From Escherichia coli (GTDB lineage: Bacteria; Pseudomonadota; Gammaproteobacteria; Enterobacterales; Enterobacteriaceae): a stretch of DNA of 64,000 nucleotides. Shown here in pieces: positions 1 through 64,000 of the stretch. The notes under the pieces were generated by a model. It had not been told where the DNA came from and ran no database searches. It saw only the letters and a list, made by a program, of their open reading frames with translations. Positions within the stretch are counted from its first letter, which is position 1; each line of letters starts with the position of its first letter. Both the position numbers and the translations under genes were made by a program. The stretch lies in NCBI RefSeq assembly GCF_044324785.1, contig NZ_CP172127.1; one strand, written 5' to 3'.

Positions 1-357
1 CATCACGAGAGACTTCCAGATTCGACAATACTTGCTCTTCAGCGGTAATGAGATTCTCAAGGCGCGCGATTTCTTCAGCAACTTCGTTAATCAACGACGG
101 ATTAACGTTCTTGCTTAACGCTTCCAGCGCACGAGCTTCCAGACTGGCTTTGCGCTCACGTAAATCTTTCAGCTTATCGTGACTTAATTTCACCCGTGCC
201 AGCAGATCAACGCGAGATTTTCCGGCTTTATCGAGTTCAGCTTTAGCGTCACGAATATGCTGTTCCAGCATGCGCACGCCCTGGGTTTCTTCAATGGATT
301 CTTCCGCCTGAGAGATAAACGATTTCCCCAGCGTAAATAAACTTTTTAAAATTCCCA
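1..357 (-). CDS. yjfJ: PspA/IM30-family protein YjfJ, N-terminal part (gene runs off the window start)
   Basis: Reverse-strand translation from ATG at 355-357 gives MGILKSLFTLGKSFISQAE, matching the YjfJ N-terminus; sits downstream of yjfI as in K-12. Confidence 0.65.
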
Positions 358-376
358 TAAATACCCGTCCTTGTAA

Positions 377-778
377 TTAGTGTGAATATTCTTCTGTAAT
401 TTCAGCCAGATCCAATGCGTTATCTACCAGCGAGGTTATCTCAAGCAGGATATCTTCAAGAGAAGATTTAAGCGATAACGCACCGAAAACAATGTAATAC
501 TCTTCATGTTGCACGCTGGAGATCCCTACCGATGACAACGGCATCATCTTCTGATTTCTTAATAAGAAGGTATTAAATTCATCTGGATTGCTGATACTAC
601 TTACCGGACAAATAAAGGTTTCGATAATCATTTGGCGGGAAATAAATAGAATATTGATTTGCAAATCGCCATAATCATTCATTTTAATAATTAATGCGTT
701 CTCGCCATTTGTTACATCAATATTTTGTTCAGGTACAGTTTGCAGCGCCGTCGCCAGCGCCAACGGATTCCATGTCAT
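377..778 (-). CDS. yjfI: DUF2170-family protein YjfI
   Basis: 133-aa ORF, same size and position as K-12 yjfI downstream of rlmB. Confidence 0.7.
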   Translation of the reverse strand: MTWNPLALATALQTVPEQNIDVTNGENALIIKMNDYGDLQINILFISRQMIIETFICPVSSISNPDEFNTFLLRNQKMMPLSSVGISSVQHEEYYIVFGALSLKSSLEDILLEITSLVDNALDLAEITEEYSH

Positions 779-856
779 ATATTATTCCATATAAATTAAG
801 TTTAAATATTAATAAAATGAATATTTGCAGTACGTAATTATCTTACCAGCTATAGA

Positions 857-886
857 CAAAAAAAAACCATCCAAATCTGGATGGCT
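857..886 (-). terminator. rho-independent terminator after rlmB
   Basis: Hairpin ccatccaaatctggatgg followed on the minus strand by a U-run, immediately 3' of the rlmB stop. Confidence 0.55.
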
Positions 887-904
887 TTTCATAATTCCGA
901 GGAA

Positions 905-1636
905 TTAGCTGCGCTGTCGCACCGCTTCAAATAAGCAAATCCCTGTCGCAACCGAAACGTTCAGGGAAGAAACGCTTCCTGCCATTGGGATGCTGATCAA
1001 CTCGTCGCAATGTTCACGAGTCAGGCGACGCATACCTTCACCTTCCGCGCCCATCACCAGTGCCAGGCGTCCGGTCATTTTGCTCTGATAAAGTGTATGA
1101 TCCGCCTCACCTGCCGTACCGACGATCCAGATATTCTCTTCCTGCAACATACGCATGGTGCGCGCAAGGTTAGTCACCCGAATCAGCGGAACGCTTTCTG
1201 CCGCGCCGCAGGCTACTTTTTTCGCCGTGGCGTTGAGCTGTGCGGAACGATCTTTCGGCACAATCACCGCATGAACACCTGCGGCGTCCGCGCTACGCAG
1301 GCACGCGCCGAGGTTATGCGGATCGGTTACACCGTCGAGGATCAGCAGGAACGGTTGATCGAGCGAAGCGATCAGATCCGGCAGATCGTTTTCCTGATAC
1401 TGCCGTCCTGGCTTCACACGGGCGATAATGCCCTGATGCACGGCACCGTCGCTTTTCTCGTCGAGATACTGACGGTTCGCCAACTGGATAACCACGCCCT
1501 GGGACTCAAGGGCGTGAATCAGCGGTAACAGACGTTTATCTTCACGGCCTTTTAAAATAAAGACTTCCTGAAAACGTTCAGGGGCGCGCTCCAGCAGGGC
1601 CTGCACTGCGTGGATGCCGTAAATCATTTCGCTCAT
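905..1636 (-). CDS. rlmB: 23S rRNA (guanosine-2'-O)-methyltransferase RlmB
   Basis: 243-aa ORF with SpoU/TrmH-family features; conserved position downstream of rnr. Confidence 0.9.
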
Positions 1637-1726
1637 TAATGTACTCGTTGTTTACGTTTTGCCGGGAGCGCCACGCTTGCCCGGCCTACGGATAATTCAC
1701 CCTCTTCTGTTTGAAGAGGGTAATGA

Positions 1727-4168
1727 TCACTCTGCCACTTTTTTCTTCGCCGCACGCTTCGCTTTGGTCGCTGCGGCTATTTTCTGCGTTTTCGCCGATG
1801 GCTTTTTCGCTTTTCTCGCGTCTTTCTTCGCCGCTTTCGGTTTCGGTTTTTTCTCGCCGCGGAAGGCGCTGTCTGGCTCAAAGTTTACCTTTTTACCGAC
1901 CTGACGACGCTTGCCGCCTTTTTTGCCTGCATCGCCTTTTTTCGCTTTCTCGCGCGCCGTTTTACCGACGTTGCGCGGTGCGCGATCGCTGGAGATCAGG
2001 CTAAAGTCGATTTTACGCTCGTCCATATTAACCGCTTCGACGCGAACTTCCACGCGATCGCCCAGGCGATAAGTCTGGCCGCTGGATTCACCCATCAGGC
2101 GTTGCCCTACCTGGTCAAAGCGATAGTAGTCATTGTCCAGCGAAGAGACATGGACCAGACCATCAATGAACAAGTCGTCCAGACGGACGAAGAAGCCAAA
2201 GCCAGTGACGCTGGAAATTACGCCTTTAAAGACGTTACCTACCTGGTCGAGCATGAAGTCACACTTCAGCCAGTCAGCTACATCGCGTGTTGCTTCGTCG
2301 GCACGACGTTCCGCCATCGAACAGTGCTGACCCAGTTGCAGCATCTCTTCCATCGAATAATGGTAACCGCCGGTTTCAGTAGTGTTGCCCTGATGCCCCT
2401 GCTCTTTCGCCAGCAGATACTTAATGGCGCGGTGCAGCGTCAGGTCAGGATAACGACGAATCGGCGAAGTGAAGTGTGCATAGGACTGCAATGCCAGACC
2501 GAAGTGACCACGGTTTTCCGGATCGTAAATCGCCTGTTTCATCGAGCGCAGCAGCATGGTTTGCAGCATTTCTGCATCAGGACGATCAGCAACCGACTCC
2601 AGCAACTCCGCGTAGTCGCGCGGTTCCGGCTTGTTACCGCCCGGCAGTTCCAGCCCCAGCTCCGCCAGCACTGAACGGAAAGAGGTAATCGCTTCGGTGC
2701 TCGGCTTGTCGTGAATACGGAACAGTGCCGGTTCTTTCGCTTTCTCAACGAAACGCGCCGCCGAGATATTCGCCAGAATCATGCACTCTTCAATTAACTT
2801 GTGTGCGTCGTTACGCTGAGTCTGTTCGATACGCTCAATACGGCGTTCAGCGTTGAAAATGAACTTCGCTTCTTCGCTCTCAAATGAGATCCCGCCGCGT
2901 TCTTCACGGGCTTTATCCAGCACTTTATAGAGGTTATGCAACTCTTCGAGATGCTTAACCAGCGGGGCGTACTGCTCGCGCAGATCCTGATCGCCCTGCA
3001 GAATATGCCAGACTTTGGTGTAGGTCAGACGCGCGTGAGAGCTCATCACCGCTTCGTAGAATTTGTAGCCAGTCAGGCGGCCTTTCGACGAAACCGTCAT
3101 CTCGCACACCATACACAGGCGGTCTACCTGCGGGTTGAGCGAACACAGGCCGTTAGAGAGCACTTCCGGCAGCATCGGGATAACCTGCGAAGGGAAGTAC
3201 ACCGACGTACCACGGTTACGCGCTTCTCTGTCCAGCGGCGTTGGCGGACGCACATAGTAGCTGACGTCAGCAATCGCGACCCATAAACGCCAGCCGCCGC
3301 CGCGTTTTTTCTCGCAGTAAACTGCATCGTCAAAGTCACGGGCGTCTTCGCCATCAATGGTGACCAGCGGTAAATCGCGCAAATCGACACGGCCCGCTTT
3401 TGCTTCTTCCGGCACTTCTTCTTTCAGCCCGGCAACCTGTTGCTCAACAGCCTGCGGCCAGATGTACGGAATTTCATGGGTACGCAGAGCGATATCAACC
3501 GCCATGCCGGTGCCCATATTGTCGCCAAGTACTTCGACGATTTTACCCACCGCTTTGGTACGGCGAGTCGGGCGTTGGGTCAGTTCAACCACCACCACAA
3601 AGCCCATCCGCGCGCCCATGATCTGATCGGGCGGGATTAAGATATCGAAGCTCAAACGACTGTCGTCAGGAACCACAAAGCCGACGCCCGCTTCGGTAAA
3701 GTAGCGACCAACAATCTGGCTGGTTTTTGGCACCAGTACGCGGACAATACGCGCTTCACGACGACCTTTACGGTCAGCGCCCAGCGGCTGCGCCAGCACC
3801 TGATCGCCATGAATGCAGGTTTTCATCTGCTCGCTGGAGAGATACAAATCATCTTTACGCCCTTCAACCCGCAGAAAGCCGTAGCCATCACGGTGGCCAA
3901 TAACGGTACCTTTCACCAGGTCGAGGCGTTCCGGCAGCGCATAGCACTGACGACGAGTGAAGACCAGTTGACCATCGCGCTCCATCGCGCGCAGGCGGCG
4001 ACGCAGGCCTTCAAGCTGCTCTTCGCCTTCAATGTGCAGTTCTACCGCCAGCTCATCACGGCTGGCCGGTTTTTCACGTTTGGTTAAATGTTCGAGGATA
4101 AATTCCCGACTAGGGATGGGATTCGCGTATTTTTCAGCTTCGCGTTCCTGGAAAGGATCTTGTGACAT
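1727..4168 (-). CDS. rnr: Ribonuclease R
   Basis: ORF carries RNB and S1 domains and a lysine-rich C-terminal tail; start taken at the internal ATG (MSQDPFQ) to give 813 aa. Confidence 0.9.
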
Positions 4169-4206
4169 CTCGGTTCCTCCGTTGTCATCTCTGATGAAGA
4201 TTTTCG

Positions 4207-4632
4207 TCACTCCACCAGCAATAATTTATAAAGCGGTTGATTCTCTTCAACCAAATCGGCAAGCGTGTAGTTATCCAGTTCCGTAAGAAAACTTTGCACG
4301 GCCTTAGAAAGCGCCTGTTTCAACCGACAGGCAGGTGTAATGTGGCAAAACTCACTGCTGCAATTCACCAGCGATAAGGGCTCCAGCTCGCGCACCACAT
4401 CACCAATACGTATCGCACTCGCCGGTTTACCCAGACGAATGCCGCCATTTTTTCCACGAACAGCAGTCACGTAGCCGGCACGACTAAGTTGATTGATTAT
4501 TTTGACCATATGATTACGGGAGACGCCGTAGACGTCAGTCACTTCAGAAATACTGGTCATCCGCCCTTCTGGCAATGACGCCATGTAGATCAGCGCACGT
4601 AATCCGTAATCAGTGAAACTCGTTAACTGCAC
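4207..4632 (-). CDS. nsrR: Rrf2-family NO-sensing repressor NsrR
   Basis: 141-aa Rrf2-family protein with the three C-terminal Cys; located between purA and rnr. Confidence 0.9.
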
Positions 4633-4836
4633 ATCAACCTCAAAAGGGAAATCGGGAAAAAATACATTTATATTGATGATAAACCAGCCACAAGCTGTGT
4701 CGCTAATTTATTTCAGTTCGGGGAAGGAAAAAAGCGAGGATTTAACACTGTGTCGGATAGCGTAATGGCTTACCCGACACAGCAATGTATCACACTGTTA
4801 GCCCGGCAGGCAAAATATCTGCCAGGCGTACCAGAA

Positions 4837-6138
<1,302 letters not shown>

Positions 6139-6238
6139 TCAAAATCACCGTTTGCTTAAAAATGGATTCTACCATCGCTTTTTCAGAGTTACAGCACTTT
6201 TTGCACTCAAAAATGACCTCGATCAGTCTGTTTTTTGT

Positions 6239-6436
6239 TCAGCCAATCGTTTTCCTCAACATGTAGTAGACCACAACGCCCGCAACCACAAGTCCACCGC
6301 CAAAACGACGTAAAATATTATCGGGCAAATTGGTCATCGCAGAGATCATCTTCTTCCATGCCTTCGGGTAAAGCATCGGCCCTAAACCTTCGAGCACCAA
6401 AACCAGGGCAAGCGCCAGCCAGATTGTCGAATTCAT
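6239..6436 (-). CDS. yjeT: Small membrane protein YjeT (DUF2065)
   Basis: 65-aa hydrophobic ORF between hflC and purA, as in K-12. Confidence 0.7.
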   Translation of the reverse strand: MNSTIWLALALVLVLEGLGPMLYPKAWKKMISAMTNLPDNILRRFGGGLVVAGVVVYYMLRKTIG

Positions 6437-6450
6437 TCATTATCCTTATA

Positions 6451-6488
6451 GAAAAAGAAAACCACCGACATCCCTGAGGATGCGGTGG
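6451..6488 (-). terminator. rho-independent terminator after hflC
   Basis: GC-rich hairpin ccaccgaca...tgcggtgg followed on the minus strand by a U-run. Confidence 0.5.
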
Positions 6489-6517
6489 CTTTATTGACCT
6501 GTACCGCAGTCGTTATA

Positions 6518-7522
6518 TTAACGCGTTGCGGAAGTCGGCGTCTTCATGTAGCGGAAGAAATCGCTATCCGGGCTCATGACCATCACGTCCTGATTGCCAG
6601 AGAAGCTGTTCTCATAAGCACGCAGGCTACGGATAAATGCGTAGAAGTCCGGATCTTTACTGAATGCATCAGCAAACAGTTTGGCTGCTTCGGCATCGCC
6701 TTCACCACGCATGATGCGGCCCTGACGCTCAGCTTCTGCCAGCGTTCTGGTCACTTCATAGTCGGCAGTCGCACGCAGTTTTTCCGCTTCTTCCTGACCT
6801 TGTGAACGGTGACGACGCGCTACCGCTTCACGCTCGGCGCGCATACGGTTGTAGATCGCTTCAGACACTTCGGTCGGCAGGTTGATCTGCTTAATTCGCA
6901 CATCGACAACTTCAATACCCAGCGCCGCCATACTGTTCGGGTTGATGACCGGAACTTTACCCTTCGTCTCAGCCGTTACGCGCTCTGCCGCTTCGGCAAT
7001 GGCGTTATCTGCTGCCGGGGTAGTAACTTCATCTTCTGTACCCGCAGAACCGGAGTTCAGCGCGTCACGTACTTCGAGGGTCAGACGACCACGGGAATCG
7101 GTGACGATGTCTTTCACGTCCAGGCGACCAATTTCAGAACGCAGACGGTCAGAGAACTTACGTTTCAACAGCACTTCCGCTTGCGAAATGTCGCCACCGC
7201 CCGTTGCCAGGTAGTAACGGCTGAAATCGCTGATGCGCCATTTGATGTAAGAGTCGACGATCAGGTCTTTCTTCTCTTTGGTCACAAAGCGGTCGGCCTG
7301 GTTGTCCATGGTCTGAATACGTGCGTCGAGCATTTTCACCGTTTCAATGAACGGTATCTTGAAATGCAGACCCGGCTCATAAACCAGAGGTTTGTTGTCA
7401 TCGTCACGCAGTACCTTACCAAAACGCAGCGTAATACCGCGCTCACCTTCTTTGACGACAAAGACAGACATGTAAAGCACTACCAGCACGATGATGATAA
7501 TCGCGATAACTGACTTACGCAT
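6518..7522 (-). CDS. hflC: FtsH protease modulator HflC
   Basis: 334-aa SPFH/band-7 protein immediately downstream of hflK. Confidence 0.9.
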   Translation of the reverse strand: MRKSVIAIIIIVLVVLYMSVFVVKEGERGITLRFGKVLRDDDNKPLVYEPGLHFKIPFIETVKMLDARIQTMDNQADRFVTKEKKDLIVDSYIKWRISDFSRYYLATGGGDISQAEVLLKRKFSDRLRSEIGRLDVKDIVTDSRGRLTLEVRDALNSGSAGTEDEVTTPAADNAIAEAAERVTAETKGKVPVINPNSMAALGIEVVDVRIKQINLPTEVSEAIYNRMRAEREAVARRHRSQGQEEAEKLRATADYEVTRTLAEAERQGRIMRGEGDAEAAKLFADAFSKDPDFYAFIRSLRAYENSFSGNQDVMVMSPDSDFFRYMKTPTSATR

Positions 7523-7524
7523 CG

Positions 7525-8784
7525 TTATTCCCCCTGACGCTGGTAGTCGTTACGCTGCGCGTTGGCGCGGCGTTGGTCCATAATATCGCCCTGACTGGTG
7601 GACGACGTGTTGCTTGCTCCACTGGTTGTGGAGGAAGAGGCTGGCGGCAGACGCAGCAGGTTGCTGGCACCGTTATCGCTCTTCGCCGCAGGCGCATTGC
7701 CGCCTTTCAGCATCTGGTCTAACGGCAGAACCATCAGGTTGCCACCTTTATCGTTAACCAGCACTTTGCGGGTGTTGCCCAACACTTTTTCCATCGTCTC
7801 GATATACAGACGCTCGCGAGTAATTTCCGGCGCGGCTTTATATTCCGGCAGAAGTTTAGCAAAGCGCGCCACTTCACCCTGAGCTTCCAGGATGGTCTGG
7901 GCCTTGTACGCACGCGCCTCTTCGAGGATACGTTGCGCCTGACCGTTCGCACGCGGCTGAACTTCGTTGGTATACGCTTCTGCTTCACGAATGTATTGCT
8001 GTTCGTTTTCACGCGCGGCAATCGCATCGTCAAACGCCGCTTTTACTTCTTCCGGCGGACGAGCTGCCTGGAAGTTGACGTCCAGCAGCGTGATACCCAT
8101 GTCATACGGACGAATCGTCTCTTCCAGTTCGCGCTGAGTATCGCTACGAATCACGGTACGACCTTCCGTCAGAATGCGGTCCATGGTGTATTTACCGATA
8201 ACCCCACGCAGGGCGCTGTCGGTAGCCTGACGCAGGCTGTCATCCGGGCTGGTCACGCTATACAGATATTTTTCCGGATTGGTGACGCGGTACTGCACGT
8301 TCATCTCAACGCGCACTACGTTCTCGTCCGACGTCAGCATCACACCAGAAGCGGCCAGTTCACGCACGGCTTCCACGTTCACCGGTTTGACTTCGTCGAT
8401 AAACGTCGGTTTCCAGTTCAGACCCGGCTCAACCAGATGGCTGAATTTACCAAAGCGTGTTACCACGCCACGTTCGGCTTCTTTAATGGTATAGAAACCA
8501 CTGGCCGCCCAGATAATGACAATCGCTGCCGCTGCGATGGTAACGACACGACCGCCAAGCTGCGGGCGCGGGCCTTGCGATGAACTGCCACCGCCAGATC
8601 CGGTGCCTTTACCGCCGCCCAGACCACCGAGCTTTTTGCTCAGTTTGCGGAAGATATCATCTAAATCAGGTGGCCCTTGATCGCGACCGCCTTTGTTTCC
8701 ATTTCCCTCAGAGTTGCCGCCAGGTTTGCTGCTTCCCCACGGGTCGCGGTCTTGTCCGTTATTACCGGGCTGATTCCACGCCAT
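7525..8784 (-). CDS. hflK: FtsH protease modulator HflK
   Basis: 419-aa SPFH protein with a Gly-rich N-terminus (MAWNQPGNNGQDRDPWG). Confidence 0.9.
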   Translation of the reverse strand: MAWNQPGNNGQDRDPWGSSKPGGNSEGNGNKGGRDQGPPDLDDIFRKLSKKLGGLGGGKGTGSGGGSSSQGPRPQLGGRVVTIAAAAIVIIWAASGFYTIKEAERGVVTRFGKFSHLVEPGLNWKPTFIDEVKPVNVEAVRELAASGVMLTSDENVVRVEMNVQYRVTNPEKYLYSVTSPDDSLRQATDSALRGVIGKYTMDRILTEGRTVIRSDTQRELEETIRPYDMGITLLDVNFQAARPPEEVKAAFDDAIAARENEQQYIREAEAYTNEVQPRANGQAQRILEEARAYKAQTILEAQGEVARFAKLLPEYKAAPEITRERLYIETMEKVLGNTRKVLVNDKGGNLMVLPLDQMLKGGNAPAAKSDNGASNLLRLPPASSSTTSGASNTSSTSQGDIMDQRRANAQRNDYQRQGE

Positions 8785-8869
8785 GTTTGTGCTCCATATT
8801 TGTTATGCGGTGATCCCTGTTGTCTTTCGACGCCAGAGGATATGACTCCACGCTTCAGACGCTACGCCG

Positions 8870-10150
8870 TTAGATCAGGTAATCGATCAACGCCGGTTCT
8901 TGTTTACAGAGGCGACGCCAGTCAACGATCGGCATACGAACTTGCAGACTTACGCTGCCGTCCTCCTCCATCCACTCTTTTTCTATTGCCTGAAGCTGAT
9001 AAAAACGACTTCTCAGACGCCCTTCCTGCGGTGGCAGACGCAATGTATGCTGCGCCACCTCGCCGGAAAGCCGCTCCGTCAAAGCCTGAAAAAGCTGTGG
9101 TATCCCCGCTCCGGTCTGTGCGGAAAGCCAGACACGGATCGGTTTGTTCTCTTCGTCCCGATCAATACGCGGTTCGAAATCTTCCAGCATATCGATCTTG
9201 TTCATCACCAGCAGGGTTGGGATCTCGTGAGCGTCGATCTCTTCAAGAACCGTATTCACCGCTTCGATGTTTTCTTGTACACGCACATCCGCCGCATCAA
9301 TGACGTGCAGCAGCAATGTGGCTTGCCGCGTCTCTTGTAACGTGGCTTTAAATGCCGCCACCAGATCGTGCGGCAGGTGGCGAATAAACCCTACGGTATC
9401 TGCCAACACGGTTTCACCGACATCTGCGACGTCAATACGCCGCAACGTCGGGTCGAGGGTGGCAAACAACTGGTCTGCCGCGTAGACCCGCGCTTCGGTG
9501 ATGCGATTGAAAAGGGTAGATTTACCGGCGTTGGTATATCCCACCAGCGAAACAGTAGGAACGTCGGCTTTGATACGCGATTGCCGCCCCTGCTCACGCT
9601 GCTTTTCAACTCTTTCCAGGCGCGACTGTATCTGCACGATGCGATTACGCAACAAACGACGGTCGGTTTCGAGCTGGGTTTCACCCGGACCACGCAAACC
9701 TATCCCGCCTTTCTGTCTTTCAAGGTGGGTCCAGCCACGCACCAGGCGCGTAGCCAGATGGCGCAGCTGCGCCAGCTCAACCTGCAACTTACCCTCATGG
9801 GTACGCGCACGTTGGGCGAAAATATCTAAAATAAGGCCGGTGCGGTCGATGACACGACACTCGCACAAACGCTCCAGGTTACGCTCTTGCGCCGGGCTCA
9901 GGGCATGGTCAAAAAGAACGACCGAAGCACCCGTCGCTTTGACAGCTTCCGCAATTTCAACTGCTTTACCTTCACCTACAAAATACTTTGGGTGCGGCGC
10001 TTTACGGCTACCGGTAATCACCTGCAATGCTTCGACACCGGCGGAAGAGACCAGAGATTCAAACTCCTGGAGGTCTTCCATATCTTTGTCTTGCGTAAAA
10101 TAGATGTGTACCAGTACCGCCTGCTCACCAGCATCATAACGGTCAAACAA
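8870..10150 (-). CDS. hflX: Ribosome-associated GTPase HflX
   Basis: 426-aa ORF with GTPase motifs (GYTNAGKST); positioned between hfq and hflK. Confidence 0.9.
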
Positions 10151-10226
10151 GCGTATAACCCTCTAAATAGATCAGCGGGGAACGCAGGATCGCTGGCTCC
10201 CCGTGTAAAAAAAACAGCCCGAAACC

Positions 10227-10547
<321 letters not shown>

Positions 10548-10620
10548 TTATATGCTTATTTGTACTTTGAACCTTTCGATTCTGAAAAAATTGCGCACGA
10601 TACGTCTCAATTGTACACAT

Positions 10621-11571
10621 TCAGCCTGCGATAGCACCAACAACCTGTAATACTTCGTCACGCGCTTGTTCTGGTTTTTCACTGTCAAGCCAGTGAACCC
10701 CTTCCCAACCACGCAGCCAGGTTATCTGCCGCTTCGCCAACTGTCTCGTGGCGCAAACACCTCGATAAACCATTTCATCGTATGAGATTTCGCCTTCAAG
10801 GTAAGACCACATCTGGCGATAACCCACGCAACGAATGGAAGGCAAGTCCGTATGCAAATCTCCTCGGGCAAAAAGCGCCCGGACTTCTGCTTCAAAACCT
10901 GAAGCCAACATCTGATGAAAACGCTGCTCAATTCGTTGATGGAGCAGTTCACGGCTCGCCGGGGCGATGGCGAACTGATGCACCTGATACGGTAGAGCGT
11001 CTCCTGACGTTTGCGTCAGTTCTGTTAAAGTTTTACCCGAAATGAAAAAAACTTCCAGTGCCCGGGAAAGCCTTTGTGGATCATTTGGATGAATCCTTGC
11101 TGCCGCAACCGGATCGATCTCCTGAAGTTGACGATGCAATGACTCCCAACCTTGCTCTGCCGCCTGTTGCTCAATTCTGGCCCGCACTTCCGGGTCCGCC
11201 GACGGTAGCGGCGACAACCCTTCCAGCAATGCCTTGAAATACAACATCGTACCGCCCACTAACAGTGGGATCCGCCCCGCCGCGGTGATATCGGCCATTT
11301 CCGCCAGCGCATCGCGGCGAAAATCAGCAGCCGAGTAAGCCTGCGACGGATCGCGAATATCCAGCAATCGGTGCGGCGCGGCGAGTAACTCTTCAGCGTT
11401 CGGCTTCGCCGTCCCGATATCCATCCCTTTGTAAATAAGGGCAGAATCAACGCTTATCAACTCTACTGGTAAAATTTTACACAGCTCAATGGCTAACGCC
11501 GTTTTACCGGAGGCCGTCGGCCCCATCAAAAAAATCGCCTTAGGCAGGCTCGCCTTACTGATATCACTCAT
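10621..11571 (-). CDS. miaA: tRNA dimethylallyltransferase MiaA
   Basis: 316-aa ORF with P-loop GPTASGKT; its start overlaps the mutL stop. Confidence 0.92.
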
Positions 11572-13411
11572 CTTTAAGGGCTTTTATCGCCGGATGTAAA
11601 TCAACAGATTGTAACAGACCACCCGGCGGCGTTTTCACAAGTTGCGGACATAACCGTTCCACGTCCGCCAGCAGGGTTATGGCCTGCGCCATTGACCACT
11701 GCGCATGTTCGCTCATCAGATTTCGTGCAATCCACTGCGCAATATTGCCAGGTTCGAATACGGACTGCTTCGCCAGGTAGCCTATCAGTTCAGGAATCAA
11801 GATTTGTAAATTTTGTTGGCGTAAGGGTAAAGGCACGGCCCTGATGGTCACATGCTGCGCATCGGACTGGAAATCAATACCCAATTCCGCCAGGGCAGAC
11901 TGCGCTTTTTCTAATGCCGATTTTTCTTCGCCAGAAACTTTTAGCCGCAGCGGAATCAGCAACGGCTGGGCGCAAACTGGCGCTTCACCCGGCGTCAGTT
12001 GCGCCTGACGCAGCCAACGTTCTGCCACTGGCAAGGCTAAAAGTGAAATGTTGCCGTCGCGCTCAAGCAACGCACAGTCGGAATGGACGATAGTCAGTAC
12101 CCGACCAAAGCTTTGACTGTTCGCCGCAAGTGCAGGTTCCTGCAGTTCTGGCGCTTTTGGTTTTTGCATCGGCGCGGGCGTTTGCAAAAGCTGGCGATAC
12201 ACTTCACCTTGCTGTTTCTGGTAACCTGGCTGCGCATTCGGCCAGGGGGCAGCCGGACGACTGCCTGAGGCGGGCGCAGGAGTGTAACGCGGAGCTACTG
12301 GCTCACGAACTGCCGGTTCTGCAAAGTGATTGCGCCCCGCCGCCACGCGGTTTTCCGGGATGGCGCGCGGTGCAGGTTGTGGTTCATCGTCCAGCGGTAG
12401 CGGCGTTTCCAGTTGCTGTTGTAGCACGCTCAGCACGCCCTGATAGATAAAATCATGCACCAGACGCGACTGATGGAAACGCACTTCGTGTTTGGCAGGG
12501 TGCACGTTGACGTCCACCTGATGTGGGTCGATCTCCAGATACAACACAAATGCCGGTTGCTGATCGGCCCCCAGTTTGTCTTCACAGGCCTGGCGGATCG
12601 CGTGATTGATCAGACGATCGCGCATCATGCGACCATTCACGTAGCAATACTGAATTTCCGCCAGTGCGGGCGTGGTGTGATTCGGATCTGCCACCCAGCC
12701 GCGCAGCGTGAGATCGCCGTGTTGCCATTCAATCGCCAGCGCTTGTTCGAGAAAAGCGGTGCCGCAAATCGCCCCTAAACGGCGCTCTTTTTGTCCACCT
12801 TCCGGCACGGCGCGGTACTGGCGGACCATTTTCCCGTTATGCGACAGGTTGATCGTGACGTCGAAACGCGCCAGCGCAATGCGGCGGATGATTTCATCGA
12901 TATGGTTAAATTCGGTTTTCTCGGTGCGCAGGAATTTGCGCCGCGCCGGGGTGTTGTAGAACAGGTCCAGCACCTCCAGCGTCGTTCCCACCGGATGCGC
13001 CGCCGGTTTAACCGTCACGTCCATATCGCGCCCTTCGGCATAGGCCTGCCAGGCTTCCTGCTGTTCTGCGGTACGTGAAGTGAGCGTCAGGCGGGAAACC
13101 GAACTGATACTCGCCAGCGCCTCACCGCGAAAGCCCAGGCTGATAATGGCTTCGAGATCGTCCAGAGAGGCGATTTTACTGGTGGCATGACGAGCCAGCG
13201 CCAGCGCCAGCTCATCTTTTTTGATACCGCAGCCGTTATCACGAATGCGGATAAGTTTCGCCCCACCGCGTTCGATATCAATATCGATACGCGTCGCACC
13301 TGCATCGAGGCTGTTTTCCACCAGTTCTTTGACTACCGACGCAGGTCGCTCGACCACCTCACCTGCGGCAATCTGGTTCGCCAGTTGTGGCGGTAAGACC
13401 TGAATTGGCAT
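11564..13411 (-). CDS. mutL: DNA mismatch repair protein MutL
   Basis: N-terminus [39 protein letters not shown] (GHKL ATPase); start taken at the second Met. Confidence 0.92.
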
Positions 13412-13420
13412 CAATAATCC

Positions 13421-14758
13421 TTAGTTTGGCAGCGTGCGATCTGGCGTCGTCACCGTACTGGCCGTTTGTGCCGCTGCACCCTGCGGCGCAGATTGCATCG
13501 GATGCGCAAGGAAATAATTACGCAGGCCTTTGTAAATGGCTTCTGCCAGCTGTTGTTGGTAATCGTCGCTCGCCAGCAAACGTTCTTCGCTGTTGTTGCT
13601 GATAAAACCGGTTTCGACCAGTACTGATGGGATATCCGGCGAACGCAGAACGCCAAGGCTGGCGTGTTCTGGTCGACGTTTATGTATTTCGCCAATGCGT
13701 TGCAACTGGCTGATCATACTGGTCGCTACATCATACCCTACACGCTGGGAATGGCCGAACTGTAAATCCAGCACAGCCTGGCTTAAATAGGGGTCAGACT
13801 GACTGTTCGCCAGCACATCGCCCGCTCCGCCCAATAGCTCCGACTGTTTCTCATGCTGTTCCAGCCAGCTTGCCATCTCGCTGTTGGCGCGACGGTTAGA
13901 GAGCACCCAAACGGAAGCGCCAGTCGCACTGCGGTTTGGTGCGGCATCAGCGTGAATCGACACGAGGAAATTGGCGTTTTGCTTACGTGCCACATCGCTG
14001 CGCCCCATCACCGAGATAAAGTAATCCCCGTCACGGGTTAAAACGCCTTTAAACATTGGATCGTCATTGAGCAAAGTACGCAATTTACGTGCGATGGCGA
14101 TGGTGACATTTTTCTCCCGCGTACCACCGGGGCCGATAGCGCCAGGGTCCTGACCGCCGTGTCCTGCATCAATAGCGATGATAATTTTATCGCCAGTGTT
14201 AGCCGTCGCGCGCGCTGCCGGACGCGTTACCGTATTACTGCTGATAACACCTGTAGTGCGGTTACTTTCCGTTTTAAACGGATTGCGCGCCGGTTCGCTG
14301 ACGCGCGGTGCGACAACCGCAGGCGTTTCAACGCGTTTCGCAACCACAGGCGGCGGAGGAGGCGGTGGCGGCACATCGGCGTTAATCGTAAAGACGACAG
14401 TGTAATTGCTGCCATTCTGCCGCTTCACCGCTTCGGTTTTACCATTTTCGGTAAGATCGACCACCAGCCGTAGCGTTTGTGCATCTTTAGGCGTTCCGGA
14501 GCGAATCGCCTTCACCAGATTATTGCCGCTAAACAACAACGGCAGTCCCTGAATCACGCCCGTTTGTTTGATATCGAGCGCCACGGTGCGTTTGCTTTGA
14601 TGGCTAAAGGCATAATCAGGATCGCCAATAAAACTCAACGTTATCCGCGCCTGTTGATTACCGTTAGAAACCTGAATATCAGAGAGCGTCGCGGCACCCA
14701 CCGGCGCGCACAGCAGCAGCAACGTCGCTACCAACCAATTTCTGATGCGATACATCAT
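13421..14758 (-). CDS. amiB: N-acetylmuramoyl-L-alanine amidase AmiB
   Basis: Signal peptide, Pro-rich linker (PPPPPPP) and amidase_3 domain; start taken at [10 protein letters not shown]. Confidence 0.9.
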
Positions 14759-14776
14759 CCCGCCACCTTTCAAAGG

Positions 14777-16755
<1,979 letters not shown>

Positions 16756-16757
<2 letters not shown>

Positions 16758-17895
16758 GTCAGAGCCCCTCGATCTCAATCAGTTAGCGCAAAAAATTAAA
16801 CAGTGGGGGCTGGAACTGGGCTTTCAGCAGGTAGGTATTACCGATACCGATCTCAGCGCGTCCGAGCCCAAACTGCAAGCATGGCTGGACAAACAATACC
16901 ACGGCGAAATGGACTGGATGGCGCGTCACGGTATGCTGCGTGCTCGTCCTCACGAATTATTGCCCGGTACGCTGCGCGTGATCAGCGTGCGGATGAATTA
17001 CCTTCCTGCTAACGCCGCATTTGCCAGCACGCTGAAAAACCCCAAGCTCGGCTATGTGAGCCGTTATGCGCTGGGCCGTGACTATCACAAACTTCTGCGC
17101 AACCGACTCAAAAAGCTGGGCGAGATGATTCAGCAACATTGTGTTTCGCTGAATTTTAGACCGTTTGTCGATTCTGCGCCTATTCTCGAGCGTCCGTTAG
17201 CTGAAAAAGCAGGACTCGGCTGGACAGGTAAGCACTCACTTATCCTCAATCGCGAGGCTGGTTCGTTCTTCTTTTTAGGCGAATTGCTGGTCGATATTCC
17301 TCTGCCCGTGGATCAACCGGTCGAGGAAGGATGCGGTAAATGCGTGGCCTGTATGACGATTTGCCCGACCGGAGCCATCGTCGAACCATATACCGTCGAT
17401 GCTCGCCGCTGTATCTCTTATCTCACCATCGAACTGGAAGGGGCGATCCCGGAAGAGTTGCGACCGTTAATGGGAAACCGTATTTATGGTTGCGATGACT
17501 GCCAGCTTATCTGCCCGTGGAATCGCTATTCGCAACTCACTACAGAAGACGATTTCAGCCCGCGTAAGCCGCTACACGCTCCGGAACTCATTGAGTTATT
17601 CGCCTGGAGCGAAGAGAAGTTTTTAAAAGTCACGGAAGGTTCGGCGATTCGCCGTATAGGTCACCTGCGTTGGCTGCGTAATATCGCCGTAGCATTAGGC
17701 AATGCCCCCTGGGATGAAACGATTTTGACAGCACTGGAAAGTCGTAAAGGTGAGCACCCACTTCTCGATGAGCACATAGCGTGGGCGATTGCGCAGCAAA
17801 TCGAGAGGCGAAATGCGTGCGTGGTCGAAGTGCAATTACCGAAAAAACAGCGTCTGGTTCGGGTGATTGAAAAAGGGTTACCGCGTGACGCCTGA
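16756..17895 (+). CDS. queG: Epoxyqueuosine reductase QueG
   Basis: Start MSEPLDLNQLAQ; 4Fe-4S Cys motifs (CGKCVACMTICP, CDDCQLICP); divergent from nnr. Confidence 0.85.
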
Positions 17896-18164
17896 TTCAT
17901 CCACAGCTTGTGAATAAAAATAAAAACGCATTGCAATTCAAGCCGGAAAAAATCGTCAAGTGATCGATACGACAAAACGAAATCTTAATTTTTAACTTAT
18001 CTATCAATAGGTTAAAAAAATACTATTCACCGTGCGAAGTTTCTTTGAAATTAAGATTACAGCCTGAGACTGTGGATAACTCTGTTTACAAGAGTTTGTC
18101 AGAGACAACAAAAACCAGCAATAACGCATCGCGTCGCTGTGGATATTTTATTGAGAGAAGAATT

Positions 18165-18240
<76 letters not shown>

Positions 18241-18276
18241 TTGGGTGGTCTGTGCTTTGCAGCACTTTTCAAATTT

Positions 18277-18352
<76 letters not shown>

Positions 18353-18387
18353 TTGGGTGGTCTGTGCTTTTCAGCACTTTCAAATTT

Positions 18388-18463
<76 letters not shown>

Positions 18464-18673
18464 GTACTACTTAATTTTGCTTTCGTAATTTTCGCATTTC
18501 TGCGTCGTTACGGGAGGCGCATTATACGAGAAATCTTTCCCTCTGCAACCCCCCTAAAAAATTTTTTTTGAGTTTTTATCTCAAATGCTGAAATTATCAG
18601 CAAGACGTTCAATTTAGCGTCAAAATCACGCCGCCGCAAGTGGATTACGGCGCTTACGTGACCAGGAAAAATT

Positions 18674-19219
18674 TTACAGCTTGATAAAATGCTCGCGGTA
18701 GTAAGCCAGTTCTGCCACCGACTCACGGATATCATCCATCGCCTGATGCGTCCCCTGCTTGGTAAAACCATCAAGAATTTCCGGCTTCCAGCGGCGCGCC
18801 AGCTCTTTCAGCGTGCTGACATCGAGATAACGGTAGTGGAAATAGGCTTCCAGCTCCGGCATGTATTTAAACAGGAAGCGACGGTCCTGACCGATGCTGT
18901 TACCGCAAATCGGCGATTTTCCCGCAGGCACCCACTGTTTTAAGAATTCGAGCGTTGCCAGTTCAGCTTCACGATCGCCCATCGTGCTCGCTTTCACGCG
19001 CTCTACCAGCCCGCTGGCGGTATGGGTGCGCACGTTCCAGTCATCCATCAGCGCCAGCTGTTCATCAGACTGGTGTACTGCAATGGTCGGCCCTTCTGCC
19101 AGAATATTCAGGTTGGCATCGGTCACCAGCGTGGCAATCTCAATAATGCGATCGCGCTCGGGATCCAGACCGGTCATTTCAAGATCGATCCAAATCAGGT
19201 TGTTTTCATTGGCACTCAT
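18674..19219 (-). CDS. orn: Oligoribonuclease
   Basis: Internal start [18 protein letters not shown] gives 181 aa, DEDDh exonuclease family; the supplied ORF is N-terminally over-extended. Confidence 0.9.
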
Positions 19220-19313
19220 GCTATTTTCCACCCATTCACAGTGACTATATTGATCCACAATTGCGTGTATCATAGATGTTTTGCCCATCAGGGGCGACCA
19301 GGAGTCTGTACGA

Positions 19314-20366
19314 TTGAGTAAAAATAAACTCTCCAAAGGCCAGCAGCGCCGCGTGAACGCCAATCACCAGCGTCGTCTTAAAACGTCTAAGGAGAAGCCC
19401 GACTACGACGACAATCTGTTTGGCGAGCCTGATGAAGGTATCGTCATCAGCCGCTTTGGTATGCACGCTGATGTGGAATCCGCCGATGGCGACGTTCACC
19501 GCTGCAATATTCGCCGTACCATCCGTTCGCTGGTGACCGGCGACCGCGTAGTCTGGCGTCCGGGTAAACCGGCGGCGGAAGGCGTAAATGTCAAAGGGAT
19601 CGTGGAAGCGGTGCATGAGCGCACCTCGGTGTTGACGCGTCCGGATTTCTACGACGGCGTGAAACCTATTGCCGCCAACATCGACCAGATTGTCATTGTC
19701 TCCGCCATTTTGCCGGAGCTGTCGCTCAATATTATCGACCGTTACCTGGTGGCCTGCGAAACCTTGCAGATTGAGCCGATTATTGTGCTCAACAAGATAG
19801 ACCTGCTGGACGACGAAGGCATGGCATTCGTCAACGAGCAGATGGATATCTACCGCAATATCGGTTATCGCGTATTGATGGTTTCCAGCCATACTCAGGA
19901 TGGGCTGAAACCGCTGGAAGAGGCGTTGACCGGGCGCATCAGCATTTTTGCCGGGCAGTCTGGCGTCGGTAAATCCAGCCTGCTGAACGCGTTGCTGGGG
20001 CTGCAAAAAGAGATCCTGACCAACGATGTTTCTGACAACTCGGGTCTCGGTCAGCACACCACGACCGCCGCTCGGCTGTATCACTTCCCGCACGGTGGTG
20101 ATGTGATTGATTCCCCAGGTGTGCGTGAGTTTGGTCTCTGGCACCTGGAGCCGGAACAAATCACTCAGGGCTTTGTCGAATTCCATGACTATTTAGGTCT
20201 GTGTAAATATCGCGATTGCAAACACGATACCGATCCGGGCTGCGCTATCCGGGAAGCGGTTGAGGAAGGGAAAATCGCGGAAACCCGTTTCGAAAACTAT
20301 CACCGTATTCTGGAAAGCATGGCGCAGGTAAAAACGCGTAAAAACTTTTCTGATACGGATGACTGA
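19314..20366 (+). CDS. rsgA: Ribosome small-subunit biogenesis GTPase RsgA
   Basis: Circularly permuted GTPase motifs and C-terminal zinc finger; start inferred at the non-ATG codon before [12 protein letters not shown] (350 aa). Confidence 0.85.
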
Positions 20367-20462
20367 CAATTAAGCTAACCGTCGTTAGAATCGTCCCCTT
20401 TTTTTCAGGATCCGGCATGTAGGCCGGATCAGGAACGACAAAACAATGGCCTGGAGGCTACC

Positions 20463-21431
20463 TTGTTAAATTCATTTAAACTTTCGCTACAGTACATTCT
20501 GCCGAAACTATGGCTTACTCGCCTGGCGGGTTGGGGCGCAAGCAAGCGGGCAGGATGGCTGACAAAACTGGTTATCGATCTGTTCGTTAAATACTACAAG
20601 GTCGACATGAAAGAGGCGCAAAAGCCGGACACCGCCAGCTACCGCACCTTTAACGAATTCTTTGTCCGTCCGCTGCGTGACGAAGTACGCCCAATCGATA
20701 CCGATCCGAATGTCCTGGTCATGCCTGCCGATGGCGTTATCAGCCAGTTGGGTAAAATCGAAGAAGATAAAATCCTGCAAGCCAAAGGCCACAACTACAG
20801 CCTCGAAGCCCTGCTGGCAGGCAACTATCTGATGGCTGACCTGTTCCGCAACGGTACGTTTGTGACCACTTACCTCTCCCCGCGTGACTACCACCGCGTA
20901 CACATGCCGTGCAACGGTATTCTGCGTGAAATGATCTACGTGCCGGGCGATCTCTTCTCCGTTAACCATCTCACCGCTCAGAACGTGCCGAATCTGTTTG
21001 CCCGTAACGAACGCGTGATCTGCCTGTTCGATACCGAATTTGGCCCGATGGCGCAGATTCTGGTCGGTGCGACGATTGTTGGCAGCATTGAGACGGTCTG
21101 GGCGGGCACCATTACGCCGCCGCGCGAAGGTATCATCAAGCGCTGGACCTGGCCTGCCGGGGAAAACGACGGTTCTGTGGCACTGCTGAAAGGCCAGGAA
21201 ATGGGTCGCTTTAAACTTGGCTCTACCGTTATCAACCTGTTTGCACCGGGTAAAGTGAATCTGGTTGAGCAACTGGAAAGCCTGTCTGTTACGAAAATTG
21301 GTCAGCCGCTGGCAGTATCTACCGAAACCTTTGTTACGCCAGACGCTGAACCGGCCCCGCTTCCTGCTGAAGAGATCGAAGCAGAACACGACGCCAGCCC
21401 ATTGGTTGACGACAAAAAAGACCAGGTCTAA
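20463..21431 (+). CDS. psd: Phosphatidylserine decarboxylase proenzyme
   Basis: 322 aa, [29 protein letters not shown], with the LGST processing motif near the C-terminus. Confidence 0.92.
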
Positions 21432-21452
21432 TCCATCAAAGGAAACGCTGAC

Positions 21453-24400
21453 GTGCGCCTGATTATCACTTTTCTGATGGCCTGGTGCCTCAGTTGGGGG
21501 GCGTACGCCGCGACGGCCCCCGATAGCAAACAAATCTCACAAGAACTGGAGCAGGCAAAAGCGGCAAAACCCGCGCAGCCGGAAGTCGTAGAGGCGCTCC
21601 AGTCCGCCTTAAATGCGCTTGAGGAACGAAAAGGTTCCCTTGAGCGCATCAAGCAATATCAAGAAGTCATTGATAATTACCCGAAACTTTCCGCTACTCT
21701 GCGCGCACAATTAAACAACATGCGTGACGAGCCGCGCAGCGTGTCACCGGGAATGTCTACCGACGCGCTGAATCAGGAAATTCTCCAGGTCAGTAGCCAG
21801 TTGCTGGATAAAAGCCGTCAGGCCCAGCAAGAGCAGGAACGCGCCCGCGAGATTGCCGATTCGCTGAATCAACTGCCGCAACAGCAAACCGATGCCCGCC
21901 GTCAGTTAAATGAAATCGAGCGCCGCCTGGGGACGCTTACCGGCAATTCCCCGCTCAATCAGGCACAAAATTTCGCGTTGCAGTCTGACTCCGCACGCCT
22001 GAAAGCGCTCGTCGATGAACTGGAACTCGCGCAGCTGTCCGCCAATAACCGCCAGGAATTAGCGCGCTTACGCTCAGAGCTGGCGGAAAAAGAGAGCCAG
22101 CAACTGGATGCGTATTTGCAGGCCTTACGTAATCAGTTGAACAGCCAACGTCAGCTTGAGGCGGAGCGGGCGCTGGAAAGTACCGAATTACTGGCAGAAA
22201 ACAGCGCCGATTTGCCGAAAGATATCGTCGCGCAATTCAAAATTAACCGCGAACTATCGGCGGCGCTGAATCAACAGGCGCAGCGGATGGATCTCGTTGC
22301 CTCGCAACAGCGTCAGGCTGCCAGCCAGACGTTACAGGTCCGGCAGGCGTTGAATACGCTGCGTGAACAGTCGCAATGGCTGGGATCGTCCAACCTGCTC
22401 GGCGAAGCGTTGCGGGCGCAGGTGGCACGGCTACCGGAAATGCCAAAACCACAACAGCTTGATACCGAAATGGCGCAGTTGCGTGTGCAACGGTTACGTT
22501 ATGAGGATCTGCTAAATAAACAGCCGCTGCTACGGCAAATCCATCAGGCCGACGGTCAGCCGCTGACCGCCGAGCAAAACCGTATTCTGGAAGCACAGCT
22601 ACGCACTCAGCGTGAGTTGCTGAACTCATTGTTGCAGGGTGGCGACACGCTACTGCTGGAACTGACCAAGTTGAAAGTCTCCAACGGGCAACTGGAGGAT
22701 GCGCTGAAAGAGGTGAACGAAGCGACGCACCGCTATCTGTTCTGGACCTCTGACGTGCGTCCGATGACCATCGCCTGGCCGCTGGAGATCGCCCAGGATC
22801 TGCGTCGTCTCATTTCGCTGGACACCTTCAGTCAGTTGGGCAAAGCCAGTGTGATGATGCTGACCAGTAAAGAGACGATTTTGCCGCTGTTTGGCGCGTT
22901 GATTCTGGTCGGTTGCAGTATTTACTCGCGCCGCTATTTCACCCGTTTTCTTGAACGTTCGGCGGCGAAAGTCGGCAAAGTGACTCAGGATCACTTCTGG
23001 CTGACGTTACGCACTCTTTTCTGGTCGATTCTCGTCGCGTCACCGCTGCCTGTGCTGTGGATGACGCTGGGTTACGGCTTGCGCGAGGCGTGGCCTTATC
23101 CGCTGGCGGTCGCGATTGGTGATGGCGTAACAGCCACCGTACCGCTGCTGTGGGTAGTGATGATTTGCGCCACCTTTGCCCGCCCGAACGGCTTGTTTAT
23201 CGCTCATTTTGGCTGGCCGCGCGAACGGGTTTCCCGTGGGATGCGCTACTACCTGATGAGCATTGGGCTTATCGTGCCGCTGATTATGGCGCTGATGATG
23301 TTCGATAACCTCGACGACCGTGAATTCTCCGGTTCGCTGGGACGGCTTTGCTTTATCCTCATTTGCGGTGCACTGGCAGTAGTCACCCTCAGTCTGAAAA
23401 AGGCCGGGATCCCGCTGTATCTCAACAAAGAAGGCAGCGGCGACAACATTACCAACCATATGCTGTGGAACATGATGATTGGCGCACCGCTGGTTGCCAT
23501 TCTGGCGTCGGCGGTGGGTTATCTGGCAACGGCGCAGGCGCTGTTAGCGAGGCTTGAAACCTCGGTTGCCATCTGGTTCCTGCTACTGGTGGTTTATCAC
23601 GTTATCCGCCGCTGGATGCTGATCCAGCGCCGCAGGCTGGCGTTTGACCGGGCGAAGCATCGCCGGGCAGAGATGTTAGCGCAACGTGCGCGTGGCGAAG
23701 AAGAAGCGCATCATCACAGTAGCCCCGAAGGGGCAATTGAAGTCGATGAAAGCGAAGTCGATCTCGATGCCATCAGTGCGCAATCCTTGCGGCTGGTGCG
23801 CTCAATTTTGATGTTGATCGCCCTGCTTTCGGTCATTGTGCTGTGGTCAGAAATCCATTCCGCTTTCGGCTTCCTTGAAAATATTTCGCTGTGGGATGTC
23901 ACTTCCACGGTACAGGGAGTGGAAAGTCTGGAACCGATTACCCTCGGTGCGGTGCTGATTGCCATTCTGGTGTTTATCATCACCACGCAGCTGGTGCGCA
24001 ACCTGCCCGCACTGCTGGAACTGGCGATTTTGCAGCACCTGGATTTAACGCCGGGTACGGGCTACGCCATCACCACCATCACCAAATATCTGCTGATGCT
24101 GATTGGCGGGCTGGTCGGCTTCTCGATGATTGGTATTGAGTGGTCGAAATTGCAGTGGCTGGTCGCCGCACTCGGTGTTGGTCTCGGTTTTGGTCTGCAG
24201 GAAATTTTCGCCAACTTTATCTCTGGCCTGATCATCCTGTTCGAAAAACCGATTCGCATTGGCGATACGGTAACGATCCGCGATCTTACCGGTAGTGTGA
24301 CGAAAATTAACACCCGCGCCACCACCATCAGCGACTGGGATCGCAAAGAAATTATCGTGCCGAACAAGGCGTTTATTACCGAGCAGTTTATCAACTGGTC

Positions 24401-24776
24401 GCTCTCTGACTCGGTCACGCGCGTGGTGTTGACGATTCCGGCCCCTGCCGATGCCAACAGTGAAGAAGTGACGGAAATCCTGCTCACCGCAGCGCGTCGC
24501 TGCTCGCTGGTGATCGACAACCCGGCACCGGAAGTCTTCCTGGTGGATCTGCAACAGGGGATTCAGATTTTCGAGCTGCGTATTTACGCCGCTGAGATGG
24601 GTCACCGTATGCCGCTACGCCATGAAATCCATCAACTGATTCTGGCGGGCTTCCACGCCCACGGTATTGATATGCCATTCCCGCCCTTCCAGATGCGTCT
24701 GGAAAGCCTGAATGGTAAGCAAACGGGGAGAACATTAACTTCTGCGGGCAAAGGTCGTCAGGCGGGAAGTTTGTAA
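21453..24776 (+). CDS. mscM: Miniconductance mechanosensitive channel MscM (YjeP)
   Basis: 1107-aa protein with N-terminal coiled-coil periplasmic domain, multiple TM helices and a C-terminal MscS-type channel domain. Confidence 0.9.
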   Translation: MRLIITFLMAWCLSWGAYAATAPDSKQISQELEQAKAAKPAQPEVVEALQSALNALEERKGSLERIKQYQEVIDNYPKLSATLRAQLNNMRDEPRSVSPGMSTDALNQEILQVSSQLLDKSRQAQQEQERAREIADSLNQLPQQQTDARRQLNEIERRLGTLTGNSPLNQAQNFALQSDSARLKALVDELELAQLSANNRQELARLRSELAEKESQQLDAYLQALRNQLNSQRQLEAERALESTELLAENSADLPKDIVAQFKINRELSAALNQQAQRMDLVASQQRQAASQTLQVRQALNTLREQSQWLGSSNLLGEALRAQVARLPEMPKPQQLDTEMAQLRVQRLRYEDLLNKQPLLRQIHQADGQPLTAEQNRILEAQLRTQRELLNSLLQGGDTLLLELTKLKVSNGQLEDALKEVNEATHRYLFWTSDVRPMTIAWPLEIAQDLRRLISLDTFSQLGKASVMMLTSKETILPLFGALILVGCSIYSRRYFTRFLERSAAKVGKVTQDHFWLTLRTLFWSILVASPLPVLWMTLGYGLREAWPYPLAVAIGDGVTATVPLLWVVMICATFARPNGLFIAHFGWPRERVSRGMRYYLMSIGLIVPLIMALMMFDNLDDREFSGSLGRLCFILICGALAVVTLSLKKAGIPLYLNKEGSGDNITNHMLWNMMIGAPLVAILASAVGYLATAQALLARLETSVAIWFLLLVVYHVIRRWMLIQRRRLAFDRAKHRRAEMLAQRARGEEEAHHHSSPEGAIEVDESEVDLDAISAQSLRLVRSILMLIALLSVIVLWSEIHSAFGFLENISLWDVTSTVQGVESLEPITLGAVLIAILVFIITTQLVRNLPALLELAILQHLDLTPGTGYAITTITKYLLMLIGGLVGFSMIGIEWSKLQWLVAALGVGLGFGLQEIFANFISGLIILFEKPIRIGDTVTIRDLTGSVTKINTRATTISDWDRKEIIVPNKAFITEQFINWSLSDSVTRVVLTIPAPADANSEEVTEILLTAARRCSLVIDNPAPEVFLVDLQQGIQIFELRIYAAEMGHRMPLRHEIHQLILAGFHAHGIDMPFPPFQMRLESLNGKQTGRTLTSAGKGRQAGSL

Positions 24777-24926
24777 TGCATGAAGCTGCCAAATGATGTC
24801 AACGTGGCTCATTTAGCAGCTTAACATCATCTTCAGTTATCACCGGCCCTGGAGAGTATCATCCATACGCATTACTTCCTGACAACTCATCGCCGGAGAG
24901 ACGATGAGTTGCAGGATTTCATATGA

Positions 24927-26429
24927 TCAGTCGAGAGCTAACTCAGGTTTGTTCGCCATGCGACTGCAATAGTTCTGGTAAATCGCCATCGCTAACAGCG
25001 AGAAGAAGACAGGGCCGCCAATCATCCACAATGTGCTGTCCCAGTCTCCGGCTTCAACCACAGGTTGAATGATGGTGAAGACGTTCGCAAATGCCACAAC
25101 CAGTACGACAACCACCGTCGCAATCATTGCCGACATACGCGTTTTGAAAATCACAAACGGTCTGTCGAGATCCTGACGTGCTTTAAAGAATGGGAAAGCC
25201 AGCGCGAGGAACAAGTAAGGAAGCGTCATAGACACGTTCGCCATCAGCGTCAGCTTGTTAAAGAACGCCGATGCGGTACCGCCACCAAACGAAACCAGCA
25301 GGATGAAGATAGTAACCAACCCACACTGCATCCACATGGCGATAGACGGCATCCCCATCGCATTCAGGCGCGTCATCGGTTCCGGCCACAACGCTTTCGG
25401 CGTCCCCTGGATGATGGCTTTCAGCGGTGAATAGCAAAGCGTAAAGAACGCACCGGTATAAGCGAGGAACATCGAAAGTCCGGTAATACGCGCAAACCAT
25501 ACGCCCAGCGACAATGACGCTTCAGGTGACAAATGCAGTGCGTTACCCAGCGCCATCCCGAGGCTCTTCATCAGCACATAGGTAATATTGCCGAGGTTAA
25601 CGGAACCATTACTTAATACCTGCTGCCAGTTTGTGCTGACGCCCCATAAAAATATTGCCAGCGAATAACCGATTGAAATAACAATAGCGGCAAAAACAAT
25701 ACCTTTGGCAAAGTTCTTTTCTGGATTTTCCGTTTTATCGACCAGACCACCAACCGCTTCAATTCCGCCATAGGCAAAAATAGCAAATACCACAAACGAT
25801 AGCATTGCCAGACCGGACTGATAACCTGGGTTCGGTGATGCAAGGAAATTAATATCCTGCGCGAAATGCCCACCATTTAATAACAAAATAGTAATGCTTA
25901 CTAACAGCAATACTAAATTCAGACACATTACTGCAATACCGCCCACCGCAGTAATGCGGGCAATTTTATTAATCCCCTTTGAAGCAACGACGGTGACCAG
26001 AATCATCCATGCCACTGCCAGCAGACCAACCACCTGCGTAGGCTCCAGTCCGGCAATACGCCAGTGCTGGGTCATGTCGCTACCATAGAGGAATGTTGAG
26101 AACGGTACCCAAACTTTCGCGGAGGTACTCACCATCCAGATGATATAAGAGGAAAACCACATAAATGTACCAATGAAGGCAAAACGTGGTCCGACACTAT
26201 TATTCATCCAGGAATAGATACCGCCTTCTTCTTTGCGATAAGCAGCTCCCATTTCAGCCATCATTAAGGCGAATGGAATAAAGAATAACAATGCAGAAAA
26301 TATATAAAAGGGAATCGCACTATAACCCATTAAGTAATAAGCCGATGGGCTATTGGCAAATCCAAATACGGAAGTAAAGATCATCAATATGAGTCCTATC
26401 AGACTCATCTTTTTTATCGTGTGAGGCAT
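24927..26429 (-). CDS. yjeM: APC-family amino acid transporter YjeM
   Basis: Polytopic membrane protein; start inferred at MPHTIKKMSL to give about 500 aa (ORF could extend to 26471). Confidence 0.75.
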   Translation of the reverse strand: MPHTIKKMSLIGLILMIFTSVFGFANSPSAYYLMGYSAIPFYIFSALLFFIPFALMMAEMGAAYRKEEGGIYSWMNNSVGPRFAFIGTFMWFSSYIIWMVSTSAKVWVPFSTFLYGSDMTQHWRIAGLEPTQVVGLLAVAWMILVTVVASKGINKIARITAVGGIAVMCLNLVLLLVSITILLLNGGHFAQDINFLASPNPGYQSGLAMLSFVVFAIFAYGGIEAVGGLVDKTENPEKNFAKGIVFAAIVISIGYSLAIFLWGVSTNWQQVLSNGSVNLGNITYVLMKSLGMALGNALHLSPEASLSLGVWFARITGLSMFLAYTGAFFTLCYSPLKAIIQGTPKALWPEPMTRLNAMGMPSIAMWMQCGLVTIFILLVSFGGGTASAFFNKLTLMANVSMTLPYLFLALAFPFFKARQDLDRPFVIFKTRMSAMIATVVVVLVVAFANVFTIIQPVVEAGDWDSTLWMIGGPVFFSLLAMAIYQNYCSRMANKPELALD

Positions 26430-26647
26430 GAAACCATCCTTCATTTCAGCGCGTGTATAAAACGCGCCCACTGAACTGCACTGCCCAACATTGAGCGGGC
26501 AGCGTAAAAACCAATACAGAATTGATACCTGGATGATATCAAATATCCAGTCTTAAATTGTGGCCTTTAGCGGAAAAATGAAAACATATGCTACAGAATG
26601 GCGCTTATCACGCCATTCTTCGCGGTTAATTCAGTAATTTTTCAGAA

Positions 26648-27625
26648 TTATGCCCGGTCAACGCTAAAGGCGATGACTTCAGCCAGTGTCTCCGCGCCCA
26701 GCGCCAACATCACCAGACGATCAACACCTAATGCCACGCCGGAACAGTCAGGCATACCGACTTTCAAGGCTTCAATCAGATTCTGGTCAATGGGGTGCTG
26801 CGGCAAACCGCGCGCCGCGCGCTTACGGTTATCTTGTTCAAAGCGTTGTTGCTGCTCACGGGCATCCGTCAATTCATGGAAACCATTCGCCAGCTCAATA
26901 CCTTTATAATAAACCTCAAAGCGTTCAGCGACCCGATGATCTTCGGTACTGATTTGCGCCAGTGATGCCTGGCTGGCTGGAAAGTGGTACACAAAGGTCG
27001 GTTTTTCTTTACCAATATTTGGCTCTACGCCAAAGGTAAACAGCAATTGTAGAAGCGTGTCGCGGTCTTCTTCGGTATCGGCAACGTTGCTCAAATCCAG
27101 TTTCGCTGCCACTTCCCGCAGTTGCGTTTTGTCGGCAGAGAGCGGGTCAATTTCCAGATAACGCAAGAAAGCTTGTTGATAAGAAAGGCTTTCTGCTGCC
27201 GGGCAGTCAAGCACCTGTTGTAAGAGATCGTCCACCTCGTTCATCAACCGGTACATATCATAGTGCGGTCGATACCACTCCAGCATAGTGAACTCAGGGT
27301 TGTGATAACGCCCCATCTCTTCATTACGGAAGCTGCGGCACAGCTGGAATACCGGCCCACAACCGGCAACCAGCAGGCGCTTCATATGGTATTCCGGGCT
27401 GGTCATTAACCAGAGATTCATCCCCTGCGAATGCCCGGGGCCTACGAAACGTGTCTCAAACGGGACCAAATGAATATCGGTTACCGTCGCCTGGCTCATA
27501 CAAGGCGTCTCCACCTCCAGCACTCCACGATCGGCAAAGAAACGACGGATCTCCGCCATAATCGCCGCGCGTTTTAATAAGTTAGGAATGGATGCGCTCG
27601 GCTGCCAGGATGCCGTTTCGCTCAT
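26648..27625 (-). CDS. epmA: EF-P lysine-34 lysyltransferase EpmA (PoxA)
   Basis: Class II aaRS-like catalytic domain; start [30 protein letters not shown]. Confidence 0.9.
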
Positions 27626-27802
27626 AGTTAAATCTCCAGTTTTTGACAAGGGCACGAAGTCTACTCGCAACGCGACGGCGAGACAAATTTTACGCAGGAA
27701 TCAAACAAGGGTGGGTAGTGACTAAAAAAAGCACGATCTGATGGTTTAGTAATTAAATTAATCATCTTCAGTGATAATTTAGCCCTCTTGCGCACTAAAA
27801 AA

Positions 27803-27816
27803 ATCGATCTCGTCAA
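27803..27816 (+). promoter_or_regulatory. Candidate FNR binding site of the frdA promoter
   Basis: tcgatctcgtcaaa resembles the FNR consensus TTGAT-N4-ATCAA, about 130 bp upstream of the frdA start; anaerobic activation of frd by FNR is established. Confidence 0.45.
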
Positions 27817-27949
27817 ATTTCAGACTTATCCATCAGACTATACTGTTGTACCTATAAAGGAGCAGTGGAATAGCGTTCGCAGACCGTAACTTTCAGGCAC
27901 TTACCCTGAAGTACGGGGCTGTGGGATAAAAACAATCTGGAGGAATGTC

Positions 27950-29750
27950 GTGCAAACCTTTCAAGCCGATCTTGCCATTGTAGGCGCCGGTGGCGCGGGA
28001 TTACGTGCTGCAATTGCTGCCGCGCAGGCAAATCCAAATGCAAAAATCGCACTAATCTCAAAAGTATACCCGATGCGTAGCCATACCGTTGCTGCAGAAG
28101 GGGGCTCCGCCGCTGTCGCGCAGGATCATGACAGCTTCGAATATCACTTTCACGATACAGTAGCGGGTGGCGACTGGTTGTGTGAGCAGGATGTCGTGGA
28201 TTATTTCGTCCACCACTGCCCAACCGAAATGACCCAACTGGAACTGTGGGGATGCCCATGGAGCCGTCGCCCGGATGGTAGCGTCAACGTACGTCGCTTC
28301 GGCGGCATGAAAATCGAGCGTACCTGGTTCGCCGCCGATAAGACCGGCTTCCATATGCTGCACACGCTGTTCCAGACCTCTCTGCAATTCCCGCAGATCC
28401 AGCGTTTTGACGAACATTTCGTGCTGGATATTCTGGTTGATGATGGTCATGTTCGCGGCCTGGTAGCAATGAACATGATGGAAGGCACGCTGGTGCAGAT
28501 CCGTGCTAACGCGGTCGTTATGGCTACCGGCGGTGCGGGTCGCGTTTATCGTTACAATACCAATGGCGGCATCGTTACCGGTGACGGTATGGGTATGGCG
28601 CTAAGCCACGGCGTTCCGCTGCGTGACATGGAATTCGTTCAGTATCACCCAACCGGTCTGCCAGGTTCCGGTATCCTGATGACCGAAGGCTGCCGCGGTG
28701 AAGGCGGTATTCTGGTCAACAAAAATGGCTACCGTTATCTGCAAGATTACGGCATGGGCCCGGAAACTCCGCTGGGCGAGCCGAAAAACAAATATATGGA
28801 ACTGGGTCCACGCGACAAAGTTTCTCAGGCCTTCTGGCACGAATGGCGTAAAGGCAACACCATCTCCACGCCGCGTGGCGATGTGGTTTATCTCGACCTG
28901 CGTCACCTCGGCGAGAAAAAACTGCATGAACGTCTGCCGTTCATCTGCGAACTGGCGAAAGCGTACGTTGGCGTCGATCCGGTTAAAGAACCGATTCCGG
29001 TACGTCCGACCGCGCACTACACCATGGGCGGTATCGAAACCGATCAGAACTGTGAAACCCGCATTAAAGGTCTGTTCGCCGTGGGTGAATGTTCCTCTGT
29101 TGGTCTGCACGGTGCAAACCGTCTGGGTTCTAACTCCCTGGCGGAACTGGTGGTCTTCGGCCGTCTGGCCGGTGAACAAGCGACAGAGCGTGCAGCAACT
29201 GCCGGTAATGGCAACGAAGCGGCAATTGAAGCGCAGGCAGCTGGCGTTGAACAACGTCTGAAAGATCTGGTTAACCAGGATGGCGGCGAAAACTGGGCGA
29301 AGATCCGCGACGAAATGGGCCTGGCTATGGAAGAAGGTTGCGGTATCTACCGTACGCCGGAACTGATGCAGAAAACCATCGACAAGCTGGCAGAGCTGCA
29401 GGAACGCTTCAAGCGCGTGCGCATCACTGACACTTCCAGCGTGTTCAACACCGACCTGCTCTACACCATTGAACTGGGCCACGGTCTGAACGTTGCTGAA
29501 TGTATGGCGCACTCCGCAATGGCACGTAAAGAGTCCCGCGGCGCGCACCAGCGTCTGGACGAAGGTTGCACCGAGCGTGACGACGTCAACTTCCTCAAAC
29601 ACACCCTCGCCTTCCGCGATGCTGATGGCACGACTCGCCTGGAGTACAGCGACGTGAAGATTACTACGCTGCCGCCAGCTAAACGCGTTTACGGTGGCGA
29701 AGCGGATGCAGCCGATAAGGCGGAAGCAGCCAATAAGAAGGAGAAGGCGA

Positions 29751-29758
<8 letters not shown>
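27950..29758 (+). CDS. frdA: Fumarate reductase flavoprotein subunit
   Basis: [29 protein letters not shown]-binding N-terminus; 602 aa. Confidence 0.96.
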
Positions 29759-30891
<1,133 letters not shown>

Positions 30892-30901
30892 GGAGCCTGA
30901 G

Positions 30902-32457
<1,556 letters not shown>

Positions 32458-32545
32458 AATTTCATCGGGTCCGAATTTTTGGACCTTTTCTCCGCTTTTC
32501 CTTGCTGTCATCTACACTTAGAAAAAAACCAGTAAGGAAACATTT

Positions 32546-33079
32546 ATGCGCCTGCTCCCTCTCGTTGCCGCAGCGACAGCTGCATTTCTGGTCGTTGCCT
32601 GCAGTTCTCCTACGCCGCCCCGTGGCGTGACCGTAGTGAATAATTTCGATGCTAAACGCTATCTCGGTACCTGGTATGAGATTGCCCGTTTTGATCACCG
32701 CTTTGAACGTGGACTGGAAAAAGTCACCGCAACATACAGCCTGCGTGATGACGGCGGCCTGAATGTCATTAATAAAGGCTATAACCCTGACAGAGAAATG
32801 TGGCAGCAGAGTGAAGGGAAAGCGTACTTTACCGGCGCACCAACTCGCGCTGCGCTGAAAGTGTCATTCTTTGGTCCTTTCTATGGCGGTTATAACGTTA
32901 TTGCACTCGATCGGGAATACCGCCATGCGCTGGTTTGCGGTCCGGACCGCGACTACCTGTGGATACTCTCCCGCACGCCAACCATTTCTGACGAAGTGAA
33001 ACAGGAGATGCTGGCAGTTGCGACCCGGGAAGGGTTTGATGTCAGTAAGTTTATTTGGGTACAGCAACCCGGTAGTTAA
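32546..33079 (+). CDS. blc: Outer-membrane lipocalin Blc
   Basis: 177-aa lipoprotein (lipobox VVAC) with lipocalin motif GTWYEIAR. Confidence 0.9.
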
Positions 33080-33393
33080 TGAGTGCTGAGTTTCAGACCA
33101 ATAATCCCCAATACGATTAACGTCAGACTCGCCAGGCGCATCGGGTTAGCGGACTCGCCGAGCAGCACAATGCCGGTGATGGCCGCGCCGACTGCGCCAA
33201 TACCCGTCCACACGGCATAAGCCGTCCCTACCGGTAGCGATTTCATCGCCCAGGCAAGTAGCGCCATACTGACAATCATCGCCGTCACGGTAATAACACT
33301 TGGCGTCAAACGACTAAAGCCGTGGGTATATTTCAGGCCAACGGCCCATACCACTTCCAGCAGACCAGCAATAACTAAGATAATCCAGGACAT
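33076..33393 (-). CDS. gdx: SMR-family guanidinium exporter Gdx (SugE)
   Basis: Start [22 protein letters not shown]; 105 aa, four TM helices. Confidence 0.88.
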
Positions 33394-33419
33394 ATCAGGC
33401 TCCGGAGAATTGGGGCCGT

Positions 33420-33468
33420 CCCCGGTGAAAAGACGCGTTTGCAGGTCGTCCTGCAAAGCTGATGGTTG
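33420..33468 (-). ncRNA. Guanidine-II (mini-ykkC) riboswitch in the gdx leader
   Basis: Two hairpins with ACGR loops on the minus strand (gcaggACGAcctgc and ggggACGGcccc) just upstream of the gdx RBS and start. Confidence 0.6.
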
Positions 33469-33567
33469 AACGGATATTTTGCCAGGTGGCAGAGGAATTT
33501 CAACTATTACCTTTGTGACTATCGCAAAAAAACAAACGGCACGACACAGCTGCCGTACCGTTATTGC

Positions 33568-33714
33568 TTATTGCTGCGCTTTCGTTGCTGCGCCAGAAAT
33601 CGCGTTACCGCCATCAGAAATGTCTTCACCAACGCCACGCGTGGTGTTGCAGGCAGTTAATACTGTTGAAAGCACCAGAACAGAAAAGATCGCTGCAATT
33701 GTCTTCTTCACCAT
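33568..33714 (-). CDS. ecnB: Entericidin B lipoprotein
   Basis: Manual translation gives [48 protein letters not shown]; not in the ORF track because it is under 60 aa. Confidence 0.8.
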
Positions 33715-33824
33715 AACGTCTTCCTTTTAGGTAATGTTATTTATGTTTGCCTATAGCAAATTAATAATAGACAACATCGCCAAAAATGATGGAAATCTGA
33801 TGATTTTTCGGAAGAGAAGAAAAA

Positions 33825-33950
33825 TTAGCTGGCAGCGCGGGAGATGGAGTTGCCGAGGTGTTTGATATCTTCGCCGAAACCGCGAGCGGTGTTACAGCCC
33901 GTAAGCAGCGTGCTGGCAAGCAAAACAAGAACGATAAGGCGTTTCATCAT
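33825..33950 (-). CDS. ecnA: Entericidin A lipoprotein
   Basis: Manual translation gives MMKRLIVLVLLASTLLTGCNTARGFGEDIKHLGNSISRAAS. Confidence 0.8.
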   Translation of the reverse strand: MMKRLIVLVLLASTLLTGCNTARGFGEDIKHLGNSISRAAS

Positions 33951-34001
33951 CTCTAACCTGAATAAGTGATGGTGCAGCCTGCAGGCCGCACCACAACCGC
34001 A

Positions 34002-34568
34002 TTACTTCACGCGAGAGACGTATTCACCAGAGCGGGTATCCACTTTGATGACTTCGCCGATTTGTACAAACAGCGGAACTTTAACCACAGCGCCAGTAGA
34101 CAGGGTAGCCGGTTTGCCGCCAGTACCTGCGGTATCACCTTTCAGGCCCGGATCGGTATCCACGATTTCCAGTTCAACGAAGTTCGGTGGAGTAACGGAG
34201 ATCGGCTGACCATTCCACAGAGTTACGATACACTCTGCCTGATCCAGCAACCATTTGGCGTTGTCGCCAATTGCTTTTGCATCAGCAGACAGCTGCTCGA
34301 AAGTTTCGTTGTTCATGAAGTGCCAGAACTCACCGTCGTTGTACAGGTAAGTCAGGTTCATATCGACAACATCAGCGCCTTCAGCGGAATCAGTAGATTT
34401 GAAGGTTTTTTCTACGCGAGTACCGGTCAGCAGACGACGCAGTTTAACGCGAGCAAATGCCTGGCCTTTACCCGGTTTTACGAATTCACTCGCTTCAACC
34501 GCGTAAGGTTCGCCGTCTAACATGATTTTAAGACCAGCACGAAAATCGTTGCTATAGTACGTTGCCAT
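34002..34568 (-). CDS. efp: Elongation factor P
   Basis: 188 aa, [46 protein letters not shown]. Confidence 0.96.
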
Positions 34569-34609
34569 AAGGCCCTCTGAAATTTGTTAATTGGTAGCTA
34601 AGCCACAAA

Positions 34610-35638
34610 ATGGCGCATATTGTAACCCTAAATACCCCATCCAGAGAAGATTGGTTAACGCAACTTGCCGATGTTGTGACCGATCCTGATGAACTTCTGC
34701 GTCTTTTGAATATAGACGCGGACGAAAAACTGTTGGCCGGACGCAGCGCCAAAAAGCTTTTTGCCCTGCGTGTGCCCCGCTCATTTATCGATCGCATGGA
34801 GAAAGGCAATCCGAACGATCCGCTTTTGCGTCAGGTAATTACCTCGCAAGATGAGTTTGTCGTCGCGCCCGGATTCTCCACCGACCCGCTGGAAGAACAG
34901 CACAGCGTAGTGCCAGGTTTGTTGCATAAATACCACAACCGGGCGCTTTTGCTGGTCAAAGGCGGCTGCGCGGTAAATTGCCGCTATTGCTTCCGTCGCC
35001 ACTTCCCCTATGCCGAAAATCAGGGCAACAAGCGTAACTGGCAGACTGCACTTGAGTATGTTGCTGCGCATCCGGAACTGGACGAGATGATTTTCTCCGG
35101 CGGCGATCCGCTGATGGCGAAAGATCACGAGCTGGACTGGTTGCTCACACAACTGGAAGCCATCCCGCATATCAAACGTCTGCGGATTCACAGCCGTCTG
35201 CCGATTGTGATCCCGGCACGCATCACAAATGCGCTGGTTGAACGCTTTTCACATTCTACGCTGCAAATCTTGCTGGTGAATCACATCAACCATGCCAATG
35301 AGATAGATGAAACATTCCGTCAGGCGATGGCTAAGTTGCGCCGGGTAGGCGTTACTTTGCTGAACCAGAGCGTTCTGTTACGTGGCGTGAACGATAACGC
35401 GCAAACGCTGGCAAACCTGAGTAATGCGTTGTTCGATGCGGGCGTGATGCCGTATTACCTGCATGTGCTCGATAAAGTTCAGGGCGCGGCGCATTTTATG
35501 GTGAGTGATGACGAAGCACGGCAGATTATGCGTGAGTTGCTGACACTGGTGTCGGGATATCTGGTGCCTAAACTGGCGCGAGAAATTGGCGGCGAACCCA
35601 GCAAAACGCCGTTGGATCTCCAGCTACGCCAGCAGTAA
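34610..35638 (+). CDS. epmB: EF-P beta-lysylation lysine 2,3-aminomutase EpmB (YjeK)
   Basis: Radical-SAM CxxxCxxC motif (CAVNCRYCFRRHFPY); divergent from efp. Confidence 0.9.
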   Translation: MAHIVTLNTPSREDWLTQLADVVTDPDELLRLLNIDADEKLLAGRSAKKLFALRVPRSFIDRMEKGNPNDPLLRQVITSQDEFVVAPGFSTDPLEEQHSVVPGLLHKYHNRALLLVKGGCAVNCRYCFRRHFPYAENQGNKRNWQTALEYVAAHPELDEMIFSGGDPLMAKDHELDWLLTQLEAIPHIKRLRIHSRLPIVIPARITNALVERFSHSTLQILLVNHINHANEIDETFRQAMAKLRRVGVTLLNQSVLLRGVNDNAQTLANLSNALFDAGVMPYYLHVLDKVQGAAHFMVSDDEARQIMRELLTLVSGYLVPKLAREIGGEPSKTPLDLQLRQQ

Positions 35639-35872
35639 CTGATTAAACAGGGAAGTTTAATCTTTGCACGTTGCATAACCTTTAATTATTCATATACATT
35701 GCTGTTATTACTTTTTATATAACCAACACCAATAATTAACCTTTCTTTTCTGTTTATATAGAGTGAGCACGGCTATTTATGTTATTTTAACAACTATTAC
35801 TACCAAGCCCATTTATCTGGCTTATAAATTAAAATTAATTATTTAATTGAGAAATGGTTAGGGAGAACCTAC

Positions 35873-36742
35873 ATGGCCATAAGCATCAAGGGTGTTAATA
35901 CCGGTGTTATTCGCAAGAGCAATAATTTCATTGCACTGGCGCTGAAAATTAAAGAGCCTCGCAATAAAGAATCGTTGTTCTTTCTGTCTGTCATGGAACT
36001 GCGCGACCTTCTGATTGCGCTGGAAAGCCGTCTGCATCAAAAGCATAAACTGGATGCTGCTGCACGCCTTCAGTATGAGCAAGCTCGCGATAAAGTCATT
36101 AAGAAAATGGCAGAAAATATCCCAGAAATTCTGGTTGATGAGCTTAAAAATGCCGATATTAATCGTCGGGTTAACACGCTGGAACTTACCGATAATCAGG
36201 GTGAAAATCTTACCTTCGTATTAACGCTACATGACGGTAGCAAATGTGAGTTAGTCATCAATGAATTGCAGATTGAAATGCTGGCGCGAGCAATCATTCA
36301 TGCAATTAATAATGCGGAAATGCGTGAACTGGCATTACGTATTACCTCACTGTTAGATTTCCTGCCGTTATACGACGTTGACTGCCAGGACAATGGCAAT
36401 CTGGAATATGACACCTATTCCCAACCGGAATGGAAACATAACTTGTTCAACCATTATCTGGCGGTGCTTTACCGCTTTAAAGATGAAAGTGGCAAAGAAC
36501 AATTTAGCGGCGCAGTGGTGAAAACGCGTGAAGCAACGCCGGGTAAAGAAGTGGAGGCGATCACTCGCCGAATGCTTGATTTCAGCCCACGACTGAAAAA
36601 ACTCGCGGGTGTACCATGTCAGGTCTATGTTCGCACCGTAGCGGCAAATAACGCCCAACTGCTAACCCAGGATCAATGCTTACGCGCGCTACATCACTTA
36701 CGTGTTCAATCCACCAGCAAAACTGCACCACAGGCGAAATAA
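35873..36742 (+). CDS. yjeJ: Uncharacterised protein YjeJ
   Basis: 289-aa ORF in an AT-rich segment between epmB and groL, as in K-12; function unknown. Confidence 0.65.
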   Translation: MAISIKGVNTGVIRKSNNFIALALKIKEPRNKESLFFLSVMELRDLLIALESRLHQKHKLDAAARLQYEQARDKVIKKMAENIPEILVDELKNADINRRVNTLELTDNQGENLTFVLTLHDGSKCELVINELQIEMLARAIIHAINNAEMRELALRITSLLDFLPLYDVDCQDNGNLEYDTYSQPEWKHNLFNHYLAVLYRFKDESGKEQFSGAVVKTREATPGKEVEAITRRMLDFSPRLKKLAGVPCQVYVRTVAANNAQLLTQDQCLRALHHLRVQSTSKTAPQAK

Positions 36743-36791
36743 TCCCATCTGTTTTACTACGAGGCTGGAAGTATCCAGCCTCTGGATCCCA

Positions 36792-37145
36792 TCAGTTCGG
36801 GCACTTATATACCTGGCCGATAATCTGGCTATCCGTCGGGACAAAACTGGACAACATCCCCTGCGACGGGCTGCTGATGCCATAAATCACGTTACCGCCC
36901 ATTGCAGCCGCCTGGTTGCGCAGATCGTTTGCTGCGCCGCGCATAGAACCGCCCTCTTCACCGTGTTGCCCGGAAAGCCAGTTGCTTTGCTTACCTGTCG
37001 CAGTACCAATCAGCTGGCACTCTGCGCCTGGCTGCTCGTCCACAATGCGTACACTCTGACCGGCAGCACTCAATTCGTTGCTGGAGCTACAACCCGCCAT
37101 CAGTAGCGCGGCACCGACAATCCCTGCTAAGTATTTTACGTGCAT
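36792..37145 (-). CDS. yjeI: Putative lipoprotein YjeI
   Basis: Start MHVKYLAGIVGAALLMAGCSS (lipobox); about 117 aa. Confidence 0.7.
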   Translation of the reverse strand: MHVKYLAGIVGAALLMAGCSSSNELSAAGQSVRIVDEQPGAECQLIGTATGKQSNWLSGQHGEEGGSMRGAANDLRNQAAAMGGNVIYGISSPSQGMLSSFVPTDSQIIGQVYKCPN

Positions 37146-37224
37146 GTTATTCCCCATAATCAATGAGCTGGACGCCACTCGCGTCGTCCGTGTCTGAATC
37201 TTATACTAGAAAGATGACCAAAAG

Positions 37225-37260
37225 AAAAACCCCCAGACATTTCTGCCCGGGGGTTTGTTT
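37225..37260 (-). terminator. groSL operon rho-independent terminator
   Basis: Hairpin cccccag...ctgcccggggg with a U-run on the minus strand, 3' of the groL stop. Confidence 0.6.
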
Positions 37261-37282
37261 ATTTCTGCGAGGTGCAGGGCAA

Positions 37283-38941
<1,659 letters not shown>

Positions 38942-38972
38942 TTAAATTCGTATGTTCAGTGTCGTGCGCGGA

Positions 38973-39317
<345 letters not shown>

Positions 39318-39342
39318 TTACGTGGTTTCCCGGCTGGTGACC

Positions 39343-39380
39343 AGAGAAATGGGGATGAGGCTTCGCCCCTTCAAGGGGGG
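39343..39380 (-). promoter_or_regulatory. Sigma-32 heat-shock promoter of groSL
   Basis: Minus strand reads ccccCTTGAAgg (-35) and CCCCATTTc (-10) with appropriate spacing upstream of groS; matches the sigma-32 consensus. Confidence 0.6.
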
Positions 39381-39541
39381 AAAAGAAAAAAAATTCTGAT
39401 CAGCACAAAATCGGGTGAAAACCCTGATTCACCTCACATTTCATCGCAATTTCTTCATCACCGTCATAAGCGAATCTGATTGTGCTACCATCGAAAATCT
39501 ACGCAGTTGCCCATAATTTGGGCGCAATCGGACATCAACCC

Positions 39542-40798
39542 ATGAGTGGACTCAAACAAGAACTGGGGCTGGCCCAGGGCATTGGCCTGCTATCGACGTC
39601 ATTATTAGGCACTGGCGTGTTTGCCGTTCCTGCGTTAGCTGCGCTGGTAGCGGGCAATAACAGCCTGTGGGCGTGGCCCGTTTTGATTATCTTAGTGTTC
39701 CCGATTGCGATTGTGTTTGCGATTCTGGGTCGCCACTATCCCAGCGCAGGCGGTGTCGCGCACTTCGTCGGTATGGCGTTTGGTTCGCGGCTTGAGCGAG
39801 TCACCGGCTGGTTGTTTTTATCGGTCATTCCCGTGGGTTTGCCTGCCGCGTTACAAATTGCTGCCGGGTTCGGCCAGGCAATGTTTGGCTGGCATAGCTG
39901 GCAACTGTTGTTGGCAGAACTCGGTACGCTGGCGCTGGTGTGGTATATCGGTACTCGCGGTGCCAGTTCCAGTGCTAATCTACAAACAGTTATTGCCGGA
40001 CTTATCGTCGCGCTGATTGTCGCTATCTGGTGGGCGGGCGATATCAAACCTGCGAATATCCCCTTCCCTGCACCTGGTAATATCGAACTTACCGGGTTAT
40101 TTGCTGCGTTATCAGTGATGTTCTGGTGCTTTGTCGGTCTGGAAGCATTTGCCCATCTTGCCTCGGAATTTAAAAATCCAGAGCGTGATTTTCCTCGTGC
40201 TTTGATGATTGGTCTGCTGCTGGCAGGATTAGTCTACTGGGGCTGTACGGTAGTCGTCTTACACTTCGACGCCTATGGTGAACAAATGGCGGCAGCAGCA
40301 TCGCTTCCAAAAATTGTAGTGCAACTGTTCGGTGTAGGAGCGTTATGGATTGCCTGCGTGATTGGCTATCTGGCCTGCTTTGCCAGTCTCAACATTTATA
40401 TACAGAGCTTCGCCCGCCTGGTCTGGTCGCAGGCACAACATAATCCTGACCACTACCTGGCACGCCTCTCTGCTCGTCATATCCCGAATAATGCCCTCAA
40501 TGCGGTGCTCGGCTGCTGCGTGGTGAGCACGTTGGTGATTCATGCTTTAGAGATCAATCTGGACGCTCTTATTATTTATGCCAATGGCATCTTTATTATG
40601 ATTTATCTGTTATGCATGCTGGCAGGTTGTAAATTATTGCAAGGACGTTATCGACTACTGGCGGTGGTTGGCGGGCTGTTATGCGTTCTGTTACTGGCAA
40701 TGGTCGGCTGGAAAAGTCTCTATGCGCTGATCATGCTGGCGGGGTTATGGCTGTTTCTGCCAAAACGAAAAACGCCGGAAAATGGCATAACCACATAA
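39542..40798 (+). CDS. yjeH: APC-family L-methionine/amino acid exporter YjeH
   Basis: Polytopic transporter; start inferred at MSGLKQELGLAQGIGLL to give about 418 aa. Confidence 0.8.
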   Translation: MSGLKQELGLAQGIGLLSTSLLGTGVFAVPALAALVAGNNSLWAWPVLIILVFPIAIVFAILGRHYPSAGGVAHFVGMAFGSRLERVTGWLFLSVIPVGLPAALQIAAGFGQAMFGWHSWQLLLAELGTLALVWYIGTRGASSSANLQTVIAGLIVALIVAIWWAGDIKPANIPFPAPGNIELTGLFAALSVMFWCFVGLEAFAHLASEFKNPERDFPRALMIGLLLAGLVYWGCTVVVLHFDAYGEQMAAAASLPKIVVQLFGVGALWIACVIGYLACFASLNIYIQSFARLVWSQAQHNPDHYLARLSARHIPNNALNAVLGCCVVSTLVIHALEINLDALIIYANGIFIMIYLLCMLAGCKLLQGRYRLLAVVGGLLCVLLLAMVGWKSLYALIMLAGLWLFLPKRKTPENGITT

Positions 40799-40813
40799 TC
40801 CGGCGTTTCGGCA

Positions 40814-41290
40814 TTAATCCTGGCGATCGTCTTTATGATCAAGGCGGTCGCGGTCATCATCCTTTCGCTGGTACTCACCATCAAAAGTATTACCGCCACC
40901 GGTCCCGGCGCTAAAACCGCCGCCTGGCATGCGAGAAAAGCGCAAATGCGGCATCAACTTCACAGTCAGATGCTTTTGCACCGGCGGTAATAAAAGCAGA
41001 AGACCGAGGAAGTCGGTGAAAAAGCCCGGTAATAAAAGCAGCAAACCGGCAATGATCAGCGAAACACTTTTAATCATCTCCGCCGCTGGGTTTTCACCTG
41101 CTGCCATTTTTTGCTGCATCAGCACGAAATTCTTAAAGCCCTGGTTACGTACCAGTGACATACCGATAACTGACGTGAATATAACCAGCACGAGGGTCAG
41201 CAATACCCCCAATACATGGGCAACCTGAATAAAGATTGAAATCTCAATATAGACATAAAGGAAAATGGCAATAAAAGGTAACCAGCGCAA
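40814..41290 (-). CDS. fxsA: Inner membrane protein FxsA
   Basis: 158 aa, MRWLPFIAIFLYVYIEISIFIQVAHVLGVLLTLVL, with a C-terminal acidic tail. Confidence 0.85.
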   Translation of the reverse strand: MRWLPFIAIFLYVYIEISIFIQVAHVLGVLLTLVLVIFTSVIGMSLVRNQGFKNFVLMQQKMAAGENPAAEMIKSVSLIIAGLLLLLPGFFTDFLGLLLLLPPVQKHLTVKLMPHLRFSRMPGGGFSAGTGGGNTFDGEYQRKDDDRDRLDHKDDRQD

Positions 41291-41626
41291 AGGTTTCTCC
41301 TGTAATAGCAGCCGGTTAAACCCGGCTACCTGAATGGGTTGCGAATCGCGTTCAGCTTATATTGTGGTCATTAGCAAAATTTCAAGATGTTTGCGCAACT
41401 ATTTTTGGTAGTAATCCCAAAGCGGTGATCTATTTCACAAATTAATAATTAAGGGGTAAAAACCGACACTTAAAGTGATCCAGATTACGGTAGAAATCCT
41501 CAAGCAGCATATGATCTCGGGTATTCGGTCGATGCAGGGGATAATCGTCGGTCGAAAAACATTCGAAACCACATATATTCTGTGTGTTTAAAGCAAATCA
41601 TTGGCAGCTTGAAAAAGAAGGTTCAC

Positions 41627-43063
41627 ATGTCAAACAACATTCGTATCGAAGAAGATCTGTTGGGTACCAGGGAAGTTCCAGCTGATGCCTACTATGGTGT
41701 TCACACTCTGAGAGCGATTGAAAACTTCTATATCAGCAACAACAAAATCAGTGATATTCCTGAATTTGTTCGCGGTATGGTAATGGTTAAAAAAGCCGCA
41801 GCTATGGCAAACAAAGAGCTGCAAACCATTCCTAAAAGTGTAGCGAATGCCATCATTGCCGCATGTGATGAAGTCCTGAACAACGGAAAATGCATGGATC
41901 AGTTCCCGGTAGACGTCTACCAGGGCGGCGCAGGTACTTCCGTAAACATGAACACCAACGAAGTGCTGGCCAATATCGGTCTGGAACTGATGGGTCACCA
42001 GAAAGGTGAATATCAGTACCTGAACCCGAACGACCATGTTAACAAATGTCAGTCCACTAACGACGCCTACCCGACCGGTTTCCGTATCGCTGTTTACTCT
42101 TCCCTGATTAAGCTGGTAGATGCGATTAACCAACTGCGTGAAGGCTTTGAACGTAAAGCTGTCGAATTCCAGGACATCCTGAAAATGGGTCGTACCCAGC
42201 TGCAGGACGCAGTACCGATGACCCTCGGTCAGGAATTCCGCGCTTTCAGCATCCTGCTGAAAGAAGAAGTGAAAAACATCCAACGTACCGCTGAACTGCT
42301 GCTGGAAGTTAACCTTGGCGCAACAGCAATCGGTACTGGTCTCAACACGCCGAAAGAGTACTCTCCGCTGGCAGTGAAAAAACTGGCTGAAGTCACTGGC
42401 TTCCCATGTGTACCGGCTGAAGACCTGATCGAAGCGACCTCTGACTGCGGCGCTTATGTAATGGTTCACGGCGCGCTGAAACGCCTGGCTGTGAAGATGT
42501 CCAAAATCTGTAACGACCTGCGCTTGCTCTCTTCTGGCCCACGTGCCGGCCTGAACGAGATCAACCTGCCGGAACTGCAGGCGGGCTCTTCCATCATGCC
42601 AGCTAAAGTAAACCCGGTTGTTCCGGAAGTGGTTAACCAGGTATGCTTCAAAGTCATCGGTAACGACACCACTGTTACCATGGCAGCAGAAGCAGGTCAG
42701 CTGCAGTTGAACGTTATGGAGCCGGTCATTGGCCAGGCTATGTTCGAATCCGTTCACATTCTGACCAACGCTTGCTACAACCTGCTGGAAAAATGCATTA
42801 ACGGCATCACTGCTAACAAAGAAGTGTGCGAAGGTTACGTTTACAACTCTATCGGTATCGTTACTTACTTGAACCCGTTCATCGGTCACCACAACGGTGA
42901 CATCGTGGGTAAAATCTGTGCCGAAACCGGTAAGAGTGTACGTGAAGTCGTTCTGGAACGCGGTCTGTTGACTGAAGCGGAACTTGACGATATTTTCTCC
43001 GTACAGAATCTGATGCACCCGGCTTACAAAGCAAAACGCTATACTGATGAAAGCGAACAGTAA
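41627..43063 (+). CDS. aspA: Aspartate ammonia-lyase
   Basis: Start [30 protein letters not shown]; fumarate-lyase signature [10 protein letters not shown]. Confidence 0.96.
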
Positions 43064-43089
43064 TCGTACAGGGTAGTACAAATAAAGAA

Positions 43090-43118
43090 GGCACGTCAGA
43101 TGACGTGCCTTTTTTCTT
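43090..43118 (+). terminator. aspA rho-independent terminator
   Basis: Hairpin ggcacgtcagatgacgtgcc followed by ttttttctt. Confidence 0.6.
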
Positions 43119-43180
43119 GTGAGCAGTAACTTAAAAATAACAATCTAATATCAACTTGTTAAAAAACAAGGAAGGCTAAT

Positions 43181-44482
43181 ATGCTAGTTGTAGAACTCAT
43201 CATAGTTTTGCTGGCGATCTTCTTGGGCGCCAGATTGGGGGGAATAGGTATTGGTTTTGCAGGCGGATTGGGGGTGCTGGTTCTTGCCGCTATTGGCGTT
43301 AAACCCGGTAACATCCCGTTCGATGTCATTTCCATTATCATGGCGGTTATCGCCGCTATTTCTGCCATGCAGGTTGCTGGCGGTCTGGACTATCTGGTTC
43401 ATCAGACAGAAAAGCTGCTGCGCCGTAACCCGAAATACATCACGATCCTCGCGCCGATCGTGACCTATTTCCTGACAATCTTTGCTGGTACTGGCAACAT
43501 CTCTCTGGCGACACTGCCAGTTATCGCTGAAGTTGCGAAGGAACAAGGCGTTAAACCTTGCCGTCCGCTGTCTACTGCAGTGGTATCCGCGCAGATTGCG
43601 ATCACCGCATCGCCAATCTCAGCGGCAGTGGTTTACATGTCTTCCGTGATGGAAGGTCATGGCATCAGCTACCTCCATCTGCTCTCCGTGGTCATCCCGT
43701 CCACCCTGCTGGCGGTTCTGGTGATGTCCTTCCTGGTCACTATGCTGTTCAACTCCAAACTCTCTGACGATCCGATTTATCGCAAGCGTCTGGAAGAAGG
43801 CCTGGTTGAACTGCGCGGTGAAAAGCAGATTGAAATCAAATCCGGTGCAAAAACGTCCGTCTGGCTGTTCCTGCTGGGCGTAGTTGGCGTGGTTATCTAT
43901 GCAATCATCAACAGCCCAAGCATGGGTCTGGTTGAAAAACCGCTGATGAACACCACCAACGCAATCCTGATCATCATGCTCAGCGTTGCAACTCTGACCA
44001 CCGTTATCTGTAAAGTCGATACTGACAACATCCTCAACTCCAGCACCTTCAAAGCAGGTATGAGCGCCTGTATTTGTATCCTGGGTGTTGCGTGGCTGGG
44101 CGATACTTTCGTTTCCAACAATATCGACTGGATCAAAGATACCGCTGGTGAAGTGATTCAGGGTCATCCGTGGCTGCTGGCCGTCATCTTCTTCTTTGCT
44201 TCTGCTCTGCTGTACTCTCAGGCTGCAACCGCAAAAGCACTGATGCCGATGGCTCTGGCACTGAACGTTTCTCCTCTGACCGCTGTTGCTTCTTTCGCTG
44301 CGGTGTCTGGTCTGTTCATTCTGCCGACCTACCCGACGCTGGTTGCTGCGGTACAGATGGATGACACGGGTACTACCCGTATCGGTAAATTCGTCTTCAA
44401 CCATCCGTTCTTCATCCCGGGTACTCTGGGTGTTGCCCTGGCCGTTTGCTTCGGCTTCGTGCTGGGTAGCTTCATGCTGTAA
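43181..44482 (+). CDS. dcuA: Anaerobic C4-dicarboxylate transporter DcuA
   Basis: 433-aa polytopic membrane protein MLVVELIIVLLAIFLGARLGGIGIGFAGGLGVLVLAAIGV. Confidence 0.92.
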   Translation: MLVVELIIVLLAIFLGARLGGIGIGFAGGLGVLVLAAIGVKPGNIPFDVISIIMAVIAAISAMQVAGGLDYLVHQTEKLLRRNPKYITILAPIVTYFLTIFAGTGNISLATLPVIAEVAKEQGVKPCRPLSTAVVSAQIAITASPISAAVVYMSSVMEGHGISYLHLLSVVIPSTLLAVLVMSFLVTMLFNSKLSDDPIYRKRLEEGLVELRGEKQIEIKSGAKTSVWLFLLGVVGVVIYAIINSPSMGLVEKPLMNTTNAILIIMLSVATLTTVICKVDTDNILNSSTFKAGMSACICILGVAWLGDTFVSNNIDWIKDTAGEVIQGHPWLLAVIFFFASALLYSQAATAKALMPMALALNVSPLTAVASFAAVSGLFILPTYPTLVAAVQMDDTGTTRIGKFVFNHPFFIPGTLGVALAVCFGFVLGSFML

Positions 44483-44490
44483 TGACCAAT

Positions 44491-44517
44491 CGCGGGGCGT
44501 TCACGCCCCGCTTTCTT
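44491..44517 (+). terminator. dcuA rho-independent terminator
   Basis: Hairpin cgcggggcgttcacgccccgc followed by tttcttt. Confidence 0.55.
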
Positions 44518-44597
44518 TCCCGCCGACTAACATCCTTCCCCCGTCCGTTGTATAGTGACCTCTCTCTTGCGGTTCCATCTGTTCTTGCGAGGTGTTT

Positions 44598-44936
44598 ATG
44601 CTTGATGAAAAAAGTTCGAATACCGCGTCTGTCGTGGTGCTATGTACGGCACCGGATGAAGCGACAGCCCAGGATTTAGCCGCCAAAGTGCTGGCGGAAA
44701 AACTGGCGGCCTGCGCGACCTTGATCCCCGGCGCTACCTCTCTCTATTACTGGGAAGGTAAGCTGGAGCAAGAATACGAAGTGCAGATGATTTTAAAAAC
44801 TACCGTATCTCACCAGCAGGCACTGCTGGAATGCCTGAAGTCTCATCATCCATACCAAACCCCGGAACTTCTGGTTTTACCTGTTACACACGGAGACACA
44901 GATTACCTCTCATGGCTCAACGCATCTTTACGCTGA
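44598..44936 (+). CDS. cutA: Divalent-cation tolerance protein CutA
   Basis: Start [40 protein letters not shown]; 112 aa. Confidence 0.88.
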
Positions 44937-46609
44937 TCCTGCTACTTTGCAGCACTTCCGTTTTTGCCGGATTATTCGACGCGCCGGGACGTTCACAATT
45001 TGTCCCCGCGGATCAAGCCTTTGCTTTTGATTTTCAGCAAAACCAACATGACCTGAATCTGACCTGGCAGATCAAAGACGGTTACTACCTCTACCGTAAA
45101 CAGGTCCGCATTACGCCGGAACACGCGAAAATTGCCGACGTGCAGCTGCCGCAAGGCGTCTGGCATGAAGATGAGTTTTACGGCAAAAGCGAGATTTACC
45201 GCGATCGGCTGACGCTTCCCATAACCATCAACCAGGCGAGTGCGGGAGCGACGTTAACTGTCACCTACCAGGGCTGTGCTGATGCCGGTTTCTGTTATCC
45301 GCCAGAAACCAAAACCGTTCCGTTAAGCGAAGTGGTCGCCAACAACGCAGCGTCACAGCCTGTGTCTGTTCCGCAGCAAGAGCAGCCCTCCGCGCAATTG
45401 CCCTTTTCCGCGCTCTGGGCGTTGTTGATCGGTATTGGTATCGCCTTTACGCCATGCGTGCTGCCAATGTACCCACTGATTTCTGGCATCGTGCTGGGCG
45501 GTAAACAGCGGCTTTCCACTGCCAGAGCATTGTTGCTGACCTTTATTTATGTGCAGGGGATGGCGCTGACTTACACGGCACTGGGTCTGGTGGTTGCTGC
45601 CGCAGGGTTACAGTTCCAGGCGGCGCTACAGCACCCATACGTGCTCATTGGCCTCGCTATCGTCTTTACCTTGCTGGCGATGTCAATGTTTGGCTTGTTT
45701 ACTCTGCAACTCCCCTCTTCGCTGCAAACACGTCTCACGCTGATGAGCAATCGCCAACAGGGCGGCTCACCTGGCGGTGTGTTTGTTATGGGGGCGATTG
45801 CCGGACTGATCTGTTCACCATGCACCACCGCACCGCTTAGCGCGATTCTGCTGTATATCGCCCAAAGCGGGAACATGTGGCTGGGCGGCGGCACGCTTTA
45901 TCTCTATGCGTTGGGCATGGGCCTGCCGCTGATGCTAATAACCGTCTTTGGTAACCGCCTGCTGCCGAAAAGCGGCCCGTGGATGGAACAAGTCAAAACC
46001 GCGTTTGGTTTTGTGATCCTCGCATTGCCGGTCTTCCTGCTGGAGCGAGTGATTGGTGATATATGGGGATTACGCTTGTGGTCGGCGCTTGGTGTCGCAT
46101 TCTTTGGCTGGGCCTTTATCACCAGCCTACAGGCCAAACGCGACTGGATGCGCGTGGTGCAAATAATCCTGCTGGCAGCGGCATTGGTTAGCGTGCGCCC
46201 ACTTCAGGATTGGGCATTTGGTGCGACGCATACCGCGCAAACTCAGACGCATCTCAACTTTACACAAATCAAAACGGTAGATGAGTTAAATCAGGCGCTC
46301 GTTGAAGCCAAAGGCAAACCAGTGATGTTAGATCTCTATGCCGACTGGTGCGTCGCCTGTAAAGAGTTTGAGAAATACACCTTCAGCGACCCGCAGGTGC
46401 AAAAAGCGTTAGCAGACACGGTATTACTTCAGGCCAACGTCACTGCCAACGACGCACAAGATGTGGCGCTGTTAAAGCATCTTAATGTCCTTGGCCTACC
46501 GACAATTCTCTTTTTTGACGGACAAGGCCAGGAGCATCCACAAGCACGCGTCACGGGCTTTATGGATGCTGAAACCTTCAGCGCACATTTGCGCGATCGC
46601 CAACCGTGA
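44912..46609 (+). CDS. dsbD: Thiol:disulfide interchange protein DsbD
   Basis: Start [19 protein letters not shown]; central TM domain and C-terminal thioredoxin-like domain with CVAC motif; overlaps the cutA 3' end. Confidence 0.92.
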
Positions 46610-46645
46610 ACGACACTTGCAGTGGGAAAGACGGAGGAAAATAGC

Positions 46646-47221
46646 GTGCAACGTGAAGATGTACTGGGAGAAGCCCTGAAATTATTAGAATTACAAGGGA
46701 TTGCCAACACCACGCTGGAGATGGTTGCTGAACGTGTGGATTATCCACTGGACGAGCTACGCCGCTTCTGGCCAGACAAAGAGGCAATCCTCTACGATGC
46801 GCTGCGTTATCTTAGCCAACAGATAGATGTCTGGCGTCGTCAGCTGATGCTGGACGAAACGCAAACCGCCGAACAAAAGCTGCTGGCACGTTATCAGGCG
46901 TTATCGGAGTGCGTTAAAAACAACCGCTATCCGGGCTGTCTGTTTATCGCTGCCTGTACGTTTTATCCCGATCCTGGCCACCCTATTCATCAACTGGCCG
47001 ATCAGCAAAAAAGCGCGGCCTACGATTTCACCCACGAACTGTTAACCACACTGGAAGTTGACGATCCGGCGATGGTAGCAAAGCAGATGGAACTGGTGCT
47101 GGAAGGCTGTTTAAGCCGAATGCTGGTGAATCGTAGCCAGGCGGATGTCGACACCGCACATCGGCTGGCAGAAGATATCCTGCGCTTCGCCCGCTGCCGC
47201 CAGGGTGGCGCACTGACCTGA
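46646..47221 (+). CDS. yjdC: TetR-family regulator YjdC
   Basis: TetR-type HTH N-terminus; start inferred at a non-ATG codon ([30 protein letters not shown]). Confidence 0.75.
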
Positions 47222-47327
47222 CAGAAACACAGAAAAGAAGCGATTTGCCGCAATCTTAAGCAGTTGAATCGCTTTTACTGAAATTAGGTTGACGAGATGT
47301 GCATATTACGGTTTAATGCGCCCCGTT

Positions 47328-47403
47328 GCCCGGATAGCTCAGTCGGTAGAGCAGGGGATTGAAAATCCCCGTGTCCTTGGTTCGATTCCGAGTCCGGGCA
47401 CCA
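47328..47403 (+). tRNA. pheU: tRNA-Phe (GAA)
   Basis: gcccggatagctcagtcggtagagcaggggattgaaaatccccgtgtccttggttcgattccgagtccgggcacca, 76 nt with GAA anticodon; promoter-like ttgacg/tttaat upstream. Confidence 0.92.
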
Positions 47404-47579
47404 CTTTCACTTCCAGATTCATCTCCCGAACTCCACGAAACTCAAGTATAATCACATCGTTACAAGCAATCTGAACATCCTGAACTCCACCGAACTCTAC
47501 TGAACTCTCTCTCAATCAAGCGTTCATTGGGGGCACCGGTGGGGGCTCATTGTGTTCAGTCAGTTTCAGGAGCCCCCAT

Positions 47580-48764
47580 ATGGCACTTACAGCCAGACAG
47601 GTCGAAACAGCCAGACCTAAAGAAAAAGACTATAAACTCTCTGACGAACGTGGTTTATATCTGCTGGTAAAAACCACGGGTGCCCGCTACTGGCGGCTTA
47701 AATACCGGATAGCAGGAAAAGAGAAAAAACTGGCCCTCGGCGTCTATCCCGACGTCTCCCTTGCTGAAGCCAGAATCAAACGCGACGATGCCCGAAAAAT
47801 TATCTCCGAAGGTGGCGACCCGGGCGAAAAGAAGCGAAAGGAAAAACTCACTCAGAAAATCTCTGCCACCAATACGTTCCATGCCCTTGCTACGGAATGG
47901 CATCAGCATAAATCTTTGTCATGGTCTGAAAGTTACGCCAGAAGCGTACTGGAGGCTCTGGATAAAGATATTTTCCCGTATCTGGGCAAACGAAGCGTTA
48001 CTGATATCCTCCCGCTGGAAATGCTGGAAATTCTGCGCCGCATAGAAAAACGTGGCTCGCTGGAAAAACTTCGTAAGGTGCGTCAATACTGTAATCAGAT
48101 TTTTCGTTATGCCATCGCCACCGGACGAGCCACTGTCAATCCGGCATCTGAACTGACCAGTACGCTGGCGGCGCCAAAAGCTGCACATTTCCCCCACCTG
48201 AGAGCAGATGAGCTCCCTGTTTTTCTCCGGAAGCTCGCTGAATATCATGGCAGTCCTGTTACCCGCATGGCGACAAATCTGCTGCTTCTGACAGGCCTCA
48301 GAACGATTGAACTACGGTCCGCTGAATGGTCAGAAATTGATTTTGATAATGCCCTGTGGACAATCCCTGAAAGCCGCATGAAAATGCGACGTAAACATGT
48401 CGTACCACTGTCACGACAGGCCACTGACATTCTGCTGCAGCTCAAAACTTTCTCCGGACAATACCGGCTGGTTTTCCCGGGACGTTGTGATATCAACAAG
48501 CCAATGAGCGAAGCCAGCATCAATATGGTGCTCAAACGTATCGGTTACGATGGCAGGGCAACCGGTCATGGTTTTCGTCACACCATGAGTACCATTCTGC
48601 ACGAACAGGGCTTTAATTCTGCCTGGATTGAAATGCAGTTAGCTCATGTGGATAAAAATTCCATCAGGGGTACCTATAATCATGCCCTGTATCTCGATGG
48701 TCGCCGTGAAATGATGCAATGGTACGCTGACTACATTGATTCACTTTCCATCCAGGAGAGTTAA
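47580..48764 (+). CDS. P4-type tyrosine integrase adjacent to tRNA-Phe
   Basis: Start MALTARQVETARPKEKDYKLSDERGLYLLV with SD caggag upstream; catalytic R...HxxR...Y residues (HGFRHT, RGTYNHALY); N-terminal arm-binding-type domain. Confidence 0.88.
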   Translation: MALTARQVETARPKEKDYKLSDERGLYLLVKTTGARYWRLKYRIAGKEKKLALGVYPDVSLAEARIKRDDARKIISEGGDPGEKKRKEKLTQKISATNTFHALATEWHQHKSLSWSESYARSVLEALDKDIFPYLGKRSVTDILPLEMLEILRRIEKRGSLEKLRKVRQYCNQIFRYAIATGRATVNPASELTSTLAAPKAAHFPHLRADELPVFLRKLAEYHGSPVTRMATNLLLLTGLRTIELRSAEWSEIDFDNALWTIPESRMKMRRKHVVPLSRQATDILLQLKTFSGQYRLVFPGRCDINKPMSEASINMVLKRIGYDGRATGHGFRHTMSTILHEQGFNSAWIEMQLAHVDKNSIRGTYNHALYLDGRREMMQWYADYIDSLSIQES

Positions 48765-48849
48765 TTACACTTTGTCCTGAAATTATTCTCACAATCAATA
48801 ACCTTTCCCTCTGATCTTACAGATCAGAGGGATTCCGTTAACTTACAAT

Positions 48850-48889
48850 AAGTGATATTGGTTGTCTGGAGATTTAGGGGGACGGTCTA
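48850..48889. repeat. Solo IS2 left-end-like terminal repeat upstream of rafR
   Basis: aagtgatattggttgtctggagatttagggggacggtcta is near-identical to the terminal repeat of the complete IS2 at 58363-58402, in the same orientation. Confidence 0.5.
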
Positions 48890-48913
48890 CTATAATAATT
48901 AGCAGGAGATAAT

Positions 48914-49924
48914 ATGTCACTTAAGGCGATTGCCACTGCACTCGGAGTTTCTGTCACCACTGTCAGTCGGGCTCTTGGAGGCTATGCAGATGTGTCAGCT
49001 TCCACCCGTGCACGGGTGGAAGCTGAAGCTCGTCGACGCGGTTACCGTCCTAATACTCAGGCAAGAAGACTCAAAACCGGTAAAACCGATGCTGTCGGTC
49101 TGGTTTATCCTGGACGTGATGTGCCATTTAACAGTGGTGTTTTTATGGATATGGTCAGTTGCATCAGCCGGGAACTTGCTCACCATGATATTGACTTACT
49201 ACTGATAGCTGATGATGAGCATGCCGATTGCCACAGCTATATGCGGCTTGTTGAAAGTCGCAGGGTTGATGCTCTCATCATTGCACACACTCTGGATGAC
49301 GATCCCCGTATCACACACCTTCATAAAGCAGGTATTCCATTTCTGGCTCTTGGTCGGGTACCATCTGGTCTGCCCTGTGCGTGGTTTGACTTTGATAATC
49401 ATGCCGGGACTGGACAGGCAACCCAGAAACTGATTGCTTTGGGACATAAACGTATTGCATTGTTGAGTGAAGACACTTCACATAGCTATGTTGTTGCAAG
49501 ACGTCAGGGATGGCTTGATGCACTGAATGAGCATGAACTGGAAGATACATGGCTGCGGCTGGTTTCTCCCACACGGCGAGCAGGATATCAGGCCGTGATG
49601 GAGTTAATGTCACTACCGATACCACCAACAGCTATTATTACTGACAATGACCTGAGTGGAGATGGTGCTGCCATGGCACTGCAGTTGAGCGGTCGTCTTT
49701 CAGGAAAAGATGCGGTATCTCTGGTTGTATATGATGGTTTGCCACAGGACAGTATTATTGAGCTGGATGTGGCTGCAGTTATTCAGTCAACACGAAGCCT
49801 CGTTGGTCGCCAGATTTCCGAGATGATATATCAGATAATTACTGATTCATCATCAAAACCACTACAGGTTGTCTGGAACCCGGTATTTTATCCGGGAAAG
49901 ACGATTCATCCTCCTTGCTCCTGA
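48914..49924 (+). CDS. rafR: LacI-family raffinose operon repressor RafR
   Basis: N-terminal HTH (MSLKAIATALGVSVTTVSRALGG) plus periplasmic-binding-protein-like sugar domain; 336 aa; precedes rafA. Confidence 0.8.
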   Translation: MSLKAIATALGVSVTTVSRALGGYADVSASTRARVEAEARRRGYRPNTQARRLKTGKTDAVGLVYPGRDVPFNSGVFMDMVSCISRELAHHDIDLLLIADDEHADCHSYMRLVESRRVDALIIAHTLDDDPRITHLHKAGIPFLALGRVPSGLPCAWFDFDNHAGTGQATQKLIALGHKRIALLSEDTSHSYVVARRQGWLDALNEHELEDTWLRLVSPTRRAGYQAVMELMSLPIPPTAIITDNDLSGDGAAMALQLSGRLSGKDAVSLVVYDGLPQDSIIELDVAAVIQSTRSLVGRQISEMIYQIITDSSSKPLQVVWNPVFYPGKTIHPPCS

Positions 49925-49945
49925 TTTTTTTATCCAGCTCACATA

Positions 49946-49981
49946 TCCGAAACGTTTTGGTTGATACCCGAAACGTTTCGG
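49946..49981 (+). promoter_or_regulatory. Putative RafR operator pair flanking the rafA -35 box
   Basis: Near-palindrome tccgaaacgttttgg, then ttgata (-35-like), then the perfect palindrome ccgaaacgtttcgg, all in the rafR-rafA intergenic region. Confidence 0.55.
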
Positions 49982-50019
49982 ATCAACAGTAAGGCATCCC
50001 TGAGAAAGGAGAATGTCTT

Positions 50020-52146
50020 ATGGTTTCAAAGTACTGCAGACTGAGCAGTCCTCGCTCTGATTTAATTATTAAAACCCGTCCACATGCAGAAATTATCTGG
50101 TGGGGCTCTGCACTGAAACATTTCTCACCGGATGACTGTGCCAGCCTGGAAAGACCGGTTGCGAATGGTCGTCTGGATATTGATACGCCACTAACACTGA
50201 TGGCTGAAAATGCCCTGGGACTTTTTAGCTCTCCGGGACTGGAAGGACACAGGAATGGGCTGGATGCATCTCCTGTTTTTTATACAGTTGACGTGGAACA
50301 TACCGAAAACACTCTGAGACTTACCAGTGAAGATTCGGTAGCCGGCCTGCGTCTGGTCAGCGAGCTGGTGATGACGCCATCAGGAATTCTGAAAGTTCGT
50401 CATGCACTGACCAACCTCAGAGAGGGGGACTGGCAGATAAATCGTTTCGCCATCACTTTACCTTTAGCGGAACGTGCGGAAGAAGTCATGGCTTTTCACG
50501 GACGCTGGACTCGTGAATTTCAGCCGCACAGGGTACGTCTCACTCATGATGCTTTTGTTCTGGAAAATCGCAGAGGGCGGACATCTCATGAGCATTTTCC
50601 GGCGCTGATTGTCGGCACGCCAGGCTTCTCGGAACAACAGGGAGAGGTGTGGGCTGTGCATCTGGGGTGGAGTGGAAATCACCGCATGAGATGTGAGGCA
50701 AAAACTGACGGCAGGCGTTACGTTCAGGCTGAGGCTCTGTGGATGCCGGGTGAGAAGGCTCTCAGGAAGAATGAAACCCTGTACACCCCGTGGCTATATG
50801 CCTGCCACTCTGCGGATGGCCTGAATGGAATGAGTCAGCAATACCATCGTTTTTTGCGTGATGAAATTATCCGTTTCCCTGAGCAAAAACCCCGCCCTGT
50901 ACATCTCAATACCTGGGAAGGTATTTATTTCAATCACAATCCTGATTACATCATGCAGATGGCTGAGCGTGCAGCAGCACTGGGCGTTGAACGTTTCATT
51001 ATTGATGATGGCTGGTTTAAAGGACGTAACGATGACCGCGCGGCTCTGGGCGACTGGTATACCGATGAACAGAAATACCCGAACGGGCTGATGCCGGTTA
51101 TTAAACATGTGAAATCTCTCGGTATGGAATTTGGCATATGGGTTGAGCCGGAAATGATTAACCCGGATTCTGACCTGTTTCGTCTTCATCCTGACTGGGT
51201 ATTGTCAATGCCTGGATATTCCCAGCCAACCGGAAGATATCAGTATGTTCTTAACCTGAATATTCCAGAGGCCTTTGCTTACATTTATGAACGTTTCTTA
51301 TGGTTACTGGGAGAACATCCGGTTGATTATGTGAAATGGGACATGAATCGTGAGCTTGTACAGGCAGGGCATGAAGGCCGTGCGGCAGCAGATGCACAGA
51401 CCCGTCAGTTCTATCGATTGCTTGATCTCCTCCGTGAACGTTTTCCACATGTTGAGTTTGAGTCCTGTGCTTCCGGTGGGGGGCGTATTGACTTCGAAGT
51501 CCTGAAACGCACACACCGGTTCTGGGCATCTGACAATAATGATGCCCTGGAGCGCTGCACCATACAACGTGGCATGAGTTACTTTTTCCCTCCTGAGGTG
51601 ATGGGGGCGCATATTGGCCATCGCCGCTGCCATGCAACTTTCCGGCAGCACAGCATCGCTTTTCGTGGGCTGACGGCATTGTTCGGCCATATGGGGCTGG
51701 AGCTGGATCCGGTGGCCGCAGATGCGAAGGAATCTGACGGTTATCGCCGGTATGCCTTGCTCTATAAAGAATGGCGACAACTGATTCATACAGGAGTTCT
51801 CTGGCGTGTGGATATGCCAGATCCTTCGATACAGGTTCAGGGAGTCGTCAGCCCTGATCAGTCTCAGGCACTTTTTATGATCAGCCAGCTTGCAATGCCG
51901 GATTACACCTTACCAGGCATACTTCGTTTTCCCGGTCTGGCGGCGGAAGTGCGTTACCGGCTTCGGGTTATTGATCACCCGGACCTCCAGGTGGTTGGTG
52001 AAGGCGGTCATACCATGCGCAAATTACCTGTCTGGATGAATCAGAGCCTTGAGGCCAGTGGTGAATGGCTGGCACAGGGAGGGATTCAGCTCCCCGTACT
52101 GGATCCGGAGAGTGCGATTTTGATAGCACTTGAAAGAGCTGTGTGA
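50020..52146 (+). CDS. rafA: Alpha-galactosidase (GH36) RafA
   Basis: 708-aa ORF with GH36 architecture; SD aaaggag upstream; first gene of the rafABD cluster. Confidence 0.85.
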   Translation: MVSKYCRLSSPRSDLIIKTRPHAEIIWWGSALKHFSPDDCASLERPVANGRLDIDTPLTLMAENALGLFSSPGLEGHRNGLDASPVFYTVDVEHTENTLRLTSEDSVAGLRLVSELVMTPSGILKVRHALTNLREGDWQINRFAITLPLAERAEEVMAFHGRWTREFQPHRVRLTHDAFVLENRRGRTSHEHFPALIVGTPGFSEQQGEVWAVHLGWSGNHRMRCEAKTDGRRYVQAEALWMPGEKALRKNETLYTPWLYACHSADGLNGMSQQYHRFLRDEIIRFPEQKPRPVHLNTWEGIYFNHNPDYIMQMAERAAALGVERFIIDDGWFKGRNDDRAALGDWYTDEQKYPNGLMPVIKHVKSLGMEFGIWVEPEMINPDSDLFRLHPDWVLSMPGYSQPTGRYQYVLNLNIPEAFAYIYERFLWLLGEHPVDYVKWDMNRELVQAGHEGRAAADAQTRQFYRLLDLLRERFPHVEFESCASGGGRIDFEVLKRTHRFWASDNNDALERCTIQRGMSYFFPPEVMGAHIGHRRCHATFRQHSIAFRGLTALFGHMGLELDPVAADAKESDGYRRYALLYKEWRQLIHTGVLWRVDMPDPSIQVQGVVSPDQSQALFMISQLAMPDYTLPGILRFPGLAAEVRYRLRVIDHPDLQVVGEGGHTMRKLPVWMNQSLEASGEWLAQGGIQLPVLDPESAILIALERAV

Positions 52147-52208
52147 AGAGAGGTACGGAGCCTCAGCTCCGTCCTGTTTCTCAATATTATCCCGTGAGGG
52201 TAAGAATA

Positions 52209-53486
52209 ATGAATTCTGCAAGTACGCATAAAAATCCCGATTTCTGGATTTTCGGTCTGTTCTTCTTTCTCTACTTTTTCATCATGGCAACCTGTTTTCC
52301 GTTTTTGCCTGTATGGCTGTCCGATGTGGTCGGACTGAGTAAAACGGATACAGGTATAGTCTTTTCATGTCTTTCTCTGTTTGCCATCAGTTTCCAGCCA
52401 TTGCTTGGGGTCATATCAGATCGCCTGGGACTGAAAAAAAACCTGATCTGGAGTATCAGCCTGTTACTTGTATTTTTCGCCCCCTTTTTTTTATATGTAT
52501 TTGCGCCCCTGCTGCGCTTCAATATCTGGGCAGGCGCACTGACTGGCGGTGTCTTTATTGGTTTTGTGTTTTCTGCAGGTGCCGGAGCTATTGAAGCTTA
52601 TATAGAGCGGGTCAGTCGCAGTCGTGGATTTGAATACGGTAAAGCGAGGATGTTCGGGTGTCTGGGCTGGGCGTTATGTGCGGCTATGGCTGGAATGCTT
52701 TTTAATGTCGATCCTTCTCTGGTTTTCTGGATGGGGTCAGTAAGCGCATTATTGTTGCTTCTTCTGTTGTTTCTGGCGCGCCCCAGTACCAGCCAGACGG
52801 CAATGGTTATGAATACACTGGGTGCCAATTCTTCCCTGATTTCGACCAGAATGGTCTTCAGCCTGTTTCGCATGCGTCAGATGTGGATGTTTGTTCTCTA
52901 CACGATTGGTGTGGCCTGTGTCTATGATGTATTTGATCAGCAGTTTGCCACATTTTTTCGTTCATTCTTTGACACTCCTCAGGCAGGAATAAAAGCATTC
53001 GGATTTGCTACCACTGCGGGGGAGATTTGTAATGCCATTATCATGTTCTGTACACCATGGATAATTCATCGCATTGGTGCCAAAAATACCCTGCTTGTTG
53101 CGGGGGGAATTATGACCATCCGCATTACCGGTTCTGCTTTTGCCACCACCGCGACAGAAGTGGTGATTCTGAAAATGCTTCACGCTCTTGAAGTTCCATT
53201 TTTGCTGGTTGGGGCGTTCAAATATATTACGGCAGTGTTTGACACCCGACTGTCAGCGACCGTTTATTTAATAGGTTTTCAGTTTTCCAAACAACTTGCT
53301 GCAATACTTCTCTCTACCTTTGCCGGCCACCTGTATGATCGTATGGGATTCCAGAATACGTATTTTGTGCTCGGGATGATTGCTCTGACTGTTACCGTGA
53401 TATCAGTTTTCACGCTGAGTTCTTCCCGCGGGAGCGTACACCCTTCTGTAGAAAAAGCCCCTGCAGCGCATTCGGAGATTAACTGA
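52209..53486 (+). CDS. rafB: Raffinose permease RafB (LacY-like MFS symporter)
   Basis: Start inferred at MNSASTHKNPDFWIFGLFFFLYFFIMATCFPFLPVWL (LacY-like N-terminus), about 425 aa with 12 TM segments. Confidence 0.85.
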   Translation: MNSASTHKNPDFWIFGLFFFLYFFIMATCFPFLPVWLSDVVGLSKTDTGIVFSCLSLFAISFQPLLGVISDRLGLKKNLIWSISLLLVFFAPFFLYVFAPLLRFNIWAGALTGGVFIGFVFSAGAGAIEAYIERVSRSRGFEYGKARMFGCLGWALCAAMAGMLFNVDPSLVFWMGSVSALLLLLLLFLARPSTSQTAMVMNTLGANSSLISTRMVFSLFRMRQMWMFVLYTIGVACVYDVFDQQFATFFRSFFDTPQAGIKAFGFATTAGEICNAIIMFCTPWIIHRIGAKNTLLVAGGIMTIRITGSAFATTATEVVILKMLHALEVPFLLVGAFKYITAVFDTRLSATVYLIGFQFSKQLAAILLSTFAGHLYDRMGFQNTYFVLGMIALTVTVISVFTLSSSRGSVHPSVEKAPAAHSEIN

Positions 53487-54916
53487 TGAAACAGCGTCTT
53501 GCTTTGGCACAGTCTGCCCTTGAAAAACTTTGCGCACGTCGTGGTAATGCCTGGTACCCGATTTTTCATCTGGCTCCACCTGCCGGCTGGATGAATGATC
53601 CAAATGGCCTTATTTACTTCAATGGGCGTTACCATGCGTTCTTCCAGCATCATCCTGCAAGCGCATATCAGGGGCCAATGCACTGGGGGCATGCCACCAG
53701 TACCGACATGTTGCACTGGCAACACGAACCTGTCGCGCTGGCACCCGGAGATAAATATGATCGTGATGGCTGTTTTTCAGGGAGTGCCGTGGATGATGAT
53801 GGCGTGCTATCACTTATTTATACTGGTCATATTTGTCTCGATGATCGTGGTAATGACAGCATTATCCGTGAAGTACAGTGTCTGGCTACAAGTCATGATG
53901 GTATTCACTTTGAGAAGCAGGGCTGTGTGCTGACACCTCCGGAAGGTATAATGCATTTCCGTGATCCCAAAGTCTGGCACGAAGACGGCTCCTGGTGGAT
54001 GGTCATTGGTGCCCGGGACGCTTCTGACAATGGGCAAGTTCTGTTGTATCGCGGGACATCTTTGCGGGACTGGCATCTGGAGCATGTTCTTGCTCATTCC
54101 GCAGCCGGAAAAAGTTATATGTGGGAATGCCCCGATTTCTTCAGGTGTGGTAATTTTCACTGGCTGATGTTCTCACCACAGGGGATGCCCCCTTCCGGTT
54201 ATCGGTTCCGTAACCTTTTTCAGAGCGGTGTGTTGGCAGGGAGCTGGAAGCCTGGTTCTGTCTTTGCGCTGAAAGGGGGATTTGAAGAGCTGGATTATGG
54301 TCATGACTTTTATGCTCCACAGTCCATGCTGGCTGAGGACGGCAGGCGTATCATTATGGCATGGATGAATATGTGGGATTCACCCGTGCCCACCCGCAGT
54401 GAAGCCTGGGCAGGATGTCTGACGCTGCCCAGAGAGGTTTTTGAGCGCGATGGCCGGCTGTGCCAGCGACCTGTGCGTGAAGTCGAATCTCTGCGCAAAA
54501 AATGCCAGCCATTATCCCCTGTAAGGTTACAGGGTTTGCAATTACTGACCGAAAATGTACAGGCCGCAGAATTATTGGTGACGTGGCATACGGTTGACAG
54601 TCATGCGGAGCACTATGGCGTCCGCCTTGGAGACGGTCTGCGACTTTATGTGGATAATCAGGCCGGGCGACTGGTACTGTGGCGCTATTACCCTGAGGAA
54701 GGGTTGGATGGTTACCGCAGTGTTGAACTTCCTGATACAGAATATCTGACTCTTCGTATTTTCTTGGATCGTTCATCTGTTGAAGTGTTTGTTAACGATG
54801 GTGAGGCAACCTTATCAAGTCGTATTTATCCGCAAGCGGACTCGAGACAATTATCGTTATATGCCGCTCATGGCGATGCGATATTAACTGATGGCACTTT
54901 ATGGATGCTGACCTGA
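53486..54916 (+). CDS. rafD: Sucrose-6-phosphate hydrolase/invertase (GH32) RafD
   Basis: GH32 signature WMNDPNG plus the RDP and EC motifs; start overlaps the rafB stop (TGATG). Confidence 0.85.
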   Translation: MKQRLALAQSALEKLCARRGNAWYPIFHLAPPAGWMNDPNGLIYFNGRYHAFFQHHPASAYQGPMHWGHATSTDMLHWQHEPVALAPGDKYDRDGCFSGSAVDDDGVLSLIYTGHICLDDRGNDSIIREVQCLATSHDGIHFEKQGCVLTPPEGIMHFRDPKVWHEDGSWWMVIGARDASDNGQVLLYRGTSLRDWHLEHVLAHSAAGKSYMWECPDFFRCGNFHWLMFSPQGMPPSGYRFRNLFQSGVLAGSWKPGSVFALKGGFEELDYGHDFYAPQSMLAEDGRRIIMAWMNMWDSPVPTRSEAWAGCLTLPREVFERDGRLCQRPVREVESLRKKCQPLSPVRLQGLQLLTENVQAAELLVTWHTVDSHAEHYGVRLGDGLRLYVDNQAGRLVLWRYYPEEGLDGYRSVELPDTEYLTLRIFLDRSSVEVFVNDGEATLSSRIYPQADSRQLSLYAAHGDAILTDGTLWMLT

Positions 54917-55110
54917 GACATATCGATATCAGTATTTTTTCTGACATTATCTGTCATTACTTTGCCAGTACACATTAATTATCTTTGCTGTGTGCTTTTG
55001 GTAATGTGTTGCGATTATATATACCAGTCTGGTGAAGAATATGAATGGTATTTTGTGTTGATACAGAGAATATAAGAGTACCCACATTTGTTTTTATTTA
55101 AGGGGGTAAA

Positions 55111-56505
55111 ATGAATAAGTTACTTTTGGGTTTATCTCTTTTTTTATTACTGGAATACAATGCGTGTGCAGCAAAAACAGGGGGGCTAACGCTTGAACAA
55201 AGAATGGCATTGCTGGAAGAACGCCTGGAAGCTGCAGAAAAAAGGGCGGAAAAAGCAGAAAGAATGTTAAAGAGTTTTGATATAGAACAACATTCTGAAA
55301 TACGTCAAATTAGTTCAGAGCAGAATAAAAAAGATGCTAACAGCTATGCAGTAGTTGAGTCAACAAAAGAAAAAACATCTTCTCCAGGTTTTCTGCTCTC
55401 TGGTTACAATGATTTGAAGTTTTATGGTGATGTGGAGTTTAATATAGATGCTGCCAGTAAACCCGGTCAGTTAGTAATGATAAGTTCCGGGGCGAACAGT
55501 GAGTCAGTGAATGAACGGTGGGACCTTAATGGCCGTATTCTATTAGGTTTTGACGGTACCCGTAAGCTTGATAATGGTTATTTCGCTGGATTTTCAGCAC
55601 AACCACTGGCGGATATGCACGGTTCAGTGAATATTGATGATGCATTATTCTTTTTTGGAAAAGATGACGAGTGGAAAGTGAAAGTCGGTCGTTTTGAAGC
55701 TTACGATATGTTCCCTCTAAATCAGGATACTTTCATTGAGTATTCCGGTAATACAGCTAATGATATTTATGCTGATGGCCGTGGTTATATCTATATGATG
55801 AAAGAGGGACGCGGTCGTTCTGACGCTGGTGGTAATTTCCTCATCAGTAAACAACTCGATAACTGGTATTTTGAGTTAAACACGTTACTTGAAGACGGAA
55901 CATCTTTATATAATAACGGTAATTATCATGGACGATATATGGAGCAGCAGAAAAATGTCGCTTATCTGCGCCCGGTAATTGCCTGGTCGCCAACGGAAGA
56001 ATTCACAGTCTCCGCAGCGATGGAAGCGAACGTGGTAAAAAATGCTTATGGCTATACCGATAATAAGGGGAATTTTGTCGATCAGTCCAATCGTTCCGGT
56101 TATGGTATTAGCATGACATGGAACGGTCTGAAAACAGATCCGGAAAATGGCATCGTGGTTACTCTTAATACCGCCTATTTGGATGCCAGTAATGAGAAAG
56201 ATTTCACTGCCAGTATTAATGCTCTGTGGAAACGTTTCGAACTGGGTTATATCTACGCACATAATAAGATTGATGAATTTAGTGGTGTCGTGTGTAATAA
56301 TGGTTGCTGGATTGATGGTGAAGGAATATACAACATTCACACCATTCATGCATCTTATCAGTTTGCTAATGTGATGGATATGGAGAACTTTAATATTTAC
56401 CTCGGGGCTTATTACTCAATTCTGGATAGTAACTGTAGATATAGTAATTGTGACATTACCGATGATCGTTACGGTGCCCGATTACGTTTCAAATACTTTT
56501 TTTGA
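55111..56505 (+). CDS. rafY: Raffinose glycoporin RafY
   Basis: 464-aa protein with signal peptide, N-terminal coiled-coil (LEERLEAAEKRAEKAERMLK) and beta-rich body ending in an aromatic residue (RFKYFF), typical of outer-membrane porins. Confidence 0.8.
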   Translation: MNKLLLGLSLFLLLEYNACAAKTGGLTLEQRMALLEERLEAAEKRAEKAERMLKSFDIEQHSEIRQISSEQNKKDANSYAVVESTKEKTSSPGFLLSGYNDLKFYGDVEFNIDAASKPGQLVMISSGANSESVNERWDLNGRILLGFDGTRKLDNGYFAGFSAQPLADMHGSVNIDDALFFFGKDDEWKVKVGRFEAYDMFPLNQDTFIEYSGNTANDIYADGRGYIYMMKEGRGRSDAGGNFLISKQLDNWYFELNTLLEDGTSLYNNGNYHGRYMEQQKNVAYLRPVIAWSPTEEFTVSAAMEANVVKNAYGYTDNKGNFVDQSNRSGYGISMTWNGLKTDPENGIVVTLNTAYLDASNEKDFTASINALWKRFELGYIYAHNKIDEFSGVVCNNGCWIDGEGIYNIHTIHASYQFANVMDMENFNIYLGAYYSILDSNCRYSNCDITDDRYGARLRFKYFF

Positions 56506-57005
56506 TGCATAGTAACAAAGTATTGTTCCACACTTACATTAACGCGTTTTTCGGGCGCGTCATCAGCGATGCATACGAATGATCGCAGTCTGCCAATGGT
56601 CGATTTATCTTGGTTGCGCAGGGGCGAGCACCGGGCAGGTACCGGCGGCTGACTCTGAAGCTCTGAGTCGGGTAATTGCGTCAGGTCACGAAGGACTGAC
56701 ACGGGTATTGGTGGCAGGTGATGAAGTACTGAGTGTGGTAATTTCGGGGATGCAATGCAGGAGCTGAGTCAGGTTTGCACTGAGCTGAGGACCCGTAGCG
56801 AGCGGGTTCCTGCTATTTTTCGGTGTCAGGGGCGCAAGTCCCGACGTCGGGACTTGCCGGGAGATTGTCAGGTCATTGACCGGGTGTGAGCGGCTCGACG
56901 TAAGCGGTAGATATGCCCAATTCCCCCCGATAAATTCATTACCAAACACATTATTCAATTTGTTTTTATTTTTCCGCTTTCAGTCATTATCGCTATCGCT
57001 TCGTC

Positions 57006-57071
57006 GGTAATGACTCCAACTTATTGATAGTGTTTTATGTTCAGATAATGCCCGATGACTTTGTCATGCAG
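57006..57071. mobile_element. IS1 terminal fragment (66 bp), truncated by the IS2 insertion
   Basis: ggtaatgactccaacttattgatagtgttttatgttcagataatgcccgatgactttgtcatgcag is identical to the first 66 bp of the complete IS1 at 59354; it abuts the IS2 end directly. Confidence 0.8.
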
Positions 57072-57082
57072 TGGATTTGCCC

Positions 57083-57988
57083 CTATATTTCCAGACACCT
57101 GTTATCACTTAACCCATTACTGGTCCGCTGCCGCAGATATTCCCGTGGCGAGCGATAACCCAGCGCACTATGCGGATGCCATTCGTTATAATGCTCGAAC
57201 GCCTCTGCAAGGTTCTTTGCTGCCGTTAACCCGTCTGGTTTGGGCATGATACTGATGTAGTCACGCTTTATCGTTTTCACGAAGCTCTCTGCTATTCCGT
57301 TACTCTCCGGACTCCGCACCGCCGTGTTCTTCGGTTCAAGTCCCAACATCCGGGCGAACTGGCGTGTTTCATTAGCCCGGTAGCATGAACCATTATCCGT
57401 CAGCCACTCCACTGGAGACGACGGAAGATCGTTGCCGAAGCGGCGTTCCACCGCTCCTGGCATGACGTCCTGTACTGTTTCACTGTTGAAGCCGCCGGTA
57501 GTGACCGCCCAGTGCAGTGCCTCACGATCACAGCAGTCCAGCGCGAACGTGACACGCAGTCTCTCTCCGTTATCACAGCAGAACTCGAACCCGTCAGAGC
57601 ACCATCGCTGATTGCTTTCTTTCACGGCCACTCTGCCAGTATGTGCCCGTTTCGATGGCGGTACAGCGGTTTTTCGCTCAAGCAACAGCGCATTCTGGCG
57701 CATGATCCGGTAAACACGTTTGGCATTGATCGCAGGCATACCATCAAGTTCGGCCTGTCTGCGAAGCAGCGCCCATACCCGACGATAACCATACGTGGGC
57801 AGCTCTCCGATAACATGGTGTATACGGAGAAGCACATCCGTATCATCTGAGTGACGGCTGCGGCGACCATCTTTCCAGTCATCGGTTCGTCTGAGAATTA
57901 CGTGCAACTGCGCACGCGACACCCGGAGACAACGGCTGACTAAGCTTACTCCCCATCCCCGGGCAATAAGGGCGCGTGCGCTATCCAC
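57083..57988 (-). CDS. insD: IS2 transposase OrfB (InsD)
   Basis: 301-aa DDE transposase [30 protein letters not shown]. Confidence 0.92.
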
Positions 57989-58311
57989 TTTTTTGCACGC
58001 CCGTATTCAACGGCTTCTTTAAGGAGTTCATTTTCCATCGTTTTTTTGCCGAGCAGGCGCTGGAGTTCTTTAATCTGCTTCATGGCAGCAGCAAGTTCAG
58101 AGGCAGGAACGACCTGCTCTCCTGCGGCCACAGCAGTAAGACTTCCCTCCTGGTATTGCTTGCGCCAGAGAAATAACTGGCTGGCTGCCACACCGTGTTG
58201 CCGGGCAACAAGGGAGACCGTCATTCCCGGTTCAAAACTCTGCTGAACAATAGCGATCTTTTCCTGTGTAGTACGCCGTCTGCGTTTCTCCGGTCCTAAG
58301 ACATCAATCAT
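57946..58311 (-). CDS. insC: IS2 OrfA (InsC)
   Basis: Start [43 protein letters not shown] protein; 3' end overlaps insD in the programmed frameshift arrangement. Confidence 0.9.
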
Positions 58312-58562
58312 CTGCTCTCCAATGACTAGTCTAAAAACTAGTATTAAGACTATCACTTATTTAAGTGATATTGGTTGTCTGGAGATTCATGGGGCCAGTC
58401 TAGCAGATTATGGTGCGCAGTTATACAACAGCAGTAATGAGGAGTCTACTATTTCTCTTGTTATGCCAGATGCAATTGAATGGAACGGAAAGAATACGCC
58501 AAGACGGCAATACATGATAAAATATATTGCCGTATTTAAATATTAAAATTTATTTTTGTAGA

Positions 58563-58952
58563 TCATCTGAATTTTCGGTGACCTTCAAGTTTTATATCGT
58601 TCATTTTATCCAGAGACTCACGTAATGATTCTATATTCCCGTCCTCAACTTTCTTTTTTGCAATATTGATTTCATGTTGTAGTTTTTTTAACTCTTCCTT
58701 ATAACTATCTACAGAAACTTTATCATTAACATCTATCTTTTCAGGAATAATATTCATAGAAGAATCTACAGATTTATCCATCATTTCAAGAGCATTTAAT
58801 AGTGATGATTTATCATTGGAAGATTGTAGAATACTCATACTTTTGGCAAGAGACTGCATGTTTTTATCCAGGCCGGAAGCCAAAGATACGTTGCTGAGAG
58901 ATAAAAAAATAGCTAGTACAGCACCTGAGAAAAATACCTTTTGTTTTTTCAT
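58563..58952 (-). CDS. Secreted cytochrome b562-like four-helix-bundle protein (divergent CybC homolog)
   Basis: Start MKKQKVFFSGAVLAIFLSLSNVSLA (signal peptide); mature region aligns with cytochrome b562 including the Met heme ligand (SGLDKNM vs ADLEDNM) and C-terminal His (LEGHRKFR vs NAYHQKYR). Confidence 0.6.
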   Translation of the reverse strand: MKKQKVFFSGAVLAIFLSLSNVSLASGLDKNMQSLAKSMSILQSSNDKSSLLNALEMMDKSVDSSMNIIPEKIDVNDKVSVDSYKEELKKLQHEINIAKKKVEDGNIESLRESLDKMNDIKLEGHRKFR

Positions 58953-59368
58953 TAATATATTCCTGTTCAAAGTTGATTATAGTTATGTCAATTTAAGTTT
59001 ATTATTATGATTTTTTATTTTTGTACTATGAATCTCCTGTATGCTTATATGTGCAGAAAATCTCATTTTATCAAGAAGAATATCAAATTTTCTCCGATAC
59101 TTCTACATACTCCATCATTCATGCTCCTTTTATCCGTGCACCGTAAAACCCCGTCCTTCAGCGGGGGATATAAGGCGCTGTTTTCCACCTAACCAGGTGT
59201 CTGCTGCTATTCAATGTATTGGCGGATGACGGATGCCGCCCGTTGAAGCAGGACCCCTCGTCCTTAGGGCGTGGAGGATGTCAAAATGAAAACTTGTGGT
59301 ATGAATCAATCCATTCATCATCCTTTCGGATCATTGCATTCAGTATAACGCTGGGTAATGACTCCAAC

Positions 59369-59872
59369 TTATTGATAGTGTTTTATGTTCAGATAATGCC
59401 CGATGACTTTGTCATGCAGCTCCACCGATTTTGAGAACGACAGCGACTTCCGTCCCAGCCGTGCCAGGTGCTGCCTCAGATTCAGGTTATGCCGCTCAAT
59501 TCGCTGCGTATATCGCTTGCTGATTACGTGCAGCTTTCCCTTCAGGCGGGATTCATACAGCGGCCAGCCATCCGTCATCCATATCACCACGTCAAAGGGT
59601 GACAGCAGGCTCATAAGACGCCCCAGCGTCGCCATAGTGCGTTCACCGAATACGTGCGCAACAACCGTCTTCCGGAGACTGTCATACGCGTAAAACAGCC
59701 AGCGCTGGCGCGATTTAGCCCCGACATAGCCCCACTGTTCGTCCATTTCCGCGCAGACGATGACGTCACTGCCCGGCTGTATGCGCGAGGTTACCGACTG
59801 CGGCCTGAGTTTTTTAAGTGACGTAAAATCGTGTTGAGGCCAACGCCCATAATGCGTGCACTGGCACGACAT
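59369..59872 (-). CDS. insB: IS1 InsB
   Basis: 167 aa, [37 protein letters not shown]. Confidence 0.92.
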
Positions 59873-60066
59873 CCGACGCCATTCATGGCCATATCAATGA
59901 TTTTCTGGTGCGTACCGGGTTGAGAGGCGGTGTAAGTGAACTGTAGTTGCCATGTTTTACGGCAATGAGAGCAGAGATAGCGCTGATGTCCGGCAGTGCT
60001 TTTGCCGTTACGCACCACGCCTTCAGGAGCGGAGCAGGAAGGACATCTGATGGAAATGGAAGCCAC
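59791..60066 (-). CDS. insA: IS1 InsA
   Basis: 91 aa, [40 protein letters not shown]. Confidence 0.92.
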
Positions 60067-60329
60067 GCAAGCACCTTAAAATCACCATCATACACTAAAT
60101 CAGTAAGTTGGCACCATTACCTGACCAAGCTTCCTCTATTGCGGCACCTGATTGCATCAATATCGAAAGTGATAAGATCCTCTCACTAGCAGGGCATGAC
60201 AAGTGTAACTGCTGATTTGTTAGCCTGTTTTAAGTTTTTTAAGATCAATTATTTCTCATTTTTTGACTTTATTGCTAGCCGTGAAAATGCAAAGCCTATA
60301 GGATACAAAAATTACAATTTGTAGGTTTT

Positions 60330-60836
60330 GTGAGTCATATGAAGGCAACCAATATAGACCCTCAACTGCTTGAAAAAGCCACGAGTATCTTTGCTGAGTT
60401 GGGCTTACCTATTGAGCAGGCTATTAACGTCTTTTTAGCTAAATCCGTTCAAGCCAAAGGTTTTCCGTTTTCTGTTGCTCTTGAAAATGAAGTAGAGACA
60501 CGGGAAGTTGCACAAACGCAACACAATATCAGCAATGCAGAGATAACCGAAGCTATCCAAGACTTGGTTGAACATGCTCTACCACTGAGTGAAATAGAAA
60601 ACCTCACGCAGCTAACCTATTGTCGCAACATTTTTGGGTTGTCATTCCCCGTGCTCAAACTGGCTAAATCATCACGGCCAGAAGACATTCGCAGTGCAGC
60701 CAAAGATGCCAAAGAGCGAAACCGCTACTCCACCACTAAAGTGGCCCAGCGAGATGAAAAAACCTATGTTATTTGCACCCAATGGACCGACAGACATCGT
60801 TCTGCATTTTGCCGTTGGCAAGCCATCTTTAGCTAG
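60330..60836 (+). CDS. RelB/DinJ-like ribbon-helix-helix protein with an uncharacterised C-terminal extension
   Basis: N-terminal 50 aa (KATNIDPQLLEKATSIFAELGLPIEQAINVFLAKSVQAKGFPFSV) follow the DinJ pattern; the remaining 110 aa or so are unassigned; alternative ATG start at 60339; AT-rich; no toxin gene adjacent. Confidence 0.5.
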   Translation: MSHMKATNIDPQLLEKATSIFAELGLPIEQAINVFLAKSVQAKGFPFSVALENEVETREVAQTQHNISNAEITEAIQDLVEHALPLSEIENLTQLTYCRNIFGLSFPVLKLAKSSRPEDIRSAAKDAKERNRYSTTKVAQRDEKTYVICTQWTDRHRSAFCRWQAIFS

Positions 60837-60902
60837 AACGCAAAATAATAACCAAACAATACACTGATTTTTTAACGATTTAACTTCATTTAGGTAGTAT
60901 CA

Positions 60903-62882
60903 ATGAACTTACAAGACAAAGAACAAAGCGCCAAACTCTCCAGTGCTATTTGGCGTATGGCAGATGATTTATGGGGTGATTTCAAACACACCGATTTTGC
61001 GCGGATTATCCTGCCATTTTTGCTACTGCGTCGTATTGAATGCGTGTTAGAACCCACCCGTGAGGAAGTTCGTAAGTTCTATCTGGCCGAAAAACAATCC
61101 GGCATAGACCTTGGTTTAGTGTTGCCAGAAATTGCGGGATTCGCCTTTTACAACACCAGTGAATATAGCCTAGAAACCTTAGGCGCGTCAGACACCGGCG
61201 ACAACCTAGAACACTACATCAGCCAGTTCAGCAAAAACGTTCGTACCATCTTTGATGAGTTTAAATTTGGTCAAACCATAGAAGATCTGGAAAAAGCCAA
61301 GTTGCTGTATCGCATGGTAAACCATTTTGCCAACCTCGACTTGCATCCTGATGTAGTGTCTGACCGCGTATTATCAGATGCTTATGAAGAGCTGATTCTA
61401 AAGTTCGCCAGTTCGGTTAATGAAAAGGCCGGGGAATTTATGACCCCGCGTGATGCCGTGCGTCTTGCCACCAAACTGGTGCTGGCGGCGGATGAAGATA
61501 TCTTTAGTGAAAAGGGTGTGATCCGCACCATCTATGACCCAACCTGTGGCACGGGCGGTTTCCTTTCCGATGCCATTAGCCAAATTGAAGAAATGGGCAG
61601 CAGCGCTAAAGTCGTGCCTTTTGGTCAAGAGCTCGACCCCGCGACCCATGCCATGGCGCTGACCAATATGATGATCCGCGGTTTTGATGCCAATAACATC
61701 AAGCAAGGCAACACCTTATCAGACGATCAGTTACGTGCCGACAAGTTTCACTACGGCCTTGCCAACCCGCCATTTGGCATTAAGTGGGAAAAAGCCAAGA
61801 AAGAAGTAGAACGTGAGCACAAACAGCTCAAATACGCCGGACGCTTTGGGCCAGGCCTGCCGAGTATTTCTGATGGTTCAATGCTGTTTTTACTGCACTT
61901 GGTATCAAAAATGGAAACGCCGGAAAATGGTGGTGGCCGAGTGGGTATAGTCCTTTCTGGCTCGCCACTGTTTAATGGCGATGCAGGCTCAGGCCCATCA
62001 GAAATCCGCCGTTGGCTGCTAGAACAAGACTTAGTCGAAGCGATTGTTGCCCTGCCAACCGATATGTTCTTCAACACCGGCATTGGCACCTACATCTGGA
62101 TTTTGACTAACCATAAAGAGCCAAGACGCAAGAATCAGGTGCAACTGATTAACTTGGCAGATATTTGGACTCCCATGCGTAAATCGCAAGGCGATAAGCG
62201 CAAGTACCTGAGTGATGAACAGATTGACGATATTGTCCGTGCGTACGATGGCTTTGAAGCCAGTGACAACTGTAAGATCTTCCAGACTACTGATTTTGCC
62301 TACCGTAAAGTCACCATTCAGCGTCCACTGCGTGCCAAACTAGATATTACCGCTGCGGGCATTGCTGCATTTGTGCAGCAAGATACGTTTAAAAAACTCA
62401 AACCAGAGCAACAAGCGGCATGGGTACAATACCTCACCGATAACCTTGGCCTTCAGCCTTATGAATGGGCACGTTTGGCGGTTAAGAAGAATAACAATAA
62501 GGGTGACTTTGGTAAGTGCTCAAAAGCACTGGCTACGGCCTTAACTGCGCACTTTGTAAAAATTGATCCGCAATTTGAGCCTGCACTGGATGAAAAAGGC
62601 CAAGTGATCGCCGACCCTAAACTCAAAGACACCGAAAGCATTCCTTTTGACCGCGACGTTGAAGATTACTTCGCACAAGAGGTGCTGCCACATGTACCGG
62701 ATGCCTTTATTGATCACTCAGTGCGTGATGAAAAAGACGGCGAAGTGGGCATTGTCGGTTATGAAATTAACTTTAACCGCTATTTCTACCAATACGTGCC
62801 ACCACGCGAGTTGAGTGTGATTGATCGTGAGCTAAAAGCATGTGAAGCGCGCATTCAGGCTCTGCTGAATGAGGTGGCGTAA
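60903..62882 (+). CDS. hsdM: Type I restriction-modification N6-adenine DNA methyltransferase subunit HsdM
   Basis: 659 aa with AdoMet motif YDPTCGTGGFL and catalytic NPPFG; stop overlaps the hsdS start (TAATG). Confidence 0.88.
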   Translation: MNLQDKEQSAKLSSAIWRMADDLWGDFKHTDFARIILPFLLLRRIECVLEPTREEVRKFYLAEKQSGIDLGLVLPEIAGFAFYNTSEYSLETLGASDTGDNLEHYISQFSKNVRTIFDEFKFGQTIEDLEKAKLLYRMVNHFANLDLHPDVVSDRVLSDAYEELILKFASSVNEKAGEFMTPRDAVRLATKLVLAADEDIFSEKGVIRTIYDPTCGTGGFLSDAISQIEEMGSSAKVVPFGQELDPATHAMALTNMMIRGFDANNIKQGNTLSDDQLRADKFHYGLANPPFGIKWEKAKKEVEREHKQLKYAGRFGPGLPSISDGSMLFLLHLVSKMETPENGGGRVGIVLSGSPLFNGDAGSGPSEIRRWLLEQDLVEAIVALPTDMFFNTGIGTYIWILTNHKEPRRKNQVQLINLADIWTPMRKSQGDKRKYLSDEQIDDIVRAYDGFEASDNCKIFQTTDFAYRKVTIQRPLRAKLDITAAGIAAFVQQDTFKKLKPEQQAAWVQYLTDNLGLQPYEWARLAVKKNNNKGDFGKCSKALATALTAHFVKIDPQFEPALDEKGQVIADPKLKDTESIPFDRDVEDYFAQEVLPHVPDAFIDHSVRDEKDGEVGIVGYEINFNRYFYQYVPPRELSVIDRELKACEARIQALLNEVA

Positions 62883-64000
62883 TGAATGCTGGCAACATAG
62901 TAGATGCTTTCGTATCTGACTCGAAATGGAACTCAGTACCAGCTAAACGTTTATTTACGAGTAGCAAAGAAATCAATCAAGGAATGAAAGAATCTAATCG
63001 TCTTGCACTAACAATGAAAGGTGTCATAAACCGCTCGTTAGACGATTTACAAGGACTTCAATCTTCTGATTACTCTGTTTATCAGATTTTTGAAAAAGAT
63101 GACTTAGTTTTTAAGCTCATAGATCTTGAAAATATAAAGACTAGCCGAGTGGGGATTGTGCATGAACGAGGAATAATGAGCCCTGCATACATCCGTGTTT
63201 CAGCGAGTTCAAATAGCATCTACCCAAGGTTCTATTACTGGTACTTTTTTGCTCTATACCTAACCAATATTTATAACAAACTGGGTGGAGGAGTTCGTCA
63301 GAACCTAACAGCTGGTGATCTTTTAGAAATACCTGTTCCACTGATTGATATTTCATTACAGAAGCAGGTTAGCACATTCCTTGATCGCGAAACCCAGCGC
63401 ATCGACAGTCTGATCGAGGAAAAGCAGACCTTTATTAAGCTGCTCAAAGAAAAACGCCAAGCACTGATCAGCCATGTGGTCACAAAGGGGCTCTATCCCA
63501 ATGTGGAGATGCAGGACTCTGGCATCGAGTGGATTGGGCAAGTGCCGAAGCATTGGGAAGTCAAAAAGATAAAGCATATTTGCTCCAACTTTATGTATGG
63601 AACCTCTCAAGACTGTAACCAGTCTGATGTTGGCTATCCTGTTCTCAGGATACCAAACATCAAGAGTACCAATGTTGATTTTGAAGATCTCAAATATGCA
63701 AATATCAGTGATGTTGATGCTTTAACTTATCTTTTATCAAGAGGCGACATTTTAGTCATCAGAACTAACGGTAACCCTAATCTGGTCGGCCAAAGCGCGC
63801 TTTTTGATTCAAATGGGCAGTATTTATTTGCGTCGTACCTAATAAAGTTAACACCAAAGCAAGGAGTGGATACTAGCTTCTTAGTGGAAGCGATGAACTC
63901 ACTATCTGTTCGTCAAGCATTAACATTTCAGTCAAGAACATCGGTAGGTAACTACAACCTGAGCATTCCTTCACTAGCTAATACAAGTATTGCTATCCCA
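62882..64000 (+). CDS. hsdS: Type I restriction-modification specificity subunit HsdS, 5' partial (runs off the window end)
   Basis: Open frame from ATG 62882 to the window end (373 codons, manual translation); first variable target-recognition domain, conserved central segment FLDRETQRIDSLIEEKQTFIKLLKEKRQALISHVVTKGL, then a second variable domain. Confidence 0.8.
   Translation, partial: MNAGNIVDAFVSDSKWNSVPAKRLFTSSKEINQGMKESNRLALTMKGVINRSLDDLQGLQSSDYSVYQIFEKDDLVFKLIDLENIKTSRVGIVHERGIMSPAYIRVSASSNSIYPRFYYWYFFALYLTNIYNKLGGGVRQNLTAGDLLEIPVPLIDISLQKQVSTFLDRETQRIDSLIEEKQTFIKLLKEKRQALISHVVTKGLYPNVEMQDSGIEWIGQVPKHWEVKKIKHICSNFMYGTSQDCNQSDVGYPVLRIPNIKSTNVDFEDLKYANISDVDALTYLLSRGDILVIRTNGNPNLVGQSALFDSNGQYLFASYLIKLTPKQGVDTSFLVEAMNSLSVRQALTFQSRTSVGNYNLSIPSLANTSIAIP

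Follow-up and report, generated by a model that had tools for sequence, protein, structure and literature searches.

A probable orphan right end of an IS66-family element in the tract downstream of rafY in Escherichia coli

The IS66 family of insertion sequences (tnpA-tnpB-tnpC), represented by ISEc8, ISEc22, ISCro1, and ISKpn24, provides the closest described systems for the 500-bp tract located downstream of rafY in the Escherichia coli DNA analysed here, a stretch of 64 kb (hereafter the window). The intact relatives of the tract pass the NCBIfam and Pfam models for IS66 and are alike in their terminal inverted repeats, which start with GTA, and in their length of about 2.7 kb. Relative to these named members, the clade of the parent element is divergent (TnpC about 32% identical to those of ISEc8, ISEc22, ISCro1, and ISKpn24), and it also differs in an unusually long non-coding tail of 300-360 bp with phased repeats. 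The raf locus differs in that only the right end is present. Solo ends and remnants of insertion sequences in islands resemble the tract as well, since it consists of a single inverted repeat and IS sequence without a transposase and lies among fragments of IS1, IS2, and other IS66 elements at the edge of an island. It differs from them in that the inner break falls within ~25 bp of the expected tnpC stop, and the same junction between the tail and a BRO-N gene recurs in several genomes.

Subterminal repeat arrays are found at the ends of several transposons, such as the TnsB sites of Tn7, R1-R3 of Mu, and the multiple terminal repeats of IS21. The IS66 tail likewise carries phased direct copies of a short motif near one end, about three helical turns apart; unlike in those systems, its motif does not resemble the terminal repeat (alignment at the level of shuffles) and occurs at the right end only, and the likeness appears to be one of resemblance, not of membership. 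Intrinsic terminators and hairpins that stabilise 3' ends seem comparable to two features of the tract, a short plus-strand stem rich in G+C that precedes a T-run and a hairpin with a 12-bp stem, although the T-run hairpin of the tract is weak and the palindrome that would form the longer stem has no T-run.

According to these comparisons, the tract is best read mostly as the orphan right end of an IS66-family element, followed by the last 16 codons of a BRO-N gene, i.e., as mobile-element debris (probability about 0.87). This reading is based on homology, boundaries, and the family membership of the relatives, together with the absence of a coding or known-RNA signal. The features are listed in Table 1.

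Table 1. Features in and around the tract downstream of rafY (positions in the window)
Feature	Positions	Strand	Basis or remark
rafY ORF	55111-56505		stop TGA at 56503-56505
Probable orphan IS66-family right end (terminal inverted repeat and non-coding tail)	56520-56920	minus	homology to intact relatives; inner limit approximate (56896-56920)
Decayed terminal inverted repeat, GTATTGTTCCACACTTACATTAACGCG	56520-56546	plus	aligns with both inverted repeats of the pRK1 element
Three phased direct repeats of 33 bp (starts 56657, 56690, 56723)	56657-56755	plus	motif scan
Terminator-like hairpin AGCGG-GTTC-CTGCT, then ATTTTT	56801-56820	plus (rafY strand)	consensus scan
Perfect 24-bp palindrome GCAAGTCCCGACGTCGGGACTTGC between TGTCAGG direct repeats	56834-56857	none
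BRO-N domain gene, final 16 codons and stop, truncated by IS1	56955-57005	minus	translation match
IS1, terminal 66 bp, right boundary of the finding	57006-57071	none	97-98% identity
IS2 start, interrupting the IS1 end	57072

The G+C content is 0.52-0.58 across 56500-56899 compared with 0.36-0.44 within rafY, and the tract has a G>C skew of +0.31. The minus strand of the orphan end is the sense expected for the lost tnpABC. A preliminary description, made from the sequence alone, had presented the tract as a non-coding, repetitive, palindrome-bearing remnant rich in G+C, which is correct as a description, while its identity as an insertion sequence end went unrecognised. The 24-bp palindrome that it reported is exact (12-nt arms, no spacer), IS1 begins where it placed the IS1 end, and the degenerate direct repeats that it quoted were located at 56663, 56729, 56761, and 56777; the middle unit was overlooked, however, and with it the 33-bp period. 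Its statement that the tract has no convincing ORF stands for the body (no Pfam match, ORFs not conserved) but not for the last 51 bp, and its AT-rich tail does lead into IS1 but contains the missed 3' end of the BRO-N gene. As observations that would speak against it, it had named a match to the interior of a known gene and the loss of the repeats on re-alignment; the former is found in part, at the BRO-N 3' end, and the repeats are present on re-alignment.

The outer half of the tract (56532-56729) is 88-89% identical to the terminal 200 bp of a 2.76-kb IS66 element in pRK1 and RHB43. The search with the 500-bp tract returned, besides the full-length copies described below, partial matches of 85-89% identity, limited to query positions 27-227, in 204 plasmids and several hundred chromosomes. 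The nucleotide search of plasmids and phages proposed in the preliminary description led to IS66 ends on the plasmid side, whereas the phage database, searched in distant mode, gave no match to the tract. The 200-bp segment keeps a fixed distance from an IS66-family tnpC in pRK1 (IncI) and in an IncFIB plasmid, which are unrelated to each other. Comparison of pRK1 with RHB43 delimits a common 2.76-kb unit (94% identity) with different flanks and matching inverted repeats at its ends, the right-end repeat of the unit being GTAATATTCCGGCGAACTCATATTGAC; in the pRK1 element, the repeats are GTAATATTCCGGCGAACTCATATTGACGCG (right end) and GTAATGTTCCGGGGAACTCATCTTCAC (left end). Because the unit ends in inverted repeats, the segment that the window shares with it lies at the very edge of the insertion sequence. 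The pRK1-type non-coding tail extends over ~360 bp from the right inverted repeat to the tnpC stop.

At the raf locus, a terminal inverted repeat of the family type (GTA(A) start, about 20-30 bp) is present at the tract boundary and starts 14 bp past the rafY stop. Its core CCGGnGAACTCAT is degenerate compared with intact copies, and the repeat measures 27 nt instead of 30, with several mismatches and a 3-base deficit in and beside the core, which fits a fossil. The tract matches the ends of elements that encode the IS66 proteins TnpA, TnpB, and TnpC, while no tnpA, tnpB, or tnpC ORF adjoins it and no second copy of the tail was found nearby. Without genes and with only one surviving element end, it is a remnant and not an insertion sequence itself. 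A MITE-like IS66 derivative was also considered and rejected, since the inner side bears no inverted copy of the terminal repeat and homology to intact tails ends close to the tnpC stop. In addition, the sequence from the rafY stop codon into the start of the IS66 terminal repeat was observed to lie within an AT-rich inverted repeat, AATACTTTTTT / AACAAAGTATT (56492-56524).

The inner half matches other intact elements. Over 56713-56896, the tract shares 84% identity with the tail of an intact IS66 element in Salmonella plasmid CP053333, where the match ends 23 bp before the stop of a 533-aa tnpC ORF, and over 56690-56885 it shares 71% identity with an IS66 tail of EC958 just downstream of a tnpC pseudogene. 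The proteins of the Salmonella relative match the Pfam models DDE_Tnp_IS66 (1e-89), zf-IS66, LZ_Tnp_IS66, DDE_Tnp_IS66_C, and TnpB_IS66 (9e-36), and the intact relatives score above the cut-off for all of the NCBIfam IS66 TnpC, TnpB, and TnpA models. In the intact relatives examined, which include those of pRK1, another E. coli plasmid, the Salmonella plasmid, EC958, and M18, the tails measure 300-360 bp, and each carries the phased 11-mer array. In the Salmonella plasmid (L007 6733-7195), the right end of the intact element also shows a tandem duplication of ~158 bp, which covers the terminal inverted repeat along with the first repeat units, so that the element has two nested right ends (inverted repeat copies at 6733 and 6891).

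The tail in the window is a mosaic whose outer half is of the pRK1 type and whose inner half is of the Salmonella type. Similar mixtures occur among the intact elements: tnpC is 91% identical between the Salmonella and M18 elements, yet their tails are unrelated, and the pRK1 and M18 elements have tails 78% identical with tnpC at 71%. The palindrome of the tract is shared with one tail type of the intact relatives; in the inner module of the pRK1-type tail, it is replaced by a 12-bp inverted repeat, CCTGTCGTCAGG...CCTGACGACAGG. Judging from these alignments, tails appear to have been exchanged between elements independently of tnpC. No intact insertion sequence was found whose tail is collinear across 56520-56920, which counts against the main reading; because the window tail combines two tail types, the parent element is inferred, not observed. 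In one close pair, pRK1 and RHB43, tail identity is 97.1% compared with 91.1% at third codon positions of tnpC, and this higher conservation of the tail hints at either constraint or recent exchange. A protein-seeded contig scan for further relatives returned a single locus, and a scan of metagenomes with a 16-base pattern gave mostly chance matches, adding only variants of the same three tail lineages. Literature searches returned nothing on IS66 subterminal structure, on a long right-end tail, or on the region downstream of rafY.

Translation of the last 51 bp of the tract on the minus strand gives DEAIAIMTESGKIKTN followed by a stop, which is the C-terminus of an intact 263-aa BRO-N protein in LH10-b-1 and differs from the M18 BRO-N C-terminus at two of 16 residues. 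Where the IS1 insertion is absent (M18, LH10-b-1, BH100, and two metagenome contigs), the same tail is followed by an intact BRO-N gene of 261-263 aa on the opposite strand. Because of the match to the LH10-b-1 C-terminus, the AT-rich tail of the preliminary description consists of the 3' flank of a gene that IS1 has truncated, together with its final 16 codons. The IS1 end is 97-98% identical to sequence beside annotated IS1 transposase genes in pWR100 and pIP1206, and 57072-58000 is 98% identical to IS2 in pIP1206.

Full-length, near-identical copies of the tract were found by the 500-bp search in 289 of 5,426 complete E. coli genomes. All the copies inspected are located downstream of the raf operon and are mostly unannotated, and in about 280 genomes the tract is 100% identical. 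In LH10-b-1, the gene order is tRNA-Phe, integrase, rafR, rafA, rafB, rafD, rafY, tail, and BRO-N. Plasmid pIP1206 has in common with the window the segment 48005-56698 (L133:6996-15671) at 98.5% identity, including an identical junction between rafY and the inverted repeat; IS2 cuts the left side of this module, and the tail of the plasmid copy is both divergent and shorter, matching until 56698. Because this junction is identical, transfer of the module between chromosome and plasmid came after the IS66 end had been placed beside rafY. The plasmid module also contains the 3' part of the tyrosine integrase gene of the island, cut by IS2, and this suggests that the pIP1206 raf copy derives from the tRNA-Phe island form and not the reverse.

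The block formed by the tail and the BRO-N gene is not confined to raf loci, as it is also present at the far end of a contact-dependent inhibition island, past orphan cdiA-CT/immunity modules and other IS66 fragments. Its flank differs in five settings, being rafY, an ISEc8-like insertion sequence in M18, a restriction-enzyme-like gene of 1646 aa at locus L075, an 824-aa ORF at locus L126, and, in BH100, a transposase fragment next to the pgt genes. For the joins that can be located (L075 against L126; M18), homology ends no more than a few bases from the terminal repeat, which fits repeated rearrangement of the region at insertion sequence ends. At two loci (L075:11-1281 and L134:12885-15693), the BRO-N/GNAT block was observed at the distal end of cdiA, after orphan VENN-motif toxin/immunity modules amid IS66 fragments. 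In M18 (L005 6807-13268), 3.7 kb separate the orphan tail from a complete, related IS66 element, and the right-end repeats of both face outwards, so that the two enclose BRO-N, GNAT, and a hypothetical gene and would represent a potential inverted-end pair; however, an ISEc8-like insertion sequence abuts the orphan repeat there, without a target duplication. A cassette of tail, BRO-N, and GNAT bounded by IS66 ends was rejected, since what looks like its far boundary in M18 simply marks where another IS66 element inserted and the block continues elsewhere into orphan cdiA-CT/immunity modules.

Taken together, these relationships would be explained by an IS66-family element that once lay directly downstream of rafY, with its right inverted repeat at the present site. 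The decayed terminal repeat and ~380 bp of non-coding tail, typical of an enterobacterial IS66 clade, would have survived, while the transposition genes were lost; the tail would then have become joined to the 3' flank of the BRO-N gene, which IS1 would later have cut at 57005/57006, leaving the tract at what is now the right edge of the raffinose (raf) island. The phased repeats, the T-run hairpin, and the palindrome would accordingly be inherited from the IS66 tail and would not have evolved at the raf locus. At this locus, the tract is most likely inert, and its hairpins may, at most, help to end raf transcription. In intact elements, the repeats and the palindrome are probably cis-acting sites; candidate roles would be binding of the transposase or a host protein, or 3'-end formation of the tnpC mRNA. 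The protein-binding array offered in the preliminary description would be conceivable only as a predicted cis-acting part of the parent insertion sequence. Against simple decay, however, stand the identity of the tract in about 280 genomes and the conservation of the tail, and some constraint may act on it.

The array consists of the core GAAGnACTGAg...GGGTAAT. Copies of GAAGnACTGAg stand on one strand at exactly 33-bp spacing, and, allowing up to two mismatches, the two strands of the whole window contain only 17 matches to this 11-mer. The 33-bp units are mutually 64-70% identical and too degenerate for Tandem Repeats Finder, which called no repeat in the tract. The array GAAGTACTGAG is also present at 33-35 bp spacing in the IS66 tails of pRK1, RHB43, Salmonella, and EC958, and a motif scan found no phased 11-mer array at the tnpA-side ends of these elements. 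A further idea, that the units repeat the terminal repeat in inverted form and serve as extra transposase sites or MITE ends, was rejected because local alignment of the terminal repeat with the tail was no better than shuffles in all five elements.

The palindrome GCAAGTCCCGAC|GTCGGGACTTGC has 12-nt arms that are 100% complementary with zero spacer. Because only one other perfect palindrome of at least 20 bp is present in the 64-kb window and only one of 200 composition-preserving block shuffles reached 24 bp, it is unlikely to have arisen by chance. It is conserved across three tail lineages with nine of the 12 pairs invariant and one broken; two further pairs have switched from C-G to T-A, both bases together, in the EC958 lineage, and the Salmonella copy is intermediate, with half-changed pairs. 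The covariation was equalled by 46 of 500 shuffles (five distinct sequences, three lineages), and its power stayed low because the metagenome scan added only variants of these lineages. The pair changes point weakly to selection for symmetry, which a DNA-binding palindrome and a hairpin would fit equally. As a hairpin, the palindrome would have a 12-bp stem ~60 nt past the expected tnpC end, and no T-run accompanies it on either strand.

The terminator-like site bears on the possibility that the raf operon has recruited the remnant to stop its transcription, via this hairpin and/or that of the palindrome, a role that we regard as unlikely. The site is on the rafY strand about 300 nt past the rafY stop, no G+C-rich terminator lies between that stop and the insertion sequence end, the junction between rafY and the tail is preserved in chromosomal and plasmid raf modules, and the tract is identical in the genomes mentioned above, all of which would suit such a function. 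However, the plus-strand scan gave two overlapping consensus matches (56789-56820), with 0.8 expected from shuffles, and the hairpin is weak, with a 5-bp stem that includes a G-U pair. It is recognisable, though weak, in all tail lineages (92% of cells kept over five distinct sequences, one G-C to G-U change in the stem); an equivalent of the site is present in EC958, while the Salmonella copy fails the terminator scan. Being inherited from the tail, the hairpin was not shaped at the raf locus, and pIP1206 carries the same raf genes with a tail that ends before the hairpin part.

A broader proposal is that the 300-360 bp tail is a modular cis control region of the enterobacterial IS66 clade whose orphan ends are usable in trans, which seems doubtful to us at present. 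If it were true, the phased array would bind the transposase or a host protein, in addition to the conserved palindrome, and orphan copies acting as transposon ends would contribute to the reshuffling of island cargo, the raf operon included. For the orphan end itself, use in trans by a related IS66 transposase that moves or rearranges the adjacent DNA is improbable. The different flanks of the tail and BRO-N block, the end of homology at or near the terminal repeat, and the commonness of related intact IS66 copies in E. coli are consistent with it, but the terminal repeat at the raf locus is degenerate and no second end or target duplication was found; the neighbouring insertion sequence in M18 has no target duplication either. 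Furthermore, the end of the contact-dependent inhibition island is rich in insertion sequence fragments, so ordinary recombination explains the mosaic flanks.

It is very unlikely that the tract encodes a structured non-coding RNA, as the preliminary description had considered. The palindrome, several local hairpins, the two palindrome pairs changed on both sides in one lineage, and a minus-strand folding z-score of -2.15 could be taken in its favour, but whole-tract folding is not distinctive (plus strand -1.0), and the folding and covariation analysis that the description proposed did not bear the idea out. A permissive scan of Rfam 15 gave best matches of 10-21 bits (E 2.6-7.4), far below gathering scores and not above chance, all to eukaryotic or archaeal families, and no promoter-like site was found by consensus scan. 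Moreover, relatives of the tract differ by indels and whole-module swaps, the covariation stems from three lineages only and is within reach of shuffles, and the symmetric changes suit a DNA palindrome equally.

Three local ORFs (62, 77, and 90 aa) are present in the tract, and none of them matched Pfam; they were rejected as genes, since their starts, stops, and frames are not kept in the relatives. The minus-strand ORF through the terminal repeat differs at ~20% of residues for ~12% nucleotide divergence (manual count), a level expected of unconstrained sequence. The 62-aa ORF (56579-56767, plus strand) has a case to be heard as a small-protein gene with 11-residue repeats: its 33-nt period equals 11 codons, the repeats translate alike (EALSRVIASGH, EGLTRVLVAGD, EVLSVVISGMQ), and it is called as a gene by PGAP in LH10-b-1 and as a hypothetical protein in some genomes. 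It is nevertheless highly improbable that it is real, since pRK1-type copies have an ACG start codon and TGA as the fifth codon, the 34-35 nt spacing in the Salmonella tail breaks the frame, and no Pfam match was obtained. The remaining suggestion of the preliminary description, a remnant of a transfer or replication origin (oriT or an iteron-type oriV) with the repeats as iterons, can practically be dismissed, because, although phased direct repeats and a palindrome are present and the plasmid matches lie mostly on conjugative plasmids, every homologue lies within an IS66 element or at the end of one, in plasmid and chromosomal surroundings that are unrelated to each other, most copies are chromosomal, and none has a relaxase or replication gene beside it.

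As an orphan IS66 end, the tract is a remnant of an already known kind of element and an ordinary finding, of little wider biological weight. For annotation, it explains a 500-bp gap or a spurious "hypothetical protein" downstream of rafY in ~290 complete E. coli genomes and in raf plasmids, and it fixes the right-hand boundary of the raf module at the IS66 inverted repeat. The only mildly new point is the long tail of intact IS66 elements with its phased repeats and palindrome; since IS66 transposition is poorly understood, the sites in this tail are obvious candidates for footprinting and deletion. Finally, a perfect palindrome of 32 bp, TCAGCTTCCACCCGTGCACGGGTGGAAGCTGA, longer than the one in the tract, was observed at 48995-49026 and recurs in pIP1206; its location falls in the 5' part of rafR (48914-49924), a LacI-family gene placed here by its offset from the SMS-3-5 annotation.

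Follow-up and report, generated by a model that had tools for sequence, protein, structure and literature searches.

How does a complete IS2 come to lie directly against the first 66 bp of an IS1 when the remainder of that IS1 is missing? This arrangement is found between positions 57006 and 58402 of a stretch of Escherichia coli DNA (64,000 nucleotides of contig NZ_CP172127.1, assembly GCF_044324785.1; the whole stretch analyzed is termed the window herein). A sequence-only reading of the window had proposed that IS2 inserted into IS1 and that either an adjacent deletion or recombination between insertion sequences (IS) followed. We therefore describe the anatomy of the locus, the distribution of its two junctions among 5,426 complete E. 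coli genomes, and the SNP types of its IS copies.

The IS1 stub, the nested IS2, and their island

The locus belongs to a pheV-type island with the order tRNA-Phe, integrase, raffinose-type cluster, IS1 stub, IS2, a segment of 951 bp, complete IS1, RelB/DinJ-family gene, and type I restriction-modification genes. The left end of this island, which carries the raf genes and the IS cluster, is marked by the tRNA-Phe gene at 47328-47403. The raffinose-type cluster encodes a LacI-like regulator, an alpha-galactosidase, an MFS permease, a GH32 hydrolase, and a porin whose gene ends at 56505. The features needed below are as follows.

47328..47403, plus strand: tRNA-Phe gene (pheV-type), integration site (ARAGORN, Rfam, RefSeq annotation of an identical genome)
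55111..56505, plus strand: carbohydrate porin gene (RafY-like), last gene of the raffinose-type cluster (ORF list, annotation)
57006..57071, minus strand: IS1 stub, first 66 bp from the IRR end, IS1A type (66/66 identity to 59354-59419)
57072..58402, minus strand: complete IS2 of 1331 bp, running from its IRR end (57072) to its IRL end (58402) (sequence comparison, RefSeq, Pfam)
57072..57633, minus strand: K-12-like IS2 segment, element positions 1-562 (SNP comparison)
57638..58402, minus strand: IS2 segment identical to the cytochrome b562-linked copy of pGF4-A, element positions 567-1331 (SNP comparison)
58322-58546: ORF of 74 codons that starts inside the IS2 IRL and reads into the flank, with a 47-codon non-IS tail in the 951-bp segment
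58403..59353, no strand assigned: 951-bp segment otherwise found mainly on ColV-type plasmids (same sequence beside IS2 on many plasmids)
58563-58952, minus strand: cytochrome b562-family gene, cybC (Pfam Cytochrom_B562 match)
59354..60121, minus strand: complete IS1 of 768 bp, same orientation as the stub (both terminal repeats, Pfam, RefSeq)
60339-60836, plus strand: RelB/DinJ-family antitoxin gene (annotation, Pfam RelB match)
60903-62882, plus strand: type I restriction-modification methylase gene (annotation)

The stub at 57006-57071 comprises IS1 positions 1-66, with the IRR end only, and is cut exactly at the IS2 terminus; as had been claimed from the sequence, these 66 bp are followed directly by IS2, and all 66 are identical to the start of the complete IS1 at 59354-60121. 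Its left flank is CGCTTCGTC. The IS2 starts at 57072 with TGGATTTGCCCC... and ends at 58402 with ...GGGGCCAGTCTA. It has the length (~1.33 kb), the termini, the two ORFs with an A6G site, and the high identity to the reference that are expected of IS2. Its transposase genes (OrfA/OrfAB, 57083-58311) are both intact and contain the A6G site for a −1 frameshift, the motif AAAAAAG lying at element position 409. Pfam matches are HTH_Tnp_1 for OrfA and HTH_21, rve, and rve_3 for OrfB, and in strain 98232, which carries the identical sequence, RefSeq calls an IS2 transposase with programmed frameshift. Compared with IS2A of E. coli K-12 (IS3 family), the element has the same 1331 bp and the same termini (TGGATTTGCC... 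and ...CCAGTCTA), and 1291 of the 1331 positions match (40 differences).

Beyond 58402 the sequence reads GCAGATTATGG... and not CTCCACCG..., the continuation of IS1, so the earlier statement that IS1 does not resume after IS2 is correct. The rest of the stub's IS1 is indeed missing: the IS1 copy further downstream restarts at position 1. That copy, which is complete and oriented like the stub, is separated from the right end of IS2 by 951 bp and was omitted from the earlier description. The 5-bp flanks of IS2 (left, TGCAG; right, GCAGA) likewise do not form a direct repeat, as had been noted. When the same element boundaries were applied to K-12 IS2A as a positive control, a perfect 5-bp duplication (ATTAC/ATTAC) was obtained, and the missing duplication at 57072-58402 is therefore real. 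It is accounted for if the two flanks of this IS2 stem from different insertion events, and it bears on the history of the copy, not on its identity as IS2. Both flanks contain GCAG, offset by one base. Since target duplications of IS2 carry no sequence motif (PMC5009759), the shared GCAG is best read as chance, at about 1 in 256 for that register (a rough estimate, not a computed value).

Several further observations concern the surroundings of the locus. A lone IS2-like IRL end of 41 nt is present at 48849-48889. It is oriented like the IS2 end at 58362-58402, to which it is 90% identical, and precedes the start codon of the gene for the LacI-type raf regulator by ~25 bp, so that the raf genes are bracketed on both sides by IS2-type ends. 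Directly downstream of the porin gene, a 39-nt element (56544-56582) without an Rfam match recurs inverted and ~90% similar directly to the right of IS2 in FXCREC004 (locus L002, 8404-8460), a genome with the same left junction and another right flank (CDI immunity gene and ISEc23). The Rfam scan of 56300-60500 gave no match. The RelB/DinJ-annotated gene at 60339-60836 encodes ~165 residues, with the RelB domain match confined to residues 7-70, and no toxin gene is evident between it and the type I methylase gene at 60903. Elsewhere in the window, three tandem 112-nt repeats at 18163-18497 each match the Rfam tRNA model with 69 bits and correspond to three ordinary minus-strand tRNA genes in tandem, and 33411-33457 on the minus strand matches the guanidine-II (mini-ykkC) riboswitch with 49 bits (gathering score 32). 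A literature search for a described pheV raffinose island gave nothing, and one combining ColV, cytochrome b562, and eitABCD gave general APEC papers only.

Two junctions with separate distributions

The left junction, consisting of the rafY flank, the IS1 stub, and IS2, occurs in 249 of the 5,426 genomes and is chromosomal in all of the matches listed; the constant flank of the stub is the 500 bp located 3' of the RafY-like porin gene. No junction between raf and IS1 was present among the best 5,000 plasmid records. Comparison with strains that carry an intact IS1 at this site, which had been suggested as a check, yielded five genomes (DETEC-C31, TUM18780, TUM18530, EC06, and DSM 103246) in which an uninterrupted IS1 starts at the same base after CGCTTCGTC; the IS1 is complete in the three of them that were inspected. 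The commonest variant of the left junction, making up the majority of the matches listed, is that of strain 746 (locus L007, 9235-10005), which has the IS1 stub, IS2 positions 1-293, and IS1 positions 352-768, all in the same orientation, with IS2 position 293 joined to IS1 position 352 at a 6-bp microhomology (CTGGCG). This structure is what a deletion within a nested IS1::IS2 would leave. The uninterrupted IS1 at the same base and the 746-type remnant that keeps IS1 352-768 together make insertion of IS2 into a complete IS1 at this site well supported, and this part of the sequence-only reading stands.

The intact nested IS1::IS2 was sought with a synthetic probe for its right junction, composed of the last 200 bp of IS2, TGCAG, and IS1 positions 67-266. 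It was not found: the 30 full-coverage matches listed were two-piece matches in which IS2 and IS1 are merely close. As the original right junction is not present in the collection, the 5-bp duplication of the original insertion has never been seen directly.

The right junction has a different distribution. IS2 joined to GCAGATTATGG and the cytochrome b562 gene was found in 128 of the 5,426 genomes, mostly on plasmids of ~125 to 290 kb that include pAPEC-O2-211A-ColV. The junction is identical in the ColV/ColBM-type virulence plasmid region of pAPEC-O2-211A-ColV and pGF4-A; a 600-bp probe across the junction, which covers the IS2 end plus the adjoining 300 bp of fragment sequence, matched such plasmids at 99.5 to 100%, and the 951-bp fragment matched plasmid records at up to 99.7%. 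The junction between IS2 and cybC carries at least five different left flanks: those of the plasmid-type IS2 in pGF4-A, TUM9803, PK8276, and A3176 differ, the IS2 of pAPEC-O2-211A-ColV is truncated on the left, and no IS1 stub is present in any of them. In pAPEC-O2-211A-ColV and pGF4-A the segment runs on into LysR, cytosine permease, and arcC genes. Unlike in these plasmids, where the arrangements are IS2-cybC-LysR-cytosine permease-arcC and IS1A-bacteriocin immunity-eitABCD, only 951 bp are present here, on the chromosome, and this fragment, truncated by IS1, has been joined to raf on one side and to relB/dinJ-hsd on the other. The left and right junctions occur together in only 11 of the 5,426 genomes.

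The exact junction between cybC and IS1 was found in 19 genomes, all of them with a chromosomal location and none with a plasmid one, so that a plasmid segment already integrated into a chromosome, and not a free plasmid, may have been the immediate donor. Plasmid matches to cybC plus IS1A at 81% coverage were rejected, as they have the IS1 on the other side of cybC and thus represent a different arrangement.

The ORF at 58322-58546, annotated as a hypothetical protein on pGF4-A, spans the right junction. Its 47-residue tail gave no Pfam match and retrieved a single protein of 78 residues among 5.8 billion proteins, which is probably the same IS2-flank ORF. With no Pfam domain and no homologue other than itself, the ORF is probably not a real gene. 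Searching with this tail did not recover an uninterrupted plasmid-side IS2 target with the expected GCAGA duplication.

SNP mosaics in IS2 and in the downstream IS1

Within IS2 (element positions counted from 57072), the SNP type changes abruptly. Positions 1-564 show 6 differences from K-12 IS2A, 24 from the IS2 of pGF4-A, and 18 from the raf-type IS2 of FXCREC004, whereas positions 565-1331 (767 bp) show 0 differences from pGF4-A and 34 from K-12 IS2A; the contrast between the left and right parts is significant for both references (Fisher, P = 8e-10 for pGF4-A and 3e-4 for K-12 IS2A). Among the informative sites, the K-12-like states end at 562, and discordance with K-12 begins at 567. Unlike K-12 IS2A, the IS2 of the window is hence a mosaic, with the left 562 bp K-12-like and the right 765 bp of the pGF4-A plasmid type, and its left segment (57072-57633) matches neither the usual IS2 of raf islands nor that of ColV plasmids.

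Other genomes contain different mosaics. Strain 702/18, with the same overall arrangement, has raf-type sites from 27 to 225, is essentially plasmid-type from 270, and is identical to pGF4-A from 567; its IS2 is the simple recombinant. The IS2 of PK8275 is of the raf type at 1-225, of the plasmid type at 270-291, K-12-like at 339-562, and of the plasmid type beyond; it is an intermediate mosaic. Together, the three copies indicate that the arrangement arose by a crossover inside IS2 and that the left part was later overwritten, to differing extents in each lineage, by exchange with another IS2. The left 562 bp in the window are not of the usual raf-island type, and they require the assumption of one or more additional events, either conversion or another crossover.

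These data bear on the choice between deletion and recombination that the sequence-only reading had left open. An IS2-mediated adjacent deletion, in which the IRL end attacks a site further to the right and the IS1 remainder is removed together with all sequence up to GCAGATTATGG, would account for both the missing part of IS1 and the absent 5-bp duplication, and deletions of this kind are common in E. coli (PMC5009759). It is nevertheless very unlikely here, since 128 genomes share this IS2-GCAGATTATGG junction, for the most part on plasmids with unrelated left flanks and no raf-IS1 stub, and the type switch at 562/567 would not result from a deletion beyond the ends of the element; in addition, the cytochrome b562 segment is not annotated in the 9 kb rightward of one common-type raf island. 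The plasmid-shared right junction and the SNP switch favor the recombination half of the earlier proposal, and the deletion half is abandoned.

The downstream element at 59354-60121 has the attributes of a complete IS1: 768 bp, terminal inverted repeats of ~23 bp, and InsA/InsB' with a frameshift (InsA/InsAB' at 59369-60066, with matches to Zn_ribbon_InsA, HTH_Tnp_IS1, and DDE_Tnp_IS1). Its flanks, ATAACGCTG and TGACCAAGC, contain no 8- to 9-bp duplication, which is accounted for if they stem from different insertions. Compared with IS1A and with the isoform beside relB/dinJ in SMS-3-5, this copy is a hybrid of both: positions 1-476 (59354-59829) belong to the IS1A type and positions 504-768 (59857-60121) to a divergent isoform. 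The head differs at a single site (325) from the IS1A beside cybC in pGF4-A, and it is close to that of TUM9803; the tail (504-765) shows no difference from the IS1 next to relB/dinJ in SMS-3-5, which is divergent throughout. The divergent isoform has the RelB/DinJ and methylase genes (60339..62882) as its constant right flank, and 75 genomes contain its junction with relB, among them SMS-3-5, where it lies in a leuX island. The switch point lies elsewhere in related copies (522-573 in PK8275 and 516-522 in EC21Z-147). TUM9803 has the identical junction between cybC and IS1, followed by a pure IS1A and then by ColV-type bacteriocin-immunity and eitDCBA genes, and is likely an intermediate. pGF4-A has 232 bp extra (a LysR fragment) before its IS1A, which is consistent with an earlier IS1-adjacent deletion. 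The downstream IS1 is thus the second recombination joint, and the marks of a hybrid IS, an abrupt switch in SNP type and flanks of different origin, are present in IS2 and IS1 alike.

Could the locus have moved, or still move, as a unit? That 57006-60121 (3,116 bp), with its correctly oriented IS1 ends and intact IS1 transposase, might behave as an oversized IS1 that mobilizes IS2 and the cytochrome b562 gene as cargo, and that, generally, short IS stubs might provide portable homology for the capture of plasmid genes by islands, we regard as highly improbable. Composite transposition in one piece, either of IS2-cybC-IS1 or of the 3.1 kb from the IRR of the stub to the IRL of the downstream IS1, is also highly improbable, even with the IRR (57006) and IRL (60121) correctly oriented around an intact IS1 transposase gene. 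No 8- to 9-bp duplication surrounds 57006 and 60121 (CGCTTCGTC versus TGACCAAGC), the left boundary base is common to 249 genomes without the rest of the unit, and the right boundary is common to 75 genomes with other left sides. The 3.1-kb unit was found in no second context among the 5,426 genomes, whereas IS2-cybC-IS1-relB exists elsewhere without the stub; tested as a compound transposon (an IS pair of the same kind, a target duplication, and more than one context), the locus does not qualify. A mis-join of repeats during assembly, conceivable for multicopy elements such as IS1 and IS2, for which repeat-induced mis-assemblies are known, has a negligible chance of being the explanation, given that the full 4.5-kb arrangement is shared, at 99.5 to 100% identity, by 11 complete genomes that are independent of one another and represent several countries and hosts, with junctions at exact IS termini and variants that differ by discrete SNP mosaics.

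Proposed history of the locus

The structure of the locus, the differing distributions of its junctions, and the SNP mosaics point to a nested insertion of some age, after which IS copies recombined homologously, a reading to which we assign a probability of roughly 80%. In the order of events that we infer, an IS1 would have resided at the right edge of the raffinose-gene segment in the pheV island, and an IS2 would have transposed into it between positions 66 and 67; the original right junction is expected to have read ...CCAGTCTA joined to TGCAGCTCCACCG, with a TGCAG duplication. The nested IS2 would then have recombined, presumably by homologous recombination of the RecA type, with the IS2 beside the cytochrome b562 gene on a ColV-type plasmid, the putative donor, or in a copy of that plasmid region integrated into a chromosome. 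Before or after this exchange, the IS1A that flanks the cytochrome b562 gene on its opposite side would have recombined with the divergent IS1 adjoining relB/dinJ and the type I restriction-modification module. The product would be raf, the IS1 stub, a hybrid IS2, the 951-bp plasmid-type fragment, a hybrid IS1, and relB/dinJ-hsd; the remaining, distal 702 bp of the first IS1, along with the sequence beyond, would have been either lost or moved elsewhere. The left 562 bp of IS2 may later have been overwritten through one more exchange, or through gene conversion, with a K-12-like IS2. No reciprocal recombination product was identifiable from the annotation in the remaining 47 kb of the strain 98232 island, which is dense in IS fragments.

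Homologous recombination between IS copies, mainly of IS1, IS2, IS5, and IS186, is frequent in E. coli and has been measured directly in mutation-accumulation lines (PMC5009759). In that study by Lee et al. (2016), it gave rise to deletions, inversions, and junction swaps, and the flanks of an element came from two insertions, as is the case here. Those events took place within one laboratory genome, whereas here the exchange appears to have involved an island, a plasmid-type region, and another island module, and the crossover is evident from SNPs at both joints.

The elements, and the process inferred from them, are already known, and the locus is an ordinary mobile-element scar, not a new system. 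Its significance beyond correct annotation is small, and it opens no new question. It provides an SNP-resolved example of how nested and recombinant IS join three sources (a raffinose gene segment, a plasmid-type DNA fragment, and a restriction-modification/antitoxin module) into one pheV island. The recombinant history explains why the target duplication is absent from both IS and cautions against taking such junctions for single transposition or deletion events.

Follow-up and report, generated by a model that had tools for sequence, protein, structure and literature searches.

Insertion sequences at the joints between raf, cytochrome b562 and relB-hsd modules in an Escherichia coli tRNA-Phe island

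Modules and junctions of the island

The window, a stretch of 64,000 nucleotides of E. coli DNA, carries an island that starts with an integrase gene on the 3′ side of tRNA-Phe and holds a mosaic cargo with many IS elements, as do other tRNA-Phe (pheU/pheV) islands with a P4-type integrase (Table 1). We assign the site to pheU because dcuA, dsbD and yjdC/dicD lie just upstream, where the open reading frames have NCBIfam matches to DcuA, DsbD and DicD/YjdC. By contrast, near-identical copies of the same island are found at pheV (yqgA, speC context) in 98232, 702/18, EF5-18-41 and PK8276, and the chromosome next to the island differs by 1.2-2.5% between backgrounds. A search of the literature gave no relevant account of a raf island at tRNA-Phe, and an Rfam scan of 56400-60400 gave no matches.

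Table 1. Features of the island in the window.
Feature	Coordinates	Strand	Basis or remark
tRNA-Phe (GAA), pheU, island attachment site	47328-47403	plus	ARAGORN
IS2 remnant, 41 bp, orfA-proximal end (TAGACTGG... end)	48849-48889	minus	left boundary of raf block
raf block: regulator, alpha-galactosidase, MFS permease, GH32 hydrolase, porin	48914-56505	plus	
raf block right flank	56506-57005		ends at IS1 IRR in every genome inspected
IS1 fragment, 66 bp	57006-57071	minus	IRR end of the IS1A-type copy native to the raf block
IS2, complete, 1331 bp, orfA + orfB	57072-58402	minus	IS2 family transposase annotation
IS2 ORFs, 136 and 301 aa	57946-58356, 57083-57988	minus	ORF list
Cytochrome b562 segment, 951 bp, G+C 0.35	58403-59353	minus	most probably of ColV/APEC-type IncF plasmid origin
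Cytochrome b562 CDS	58563-58952	minus	Pfam PF07361, E 8e-15
Complete IS1, 768 bp	59354-60121	minus	aligns end to end with IS1A
IS1A-type part, IS1 positions 1-476, IRR side, adjoins b562	59354-59829	minus	diagnostic sites
IS1-X-type part, IS1 positions 504-768, IRL side, adjoins hsd	59857-60121	minus	diagnostic sites
Complete IS1 ORF, 91 aa	59791-60066	minus	
Complete IS1 ORF, 167 aa	59369-59872	minus	
relB-like gene and start of type I restriction-modification module	60122-64000	plus	
relB-like gene	60339-60836	plus	Pfam RelB, 24.2 bits against a cut-off of 22.4
hsdM	starts 60903	plus	RefSeq annotation of identical records

Two IS1 sequences flank the centre of this arrangement, and the earlier note had described them as lying in direct orientation around IS2 and a b562-like segment. 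This description holds: the fragment is identical at 66 of 66 positions to the first 66 bp of the complete copy (59354-59419) in the same orientation, and between the two lie a full 1331-bp IS2 and a 951-bp segment with the cytochrome b562 gene. The whole 6.5-kb stretch is present in 11 independent complete E. coli genomes at 99.6-100% identity, so the arrangement is not an assembly artefact. For the comparison across strains we used 5,426 complete E. coli genomes; counts based on BLAST are lower bounds in IS-rich genomes. The junction comparison that the note proposed gave a simple pattern, in which each module keeps its own IS junction while the opposite side of the IS varies.

The genes of the raf block are the equivalents of rafR, A, B, D and Y, according to the ORFs and the RefSeq annotation of an identical record. 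Directly upstream of rafR, the 41-bp remnant is 90% identical to IS2 positions 1291-1331 in the window orientation. The right flank of the block occurs in at least 283 genomes, in 250 of which it is adjoined by IS1 positions 1-66 followed by IS2, and in 5 genomes the IS1 at the raf flank is uninterrupted. The joint of IS1 position 66 to IS2 was found in at least 256 genomes, against at least 250 with the raf flank, which leaves at most 6 in another context. The 66-bp fragment thus belongs to the raf block's own IS1, split by IS2, and is not the partner of the complete copy. The raf-linked IS1 has flanks of its own, CGCTTCGTC and CGCTTTGAA, that agree at 6 of 9 positions, at most a candidate for a decayed duplication; two other genomes have other right flanks, and no record has both halves of the empty site (raf flank/TPR flank) contiguous. 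We also considered plasmids as the source of the raf/IS1 joint and rejected them, as plasmid rafY is only 93.8% identical and the similarity ends at 56635.

The IS2 that follows has the length (1331 bp), the TG...-type terminal repeats (TGGATTTGCCCC... and ...GGGGCCAGTCTA) and the orfA/orfB pair with frameshift of an IS2 element of the IS3 family. Its flanks, TGCAG and GCAGA, do not form a 5-bp target duplication. Across genomes, five different sequences abut its 57072 end and three abut its 58402 end.

Cytochrome b562 is recognized over profile positions 2-102 of 102, with 55.7 bits against a cut-off of 30. Its junction with IS2 occurs in at least 140 genomes, mostly on plasmids of the ColV type, where the match stops at 59354, and the segment with this same junction was counted at no fewer than 248 plasmid places against at least 22 chromosomal ones. 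The closest described region is that of ColV/APEC-type IncF plasmids, with the order int'/IS2/cytochrome b562/LysR'/IS1A (pGF4-A, the pAPEC-O2-211 plasmid and the IMT5155 plasmid). It shares with the window the IS2/b562 junction and the entire 951-bp segment (0 SNPs against pGF4-A), but a further 233 bp lie between the end of the segment (59353) and IS1A, and the plasmid IS2, which adjoins the integrase gene on its other side, differs from that of the window at 24 sites. From these matches, the b562 gene on these chromosomes most probably came from ColV-type virulence plasmids. The plasmid IS2 is flanked as GCAGAat/IS2/GCAGAtt, a pattern that could reflect a 5-bp duplication shifted by 2 bp; an empty site with integrase and b562 contiguous was found in none of 72,556 plasmids. 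None of the 72,556 plasmids of PLSDB has the b562/IS1 joint of 59353/59354, and for this reason the step that made it is one we infer. Had IS1A simply inserted into the b562 segment, the joint would have the form b562...ATAACGCTG/IS1A/ATAACGCTG-GAAGAGCC, and the reciprocal junction would run from the right end of IS1 into ATAACGCTGGAAGAGCC.

On the other side, the left edge of the hsd module is the IRL of IS1 in all the E. coli genomes inspected. The hsd flank occurs in at least 76 genomes, and the IS1 end was attached to it in all 19 of the matches listed and in the 6 that we fetched. The left neighbours of this hsd-linked IS1 are at least four: the b562 segment, an autotransporter gene, an integrase fragment and an inovirus Gp2 gene. 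Relatives of the hsd module in Vibrio and Shewanella (83-88% amino acid identity) show nucleotide similarity only from about 60246 on, and the 124 bp adjoining IS1 on the hsd side have no counterpart in them. The missing step would be supplied by DNA that continues without a break upstream of TGACCAAGCTTCCTC.

The complete IS1 is a chimera of two IS1 types

The complete IS1 has the size (768 bp) and the imperfect terminal inverted repeats expected of the family: its 23-bp ends, GGTAATGACTCCAACTTATTGAT on the left and GGTAATGGTGCCAACTTACTGAT on the right (reverse-complemented), are intact and alike at 19 of 23 positions. It also has the insA and insB' frames, and in an identical RefSeq record it is annotated as an IS1 transposase with a programmed frameshift (-1). 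What it does not have is a 9-bp target duplication. The flanks are as the earlier note gave them, and the absence of a duplication that it reported is borne out: ATAACGCTG on the left and TGACCAAGC on the right agree at 2 of 9 positions, which is the level of chance. Nor is there a word of 7 bp or more common to any pair of 30-bp flanks, and a synthetic query joining TGACCAAGC to the IS1 IRR had no exact match in the 5,426 E. coli genomes.

The body of the element accounts for this absence. We defined 71 diagnostic sites as the differences between the IS1A of pGF4-A and the hsd-linked IS1 of FORC_031, a divergent type that we call IS1-X. The complete IS1 of the window matches IS1A at all 44 sites in positions 1-476 and IS1-X at all 27 sites in positions 504-768 (Fisher p 3e-20), and it has a single difference from the pGF4-A IS1A in 503 bp. 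It is thus an IS1A/IS1-X chimera with one switch, between positions 477 and 503, and the duplication is missing because of this chimeric origin. In S30, EA13, Eco889 and FORC_031 the IS1 at the identical hsd junction is pure IS1-X, and other hsd-linked copies switch elsewhere, at about 516-573 in PK8275 and EC21Z-147 and at 705-714 in CM2; the hsd end is always of type X.

These observations bear on the alternative that the transposase alone was responsible, that is, that intramolecular transposition of the hsd-linked IS1 (adjacent deletion or inversion) made the joint with no homologous exchange. IS1 is reportedly, after Reif and Saedler, a classic source of adjacent deletions, and the chromosome-specific b562/IS1 joint, which lies 233 bp short of the plasmid IS1A and has no duplication, is consistent with a deletion that stopped at a new target; an adjacent deletion is a likely origin of this joint. 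However, such a process cannot explain an element with IS1A in one half, IS1-X in the other and a single clean changeover between them, nor sister copies at the same junction that switch elsewhere. We consider it improbable as a full account; a transposase-driven rearrangement is best seen as one extra step, a candidate only, within the recombination model set out below.

IS2 alleles and the PK8276 island

The IS2 of the window also appears to be a recombinant: it is of the raf-linked type up to at least position 27 (counted from the 57072 end) and of the b562-linked type from position 53 on. This crossover interval of 25 bp (28-52) rests on one site, C27 versus T27. The body of the window's IS2 matches the allele that adjoins asrA fragments in A3176 and CM2; in A3176 there is no raf block within 46 kb upstream of that copy. 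Four IS2 alleles are found in genomes with the window-type order, and all have a raf-type start and switch to the b562-linked allele before position 293, at 28-52 in the window, before 32 in PK8275, at 155-269 in EF5-18-41 and at 190-269 in 702/18. Unique DNA of related genomes differs by 0-1 SNP per 1-2.4 kb, against as many as 24 differing sites between IS alleles, and we therefore regard the IS differences as exchanges and not as accumulated mutations. Some of the allele patterns may, however, have been obscured or even produced by gene conversion between IS copies.

A structural counterpart is provided by the island of PK8276, with which the window aligns in two pieces of the same orientation (47280-57364 with island positions 2498-12579, and 57072-64000 with 38169-45097). 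This island has both IS2 copies, the raf-linked and the b562-linked one, 25,882 bp (25.9 kb) apart in direct orientation. The raf-linked copy is a 293-bp remnant followed by the remainder of the raf-linked IS1 (positions 352-768), and a left partner of 293 bp predicts what the four alleles show, namely switches that all fall before position 293. From this alignment, the window looks like a deletion derivative of a PK8276-type island. Direct derivation from PK8276 was rejected, as the b562-linked IS2 copies differ at 9 sites between positions 32 and 291; PK8276 is a structural model and not the ancestor, and no direct ancestor of the window's own combination of alleles was found among the E. 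coli genomes compared.

Taking the evidence together, we think it very probable that three older modules, raf, b562 and relB-hsd, were joined by homologous recombination between IS copies in a tRNA-Phe island. The genomes show directly that the raf block always ends at an IS1 into which IS2 inserted at position 66, the state seen in about 250 genomes. In PK8276 a later internal deletion has fused IS2 position 293 to IS1 position 352 over a 6-bp overlap, to give the order raf/IS1(1-66)/IS2(1-293)/IS1(352-768). The relB-hsd module, for its part, carries the divergent type X IS1 at a fixed junction. Judging from the chimera, recombination between IS1A and IS1-X in the interval 477-503 would have replaced the left flank of IS1-X, with the b562 segment, which a ColV-type plasmid would have supplied along with its IS2, ending on the left of the hsd-linked IS1; the joint at 59353 would require one further IS1 event, either an adjacent deletion of 233 bp or an independent IS1A insertion. 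Finally, PK8276 and the IS2 alleles suggest that the 293-bp raf-linked remnant recombined with the full b562-linked IS2 downstream. The 25,882 bp between the direct copies, including the rest of the raf-linked IS1, would have been deleted, leaving the order of the window, raf/IS1(1-66)/IS2/b562/IS1/hsd. That the change was a deletion rather than an insertion is a parsimony argument. No target duplication would be visible in this scheme, since each IS has one flank from each parent.

The four switch points within the first 293 bp, the presence of the island at both pheU and pheV and the background difference between the chromosomes also raise the possibility that the 25.9-kb deletion recurred and produced the window order more than once, in three lineages or more. 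We hold this reading, in which the island would be a hot spot that was reduced convergently time and again, perhaps under selection, only tentatively, and would sooner doubt it than accept it.

The junction counts also weigh on a composite transposon, in which the complete IS1 and the 66-bp IS1 end would bound a Tn9-like unit that moved in between raf and hsd. Composites with IS1 in direct repeat are known (Tn9), and the window resembles them in the direct pair around passenger DNA, with intact outermost ends that form a correct pair (IRR at 57006 and IRL at 60121) and an intact transposase gene inside. However, the left copy is a 66-bp stub of another, older IS1, whose missing part (positions 352-768) is present in PK8276. 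The outer flanks, which the earlier note had proposed to search, show no 9-bp duplication around the unit (CGCTTCGTC before 57006 and TGACCAAGC after 60121 agree at 2 of 9 positions). The outer junctions are independent of each other and predate the passenger: raf/IS1(66)/IS2 occurs in at least 250 genomes without b562, IS1/hsd occurs in its 76 or more genomes next to no fewer than three further left neighbours, and the b562-linked IS2 copies outside raf islands are all without the IS1 fragment. Nor was the unit found in a second context among the genomes inspected, all 11 full-length matches having the same raf and hsd flanks. We regard this origin as highly improbable. It is hardly conceivable that IS1 inserted simply and that point mutations later erased the 9-bp duplication. 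The only support for this is the intact element, while 7 of 9 positions would have changed next to unique DNA with 0-1 SNP per 1-2.4 kb across all related genomes. The flanks, moreover, come from modules that have nothing to do with each other: the left one is plasmid b562 DNA, and the right one adjoins a Vibrio-like hsd module.

The note had left the choice between recombination and a composite element open, and of these two it is recombination that the chimera and the several left neighbours of the hsd junction show directly. It had further proposed that the IS1 pair joined b562 and hsd to the raf block. This stands in part: IS1 does join b562 to hsd, but IS2 joins raf to b562, and in PK8276 hsd is already in the raf island, 26 kb downstream.

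IS copies as portable homology in islands

The events to which the locus points are of a known type, ordinary genomic-island shuffling. Natural E. coli isolates are said to contain IS1 mosaics (Lawrence, Ochman and Hartl), and the window agrees with recombination between IS copies in having one flank from each parent, no duplication, a single type switch and the loss of DNA between direct repeats. Nothing essential sets it apart, although it involves two IS families, with one joint each within 3 kb, and one recombination partner would have been only a 293-bp IS2 remnant. The complete IS1 together with the 66-bp piece should not be annotated as a transposon, and the complete IS1 and the IS2 are hybrids. 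The importance of the finding beyond such bookkeeping is little. A missing target duplication is to be read, as here, as a recombination scar, and the locus illustrates neatly how IS copies, acting as portable homology, shuffle cargo in E. coli islands, in this case genes for sugar use, a plasmid-derived gene for a haem protein and a foreign restriction system.

Island layout and the ends of the IS elements

The stretch belongs to an E. coli chromosome in which a genomic island begins directly after a tRNA-Phe gene (47328-47403), and this gene is pheU, as dcuA, dsbD and yjdC/dicD are found upstream of it. The arrangement is real, since the entire 6.5-kb stretch is present in 11 of 5,426 complete E. 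coli genomes with 99.6-100% identity. Elsewhere in the window, three tandem tRNA-Gly(GCC) genes (18163-18463, minus strand, 112-bp period) form the ordinary glyVXY cluster.

Features of the island downstream of the tRNA-Phe gene (window coordinates)
Feature	Coordinates	Remarks
Integrase gene	47550-48764	First in island
raf genes (n = 5)	48914-56505	
Flank right of the raf genes		500 bp
IS1 end	57006-57071	66 bp
IS2	57072-58402	Complete
Cytochrome b562 gene segment	58403-59353	951 bp; Pfam PF07361
IS1	59354-60121	Complete
relB-like gene and type I restriction-modification module (hsd)	from 60122	

The earlier note had described two direct IS1 sequences around IS2 and the b562 segment, and these are indeed present: positions 1-66 of the complete IS1 repeat the sequence at 57006 without a difference and in the same orientation. 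The complete IS1 is 768 bp long, with good terminal repeats and intact frames of insA and insB' size. That it lacks a 9-bp target duplication was also correct, its flanks ATAACGCTG and TGACCAAGC being alike at 2 of 9 positions, and the duplication sought between the outer flanks (left of 57006, CGCTTCGTC; right of 60121, TGACCAAGC) was not found either, with 2 of 9 alike. IS2 has no 5-bp target duplication (flanks TGCAG and GCAGA), the 30-bp flanks of the IS elements share no word of 7 bp or longer, and no IS junction yielded an empty site or a matching duplication.

Module junctions and the chimeric IS1

Junction-spanning searches revealed that each module (raf, b562 and relB-hsd) retains one IS junction and exchanges the other. 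Of 283 genomes with the raf flank, 250 continue with the first 66 bp of IS1 and with IS2; in five an uninterrupted IS1 is located at the same point, with right flanks that are different again and no duplication. The b562 segment, present in 140 genomes, occupies 248 places on ColV/APEC-type IncF plasmids and 22 on chromosomes. These plasmids have the IS2-b562 junction too, and pGF4-A is identical to the window across all 951 bp of the segment, but the plasmid match ends at 59354, where a further 233 bp of the segment, reaching into a LysR gene fragment, precede its own IS1A (the IS1 type of pGF4-A). What borders IS2 at its 57072 end differs between genomes: the IS1 stub, a plasmid integrase gene, or a fragment of asrA or of IS66. 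The relB-hsd flank was found in 76 genomes, with the IS1 end joined at the same base in 19/19 listed and 6/6 fetched cases; to the left of this IS1, at least 18 genomes have the b562 segment and five an integrase fragment adjoining tia, ApSLC23 has an autotransporter gene, and EC21Z-147 has an inovirus Gp2 gene.

At the hsd junction, S30, EA13, Eco889 and FORC_031 carry a divergent IS1, type X, which differs from IS1A over its whole length. Using 71 diagnostic sites that separate IS1A (pGF4-A) from X (FORC_031), we found that the window IS1 follows IS1A at 44/44 sites in positions 1-476 and X at 27/27 sites in positions 504-768. In the hsd-linked IS1 of PK8275 and EC21Z-147 the switch lies around 516-573, in that of CM2 at 705-714, and in IPCEC42 the pattern is more complex; the hsd end of these sister copies is always X. 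The switches are direct evidence of recombination between IS1A copies and the resident IS1-X, by which new left-hand DNA was imported, and this is why the complete IS1 has no target duplication. The proposal of recombination rather than simple insertion is therefore supported, the complete IS1 being an IS1A/X chimera. The exact b562-IS1 joint (59353/59354) was seen on chromosomes only, and would need one further IS1 event: either an adjacent deletion of the 233 bp, or an independent IS1A insertion at 59353/59354 followed by recombination.

The window order and the PK8276 island

PK8276 carries two IS2 copies in one island. After its raf flank come IS1 positions 1-66, IS2 positions 1-293 (counted from the 57072 end), positions 352-768 of an IS1A-type IS1 and a TPR gene, with a 6-bp overlap between the IS2 and IS1 matches that marks a microhomology joint. 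The 66-bp fragment is thus part of a different IS1, the raf block's own, and not of the complete copy. IS2 thus inserted at position 66 of that IS1, and an internal deletion later took out the greater part of IS2 and a piece of the IS1.

The PK8276 island runs 25,882 bp further, with a phosphoethanolamine transferase gene, sucrose genes and IS fragments, and beyond these has IS2, b562, IS1 and relB-hsd oriented as in the window. The two sides align with window 47280-57364 and 57072-64000, and recombination of the 293-bp remnant with the full IS2 would yield exactly the window's order, which looks like a deletion derivative of a PK8276-like island. Genomes with this order have four IS2 alleles, each of raf type at the left and of b562-linked type before position 293; the switch lies at 28-52 in the window, before 32 in PK8275, at 155-269 in EF5-18-41 and at 190-269 in 702/18. 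With a full-length IS2 as left partner, it would be improbable that all four switches fall in the first 22% of the element (about two in a thousand by a rough estimate), and their position fits a 293-bp left partner. Deletion, not insertion, as the direction of change rests on parsimony. PK8276 itself was rejected as the literal ancestor, given 9 differing sites between its b562-linked IS2 and that of the window, and serves as a structural model. The window IS2 body is, save for position 27, the allele found beside asrA fragments in A3176 and CM2.

In the A3176, AR13438 and CM2 chromosomes the block from IS2 to hsd adjoins, left of IS2, fragments of asrA, asrB and asrC (anaerobic sulfite reductase). 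Island genes downstream of hsd in 98232 are upstream and inverted in A3176, which indicates further IS-mediated inversions. PK8275 offers yet another setting of the raf-to-hsd block: in place of the tRNA-Phe core flank, a different island fills the 16 kb before the expected island start and carries sul2, antirestriction and radC genes, and toxin-antitoxin genes of the cbtA/yeeU type.

Neighbouring DNA, spread and mode of assembly

Directly upstream of rafR lies a 41-bp remnant of the orfA-proximal IS2 end (48849-48889, 90% identity), so that with the IS1 end at its right the raf block is bounded on both sides by IS debris. Plasmid rafY (PLSDB) has 93.8% identity to the chromosomal gene and the similarity ends at 56635; the chromosomal block is therefore a lineage separate from the PLSDB raf plasmids. 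Islands of the FXCREC004 type have a complete raf-linked IS2 and, after it, a copy of the rafY-downstream sequence in inverted orientation and with slight divergence (record L003 of this type, 10904-10960; window 56540-56590) and a CDI immunity gene, and part of window 56532-56729 is repeated in EHEC chromosomes at 84-87% identity. Either an inversion associated with IS2 or an island backbone element present in several copies is hinted at by these repeats. About 136 bp of the b562 segment (59149-59285) have a second copy on ColV-type plasmids, recur at 96% identity on the STE15 chromosome, and have no Rfam match. The relB-like and hsd genes (60246-63573) show 87-92% nucleotide identity to Vibrio contigs and have Shewanella relatives at 83-88% amino acid identity; judging by these similarities, the restriction module seems to have been acquired recently from marine gamma-proteobacteria. 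For the 124 bp that separate the complete IS1 from this similarity, the Vibrio and Shewanella relatives have no counterpart.

The two direct IS1 sequences could bracket a Tn9-like composite element, the other route of arrival in the earlier note, but this reading is not supported and fails three of four tests: there is no outer duplication, the unit has no second context among the genomes inspected, and what would be its left copy is the stub of a different IS1. Both outer junctions, on the raf and hsd sides, are also older than the passenger.

The unique DNA is nearly invariant among all compared islands. The window's island is at pheU, and near-identical ones are located at pheV, with yqgA-speC upstream, in 98232, 702/18, EF5-18-41 and PK8276, whose pheV-side core flanks differ by 1.2-2.5%. 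Invariant island DNA beside diverged core flanks implies that the island spread recently and horizontally to both Phe tRNA genes; such spread removes the phylogenetic signal that would tell one origin of the window's order from several.

All the parts are already known: IS1, IS2, cytochrome b562, a type I restriction system and a tRNA-Phe island. The process is likewise textbook recombination, in which IS copies provide the homology for deletion and replacement and chimeric elements without target duplications result.

What the first reader, a model, noticed from the sequence alone, without database searches (positions are those of the whole stretch)
58563..58952. Divergent cytochrome b562-like gene trapped between IS2 and IS1
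The 129-aa product has a Sec signal peptide and aligns with cytochrome b562 at both heme axial ligands: Met7 of the mature protein (SGLDKNM) and the C-terminal His (LEGHRKFR). It is otherwise highly diverged (Lys, Asn and Ser-rich, AT-rich codons) and lies in an island rather than at the native cybC locus. It is flanked by IS1 sequence on both sides in direct orientation, consistent with IS-mediated capture. The function of b562 itself is poorly understood, so a mobile, divergent paralog is unusual.
Basis: partly seen in the sequence, partly recalled or inferred. Interest (0 to 1): 0.6.

Follow-up and report, generated by a model that had tools for sequence, protein, structure and literature searches.

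The report
Mobile orphan cytochrome b562 paralogue
This is a real, intact gene for a secreted haem-binding cytochrome b562-family protein, carried on a plasmid-derived scrap of DNA between two insertion sequences; public databases already name it "cytochrome b562", so it is ordinary apart from a hint about what b562 proteins do.

Summary
Window 58563-58952 (- strand) encodes a 129-aa protein with a signal peptide. It matches Pfam Cytochrom_B562 (E 9.7e-15) and is predicted to fold as a four-helix bundle that superposes on solved b562 structures (TM 0.90, rmsd 1.4 A). Both haem axial ligands are kept (Met32 = mature Met7; His125 = His102). Together with one proline, these are the only invariant columns in a 26-sequence family alignment. 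dN/dS of 0.16-0.29 shows purifying selection.

It is not new. RefSeq calls this exact CDS "cytochrome b562" (WP_029490539.1). The clade occurs in 152 of 5426 complete E. coli genomes, mostly on large conjugative plasmids from poultry.

In the window the gene lies on a 951-bp plasmid-type fragment. The fragment is bounded by IS2 (preceded by a 66-nt IS1 remnant) and a complete IS1, inside a tRNA-Phe island, with no target-site duplications.

The useful extra is phylogenetic. Its closest relatives (43-49% identity, including pO157 L7018) all sit directly downstream of the periplasmic catalase-peroxidase KatP. The window gene is therefore an orphaned offshoot of a KatP-partner lineage. Its likely role is a periplasmic one-electron carrier, possibly in peroxide defence; this is inferred, not shown. 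Interest is low to moderate.

The parts
58563..58952 (-). CDS, 129-aa cytochrome b562-family precursor (identical coordinates to the RefSeq CDS WP_029490539.1 in strain 1517k)
58878..58952 (-). Signal peptide, residues 1-25 (MKKQKVFFSGAVLAIFLSLSNVSLA | SG...)
   Evidence: Hydrophobicity and -3/-1 rule. The model is disordered over residues 1-22 and the first helix starts at residue 24. Aligns with the CybC precursor signal peptide in PDB 9tmp. Cleavage is inferred, not shown.
58857..58859 (-). Met32 codon (mature Met7), predicted haem axial ligand
   Evidence: Invariant column in the 26-sequence alignment; position read
58578..58580 (-). His125 codon (equivalent of CybC His102), predicted haem axial ligand
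   Evidence: Invariant column; position read
58953..59049 (-). Upstream block conserved with the 72%-identical variant. It contains the RBS AGGA (58964-58961), a perfect TATAAT (58981-58976) and a scanned promoter-like site (59032-59004). Putative own promoter.
   Evidence: promoter function is inferred only
58497..58536 (-). Hairpins downstream of the stop codon (inverted repeat 58501-58515 / 58522-58536; terminator-like site 58509-58497)
   Evidence: weak, inferred
58403..59353 (.). 951-bp fragment shared at 99.4-99.7% identity with large conjugative E. coli/Klebsiella plasmids. This is the whole of the non-IS DNA between IS2 and IS1.
57072..58402 (-). IS2 (1331 bp; orfA/orfB with programmed frameshift). 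It lies downstream of the b562-like gene.
   Evidence: The same IS2-end/fragment junction survives as a 12-nt remnant in the plasmids.
57006..57071 (-). 66-nt IS1 end remnant, 100% identical to 59354-59419, in direct orientation
59354..60121 (-). Complete IS1 (768 bp) that cuts the plasmid-type fragment 401 bp upstream of the start codon. No 9-bp target duplication (taacgctgg versus tgaccaagc).
59151..59285 (.). About 134-nt GC-rich element. In the plasmids it occurs twice in direct orientation, bracketing the neighbouring LysR/AllF/AllG/carbamate-kinase cluster. Only one copy is present here.

Best explanation
The gene encodes a genuine, Sec-exported member of the cytochrome b562 family. The mature protein is about 104 residues and forms a four-helix bundle that should bind one non-covalent haem b through Met32 and His125.

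It belongs to a small AT-rich subfamily found only in the accessory genome of E. coli (rarely Klebsiella), on conjugative plasmids and genomic islands. That subfamily is an offshoot of the b562 lineage encoded immediately downstream of the periplasmic catalase-peroxidase KatP (for example L7018 on pO157). The window copy has no KatP partner.

The gene sits with about 100 nt of its own conserved upstream sequence on a 951-bp plasmid-type fragment. IS2- and IS1-mediated rearrangements left this fragment inside a tRNA-Phe (pheU) island.

Inferred mechanism: a soluble periplasmic one-electron carrier. In its KatP/KatY-linked relatives it probably feeds electrons to the peroxidase cycle (in Yersinia from the membrane cytochrome b561 CybB). 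As an orphan it would have to use chromosomal partners.

Shown here: family membership, fold, ligand conservation, purifying selection, distribution and IS anatomy. Inferred: haem binding, export, and any role in peroxide defence.
For: - Family: Pfam PF07361 E 9.7e-15 over the full-length model; NCBIfam cytochrome b562 E 3.6e-18; PDB sequence hits are only b562.
- Fold: AF2 mean pLDDT 84 with four helices, 24-44, 48-66, 78-103 and 107-128. Foldseek top hits are all b562, TM 0.89-0.92, rmsd 1.3-1.5 A over 104 columns.
- Ligands: M32, P70 and H125 are the only invariant columns in 26 sequences. The mature protein has no Cys, so there is no c-type haem attachment.
- Selection: dN/dS 0.20 and 0.25 against the 66% and 72% variants, and 0.16-0.29 overall.
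- Distribution: 138 genomes carry the near-identical gene, 152 of 5426 carry the clade, with 128 places on plasmids. 86 PLSDB plasmids, all predicted conjugative.
- Nearest relatives are KatP-linked: pO157 katP, a 46-nt gap, then b562, 45% identity; P0060, 43%; P0061, 49%; also the more distant P0075 and P0080. All these Kat proteins carry signal peptides.
- Literature: katY-cybC-cybB is an RT-PCR-verified operon in Y. pestis (PMC2231364). cybB and cybC are induced 7.5 and 6.7 log2-fold by H2O2 in Y. pseudotuberculosis (bioRxiv 10.64898/2026.03.04.709318). L7018 protein was detected in O157 and was 6.3-fold higher in piglets (PMC3686733).
- IS anatomy.
Against: - No experiment shows haem binding or export for this protein.
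- It scores 66 bits against the CybC equivalog model, whose cut-off is 130, and is only 24% identical to CybC. Its redox properties may therefore differ.
- No KatP gene or remnant lies near any member of its own clade. Contexts of the clade's variants differ: LysR/AllF/AllG cluster, PhoX plus autotransporter, SSB/PerC/ProQ island. The peroxidase link is therefore by ancestry only.
- katP-bearing genomes are mostly STEC from cattle and humans, whereas this gene is mostly poultry-associated. A KatP partner in the same cell is unlikely, though overlap was not tested directly.
- The donor role of b562 towards KatP/KatY has not been demonstrated biochemically in any paper I found.
Confidence: 0.78

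Rival explanations
1. It binds haem but acts as a periplasmic haem buffer, store or chaperone linked to iron/haem economy rather than as an electron carrier. That role would fit the iron-acquisition cargo of the poultry plasmids that carry it.
For: In plasmid pLH10-b-1-A the gene lies about 3.5 kb from an iron-type ABC transporter and MFS set. Y. pestis CybC is listed as Fur-associated and changes in abundance with iron status, alongside haemin-uptake proteins (PMC2835676). The physiological role of b562 is unsettled (own knowledge).
Against: The best Fur-box match upstream is 13 of 19, reached or exceeded by about 13% of shuffles. There is no conserved linkage to haem-uptake genes in any context examined. 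The nearest relatives are linked to a peroxidase, not to transporters.
Confidence: 0.15
2. It is a functionless relic: a hitch-hiking leftover of a broken katP-b562 module, preserved only because it is young and rides on successful plasmids and islands.
For: It sits on a 951-bp scrap between two IS elements without target duplications. It is orphaned from KatP. It is AT-rich and so possibly silenced. Some database members are truncated or frameshifted (P0038, P0042).
Against: The ORF is intact in about 150 complete genomes. Three diverged variants (66-72% identity, dS 0.65-1.05) keep dN/dS at 0.16-0.25 and keep both ligands. An RBS and a -10 element are conserved with the 72% variant.
Confidence: 0.06
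3. The b562 resemblance is coincidental: a generic helical, Lys/Ser-rich secreted protein.
For: Identity to CybC is only 19-24%, and direct PDB sequence E-values are weak (1e-3 to about 1).
Against: Profile E-values of 1e-15 to 1e-18 over the full length. The fold match is specific to b562, with TM 0.90. A chain of intermediates runs from 66% down to 27% identity, all with the Met and His ligands.
Confidence: 0.01

Closest known systems
L7018 / WP_001172748.1, the 'cytochrome b562' encoded downstream of katP on pO157 of E. coli O157:H7 (with its homologues P0060 and P0061)
   Same: Same length (129 aa), 45% identity over the full length with one gap. Same signal peptide, Met ligand and C-terminal GHxKFR motif. 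AT-rich and plasmid-borne. The protein is detected in vivo (PMC3686733).
   Different: L7018 lies 46 nt downstream of katP and is followed by espP. The window gene has no katP or remnant nearby, has its own upstream block, and occurs on different plasmids, islands and host populations.
E. coli CybC, soluble cytochrome b562 (PDB 256B; NCBIfam NF011632)
   Same: Periplasmic four-helix bundle of about 105 residues. Met7/His102 ligands aligned. No cysteines. Predicted structure superposes at 1.4 A.
   Different: Only 24% local identity. Scores 66 bits against a cut-off of 130 for the equivalog model. Heme-pocket Phe61 and Phe65 are Tyr and Leu, and Tyr101 is Gly (alignment). Sits on mobile DNA, not at the cybC locus.
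Yersinia katY-cybC-cybB operon
   Same: It pairs a b562-family gene with a periplasmic catalase-peroxidase, as in the window gene's nearest relatives. The operon is verified by RT-PCR (PMC2231364), and cybB/cybC are strongly induced by H2O2 in Y. pseudotuberculosis (bioRxiv 10.64898/2026.03.04.709318).
   Different: The window has neither katY/katP nor cybB next to the gene. The E. coli plasmid modules examined also lack cybB.

Membership tests
Cytochrome b562 family (Pfam PF07361) | Significant full-length match to the family profile | tested here: met
   PF07361 E 9.7e-15, 55.5 bits, model positions 2-102 of 102. Close homologues in the protein database carry precomputed PF07361.
Cytochrome b562 family (Pfam PF07361) | Antiparallel four-helix bundle of about 106 residues | tested here: met
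   AF2 model pLDDT 84 with four helices. Foldseek against PDB: b562 entries with TM 0.89-0.92, rmsd 1.3-1.5 A. This is a prediction, not a solved structure.
Cytochrome b562 family (Pfam PF07361) | Met (helix 1) and His (helix 4) axial haem ligands | tested here: met
   M32 and H125 align with CybC Met7 and His102 and are invariant in 26 sequences. They are conserved in all clade variants with an intact C-terminus.
Cytochrome b562 family (Pfam PF07361) | Periplasmic location through a cleavable signal peptide | tested here: inconclusive
   The n/h/c regions and the SLA|SG site are consistent with a signal peptide, and the region aligns with the CybC precursor signal peptide. No dedicated predictor or experiment was available.
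Cytochrome b562 family (Pfam PF07361) | Non-covalent haem b (no CXXCH motif); characteristic reduced alpha band near 562 nm | not testable with these tools
   The mature protein has no Cys, which is compatible with b-type haem. Haem binding and the spectrum need the protein itself.
CybC equivalog (NCBIfam NF011632, 'cytochrome b562') | Score at or above the curated cut-off of 130 bits | tested here: not met
   66 bits. It is a paralogous subfamily, not an orthologue of CybC.
KatP/KatY-partnered b562 module | Gene immediately downstream of a signal-peptide-bearing KatG-type catalase-peroxidase | tested here: not met
   tblastn with KatP finds nothing in the window or in the contexts of clade variants. 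The feature is met by the nearest relatives.
IS1 composite transposon | Two functional IS1 copies bracketing the cargo, with a target-site duplication outside them | tested here: not met
   The left copy is a 66-nt stub, with IS2 between it and the gene. The complete IS1 has no 9-bp duplication. In the plasmids a different IS1 abuts a 12-nt IS2 remnant.

The most novel reading that the evidence does not exclude
The mobile b562 clade and its KatP-linked sisters may reveal the long-unclear physiological job of cytochrome b562: the dedicated periplasmic electron donor that lets KatP/KatY-type catalase-peroxidases work as peroxidases. On this reading the orphan copy on poultry-associated plasmids and tRNA-Phe islands is a free-standing, horizontally traded periplasmic redox shuttle. 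It would plug into host partners such as CybB and contribute to oxidative-stress fitness in avian and extraintestinal E. coli.
Probability: 0.2. Interest if true: 0.5.

Novelty: already known. Interest (0 to 1): 0.25.

Why it matters
As a sequence feature it matters little. It is an already catalogued accessory gene that RefSeq names correctly.

Two points have modest value.

First, cytochrome b562 is one of the most used model and engineering proteins (BRIL fusions, metal-directed assemblies), yet its natural role is poorly defined. The b562 genes most similar to this one are consistently fused into two-gene modules with a periplasmic catalase-peroxidase. Together with the H2O2-induced katY-cybC-cybB operon of Yersinia, this gives a directly testable hypothesis for that role.

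Second, the locus is a clear small example of how IS1 and IS2 rearrangements move scraps of plasmid cargo into chromosomal tRNA islands. The same island is found at pheU here and at pheV in another strain.

Tried and rejected
- KatP remnant: I looked for one upstream of the gene with tblastn (KatP against the window, L002, L003 and L007). Nothing was found.
- Fur box upstream: the best match is 13 of 19, reached or exceeded by about 13% of shuffles, so it is not significant.
- Structured RNA in the GC-rich upstream element: there was no Rfam hit above noise (HgcC 15 bits against a gathering score of 50), and the fold z-score was -0.78.
- Species-representative genomes: I scanned 100,044 of them for the clade. 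Only five tiny contigs came back. All are katP-L7018 fragments binned into Lachnospiraceae MAGs or into Acinetobacter and Terrisporobacter assemblies, most likely contamination. The clade is therefore essentially confined to the E. coli accessory genome.
- First genome scan attempt: the scan with the 26-sequence alignment failed because the alignment had no sufficiently conserved stretch.
- P0032: this 82% 'variant' next to the LysR/AllF/AllG cluster looked like independent evidence of linkage. It is an assembly chimera across an NN gap, with a window-type N-terminus and a P0036-type remainder, so I discarded it.
- Literature: searches for this gene on ColV/APEC plasmids, and for a stated KatP-b562 functional link, found nothing specific.
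- Clean IS1 composite transposon: rejected because there are no target duplications and one IS1 is only a 66-nt stub.

Full report
**1. What is there**

Window 58563-58952 on the minus strand is an open reading frame of 129 codons from an ATG. An AGGA sequence lies 8 nt upstream of that ATG. The mechanical ORF list extends to a TTG six codons further up. The ATG start is the one RefSeq uses for the same CDS in E. coli strain 1517k (WP_029490539.1, product 'cytochrome b562'). The window is 99.9% identical to that strain's island from position 47280 to 64000.

The N-terminus has the three regions of a Sec signal peptide: KKQK, a hydrophobic core, and SLA|SG.

**2. Is it a cytochrome b562?**

Sequence evidence:
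- Pfam PF07361 matches at E 9.7e-15 over the whole model.
- The NCBIfam cytochrome b562 model matches at E 3.6e-18, but at 66 bits against a curated cut-off of 130.
- Every sequence hit in the PDB is a b562.
- Identity to E. coli CybC is only 24% locally and 19% in the global alignment.

Ligand evidence: in an alignment of 26 family members drawn from an exhaustive search of 1.84 billion representative proteins, the only invariant columns are Met32, Pro70 and His125. Met32 and His125 align with the haem axial ligands Met7 and His102 of CybC. The mature protein has no cysteine, so a c-type attachment is excluded.

Structural evidence: an AlphaFold2 model (mean pLDDT 84, pTM 0.73) has four helices. 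Its best Foldseek matches in the PDB are all cytochrome b562 or b562 fusion partners, with target-normalised TM 0.89-0.92 and rmsd 1.3-1.5 A over 104 columns.

Haem binding and export remain predictions.

**3. Is it a live gene?**

- Near-identical copies occur in 138 of 5426 complete E. coli genomes.
- Including variants down to about 74% nucleotide identity, 152 genomes carry a member.
- Three diverged variants exist (about 98%, 72% and 66% protein identity), plus an 81% variant from Klebsiella. All those with an intact C-terminus keep LDKNMQ and HRKFR.
- Pairwise dN/dS is 0.20-0.25 against the window gene and 0.16-0.29 across the wider set, with dS of 0.65-1.05 within the clade. That indicates purifying selection on a protein.

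**4. Where it lives and how it got here**

Most copies (128 of 147 places) are on plasmids. The 86 PLSDB plasmids with the fragment are all predicted conjugative and are mostly from chickens, ducks, turkeys and humans.

In such a plasmid (pLH10-b-1-A, L002) the order is as follows:
- a complete IS1;
- a 12-nt remnant of the IS2 right end;
- the b562 gene;
- about 430 nt of spacer;
- a LysR regulator, then a cytosine-permease / AH_C / carbamate kinase / AllG / AllF (FdrA) / DUF2877 / cysteine hydrolase cluster.

In the window, only 951 bp of this DNA (58403-59353) is present, at 99.5% identity. The boundaries are:
- On the downstream side of the gene it abuts a complete IS2 (57072-58402). The junction is exactly the one preserved as a remnant in the plasmids.
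- Left of IS2 is a 66-nt IS1 end fragment (57006-57071). It is identical to, and in the same orientation as, the end of the complete IS1 at 59354-60121 that truncates the fragment on the upstream side.
- Neither IS is flanked by a target duplication. For IS1 the flanks are taacgctgg and tgaccaagc. For IS2 they are tgcag and gcaga.

The elements therefore mark recombination or deletion junctions rather than simple insertions.

The whole structure lies in an island that starts at a tRNA-Phe gene (47328-47403) with an integrase. The island then carries a raffinose-type sugar cluster ending in a carbohydrate porin (55111-56505), and beyond the IS1 a RelB/DinJ-type antitoxin and a type I restriction-modification system. 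The chromosomal flank in the window is dcuA-cutA-dsbD, that is pheU. In strain 1517k the same island is at pheV, next to yqgA.

**5. A small self-contained cassette**

Between the clade's variants, DNA similarity is confined to the coding region plus about 97 nt upstream and about 60 nt downstream.

The contexts differ:
- the LysR/AllF/AllG cluster (type A);
- a chromosomal island with SSB/PerC/ProQ and a YebF-like gene (type B);
- an IncFII plasmid, between a PhoX phosphatase and an autotransporter (type C).

The conserved upstream block contains a perfect TATAAT (GATAAT in the 72% variant) and the RBS. The gene probably has its own promoter; this is an inference.

**6. Nearest relatives and what they suggest**

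Outside its own 50%-identity cluster, the closest proteins are P0061 (49%, truncated by a contig end), pO157 L7018 (45%) and P0060 (43%). The next full-length relatives are at 25-34%.

Each of these three lies 39-46 nt downstream of a 736-738-aa KatG-type peroxidase. On pO157 that gene is katP. Two more distant relatives that I sampled, P0075 and P0080, have the same arrangement. All these Kat proteins start with signal peptides. A sixth sampled relative, P0065, is an orphan in the leading region of an F-like plasmid.

In the literature:
- katY-cybC-cybB is an RT-PCR-verified operon in Yersinia pestis (PMC2231364).
- cybB and cybC are among the most strongly H2O2-induced genes in Y. pseudotuberculosis, together with the catalase genes (bioRxiv 10.64898/2026.03.04.709318).
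- L7018 protein is detectable in O157:H7 and was 6.3-fold higher in infected piglets (PMC3686733).

I found no paper that tests b562 as an electron donor to KatP/KatY.

The best-supported reading is that the window gene descends from a KatP-partner b562 and has been separated from the peroxidase. No katP remnant is detectable near any clade member. katP itself sits on about 92-kb STEC plasmids from cattle and humans (482 genomes), a different population from the poultry-associated carriers of this gene. I did not test co-occurrence directly.

Mechanistically I commit to a periplasmic one-electron haem-b carrier. A role in peroxide defence is about one chance in three. Haem buffering and a functionless relic are the rivals.

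**7. Comparison with known families, and novelty**

It is a member of the cytochrome b562 family: profile, fold and ligands are all met. It is not an equivalog of CybC, because the curated cut-off is not met. It is not, in this locus, part of a KatP module.

The exact protein is already in RefSeq under the name cytochrome b562.

What is not in the literature I could search is the systematic KatP-b562 pairing of its relatives and the orphan status of this clade. That is a modest, testable lead on the physiological role of a much-used model protein.

**8. Verdict**

- Observation: confirmed.
- Interpretation: supported, with the corrections above.
- Novelty: already known (annotated; a member of a known family).
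- Interest: 0.25.

Noticed in passing
window 59151-59285; L002 15752-15885 and 24438-24571: A 134-nt GC-rich element upstream of the b562-like gene occurs twice (98% identical, direct orientation) in the plasmids. The two copies exactly bracket the 8-gene LysR / cytosine permease / carbamate kinase / AllG / AllF / DUF2877 / cysteine hydrolase cluster, as if marking an inserted module. There is no Rfam match and no unusual fold stability.
   Followed up: partly
window 47328-64000 compared with L001 (strain 1517k): The same island (99.9% identical) is attached to tRNA-Phe next to dcuA-cutA-dsbD (pheU) in the window, but next to yqgA (pheV) in strain 1517k. One island therefore uses both tRNA-Phe sites.
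   Followed up: partly
window 48914-56505: A raffinose-operon-like cluster lies just inside the island: LacI-type regulator, alpha-galactosidase, MFS permease, GH32 hydrolase and a 464-aa carbohydrate porin with an N-terminal coiled-coil extension. It resembles the plasmid raf genes (rafRABDY) as I recall them; this resemblance was not tested here (RefSeq names).
   Followed up: no
window 60330-60836 and 60903-62882: A 168-aa RelB/DinJ-family antitoxin-like ORF with no adjacent toxin gene lies immediately upstream of a type I restriction-modification hsdM gene.
   Followed up: no
L003 4821-8390; L023 1-143 and 9001-9390: The 66% and 72% variants of the gene both have a PhoX-family phosphatase nearby. 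In L003 it is directly upstream. In the chromosomal island L023 it is about 9 kb away, across several IS elements. This hints at an older PhoX-b562 neighbourhood.
   Followed up: no
L016-L020: katP-b562 fragments 97-99% identical to pO157 are present as tiny contigs in Lachnospiraceae MAGs; short fragments of the pO157-type b562 gene alone occur in Acinetobacter idrijaensis and Terrisporobacter mayombei assemblies. These are probably binning or contamination artefacts.
   Followed up: partly
L021 about 5890 (NN gap): Database protein P0032 (82% 'variant') is a chimera across an assembly gap. It joins a window-type N-terminus to a P0036-type remainder and is not a real intermediate.
   Followed up: yes
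L015 5001-5384: Another b562-family orphan (P0065, 30% identity to the window protein) sits in the leading region of an F-like plasmid, between the SLT transglycosylase and psiAB. Solitary b562 genes on plasmids are therefore not limited to this clade.
   Followed up: no

Follow-up and report, generated by a model that had tools for sequence, protein, structure and literature searches.

A RelB/DinJ-type ribbon-helix-helix protein with an undescribed C-terminal domain is a probable autorepressor at the head of diverse anti-phage defence operons

How defence islands are kept silent and how they are switched on is poorly understood, and few families of regulators have been characterised, among them the C proteins, BrxR/CapW, CapH/CapP and RptR. 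RptR, the RMS-proximal transcriptional regulator of EPEC E2348/69, is a four-helix dimer (PDB 9R2Z) that binds the sequence TAGCTA, represses a defence-island promoter and is found before type I restriction-modification (R-M) genes in many Gammaproteobacteria (PMC12255303). The WYL regulators BrxR and CapW combine a DNA-binding module with a second, sensor-like domain, lie at the edge of many defence systems and are thought to repress these systems until a cue appears (PMC9122601, PMC9122589, PMC9122588). The C proteins are small regulators at the head of type II R-M operons, where they time or limit expression by means of an Xre-type HTH that binds C-boxes. The RelB/DinJ antitoxins, such as that of DinJ-YafQ (PDB 4Q2U/4ML0), carry an N-terminal ribbon-helix-helix (RHH) module and autoregulate their operons through palindromes in the promoter. 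An RHH can also be joined to a folded regulatory domain, as in NikR, whose N-terminal RHH binds the operator and whose C-terminal domain modulates the RHH.

The gene described here, which we call the leader gene, lies near the end of a 64-kb stretch of E. coli DNA (the window) and precedes hsdM and hsdS, the latter running past the window end (Table 1). The ORF at 60330–60836 (+), on which the first-pass annotation was based, is real, but its GTG start at 60330 is an in-frame alternative upstream of the ATG at 60339, where RefSeq starts the gene and where the N-termini of 34 homologues align, on MKAT... or MK.... The start is accordingly set at the ATG, and the GTG start proposed earlier adds three residues. 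The product is identical to WP_000648433.1, named “type II toxin-antitoxin system RelB/DinJ family antitoxin” in RefSeq. The same gene is annotated in 76 of 5,426 complete E. coli genomes in RefSeq, all with at least 99% identity, and the G+C content of the leader-gene module is 41–47%. The leader family is rare: among 100,044 species-representative genomes we detected six loci, a count bounded by the peptide patterns used in the scan; a metagenome scan added 11 loci, mostly short, and a scan of viral contigs returned none. A literature search found no publication on the protein family or on the accession WP_000648433.1.

Table 1. Features of the leader locus in the window (coordinates from the first nucleotide of the window; aa, amino acids)
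Feature	Position	Strand	Basis
IS1, 768 bp	59354..60121	-	insA and insB ORFs; terminal repeats
Conserved module (putative promoter and operator) travelling with the leader gene	60246..60338	+	blastn
TAGGAT, possible -10 hexamer	60299..60304	+	reading of upstream sequences
Putative operator, four half-sites in dyad symmetry	60304..60332	.	repeat and pattern searches
Leader gene, 165 aa	60339..60836	+	ORF list; RefSeq annotation; N-terminal alignment of homologues
RelB/DinJ-type ribbon-helix-helix, predicted DNA-binding and dimerisation module, residues 1–42	60339..60464	+	HMM/PDB matches, AF2 model
Acidic variable linker, predicted disordered, residues 43–62	60465..60524	+	pLDDT, alignment
Undescribed globular alpha/beta C-domain, residues 63–165	60525..60833	+	
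Leader-hsdM spacer, 66 nt	60837..60902	+	terminator/promoter scan
hsdM, type I R-M methyltransferase, first cargo gene	60903..62882	+	PADLOC MTase_I E 1.9e-243; RefSeq annotation of identical locus

The likeness of the N-terminus to RelB/DinJ proteins, suggested by the first-pass annotation, was borne out by database searches. This part of the protein matches NCBIfam TIGR02384 (RelB_DinJ) with E = 1.7e-10 and 41 bits, which is under the curated cutoff of 45.65, Pfam RelB with E = 4.6e-5, and the DinJ chains in a sequence search of the PDB with E = 0.011. An AlphaFold2 model built from 34 homologues places the two helices of the RHH at residues 8–20 and 25–40. The linker that follows has a pI of 4.5, a pLDDT below 50 over residues 43–60, and the lowest-conservation columns in the homologue alignment, with insertions and deletions.

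The remainder of the protein, here termed the C-domain, is about 100 residues long and, modelled alone, forms a compact unit (pLDDT 90.8, pTM 0.82) with the element order H-H-H-E-H-E-E-H. Its conserved motifs are YC(R/K)xxFG..FPvLK, NRY(S/Y) and Y.iC(T/S)QWtdRHR..F.RW, and its second half is basic, the last 65 residues having a pI of 10.0 in the window and a family median of 9.4. The earlier statement that this region could not be assigned to any family also held, as residues ~63–165 of the leader protein of the window match nothing in Pfam, NCBIfam, PADLOC or PHROGs, and neither do the C-domains of 62 diverse relatives scanned singly against the same collections. A sequence-profile search of the PDB with the C-domain yielded nothing better than E = 0.1, the best match being the HNH-domain protein 9K32. 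Among PDB hits, SeqA is the one with the longest aligned stretch, 79 of 104 residues. The leader protein is similar to SeqA in layout, with a short N-terminal beta-alpha-alpha dimerisation module, a flexible linker and a C-terminal domain of the size and secondary-structure order of the ~110-residue DNA-binding domain of SeqA, although homology to that domain (PF03925) is unsupported. Pfam matches to DUF1413 and SeqA in fusion proteins were rejected as identifications of the C-domain, as both lie outside it and represent partner domains.

A profile of the C-domain retrieved 347 representative clusters at E ≤ 1e-3. Stand-alone proteins of about 100 residues are common. In proteins of 160–190 residues the domain stands behind RelB-type or other RHH, Phd/YefM or HTH_17 modules, and in larger proteins it is fused to HNH nucleases, to a McrB-like AAA_5 GTPase (in two copies at the N-terminus, where McrB proteins carry the DNA reader), and to KAP/QatA-like NTPases, TIR, Swt1-type HEPN, DUF3427, HSDR_N_2 and other partners. 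A sensor of conflict systems, or a module by which they read nucleic acid, would be expected to show this distribution, which is unlike that of a toxin or a toxin-binding tail. The McrB-like protein P0058 (935 aa) has two tandem N-terminal C-domains, and the fusion protein P0134 (550 aa) carries a weak SeqA-C-like segment (residues 154–193) beside its C-domain (residues 281–364).

An antitoxin-like N-terminus joined to a tail without assignable function could be taken for a single-chain toxin-antitoxin, in which the N-terminus restrains a toxic C-domain, and the first-pass annotation had offered this, or a fused effector, as one interpretation. The C-domain, however, resembles no toxin fold or family and shows no nuclease fold, nor did we see in it the catalytic motif of any known class of nuclease. 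Stand-alone C-domain proteins would be hard to tolerate if the domain were toxic, and its occurrence behind three other small DNA-binding modules likewise argues against the fusion, which we regard as scarcely credible.

The region upstream of the leader gene contains four half-sites in the arrangement TACAA-aaat-TACAA-t-TTGTA-ggtt-TTGTg, whose 3' end is 7 nt before the leader ATG and which includes a 13-nt inverted repeat at 60305–60331. The pattern TACAAN{3,4}TACAAN{1,2}TTGTA occurs once in the window compared with 0.00 occurrences expected by chance, and the site is the sole cluster in the window of at least three half-sites within 40 nt. Of 35 loci fetched, 30 have a pattern one base shorter at positions −35 to −17 relative to the start codon, regardless of the cargo; 34 of the 35 carry a relative of the leader and the set includes an unrelated seqA control locus, which is among the five loci without the pattern, together with variants that have other spacing. 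The hexamer TAGGAT abuts the first half-site in the window, and its counterparts in relatives are TAATAT, TAGTAT, TACTAT, TAAGAT, TAGCAT and GATGAT. A TAnnAT hexamer is present beside the first half-site in all subfamilies, and we read it as a possible −10 element. A simple consensus sigma-70 promoter scan of 60050–61000 reported no plus-strand promoter upstream of the leader gene, and in the leader-hsdM spacer the scan of the same segment reported neither a terminator nor a plus-strand promoter.

When nucleotides 59900–60900 were compared by blastn with six loci, DNA homology to the Vibrio, Shewanella, Dickeya and Pectobacterium loci started between 60246 and 60299. Because the homology begins only 40–90 nt upstream of the leader ATG, the promoter, the operator and the gene move as one unit. 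A 42-aa ORF at 60196–60324 (+) overlaps the promoter/operator region; it is not conserved elsewhere, the homology starting at 60246–60299, and is therefore probably not a gene. Rfam contains no RNA family that matches within 58–62 kb of the window.

The most probable explanation of these findings, in which we place somewhat better than even confidence, is that the leader protein is an autorepressor that controls the defence operon downstream and is carried as a portable cassette. This reading is based on the RHH homology, the unique operator-like repeat at a fixed position, the adjoining TAnnAT hexamer, the place of the gene as the first before varied cargo and the terminator-free spacer of 66 nt, and also on the tested precedent of RptR, a small repressor, unrelated to the leader, whose gene precedes hsdM in a defence island of E. 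coli (PMC12255303). The leader has the features expected of the class of defence-operon repressors in that it combines a DNA-binding module with an operator-like repeat and is repeatedly linked to defence systems of diverse kinds, with at least seven types of cargo. It is most likely a functional analogue of RptR, BrxR and the C proteins rather than an antitoxin, and it represents a new family within a known functional kind, with an undescribed domain.

The similarities to the described regulators are in arrangement and not in fold. RptR is, as the leader is proposed to be, a small dimeric repressor of its own promoter that acts through short sites, palindromic or repeated, and its gene, too, comes first, immediately before hsdM, in a defence island of E. 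coli. It differs in being an all-helical four-helix protein of ~80 residues with neither an RHH nor a second domain, both of which the leader has, and the cargo range of the leader family is wider than R-M. Neither RptR nor a 9R2Z chain appeared in the PDB sequence search with the leader protein at E ≤ 10. BrxR/CapW share with the leader the combination of a DNA-binding module with a second domain and the position beside defence genes, but the BrxR fold is wHTH + WYL + CTD and its gene is usually transcribed divergently; no wHTH or WYL match to the leader protein was found in Pfam. The C proteins of type II R-M systems are distinguished by their type of HTH, in contrast to the RHH and extra domain of the leader, and the cargo of the leader includes type I or type III-like R-M and also systems other than R-M. 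The leader is homologous to RelB/DinJ antitoxins in its RHH but is twice as long. With NikR and other RHH regulators that have an appended regulatory domain it shares the same design principle.

Full-length homologues with 50–90% identity were found in Vibrio, Photobacterium, Shewanella, Aeromonas, Dickeya, Pectobacterium and Lonsdalea, and in every context recovered the homologue opens the defence block and shares its strand. Genes after the leader match known or candidate defence families in nearly every locus seen. Behind the close homologues PADLOC or Pfam identified at least five unrelated kinds of defence, with two more behind distant RelB-type relatives. In E. coli and in the Vibrio trmE-type islands the cargo consists of hsdM-S-R followed by KwaA/KwaB-like genes and RhuM (PADLOC PDC-S05), adjoining mobI. 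In Shewanella, where the preceding ORFs look like cas genes of a type I-F CRISPR-associated transposon, a different hsdM follows the leader. In Vibrio, Photobacterium, Lonsdalea, Shewanella and metagenomes the leader precedes SNF2-DUF4391-N6_N4 methylase-(AAA_21-DUF4276)-Res, the leader and the first cargo gene either overlapping at their stop and start codons or lying 2–14 nt apart. The Aeromonas locus, between nuoN and purL, has HEC-03B/HEC-03A and an RNA ligase; that of Parashewanella has PDC-S06 and then the PtuA/PDC-M01 pair (a PtuA-like Septu pair); and those of Dickeya and Pectobacterium have RhuM alone. The more distant RHH-plus-C-domain proteins, with 37–49% identity in the C-domain, precede PDC-S41 or a type II methylase. 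The spacer between leader and cargo ranges in relatives from a 1-nt overlap to 520 nt, and the gaps of 394 and 520 nt in two contexts mean that co-transcription of leader and cargo is not assured everywhere. The earlier suggestion of a controller of the R-M module is thus supported, as to control, by the conserved operator at a fixed distance, but it was too narrow as to cargo, which is not only hsdM-hsdS.

Beyond the end of the window, hsdR is followed in the islands of E. coli and Vibrio (L001:19305-20701 and L035:15052-16454) by genes for two proteins annotated as hypothetical, of 184 and 280 aa, which match Kiwa KwaA and KwaB (PADLOC, E = 4.7e-17 and 4.2e-13, respectively), and the operon therefore comprises type I R-M, Kiwa-like and RhuM genes and not R-M alone. 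RhuM is 85–87% identical among E. coli, Dickeya and Pectobacterium (L001:20737-21771, L003:8595-9629 and L026:10941-11966, respectively) and lies directly 3' of the leader in the latter two genera and 9 kb downstream in E. coli. It looks as if R-M and Kiwa had been gained or lost between a leader and a RhuM that both stayed in place, the two bracketing a cargo slot.

The recurrence of RhuM raises the question of whether the leader is what its RefSeq name says, a true type II antitoxin, with a toxin that is either a downstream defence protein such as RhuM/PDC-S05 or a canonical RelE/YafQ protein since lost. RHH antitoxins do autoregulate their operons, RhuM directly follows the leader in two genera, and the same RhuM closes the operon in E. 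coli and also ends it in Vibrio. However, RhuM is missing in Aeromonas and Parashewanella, at whose loci the complete cassette can be seen, and no RelE/YafQ/ParE-type toxin gene was found beside the leader in any of ~14 distinct homologous contexts. In the window, the flanks are as the first-pass annotation had given them, IS1 on one side and hsdM 66 nt away on the other, with no RelE/YafQ-like ORF in the ORF list on either side of the leader gene. The possibility raised there that homologues are paired with a canonical toxin, lost here through IS1, finds no counterpart in any of the contexts. The insertion is 125 nt upstream of the conserved promoter module, a position inconsistent with loss of a gene between that module and the leader gene, and the Vibrio islands L030 and L035, which have no IS1, still have no toxin gene adjoining the leader. 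This indicates that IS1 did not remove a partner gene; the element is not part of the leader system. The tail is not a toxin-binding peptide of the DinJ type, as the earlier annotation had also considered, but a stable globular domain (pLDDT 91) of 100 residues in place of an extended toxin-wrapping peptide, and the C-domain is also found alone and on effectors. The leader thus lacks two features that define RelB/DinJ antitoxins, the partner toxin and the disordered toxin-binding tail, and we consider an antitoxin role quite improbable.

The fusions of the C-domain to effectors, the stand-alone proteins and the basic surface are also consistent with a different role, in which the leader would not be a transcription factor but a trans-acting sensor or specificity subunit whose C-domain recognises invading nucleic acid and signals to the downstream enzymes, as it would in cis within its fusions to HNH, McrB-like, TIR or KAP NTPase effectors. 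One family with 50–90% identity would then have to cooperate with cargo as unrelated as type I R-M, HEC-03, PDC-S06 and RhuM, and since these are mechanistically unrelated, control of transcription fits better than protein–protein signalling. The palindrome at a fixed position before the leader's own start codon is, moreover, a hallmark of an autoregulated DNA-binding protein. A role as a sensor subunit is on these grounds unlikely.

These considerations lead us to propose that the leader, as a dimeric RHH protein, would bind the four-half-site TACAA/TTGTA operator just before its own start codon, and that this binding would control transcription of the leader itself and of the defence operon behind it, which in the window would be hsdM-hsdS-hsdR, to which full-length copies of the island add the Kiwa-like pair and RhuM. 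The promoter, operator and leader gene would together act as a portable control cassette before interchangeable anti-phage cargo. The C-domain is a separate basic module, most likely nucleic-acid-binding, that may either make further contacts, at the outer half-sites, or respond to a sign of infection, for example foreign DNA, and so lift the repression. It is also conceivable that the antitoxin-like N-terminus and the disordered linker make the leader short-lived, in which case repression would decay when host translation is shut off.

Which of the two domains would read the half-sites can be considered in the light of relatives with other N-terminal modules. The 100-nt upstream regions of 15 lineage representatives contain 42 TTGTA/TACAA 5-mers compared with 5.8 expected, and the enrichment includes some Phd-type relatives and one HTH_17-type relative; two Phd-type loci have no such motif. 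A motif common to Phd-, HTH_17- and RHH-type relatives would, on its face, point to the shared C-domain as the reader. YefM operators, however, centre on TGTACA (PMC1802561), and a canonical DinJ-YafQ-like pair located 1.5 kb upstream of the leader gene in locus L031 (5985-6570, minus strand) carries at the promoter (6532-6570) a TTGTA/TACAA half-site cluster of its own, so that RelB/DinJ-type RHH domains may share this half-site preference. For both reasons we downgraded the C-domain as the reader of the half-sites. It would be a bolder conjecture, which we advance tentatively and with more doubt than confidence, that the C-domain is a new sequence-reading DNA-binding or nucleic-acid-sensing fold used in two ways: on small dimerising modules (RelB-RHH, Phd/YefM, HTH_17) it would form infection-responsive switches that hold defence operons off, and on HNH, McrB-like, TIR, HEPN and KAP NTPase effectors it would aim the protein at foreign DNA, with the half-sites read by the C-domain in a SeqA-like “dimer with two tethered readers”.

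The places where the leader is found bear on a further possibility, that it serves a mobile element, for instance as a recombination-directionality or maintenance factor by which MGIVchHai6-like islands and Tn7-like elements would mark the boundary of their cargo slot. In E. coli and Vibrio the leader lies in mobI-bearing trmE-type islands, and MGIVchHai6-like trmE-specific islands with type I R-M and RhuM beside mobI were described earlier (PMC7449626); that paper does not discuss the leader gene, and the words “antitoxin” and “RelB” do not occur in it. One copy comes behind what look like the cas genes of a type I-F CRISPR-associated transposon, some relatives have an excisionase-like HTH_17 module and one adjoins an integrase. 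By contrast, the copies in Aeromonas (L007:8001-11239, between nuoN and purL) and Dickeya (L003:8001-9629, between pfkB-like and peptidase M16 genes) are embedded among housekeeping genes, and the 16 kb around them (8 kb to each side) contain neither an integrase nor a transposase. The sole constant neighbour of the leader is the defence cargo downstream on the same strand. There is in our view only a very slight chance that the leader acts for the mobile element.

If the leader is an autorepressor, it adds another family to the regulators of defence systems, and a systematic misannotation would be corrected, as the RefSeq and UniRef entries of homologues that we saw read “addiction module antitoxin”. 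It would also provide a compact promoter-operator-repressor cassette with interchangeable cargo, present in mobilisable islands of the trmE type, in an apparent CRISPR-associated transposon and in integrase-free islets. The C-domain, with its 347 representative clusters, would become a marker of defence genes and a candidate for a new nucleic-acid reader, and the leader gene could be used to predict candidate defence systems.

Several neighbouring features of these loci are of interest in their own right. In an uncultured Shewanella (L032:3305-7346) the leader and hsdM come just after ORFs that resemble, when judged by eye from the sequences, a TniQ-related protein and Cas6f; if this reading is right, the leader-hsdM pair starts the cargo of a type I-F CRISPR-associated Tn7-like transposon. 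TniQ/Cas6f-like ORFs are also located upstream of the leader in L034, in the opposite orientation. In Vibrio (L004 and L011-L014:1371-7879) a BrxR (WYL) gene divergent from a Wadjet (MksBEF/JetD) operon lies immediately upstream of the leader and its SNF2-DUF4391-methylase-Res operon, so that two families of regulators, BrxR and the leader, head adjacent defence operons in one island. In the window itself, the segments 57083–58356 (−) and 58563–58970 (−) lie close upstream of the defence module; the latter is an AT-rich (29% G+C) ORF of 135 aa, annotated as cytochrome b562 in the identical RefSeq locus, with IS2 and IS1 on its two sides, and appears to have been stranded there by the two elements.

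What the first reader, a model, noticed from the sequence alone, without database searches (positions are those of the whole stretch)
60903..64000. AT-rich type I R-M module with hsdM-hsdS order and no hsdR upstream, bounded on the left by IS1
hsdM (NPPFG, DPTCGTGG) and hsdS are translationally coupled through a TAATG overlap, and hsdS shows the conserved central repeat between two variable recognition domains. The slot upstream, where hsdR often sits, is instead occupied by the RelB/DinJ-fusion gene and IS1. Either hsdR lies downstream beyond the window or this is an R-less methylation-only or non-canonical module. The whole segment from about 58400 onward is visibly more AT-rich than the backbone, indicating foreign origin. 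The recognition domains are not ones I can assign to a known specificity.
Basis: partly seen in the sequence, partly recalled or inferred. Interest (0 to 1): 0.55.

Follow-up and report, generated by a model that had tools for sequence, protein, structure and literature searches.

The report
Complete type I restriction system, cut by window
This is an ordinary, complete type I restriction-modification operon (hsdM-hsdS-hsdR) acquired from a Vibrio-like mobile island; its nuclease gene starts 168 bases past the window end and is followed by a Kiwa-like defence gene pair.

Summary
hsdM (60903-62882, 659 aa, DPTCGTGG and NPPF motifs) overlaps hsdS (62882 to the window end) through TAATG. IS1 (59354-60121) lies to the left, and the segment has 44% GC against 52% for the backbone.

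The "R-less" reading is wrong. The same 3.8 kb occurs at 99% identity or more in 76 of 5,426 complete E. coli genomes. All 76 also match at least 80% of the 9.7 kb continuation. There hsdS ends 168 nt past the window, and a 1078-aa hsdR with nuclease and helicase motifs starts at another TAATG.

M-S-R is the fixed gene order of this HsdM family: 59 of 59 related loci across several phyla.

Two more TAATG junctions link hsdR to a divergent kwaA-kwaB (Kiwa-like) pair, followed by rhuM and mobI. This matches the published cargo layout of IncC-mobilizable MGIVchHai6-like islands. Two Vibrio genomes carry the same cassette (about 89% nucleotide identity) with both hsdS recognition domains exchanged.

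A type I-KwaAB cluster of another type I family is already published from Shewanella.

Verdict: a new member of a known kind, of low interest. The recognition sequence remains unknown.

The parts
59354..60121 (-). IS1, a complete 768-bp copy that forms the left boundary of the segment shared among E. coli carriers
   Evidence: The insA/insB ORFs are and the terminal repeats were read. The 9 bp on the two sides differ (ataacgctg versus tgaccaagc), so there is no target duplication. The shared block between the leuX-island copy (L001) and the tRNA-Phe-island copy (L002) starts exactly at this IS1 end.
60291..64000 (+). In-window part of the 9.6-kb Vibrio-like defence cassette (RelB-fusion gene, hsdM, hsdS, then hsdR-kwaA-kwaB-rhuM beyond the window)
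   Evidence: blastn of the E. coli locus against Vibrio loci L006 and L031 gives 87-92% nucleotide identity. The match starts at L002:22292 (window 60291) and ends at the rhuM stop. GC is 0.44.
60338..60836 (+). Gene for a 165-aa protein: an N-terminal RelB/DinJ-type ribbon-helix-helix domain fused to a conserved C-terminal domain of unknown fold. It is the first gene of the cassette and a probable regulator (inferred).
   Evidence: Pfam RelB 5.4e-5; TIGR02384 scores 41 bits, below its cutoff. No toxin gene is adjacent. Homologues head other defence-like operons. The AlphaFold C-domain is confident but has no PDB counterpart.
60903..62882 (+). hsdM, the type I N6-adenine DNA methyltransferase subunit (659 aa)
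   Evidence: Pfam HsdM_N plus N6_Mtase. PADLOC MTase_I PDLC03029 1.9e-243 over the full length. Motifs DPTCGTGG (nt 61536-61559) and NPPF (nt 61764-61775). RefSeq WP_001053122.1.
62880..62884 (+). TAATG stop/start overlap coupling hsdM to hsdS
   Evidence: Read directly. The same TAATG occurs at the hsdS/hsdR, hsdR/kwaA and kwaA/kwaB junctions beyond the window.
62882..64000 (+). hsdS, the specificity subunit: the first 372 of 428 codons. The gene ends 168 nt past the window.
   Evidence: Two Methylase_S domains. PADLOC Specificity_I 4e-97. The full gene is WP_000991122.1 in identical loci.
62882..63367 (+). hsdS target recognition domain 1 (variable)
   Evidence: There is no nucleotide homology to the Vibrio alleles here, and the whole-protein identity to them is 41-43%.
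63368..63553 (+). hsdS central conserved region (residues about 163-224)
   Evidence: It is nearly identical in the E. coli and Vibrio alleles. It corresponds to the 92%-identical nucleotide island at L002:25378-25574.
63554..64000 (+). hsdS target recognition domain 2 (variable), almost complete in the window
   Evidence: It diverges from both Vibrio alleles. It falls in the Pfam Methylase_S match at residues 222-395.

Best explanation
The finding is the first two genes of a complete, classical three-subunit type I restriction-modification operon, hsdM-hsdS-hsdR. The window end cuts it inside hsdS.

Inferred mechanism, from established knowledge of type I enzymes:
- An M2S1 complex methylates adenines in a bipartite target set by the two recognition domains of HsdS.
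- With two HsdR subunits it becomes an ATP-driven translocating endonuclease that cuts unmodified incoming DNA far from the site.

All gene junctions are TAATG overlaps, so the subunits are probably made from one message by translational coupling (inferred). The same coupling continues into a divergent kwaA-kwaB (Kiwa-like) pair. This makes a five-gene defence operon, followed by rhuM and mobI.

The cassette is horizontally acquired cargo of an MGIVchHai6-like mobilizable island of Vibrio-type origin. It now sits, IS-flanked, in tRNA-associated islands of about 1.4% of sequenced E. coli. Its specificity has been changed by exchange of both hsdS recognition domains.

Shown here: gene content, motifs, order, conservation and origin. 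Inferred: enzymatic activity, co-transcription and the recognition sequence.
For: Subunit identity:
- HsdM and HsdS domains and motifs.
- hsdR lies immediately downstream in identical loci.
- HsdR has HSDR_N, ResIII/SWI2_SNF2 and T1R_D3-like domains.
- HsdR has a D-x15-ELK nuclease motif, GSGKT, DEAH and QTLSRLNR.

Conservation in E. coli:
- 76 of 76 carriers of the 3.8 kb also match at least 80% of the 9.7 kb continuation; 75 at 99% identity or more.
- 11 genomes match the window's own left context over 12 kb, and all carry it.

Operon structure and family:
- There are four TAATG junctions.
- M-S-R order holds in 59 of 59 related loci from Gamma- and Alphaproteobacteria, Campylobacterota, Chloroflexi, Bacillota and Verrucomicrobia.

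Origin:
- Two Vibrio loci have the same gene order. Protein identities are M 93-94%, R 96%, KwaA/B 96-97%, but S only 41-43%.
- Nucleotide homology breaks exactly at the two recognition domains.
- In Vibrio L006 the cassette lies in an island next to mnmE (trmE) and an integrase.
- Type I R-M cargo with rhuM beside mobI is the published layout of MGIVchHai6-like islands (PMC7449626, PMC4958241).

Kiwa-like pair:
- PADLOC KwaA 9e-16 and KwaB 7e-14.
- RefSeq names the first gene 'KwaA family protein'.
- The AlphaFold model of the KwaB-like protein (pLDDT 91.9) has KwaB structures as its only significant PDB matches.
Against: - The window itself stops at 64000, so hsdR in this particular genome is inferred from identical and near-identical genomes, not read.
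- No activity, methylation motif or transcript data exist for this cassette. No paper cites its protein accessions.
- No promoter or terminator signal above chance was found.
- IS1 sits 216 bp upstream of the first gene, and only 48 bp upstream of that gene are shared with Vibrio. Native regulation may therefore be altered.
- HsdM and HsdR score below the NCBIfam equivalog and subfamily cutoffs: 101 versus 243 bits, and 166 versus 285 bits. This marks a divergent type I lineage.
- At least two E. coli copies are interrupted by IS elements.
Confidence: 0.9

Rival explanations
1. R-less, methylation-only or otherwise non-canonical M+S module. HsdM and HsdS would act as an orphan methyltransferase without a nuclease partner.
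For: Only that no hsdR is visible inside the window. The gene upstream is not hsdR.
Against: hsdR with intact nuclease and motor motifs follows hsdS by a TAATG overlap in identical loci. All 76 E. coli genomes with this sequence match at least 80% of the continuation. In 59 of 59 relatives with enough sequence, hsdR lies downstream.
Confidence: 0.03
2. A silent or decaying remnant. The cassette is intact in sequence but is no longer expressed or active in E. coli, as leftover cargo of a degraded mobilizable island cut off from its promoter by IS1.
For: The island backbone (int-xis-DUF927) is absent around the E. coli copies. The cassette is flanked by IS1, IS3-family, ISVsa5 and IS5 fragments. 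IS1 has no target duplication, which indicates rearrangement. No promoter-like site above chance was found. Some copies are hit by IS1203 or IS21.
Against: The two copies read in full have intact reading frames for all seven genes. 75 of 76 copies are at least 99% identical across several islands and host lineages. A restriction system that lost methylation but kept HsdR would be lethal, so both halves are expected to stay functional or decay together.
Confidence: 0.1
3. An integrated composite system. The type I enzyme and the Kiwa-like pair would work as one machine or an obligate partnership, rather than as two neighbouring systems. Examples would be shared stoichiometric expression, or mutual cover against DNA-mimic anti-restriction proteins.
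For: - TAATG coupling runs from hsdR into kwaA and kwaB.
- Close relatives of the pair (83-88% identical KwaB) were found directly downstream of three different restriction systems. Proteus and Shewanella have a 4-nt hsdS/kwaA overlap.
- A type I-KwaAB-DarTG cluster is co-transcribed in Shewanella (PMC12016545).
- Kiwa is inhibited by the DNA mimic Gam and benefits from a second Gam target (PMC11785009).
- From established knowledge, type I enzymes are classic targets of DNA mimics.
Against: - The pair is separated by 112-116 nt from its upstream restriction gene in Vibrio and Alteromonas.
- More distant relatives (35% and 45% identity) keep the KwaA-like partner but, in the sequence available, have no restriction system nearby.
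- 57 of 59 loci of this HsdM family have no Kiwa genes.
- Canonical Kiwa works alone (PMC11785009).
Confidence: 0.1

Closest known systems
Type IC restriction-modification systems (EcoR124I)
   Same: A three-subunit type I enzyme with gene order hsdM-hsdS-hsdR. HsdS has two recognition domains around a central conserved region.
   Different: Homology is only remote. HsdR against EcoR124I HsdR (2w00) gives E 1.8e-4 and 22.6 bits. HsdM matches at 2.4e-26 over the methyltransferase core only. HsdM here is 659 aa, not 520. hsdR here is joined to hsdS by a TAATG overlap. From my own knowledge, EcoR124I hsdR has its own promoter.
   Same: The same three subunit types and the same catalytic motifs.
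   Different: From my own knowledge, EcoKI has hsdR upstream with its own promoter. Here hsdR is downstream in all 59 related loci. EcoKI HsdM matches only at 1.5e-13.
Type I R-M + KwaAB + DarTG cluster of Shewanella putrefaciens CN32 island GItrmA (PMC12016545), with the equivalents seen here in Proteus and Shewanella yicC islands
   Same: A type I operon is directly followed by a Kiwa-like pair whose KwaB is 83-88% identical to the E. coli one in the Proteus and Shewanella loci read here. It is carried on an integrative island. In that paper the cluster is co-transcribed and protects E. coli against T1, EEP, T4 and T7.
   Different: It belongs to a different type I family with the opposite gene order: R-M-S, with a 544-545-aa M carrying an Eco57I-type domain. 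It is followed by DarTG rather than RhuM, and it has no RelB-fusion leader gene.
Cargo region of MGIVchHai6-like IncC-mobilizable genomic islands (PMC7449626, PMC4958241)
   Same: A type I hsd system sits with a rhuM-like gene next to mobI. The closest non-E. coli copy (Vibrio L006) lies in an island beside mnmE/trmE with an integrase.
   Different: In E. coli the int-xis-DUF927 backbone and the trmE, yicC or dusA attachment context are missing. The cassette lies in tRNA-Phe or tRNA-Leu islands between IS elements.
Kiwa defence system (KwaA/KwaB of E. coli ECOR49 and O55:H7; PMC11785009)
   Same: A two-gene unit encoding a small membrane protein plus a protein of about 280 aa. KwaB structures are the only significant structural matches of that protein. 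PADLOC Kiwa profiles match both proteins.
   Different: Identity to solved KwaB is about 11%. There is no Pfam DUF4868 match and no sequence or profile hit to PDB. The TM-score is only 0.36-0.40. KwaA scores below the NCBIfam cutoff. Here the pair is translationally coupled to hsdR.

Membership tests
Type I restriction-modification system (classical, three subunits) | HsdM: N6-adenine methyltransferase with SAM-binding motif I and catalytic motif IV (NPPF/Y), plus an HsdM N-terminal domain | tested here: met
   Pfam HsdM_N 4.8e-22 and N6_Mtase 1.3e-57. DPTCGTGG at residue 212 and NPPF at residue 288. PADLOC MTase_I 1.9e-243. It scores below the TIGR00497 equivalog cutoff, 101 versus 243 bits.
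Type I restriction-modification system (classical, three subunits) | HsdS with two variable target recognition domains separated and followed by conserved regions | tested here: met
   Two Methylase_S domains. Alignment with Vibrio alleles shows conserved residues about 163-224 and about 395-428, with two variable blocks. Nucleotide homology breaks at both variable blocks.
Type I restriction-modification system (classical, three subunits) | HsdR with a PD-(D/E)xK nuclease domain and an SF2 helicase-like motor, encoded in the same locus | tested here: met
   It lies outside the window but is present in identical loci. HSDR_N, ResIII/SWI2_SNF2 and T1R_D3-like domains. Motifs D145-x15-ELK, GSGKT at 327, DEAH at 440 and QTLSRLNR at 728. 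All 76 carriers match at least 80% of the continuation.
Type I restriction-modification system (classical, three subunits) | Methylation of a bipartite asymmetric target, and ATP-dependent translocation with cleavage far from the site | not testable with these tools
   This needs methylome sequencing and restriction assays. No publication on these proteins was found.
Type IC family (EcoR124I-like) | Gene order hsdM-hsdS-hsdR | tested here: met
Type IC family (EcoR124I-like) | Close sequence relatedness of the subunits to EcoR124I. Families are defined by cross-hybridisation and complementation. | tested here: not met
   HsdR against 2w00 gives E 1.8e-4 and 22.6 bits, with no stretch passing on its own. 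HsdM gives 2.4e-26 over the catalytic core only.
Type IA family (EcoKI-like) | hsdR upstream of hsdM-hsdS, and subunits closely related to EcoKI | tested here: not met
   No hsdR lies upstream. EcoKI HsdM matches only at 1.5e-13. hsdR is downstream in 59 of 59 relatives.
Orphan (R-less) type I methyltransferase module | No hsdR in the locus | tested here: not met
   hsdR follows hsdS by a 1-nt overlap in identical copies. All 76 carriers match the continuation.
Kiwa (for the pair coupled to hsdR, outside the window) | KwaA: a small integral membrane protein of the KwaA family | tested here: met
   PADLOC KwaA 9.3e-16 across the whole protein. RefSeq names it 'KwaA family protein'. A precomputed Pfam PF28043 KwaA match exists on orthologues. 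Hydropathy shows three clear hydrophobic regions plus a weaker stretch read by eye at about residues 93-106. NCBIfam KwaA scores only 25 bits against a cutoff of 100, and the Pfam copy used here gave no hit.
Kiwa (for the pair coupled to hsdR, outside the window) | KwaB: KwaB fold with a DUF4868 DNA-binding domain | tested here: inconclusive
   For: PADLOC KwaB 7.1e-14. Foldseek's top six PDB hits are all KwaB (E 2e-6 to 2e-5, probability 1.0), and the next hit has E 0.086. Against: no Pfam DUF4868 hit, no sequence or profile hit to PDB, TM 0.36-0.40, 11% identity.
MGIVchHai6-like mobilizable genomic island | Cargo layout: type I hsd system with rhuM adjacent to mobI | tested here: met
   rhuM and mobI(A/C) lie directly after the operon. 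The layout is described in PMC7449626 and PMC4958241.
MGIVchHai6-like mobilizable genomic island | Backbone int-xis-DUF927 genes with integration at trmE, yicC or dusA | tested here: not met
   The E. coli copies lie in tRNA-Phe or tRNA-Leu islands between IS elements, without that backbone. The Vibrio L006 copy does lie beside mnmE/trmE with an integrase.
Type II toxin-antitoxin RelB/DinJ antitoxin (annotation of the upstream gene) | An adjacent cognate toxin gene (RelE/YafQ type) | tested here: not met
   The next gene is hsdM, and no small toxin ORF is present. In relatives the next gene is an SNF2 helicase, an AAA ATPase or rhuM. The RHH domain itself is only weakly matched: Pfam RelB 5.4e-5, and TIGR02384 41 bits against a cutoff of 45.65.

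The most novel reading that the evidence does not exclude
Two linked ideas remain possible.

1. The five TAATG-coupled genes (hsdM-hsdS-hsdR-kwaA-kwaB) form a functional partnership rather than a chance neighbourhood. Type I enzymes and KwaB are both blocked by phage DNA-mimic proteins. Co-expressing them from one message could split such inhibitors between two targets, as was shown for Kiwa with RecBCD. The recurrence of this Kiwa clade directly behind three unrelated restriction systems would then reflect selection.

2. The RelB-like fusion protein that heads this and other defence operons may be a new class of defence-operon regulator.
Probability: 0.12. Interest if true: 0.55.

Novelty: new member of a known kind. 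Interest (0 to 1): 0.2.

Why it matters
For the finding as written it matters little. It is a standard, already annotated type I system whose nuclease gene simply fell outside the window.

It is useful as a worked example that M-S-R order is the rule in this widespread long-HsdM family. A missing upstream hsdR is therefore not a sign of an orphan methylase.

Practical value:
- The cassette is a barrier to DNA transfer and phage in about 1.4% of sequenced E. coli.
- Its recognition sequence is unknown.
- It shows recent transfer of Vibrio-type mobilizable-island cargo into E. coli.

The side observations are modest leads for defence-system biology:
- A Kiwa clade recurrently placed behind restriction systems.
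- An antitoxin-like leader gene in front of different defence operons.

Tried and rejected
Searches that led nowhere:
- Papers citing the six RefSeq protein accessions: none.
- A published methylome of a carrier strain such as SMS-3-5: nothing relevant. The recognition sequence therefore stays unknown, and REBASE was not available.
- Promoter and terminator scans over the cassette: fewer hits than in shuffled sequence.
- PDB by sequence and by profile for the KwaB-like protein: no hits. Pfam: no hit. Only the fold comparison linked it to KwaB.

Ideas considered and rejected:
- An R-less module.
- The RelB-fusion gene as a family-wide partner of this HsdM family. It is absent upstream of hsdM in all but the two Vibrio loci.
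- The Kiwa-like pair as strictly tied to restriction systems. The two distant relatives examined have no restriction system in the sequence available.
- Membership in type IA or type IC.
Full report
**1. The observation**

The window holds a 659-aa ORF at 60903-62882 on the plus strand.
- It contains DPTCGTGG (residues 212-219) and NPPF (residues 288-291).
- It matches Pfam HsdM_N (4.8e-22) and N6_Mtase (1.3e-57).
- It matches the PADLOC type I methyltransferase profile PDLC03029 end to end at 1.9e-243.

Its TAA stop shares a base with the ATG of the next ORF, giving TAATG at 62880-62884. That ORF stays open to base 64000.
- It has two Methylase_S domains and a PADLOC Specificity_I match of 4e-97.

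A complete 768-bp IS1 lies at 59354-60121. A gene for a RelB/DinJ-like fusion protein lies at 60338-60836.

GC content is 0.441 for 60100-64000 and 0.517 for the first 54.5 kb. By gene it is 0.476 for hsdM and 0.40 for hsdS. IS1 itself is not AT-rich.

The description is therefore accurate.

**2. What lies beyond the window**

- The last 3.8 kb of the window is present at 99% identity or more in 76 of 5,426 complete E. coli genomes, always on the chromosome.
- Eleven genomes also match at least 80% of the preceding 12 kb at 99.8-100% identity.
- In one of them, strain 23CRST007 (locus L002; window position = L002 position + 37999), RefSeq annotates the following:
  - hsdS of 428 aa, ending 168 nt past the window;
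  - hsdR of 1078 aa;
  - a 184-aa 'KwaA family protein';
  - a 280-aa hypothetical protein;
  - rhuM;
  - on the other strand, mobI(A/C).
- The leuX-island copy in strain S30 has the same content.
- All 76 carriers match at least 80% of the 9.7 kb. Seventy-five are at 99% identity or more, and at least two are interrupted by IS elements.

HsdR looks catalytically complete.
- It has HSDR_N, ResIII/SWI2_SNF2 and T1R_D3-like domains.
- It has a D-x15-ELK nuclease motif, GSGKT, DEAH and QTLSRLNR.

The junctions hsdM/hsdS, hsdS/hsdR, hsdR/kwaA and kwaA/kwaB are all TAATG.

The 'R-less' alternative is therefore refuted for every sequenced copy.

**3. Gene order in the family**

A scan of one genome per species with HsdM found 273 relatives, and 79 loci were kept. 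They come from Gamma- and Alphaproteobacteria, Campylobacterota, Chloroflexi, Bacillota and Verrucomicrobia.
- In all 59 loci where an HsdR relative was detected, the order is M, S, R on one strand.
- Of the 20 loci without HsdR, 19 have under 3 kb of sequence after hsdM, and one (L064) has about 7 kb.
- In 25 of the 59, more than 1 kb is inserted between hsdS and hsdR. In three of these a rhuM relative sits there.

An empty upstream slot is thus the norm for this family.

The family is remote from solved type I enzymes.
- HsdM best E is 2.9e-33; EcoR124I gives 2.4e-26 and EcoKI 1.5e-13.
- HsdR against EcoR124I gives E 1.8e-4.
- Both proteins fall below the NCBIfam cutoffs.

It is therefore neither type IA nor type IC by relatedness, although it shares the IC gene order.

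**4. Origin**

Only two of the 79 loci, both Vibrio, share the whole arrangement: RelB-fusion gene, hsdM, hsdS, hsdR, kwaA, kwaB, rhuM.
- Protein identities are M 93-94%, R 96%, KwaA/B 96-97%, RelB-fusion 88%, and HsdS only 41-43%.
- Nucleotide homology (87-92%) runs from 48 bp upstream of the RelB-fusion gene to the rhuM stop.
- It is broken exactly at the two hsdS recognition domains, and the central conserved region survives as a 197-bp island.

This is the classic signature of specificity change by recognition-domain exchange.

In Vibrio sp. ES.051 the cassette lies in an island directly after yidC-mnmE (trmE), with an integrase and a replicative-helicase-like gene.

Published work describes MGIVchHai6-like islands.
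- They are mobilized by IncC plasmids and integrate at trmE, yicC or dusA.
- They carry mainly type I R-M cargo.
- They have a rhuM-like gene next to mobI (PMC7449626).
- The hsd system lies between mobI and pinE (PMC4958241).

The E. coli segment has this cargo layout but lacks the island backbone.
- The block shared by the tRNA-Phe and tRNA-Leu island copies starts exactly at the IS1 end and stops after mobI and one small ORF.
- IS1 has no target duplication.

I infer that IS-mediated rearrangement moved a decayed island fragment between E. coli islands.

**5. The coupled Kiwa-like pair**

- PADLOC Kiwa profiles match both proteins: KwaA 9.3e-16 and KwaB 7.1e-14.
- The KwaB-like protein has no Pfam hit and no PDB sequence or profile hit.
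- An AlphaFold model built on 63 diverse relatives (pLDDT 91.9) has six KwaB chains as its only significant PDB matches. Their E-values are 2e-6 to 2e-5, and the next hit has E 0.086. TM-scores are only 0.36-0.40.
- The family is large: 534 cluster representatives.
- Members 82-95% identical occur in Plesiomonas, Aeromonas, Shewanella, Vibrio, Alteromonas and Proteus, oddly named 'ATP F0F1 synthase synthase'.

Every close relative examined sits directly behind a restriction system.
- Proteus and Shewanella: a different type I family in R-M-S order, with a 4-nt hsdS/kwaA overlap, followed by DarTG.
- Vibrio and Alteromonas: a C5-methylase plus DUF2357/PDDEXK_7 system, with a 112-116-nt gap.

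More distant relatives (45% and 35% identity) keep the KwaA-like partner. In the sequence available they have no restriction neighbour; one of the two sits on a 4-kb contig with only about 400 bp upstream.

The R-M-S / KwaAB / DarTG arrangement is published for Shewanella putrefaciens CN32 (PMC12016545).
- DefenseFinder calls the pair Kiwa there.
- The 9.9-kb cluster is co-transcribed.
- It protects E. coli against T1, EEP, T4 and T7.

The Kiwa mechanism paper does not mention a restriction link (PMC11785009).

I conclude that the pair is an autonomous module. In one gammaproteobacterial clade it travels behind exchangeable restriction modules. A true functional partnership remains possible but unproven.

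**6. The upstream gene**

The RelB-like fusion protein is not a partner of the HsdM family at large.

Its 53 homologue clusters are all gammaproteobacterial and conserve both domains. They head different operons:
- an SNF2 helicase-DUF4391-methylase-ATPase-Res operon in V. parahaemolyticus;
- an AAA ATPase-RNA ligase operon in Aeromonas;
- rhuM alone in Dickeya.

No toxin gene is adjacent, so the 'antitoxin' label is doubtful. A ribbon-helix-helix regulator is the more likely role (inferred). The confident C-terminal domain of the model has no structural match.

**7. Verdict**

The finding is a real but ordinary, complete type I restriction-modification operon truncated by the window edge.
- Shown: gene content, motifs, order, coupling signals, distribution and origin.
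- Inferred: enzymatic function, co-transcription and the recognition sequence.

It is a new, uncharacterised member of a known kind, and interest is low. The modest leads are the recurrent placement of this Kiwa clade behind restriction systems and the antitoxin-like leader gene.

Noticed in passing
window 60338-60836; loci L091/L092 9001-9498, L093 9001-9492, L094 10001-10501: The gene annotated as a RelB/DinJ antitoxin has no toxin neighbour. Its two-domain homologues sit as the first gene of different defence-like operons: an SNF2 helicase-methylase-Res operon in V. parahaemolyticus, an AAA ATPase-RNA ligase operon in Aeromonas, and rhuM alone in Dickeya. The conserved C-terminal domain (motif NRYST...ICTQWTDRHR) has no Pfam or PDB match.
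   Followed up: partly
beyond the window: L002 29405-30801 (equivalent to window 67404-68800): A divergent kwaA-kwaB (Kiwa-like) pair is joined to hsdR and to each other by TAATG overlaps. Close relatives lie directly behind three unrelated restriction systems in Vibrio, Alteromonas, Proteus and Shewanella.
   Followed up: yes
protein family of L002 29959-30798 (P0001-P0120): Most named database entries for the KwaB-like protein carry the meaningless name 'ATP F0F1 synthase synthase'. This is evidently a propagated annotation error.
   Followed up: no
window 59354-60121: IS1 has no target-site duplication (ataacgctg on one side, tgaccaagc on the other). The block shared by the tRNA-Phe-island and tRNA-Leu-island copies of the cassette begins exactly at this IS1 end. 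This suggests IS1-mediated relocation of the cassette between islands.
   Followed up: partly
window 58563-58970 (minus strand): A very AT-rich (GC about 0.34) gene for a cytochrome b562-like protein (NCBIfam PRK15058, 65.8 bits, below the cutoff of 130) is stranded between IS2 and IS1.
   Followed up: no
window about 47328-56505: tRNA-Phe, an integrase, then a carbohydrate-use cluster (LacI-family regulator, alpha-galactosidase, MFS transporter, GH32 hydrolase, carbohydrate porin) form the first part of the same island. These are the RefSeq annotations of the identical strain 23CRST007.
   Followed up: no
L001 34894-36489 (E. coli S30, leuX island): Strain S30 carries a second, canonical kwaA-kwaB pair. 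RefSeq annotates these as anti-phage proteins KwaA and KwaB. They lie about 6 kb downstream of the Kiwa-like pair, in the same island.
   Followed up: no
loci L006-L084 (for example L040, L044, L054): In 25 of 59 related type I loci, more than 1 kb is inserted between hsdS and hsdR. In three of them a rhuM relative occupies that space, so rhuM is a recurrent companion of this type I family in more than one position.
   Followed up: partly
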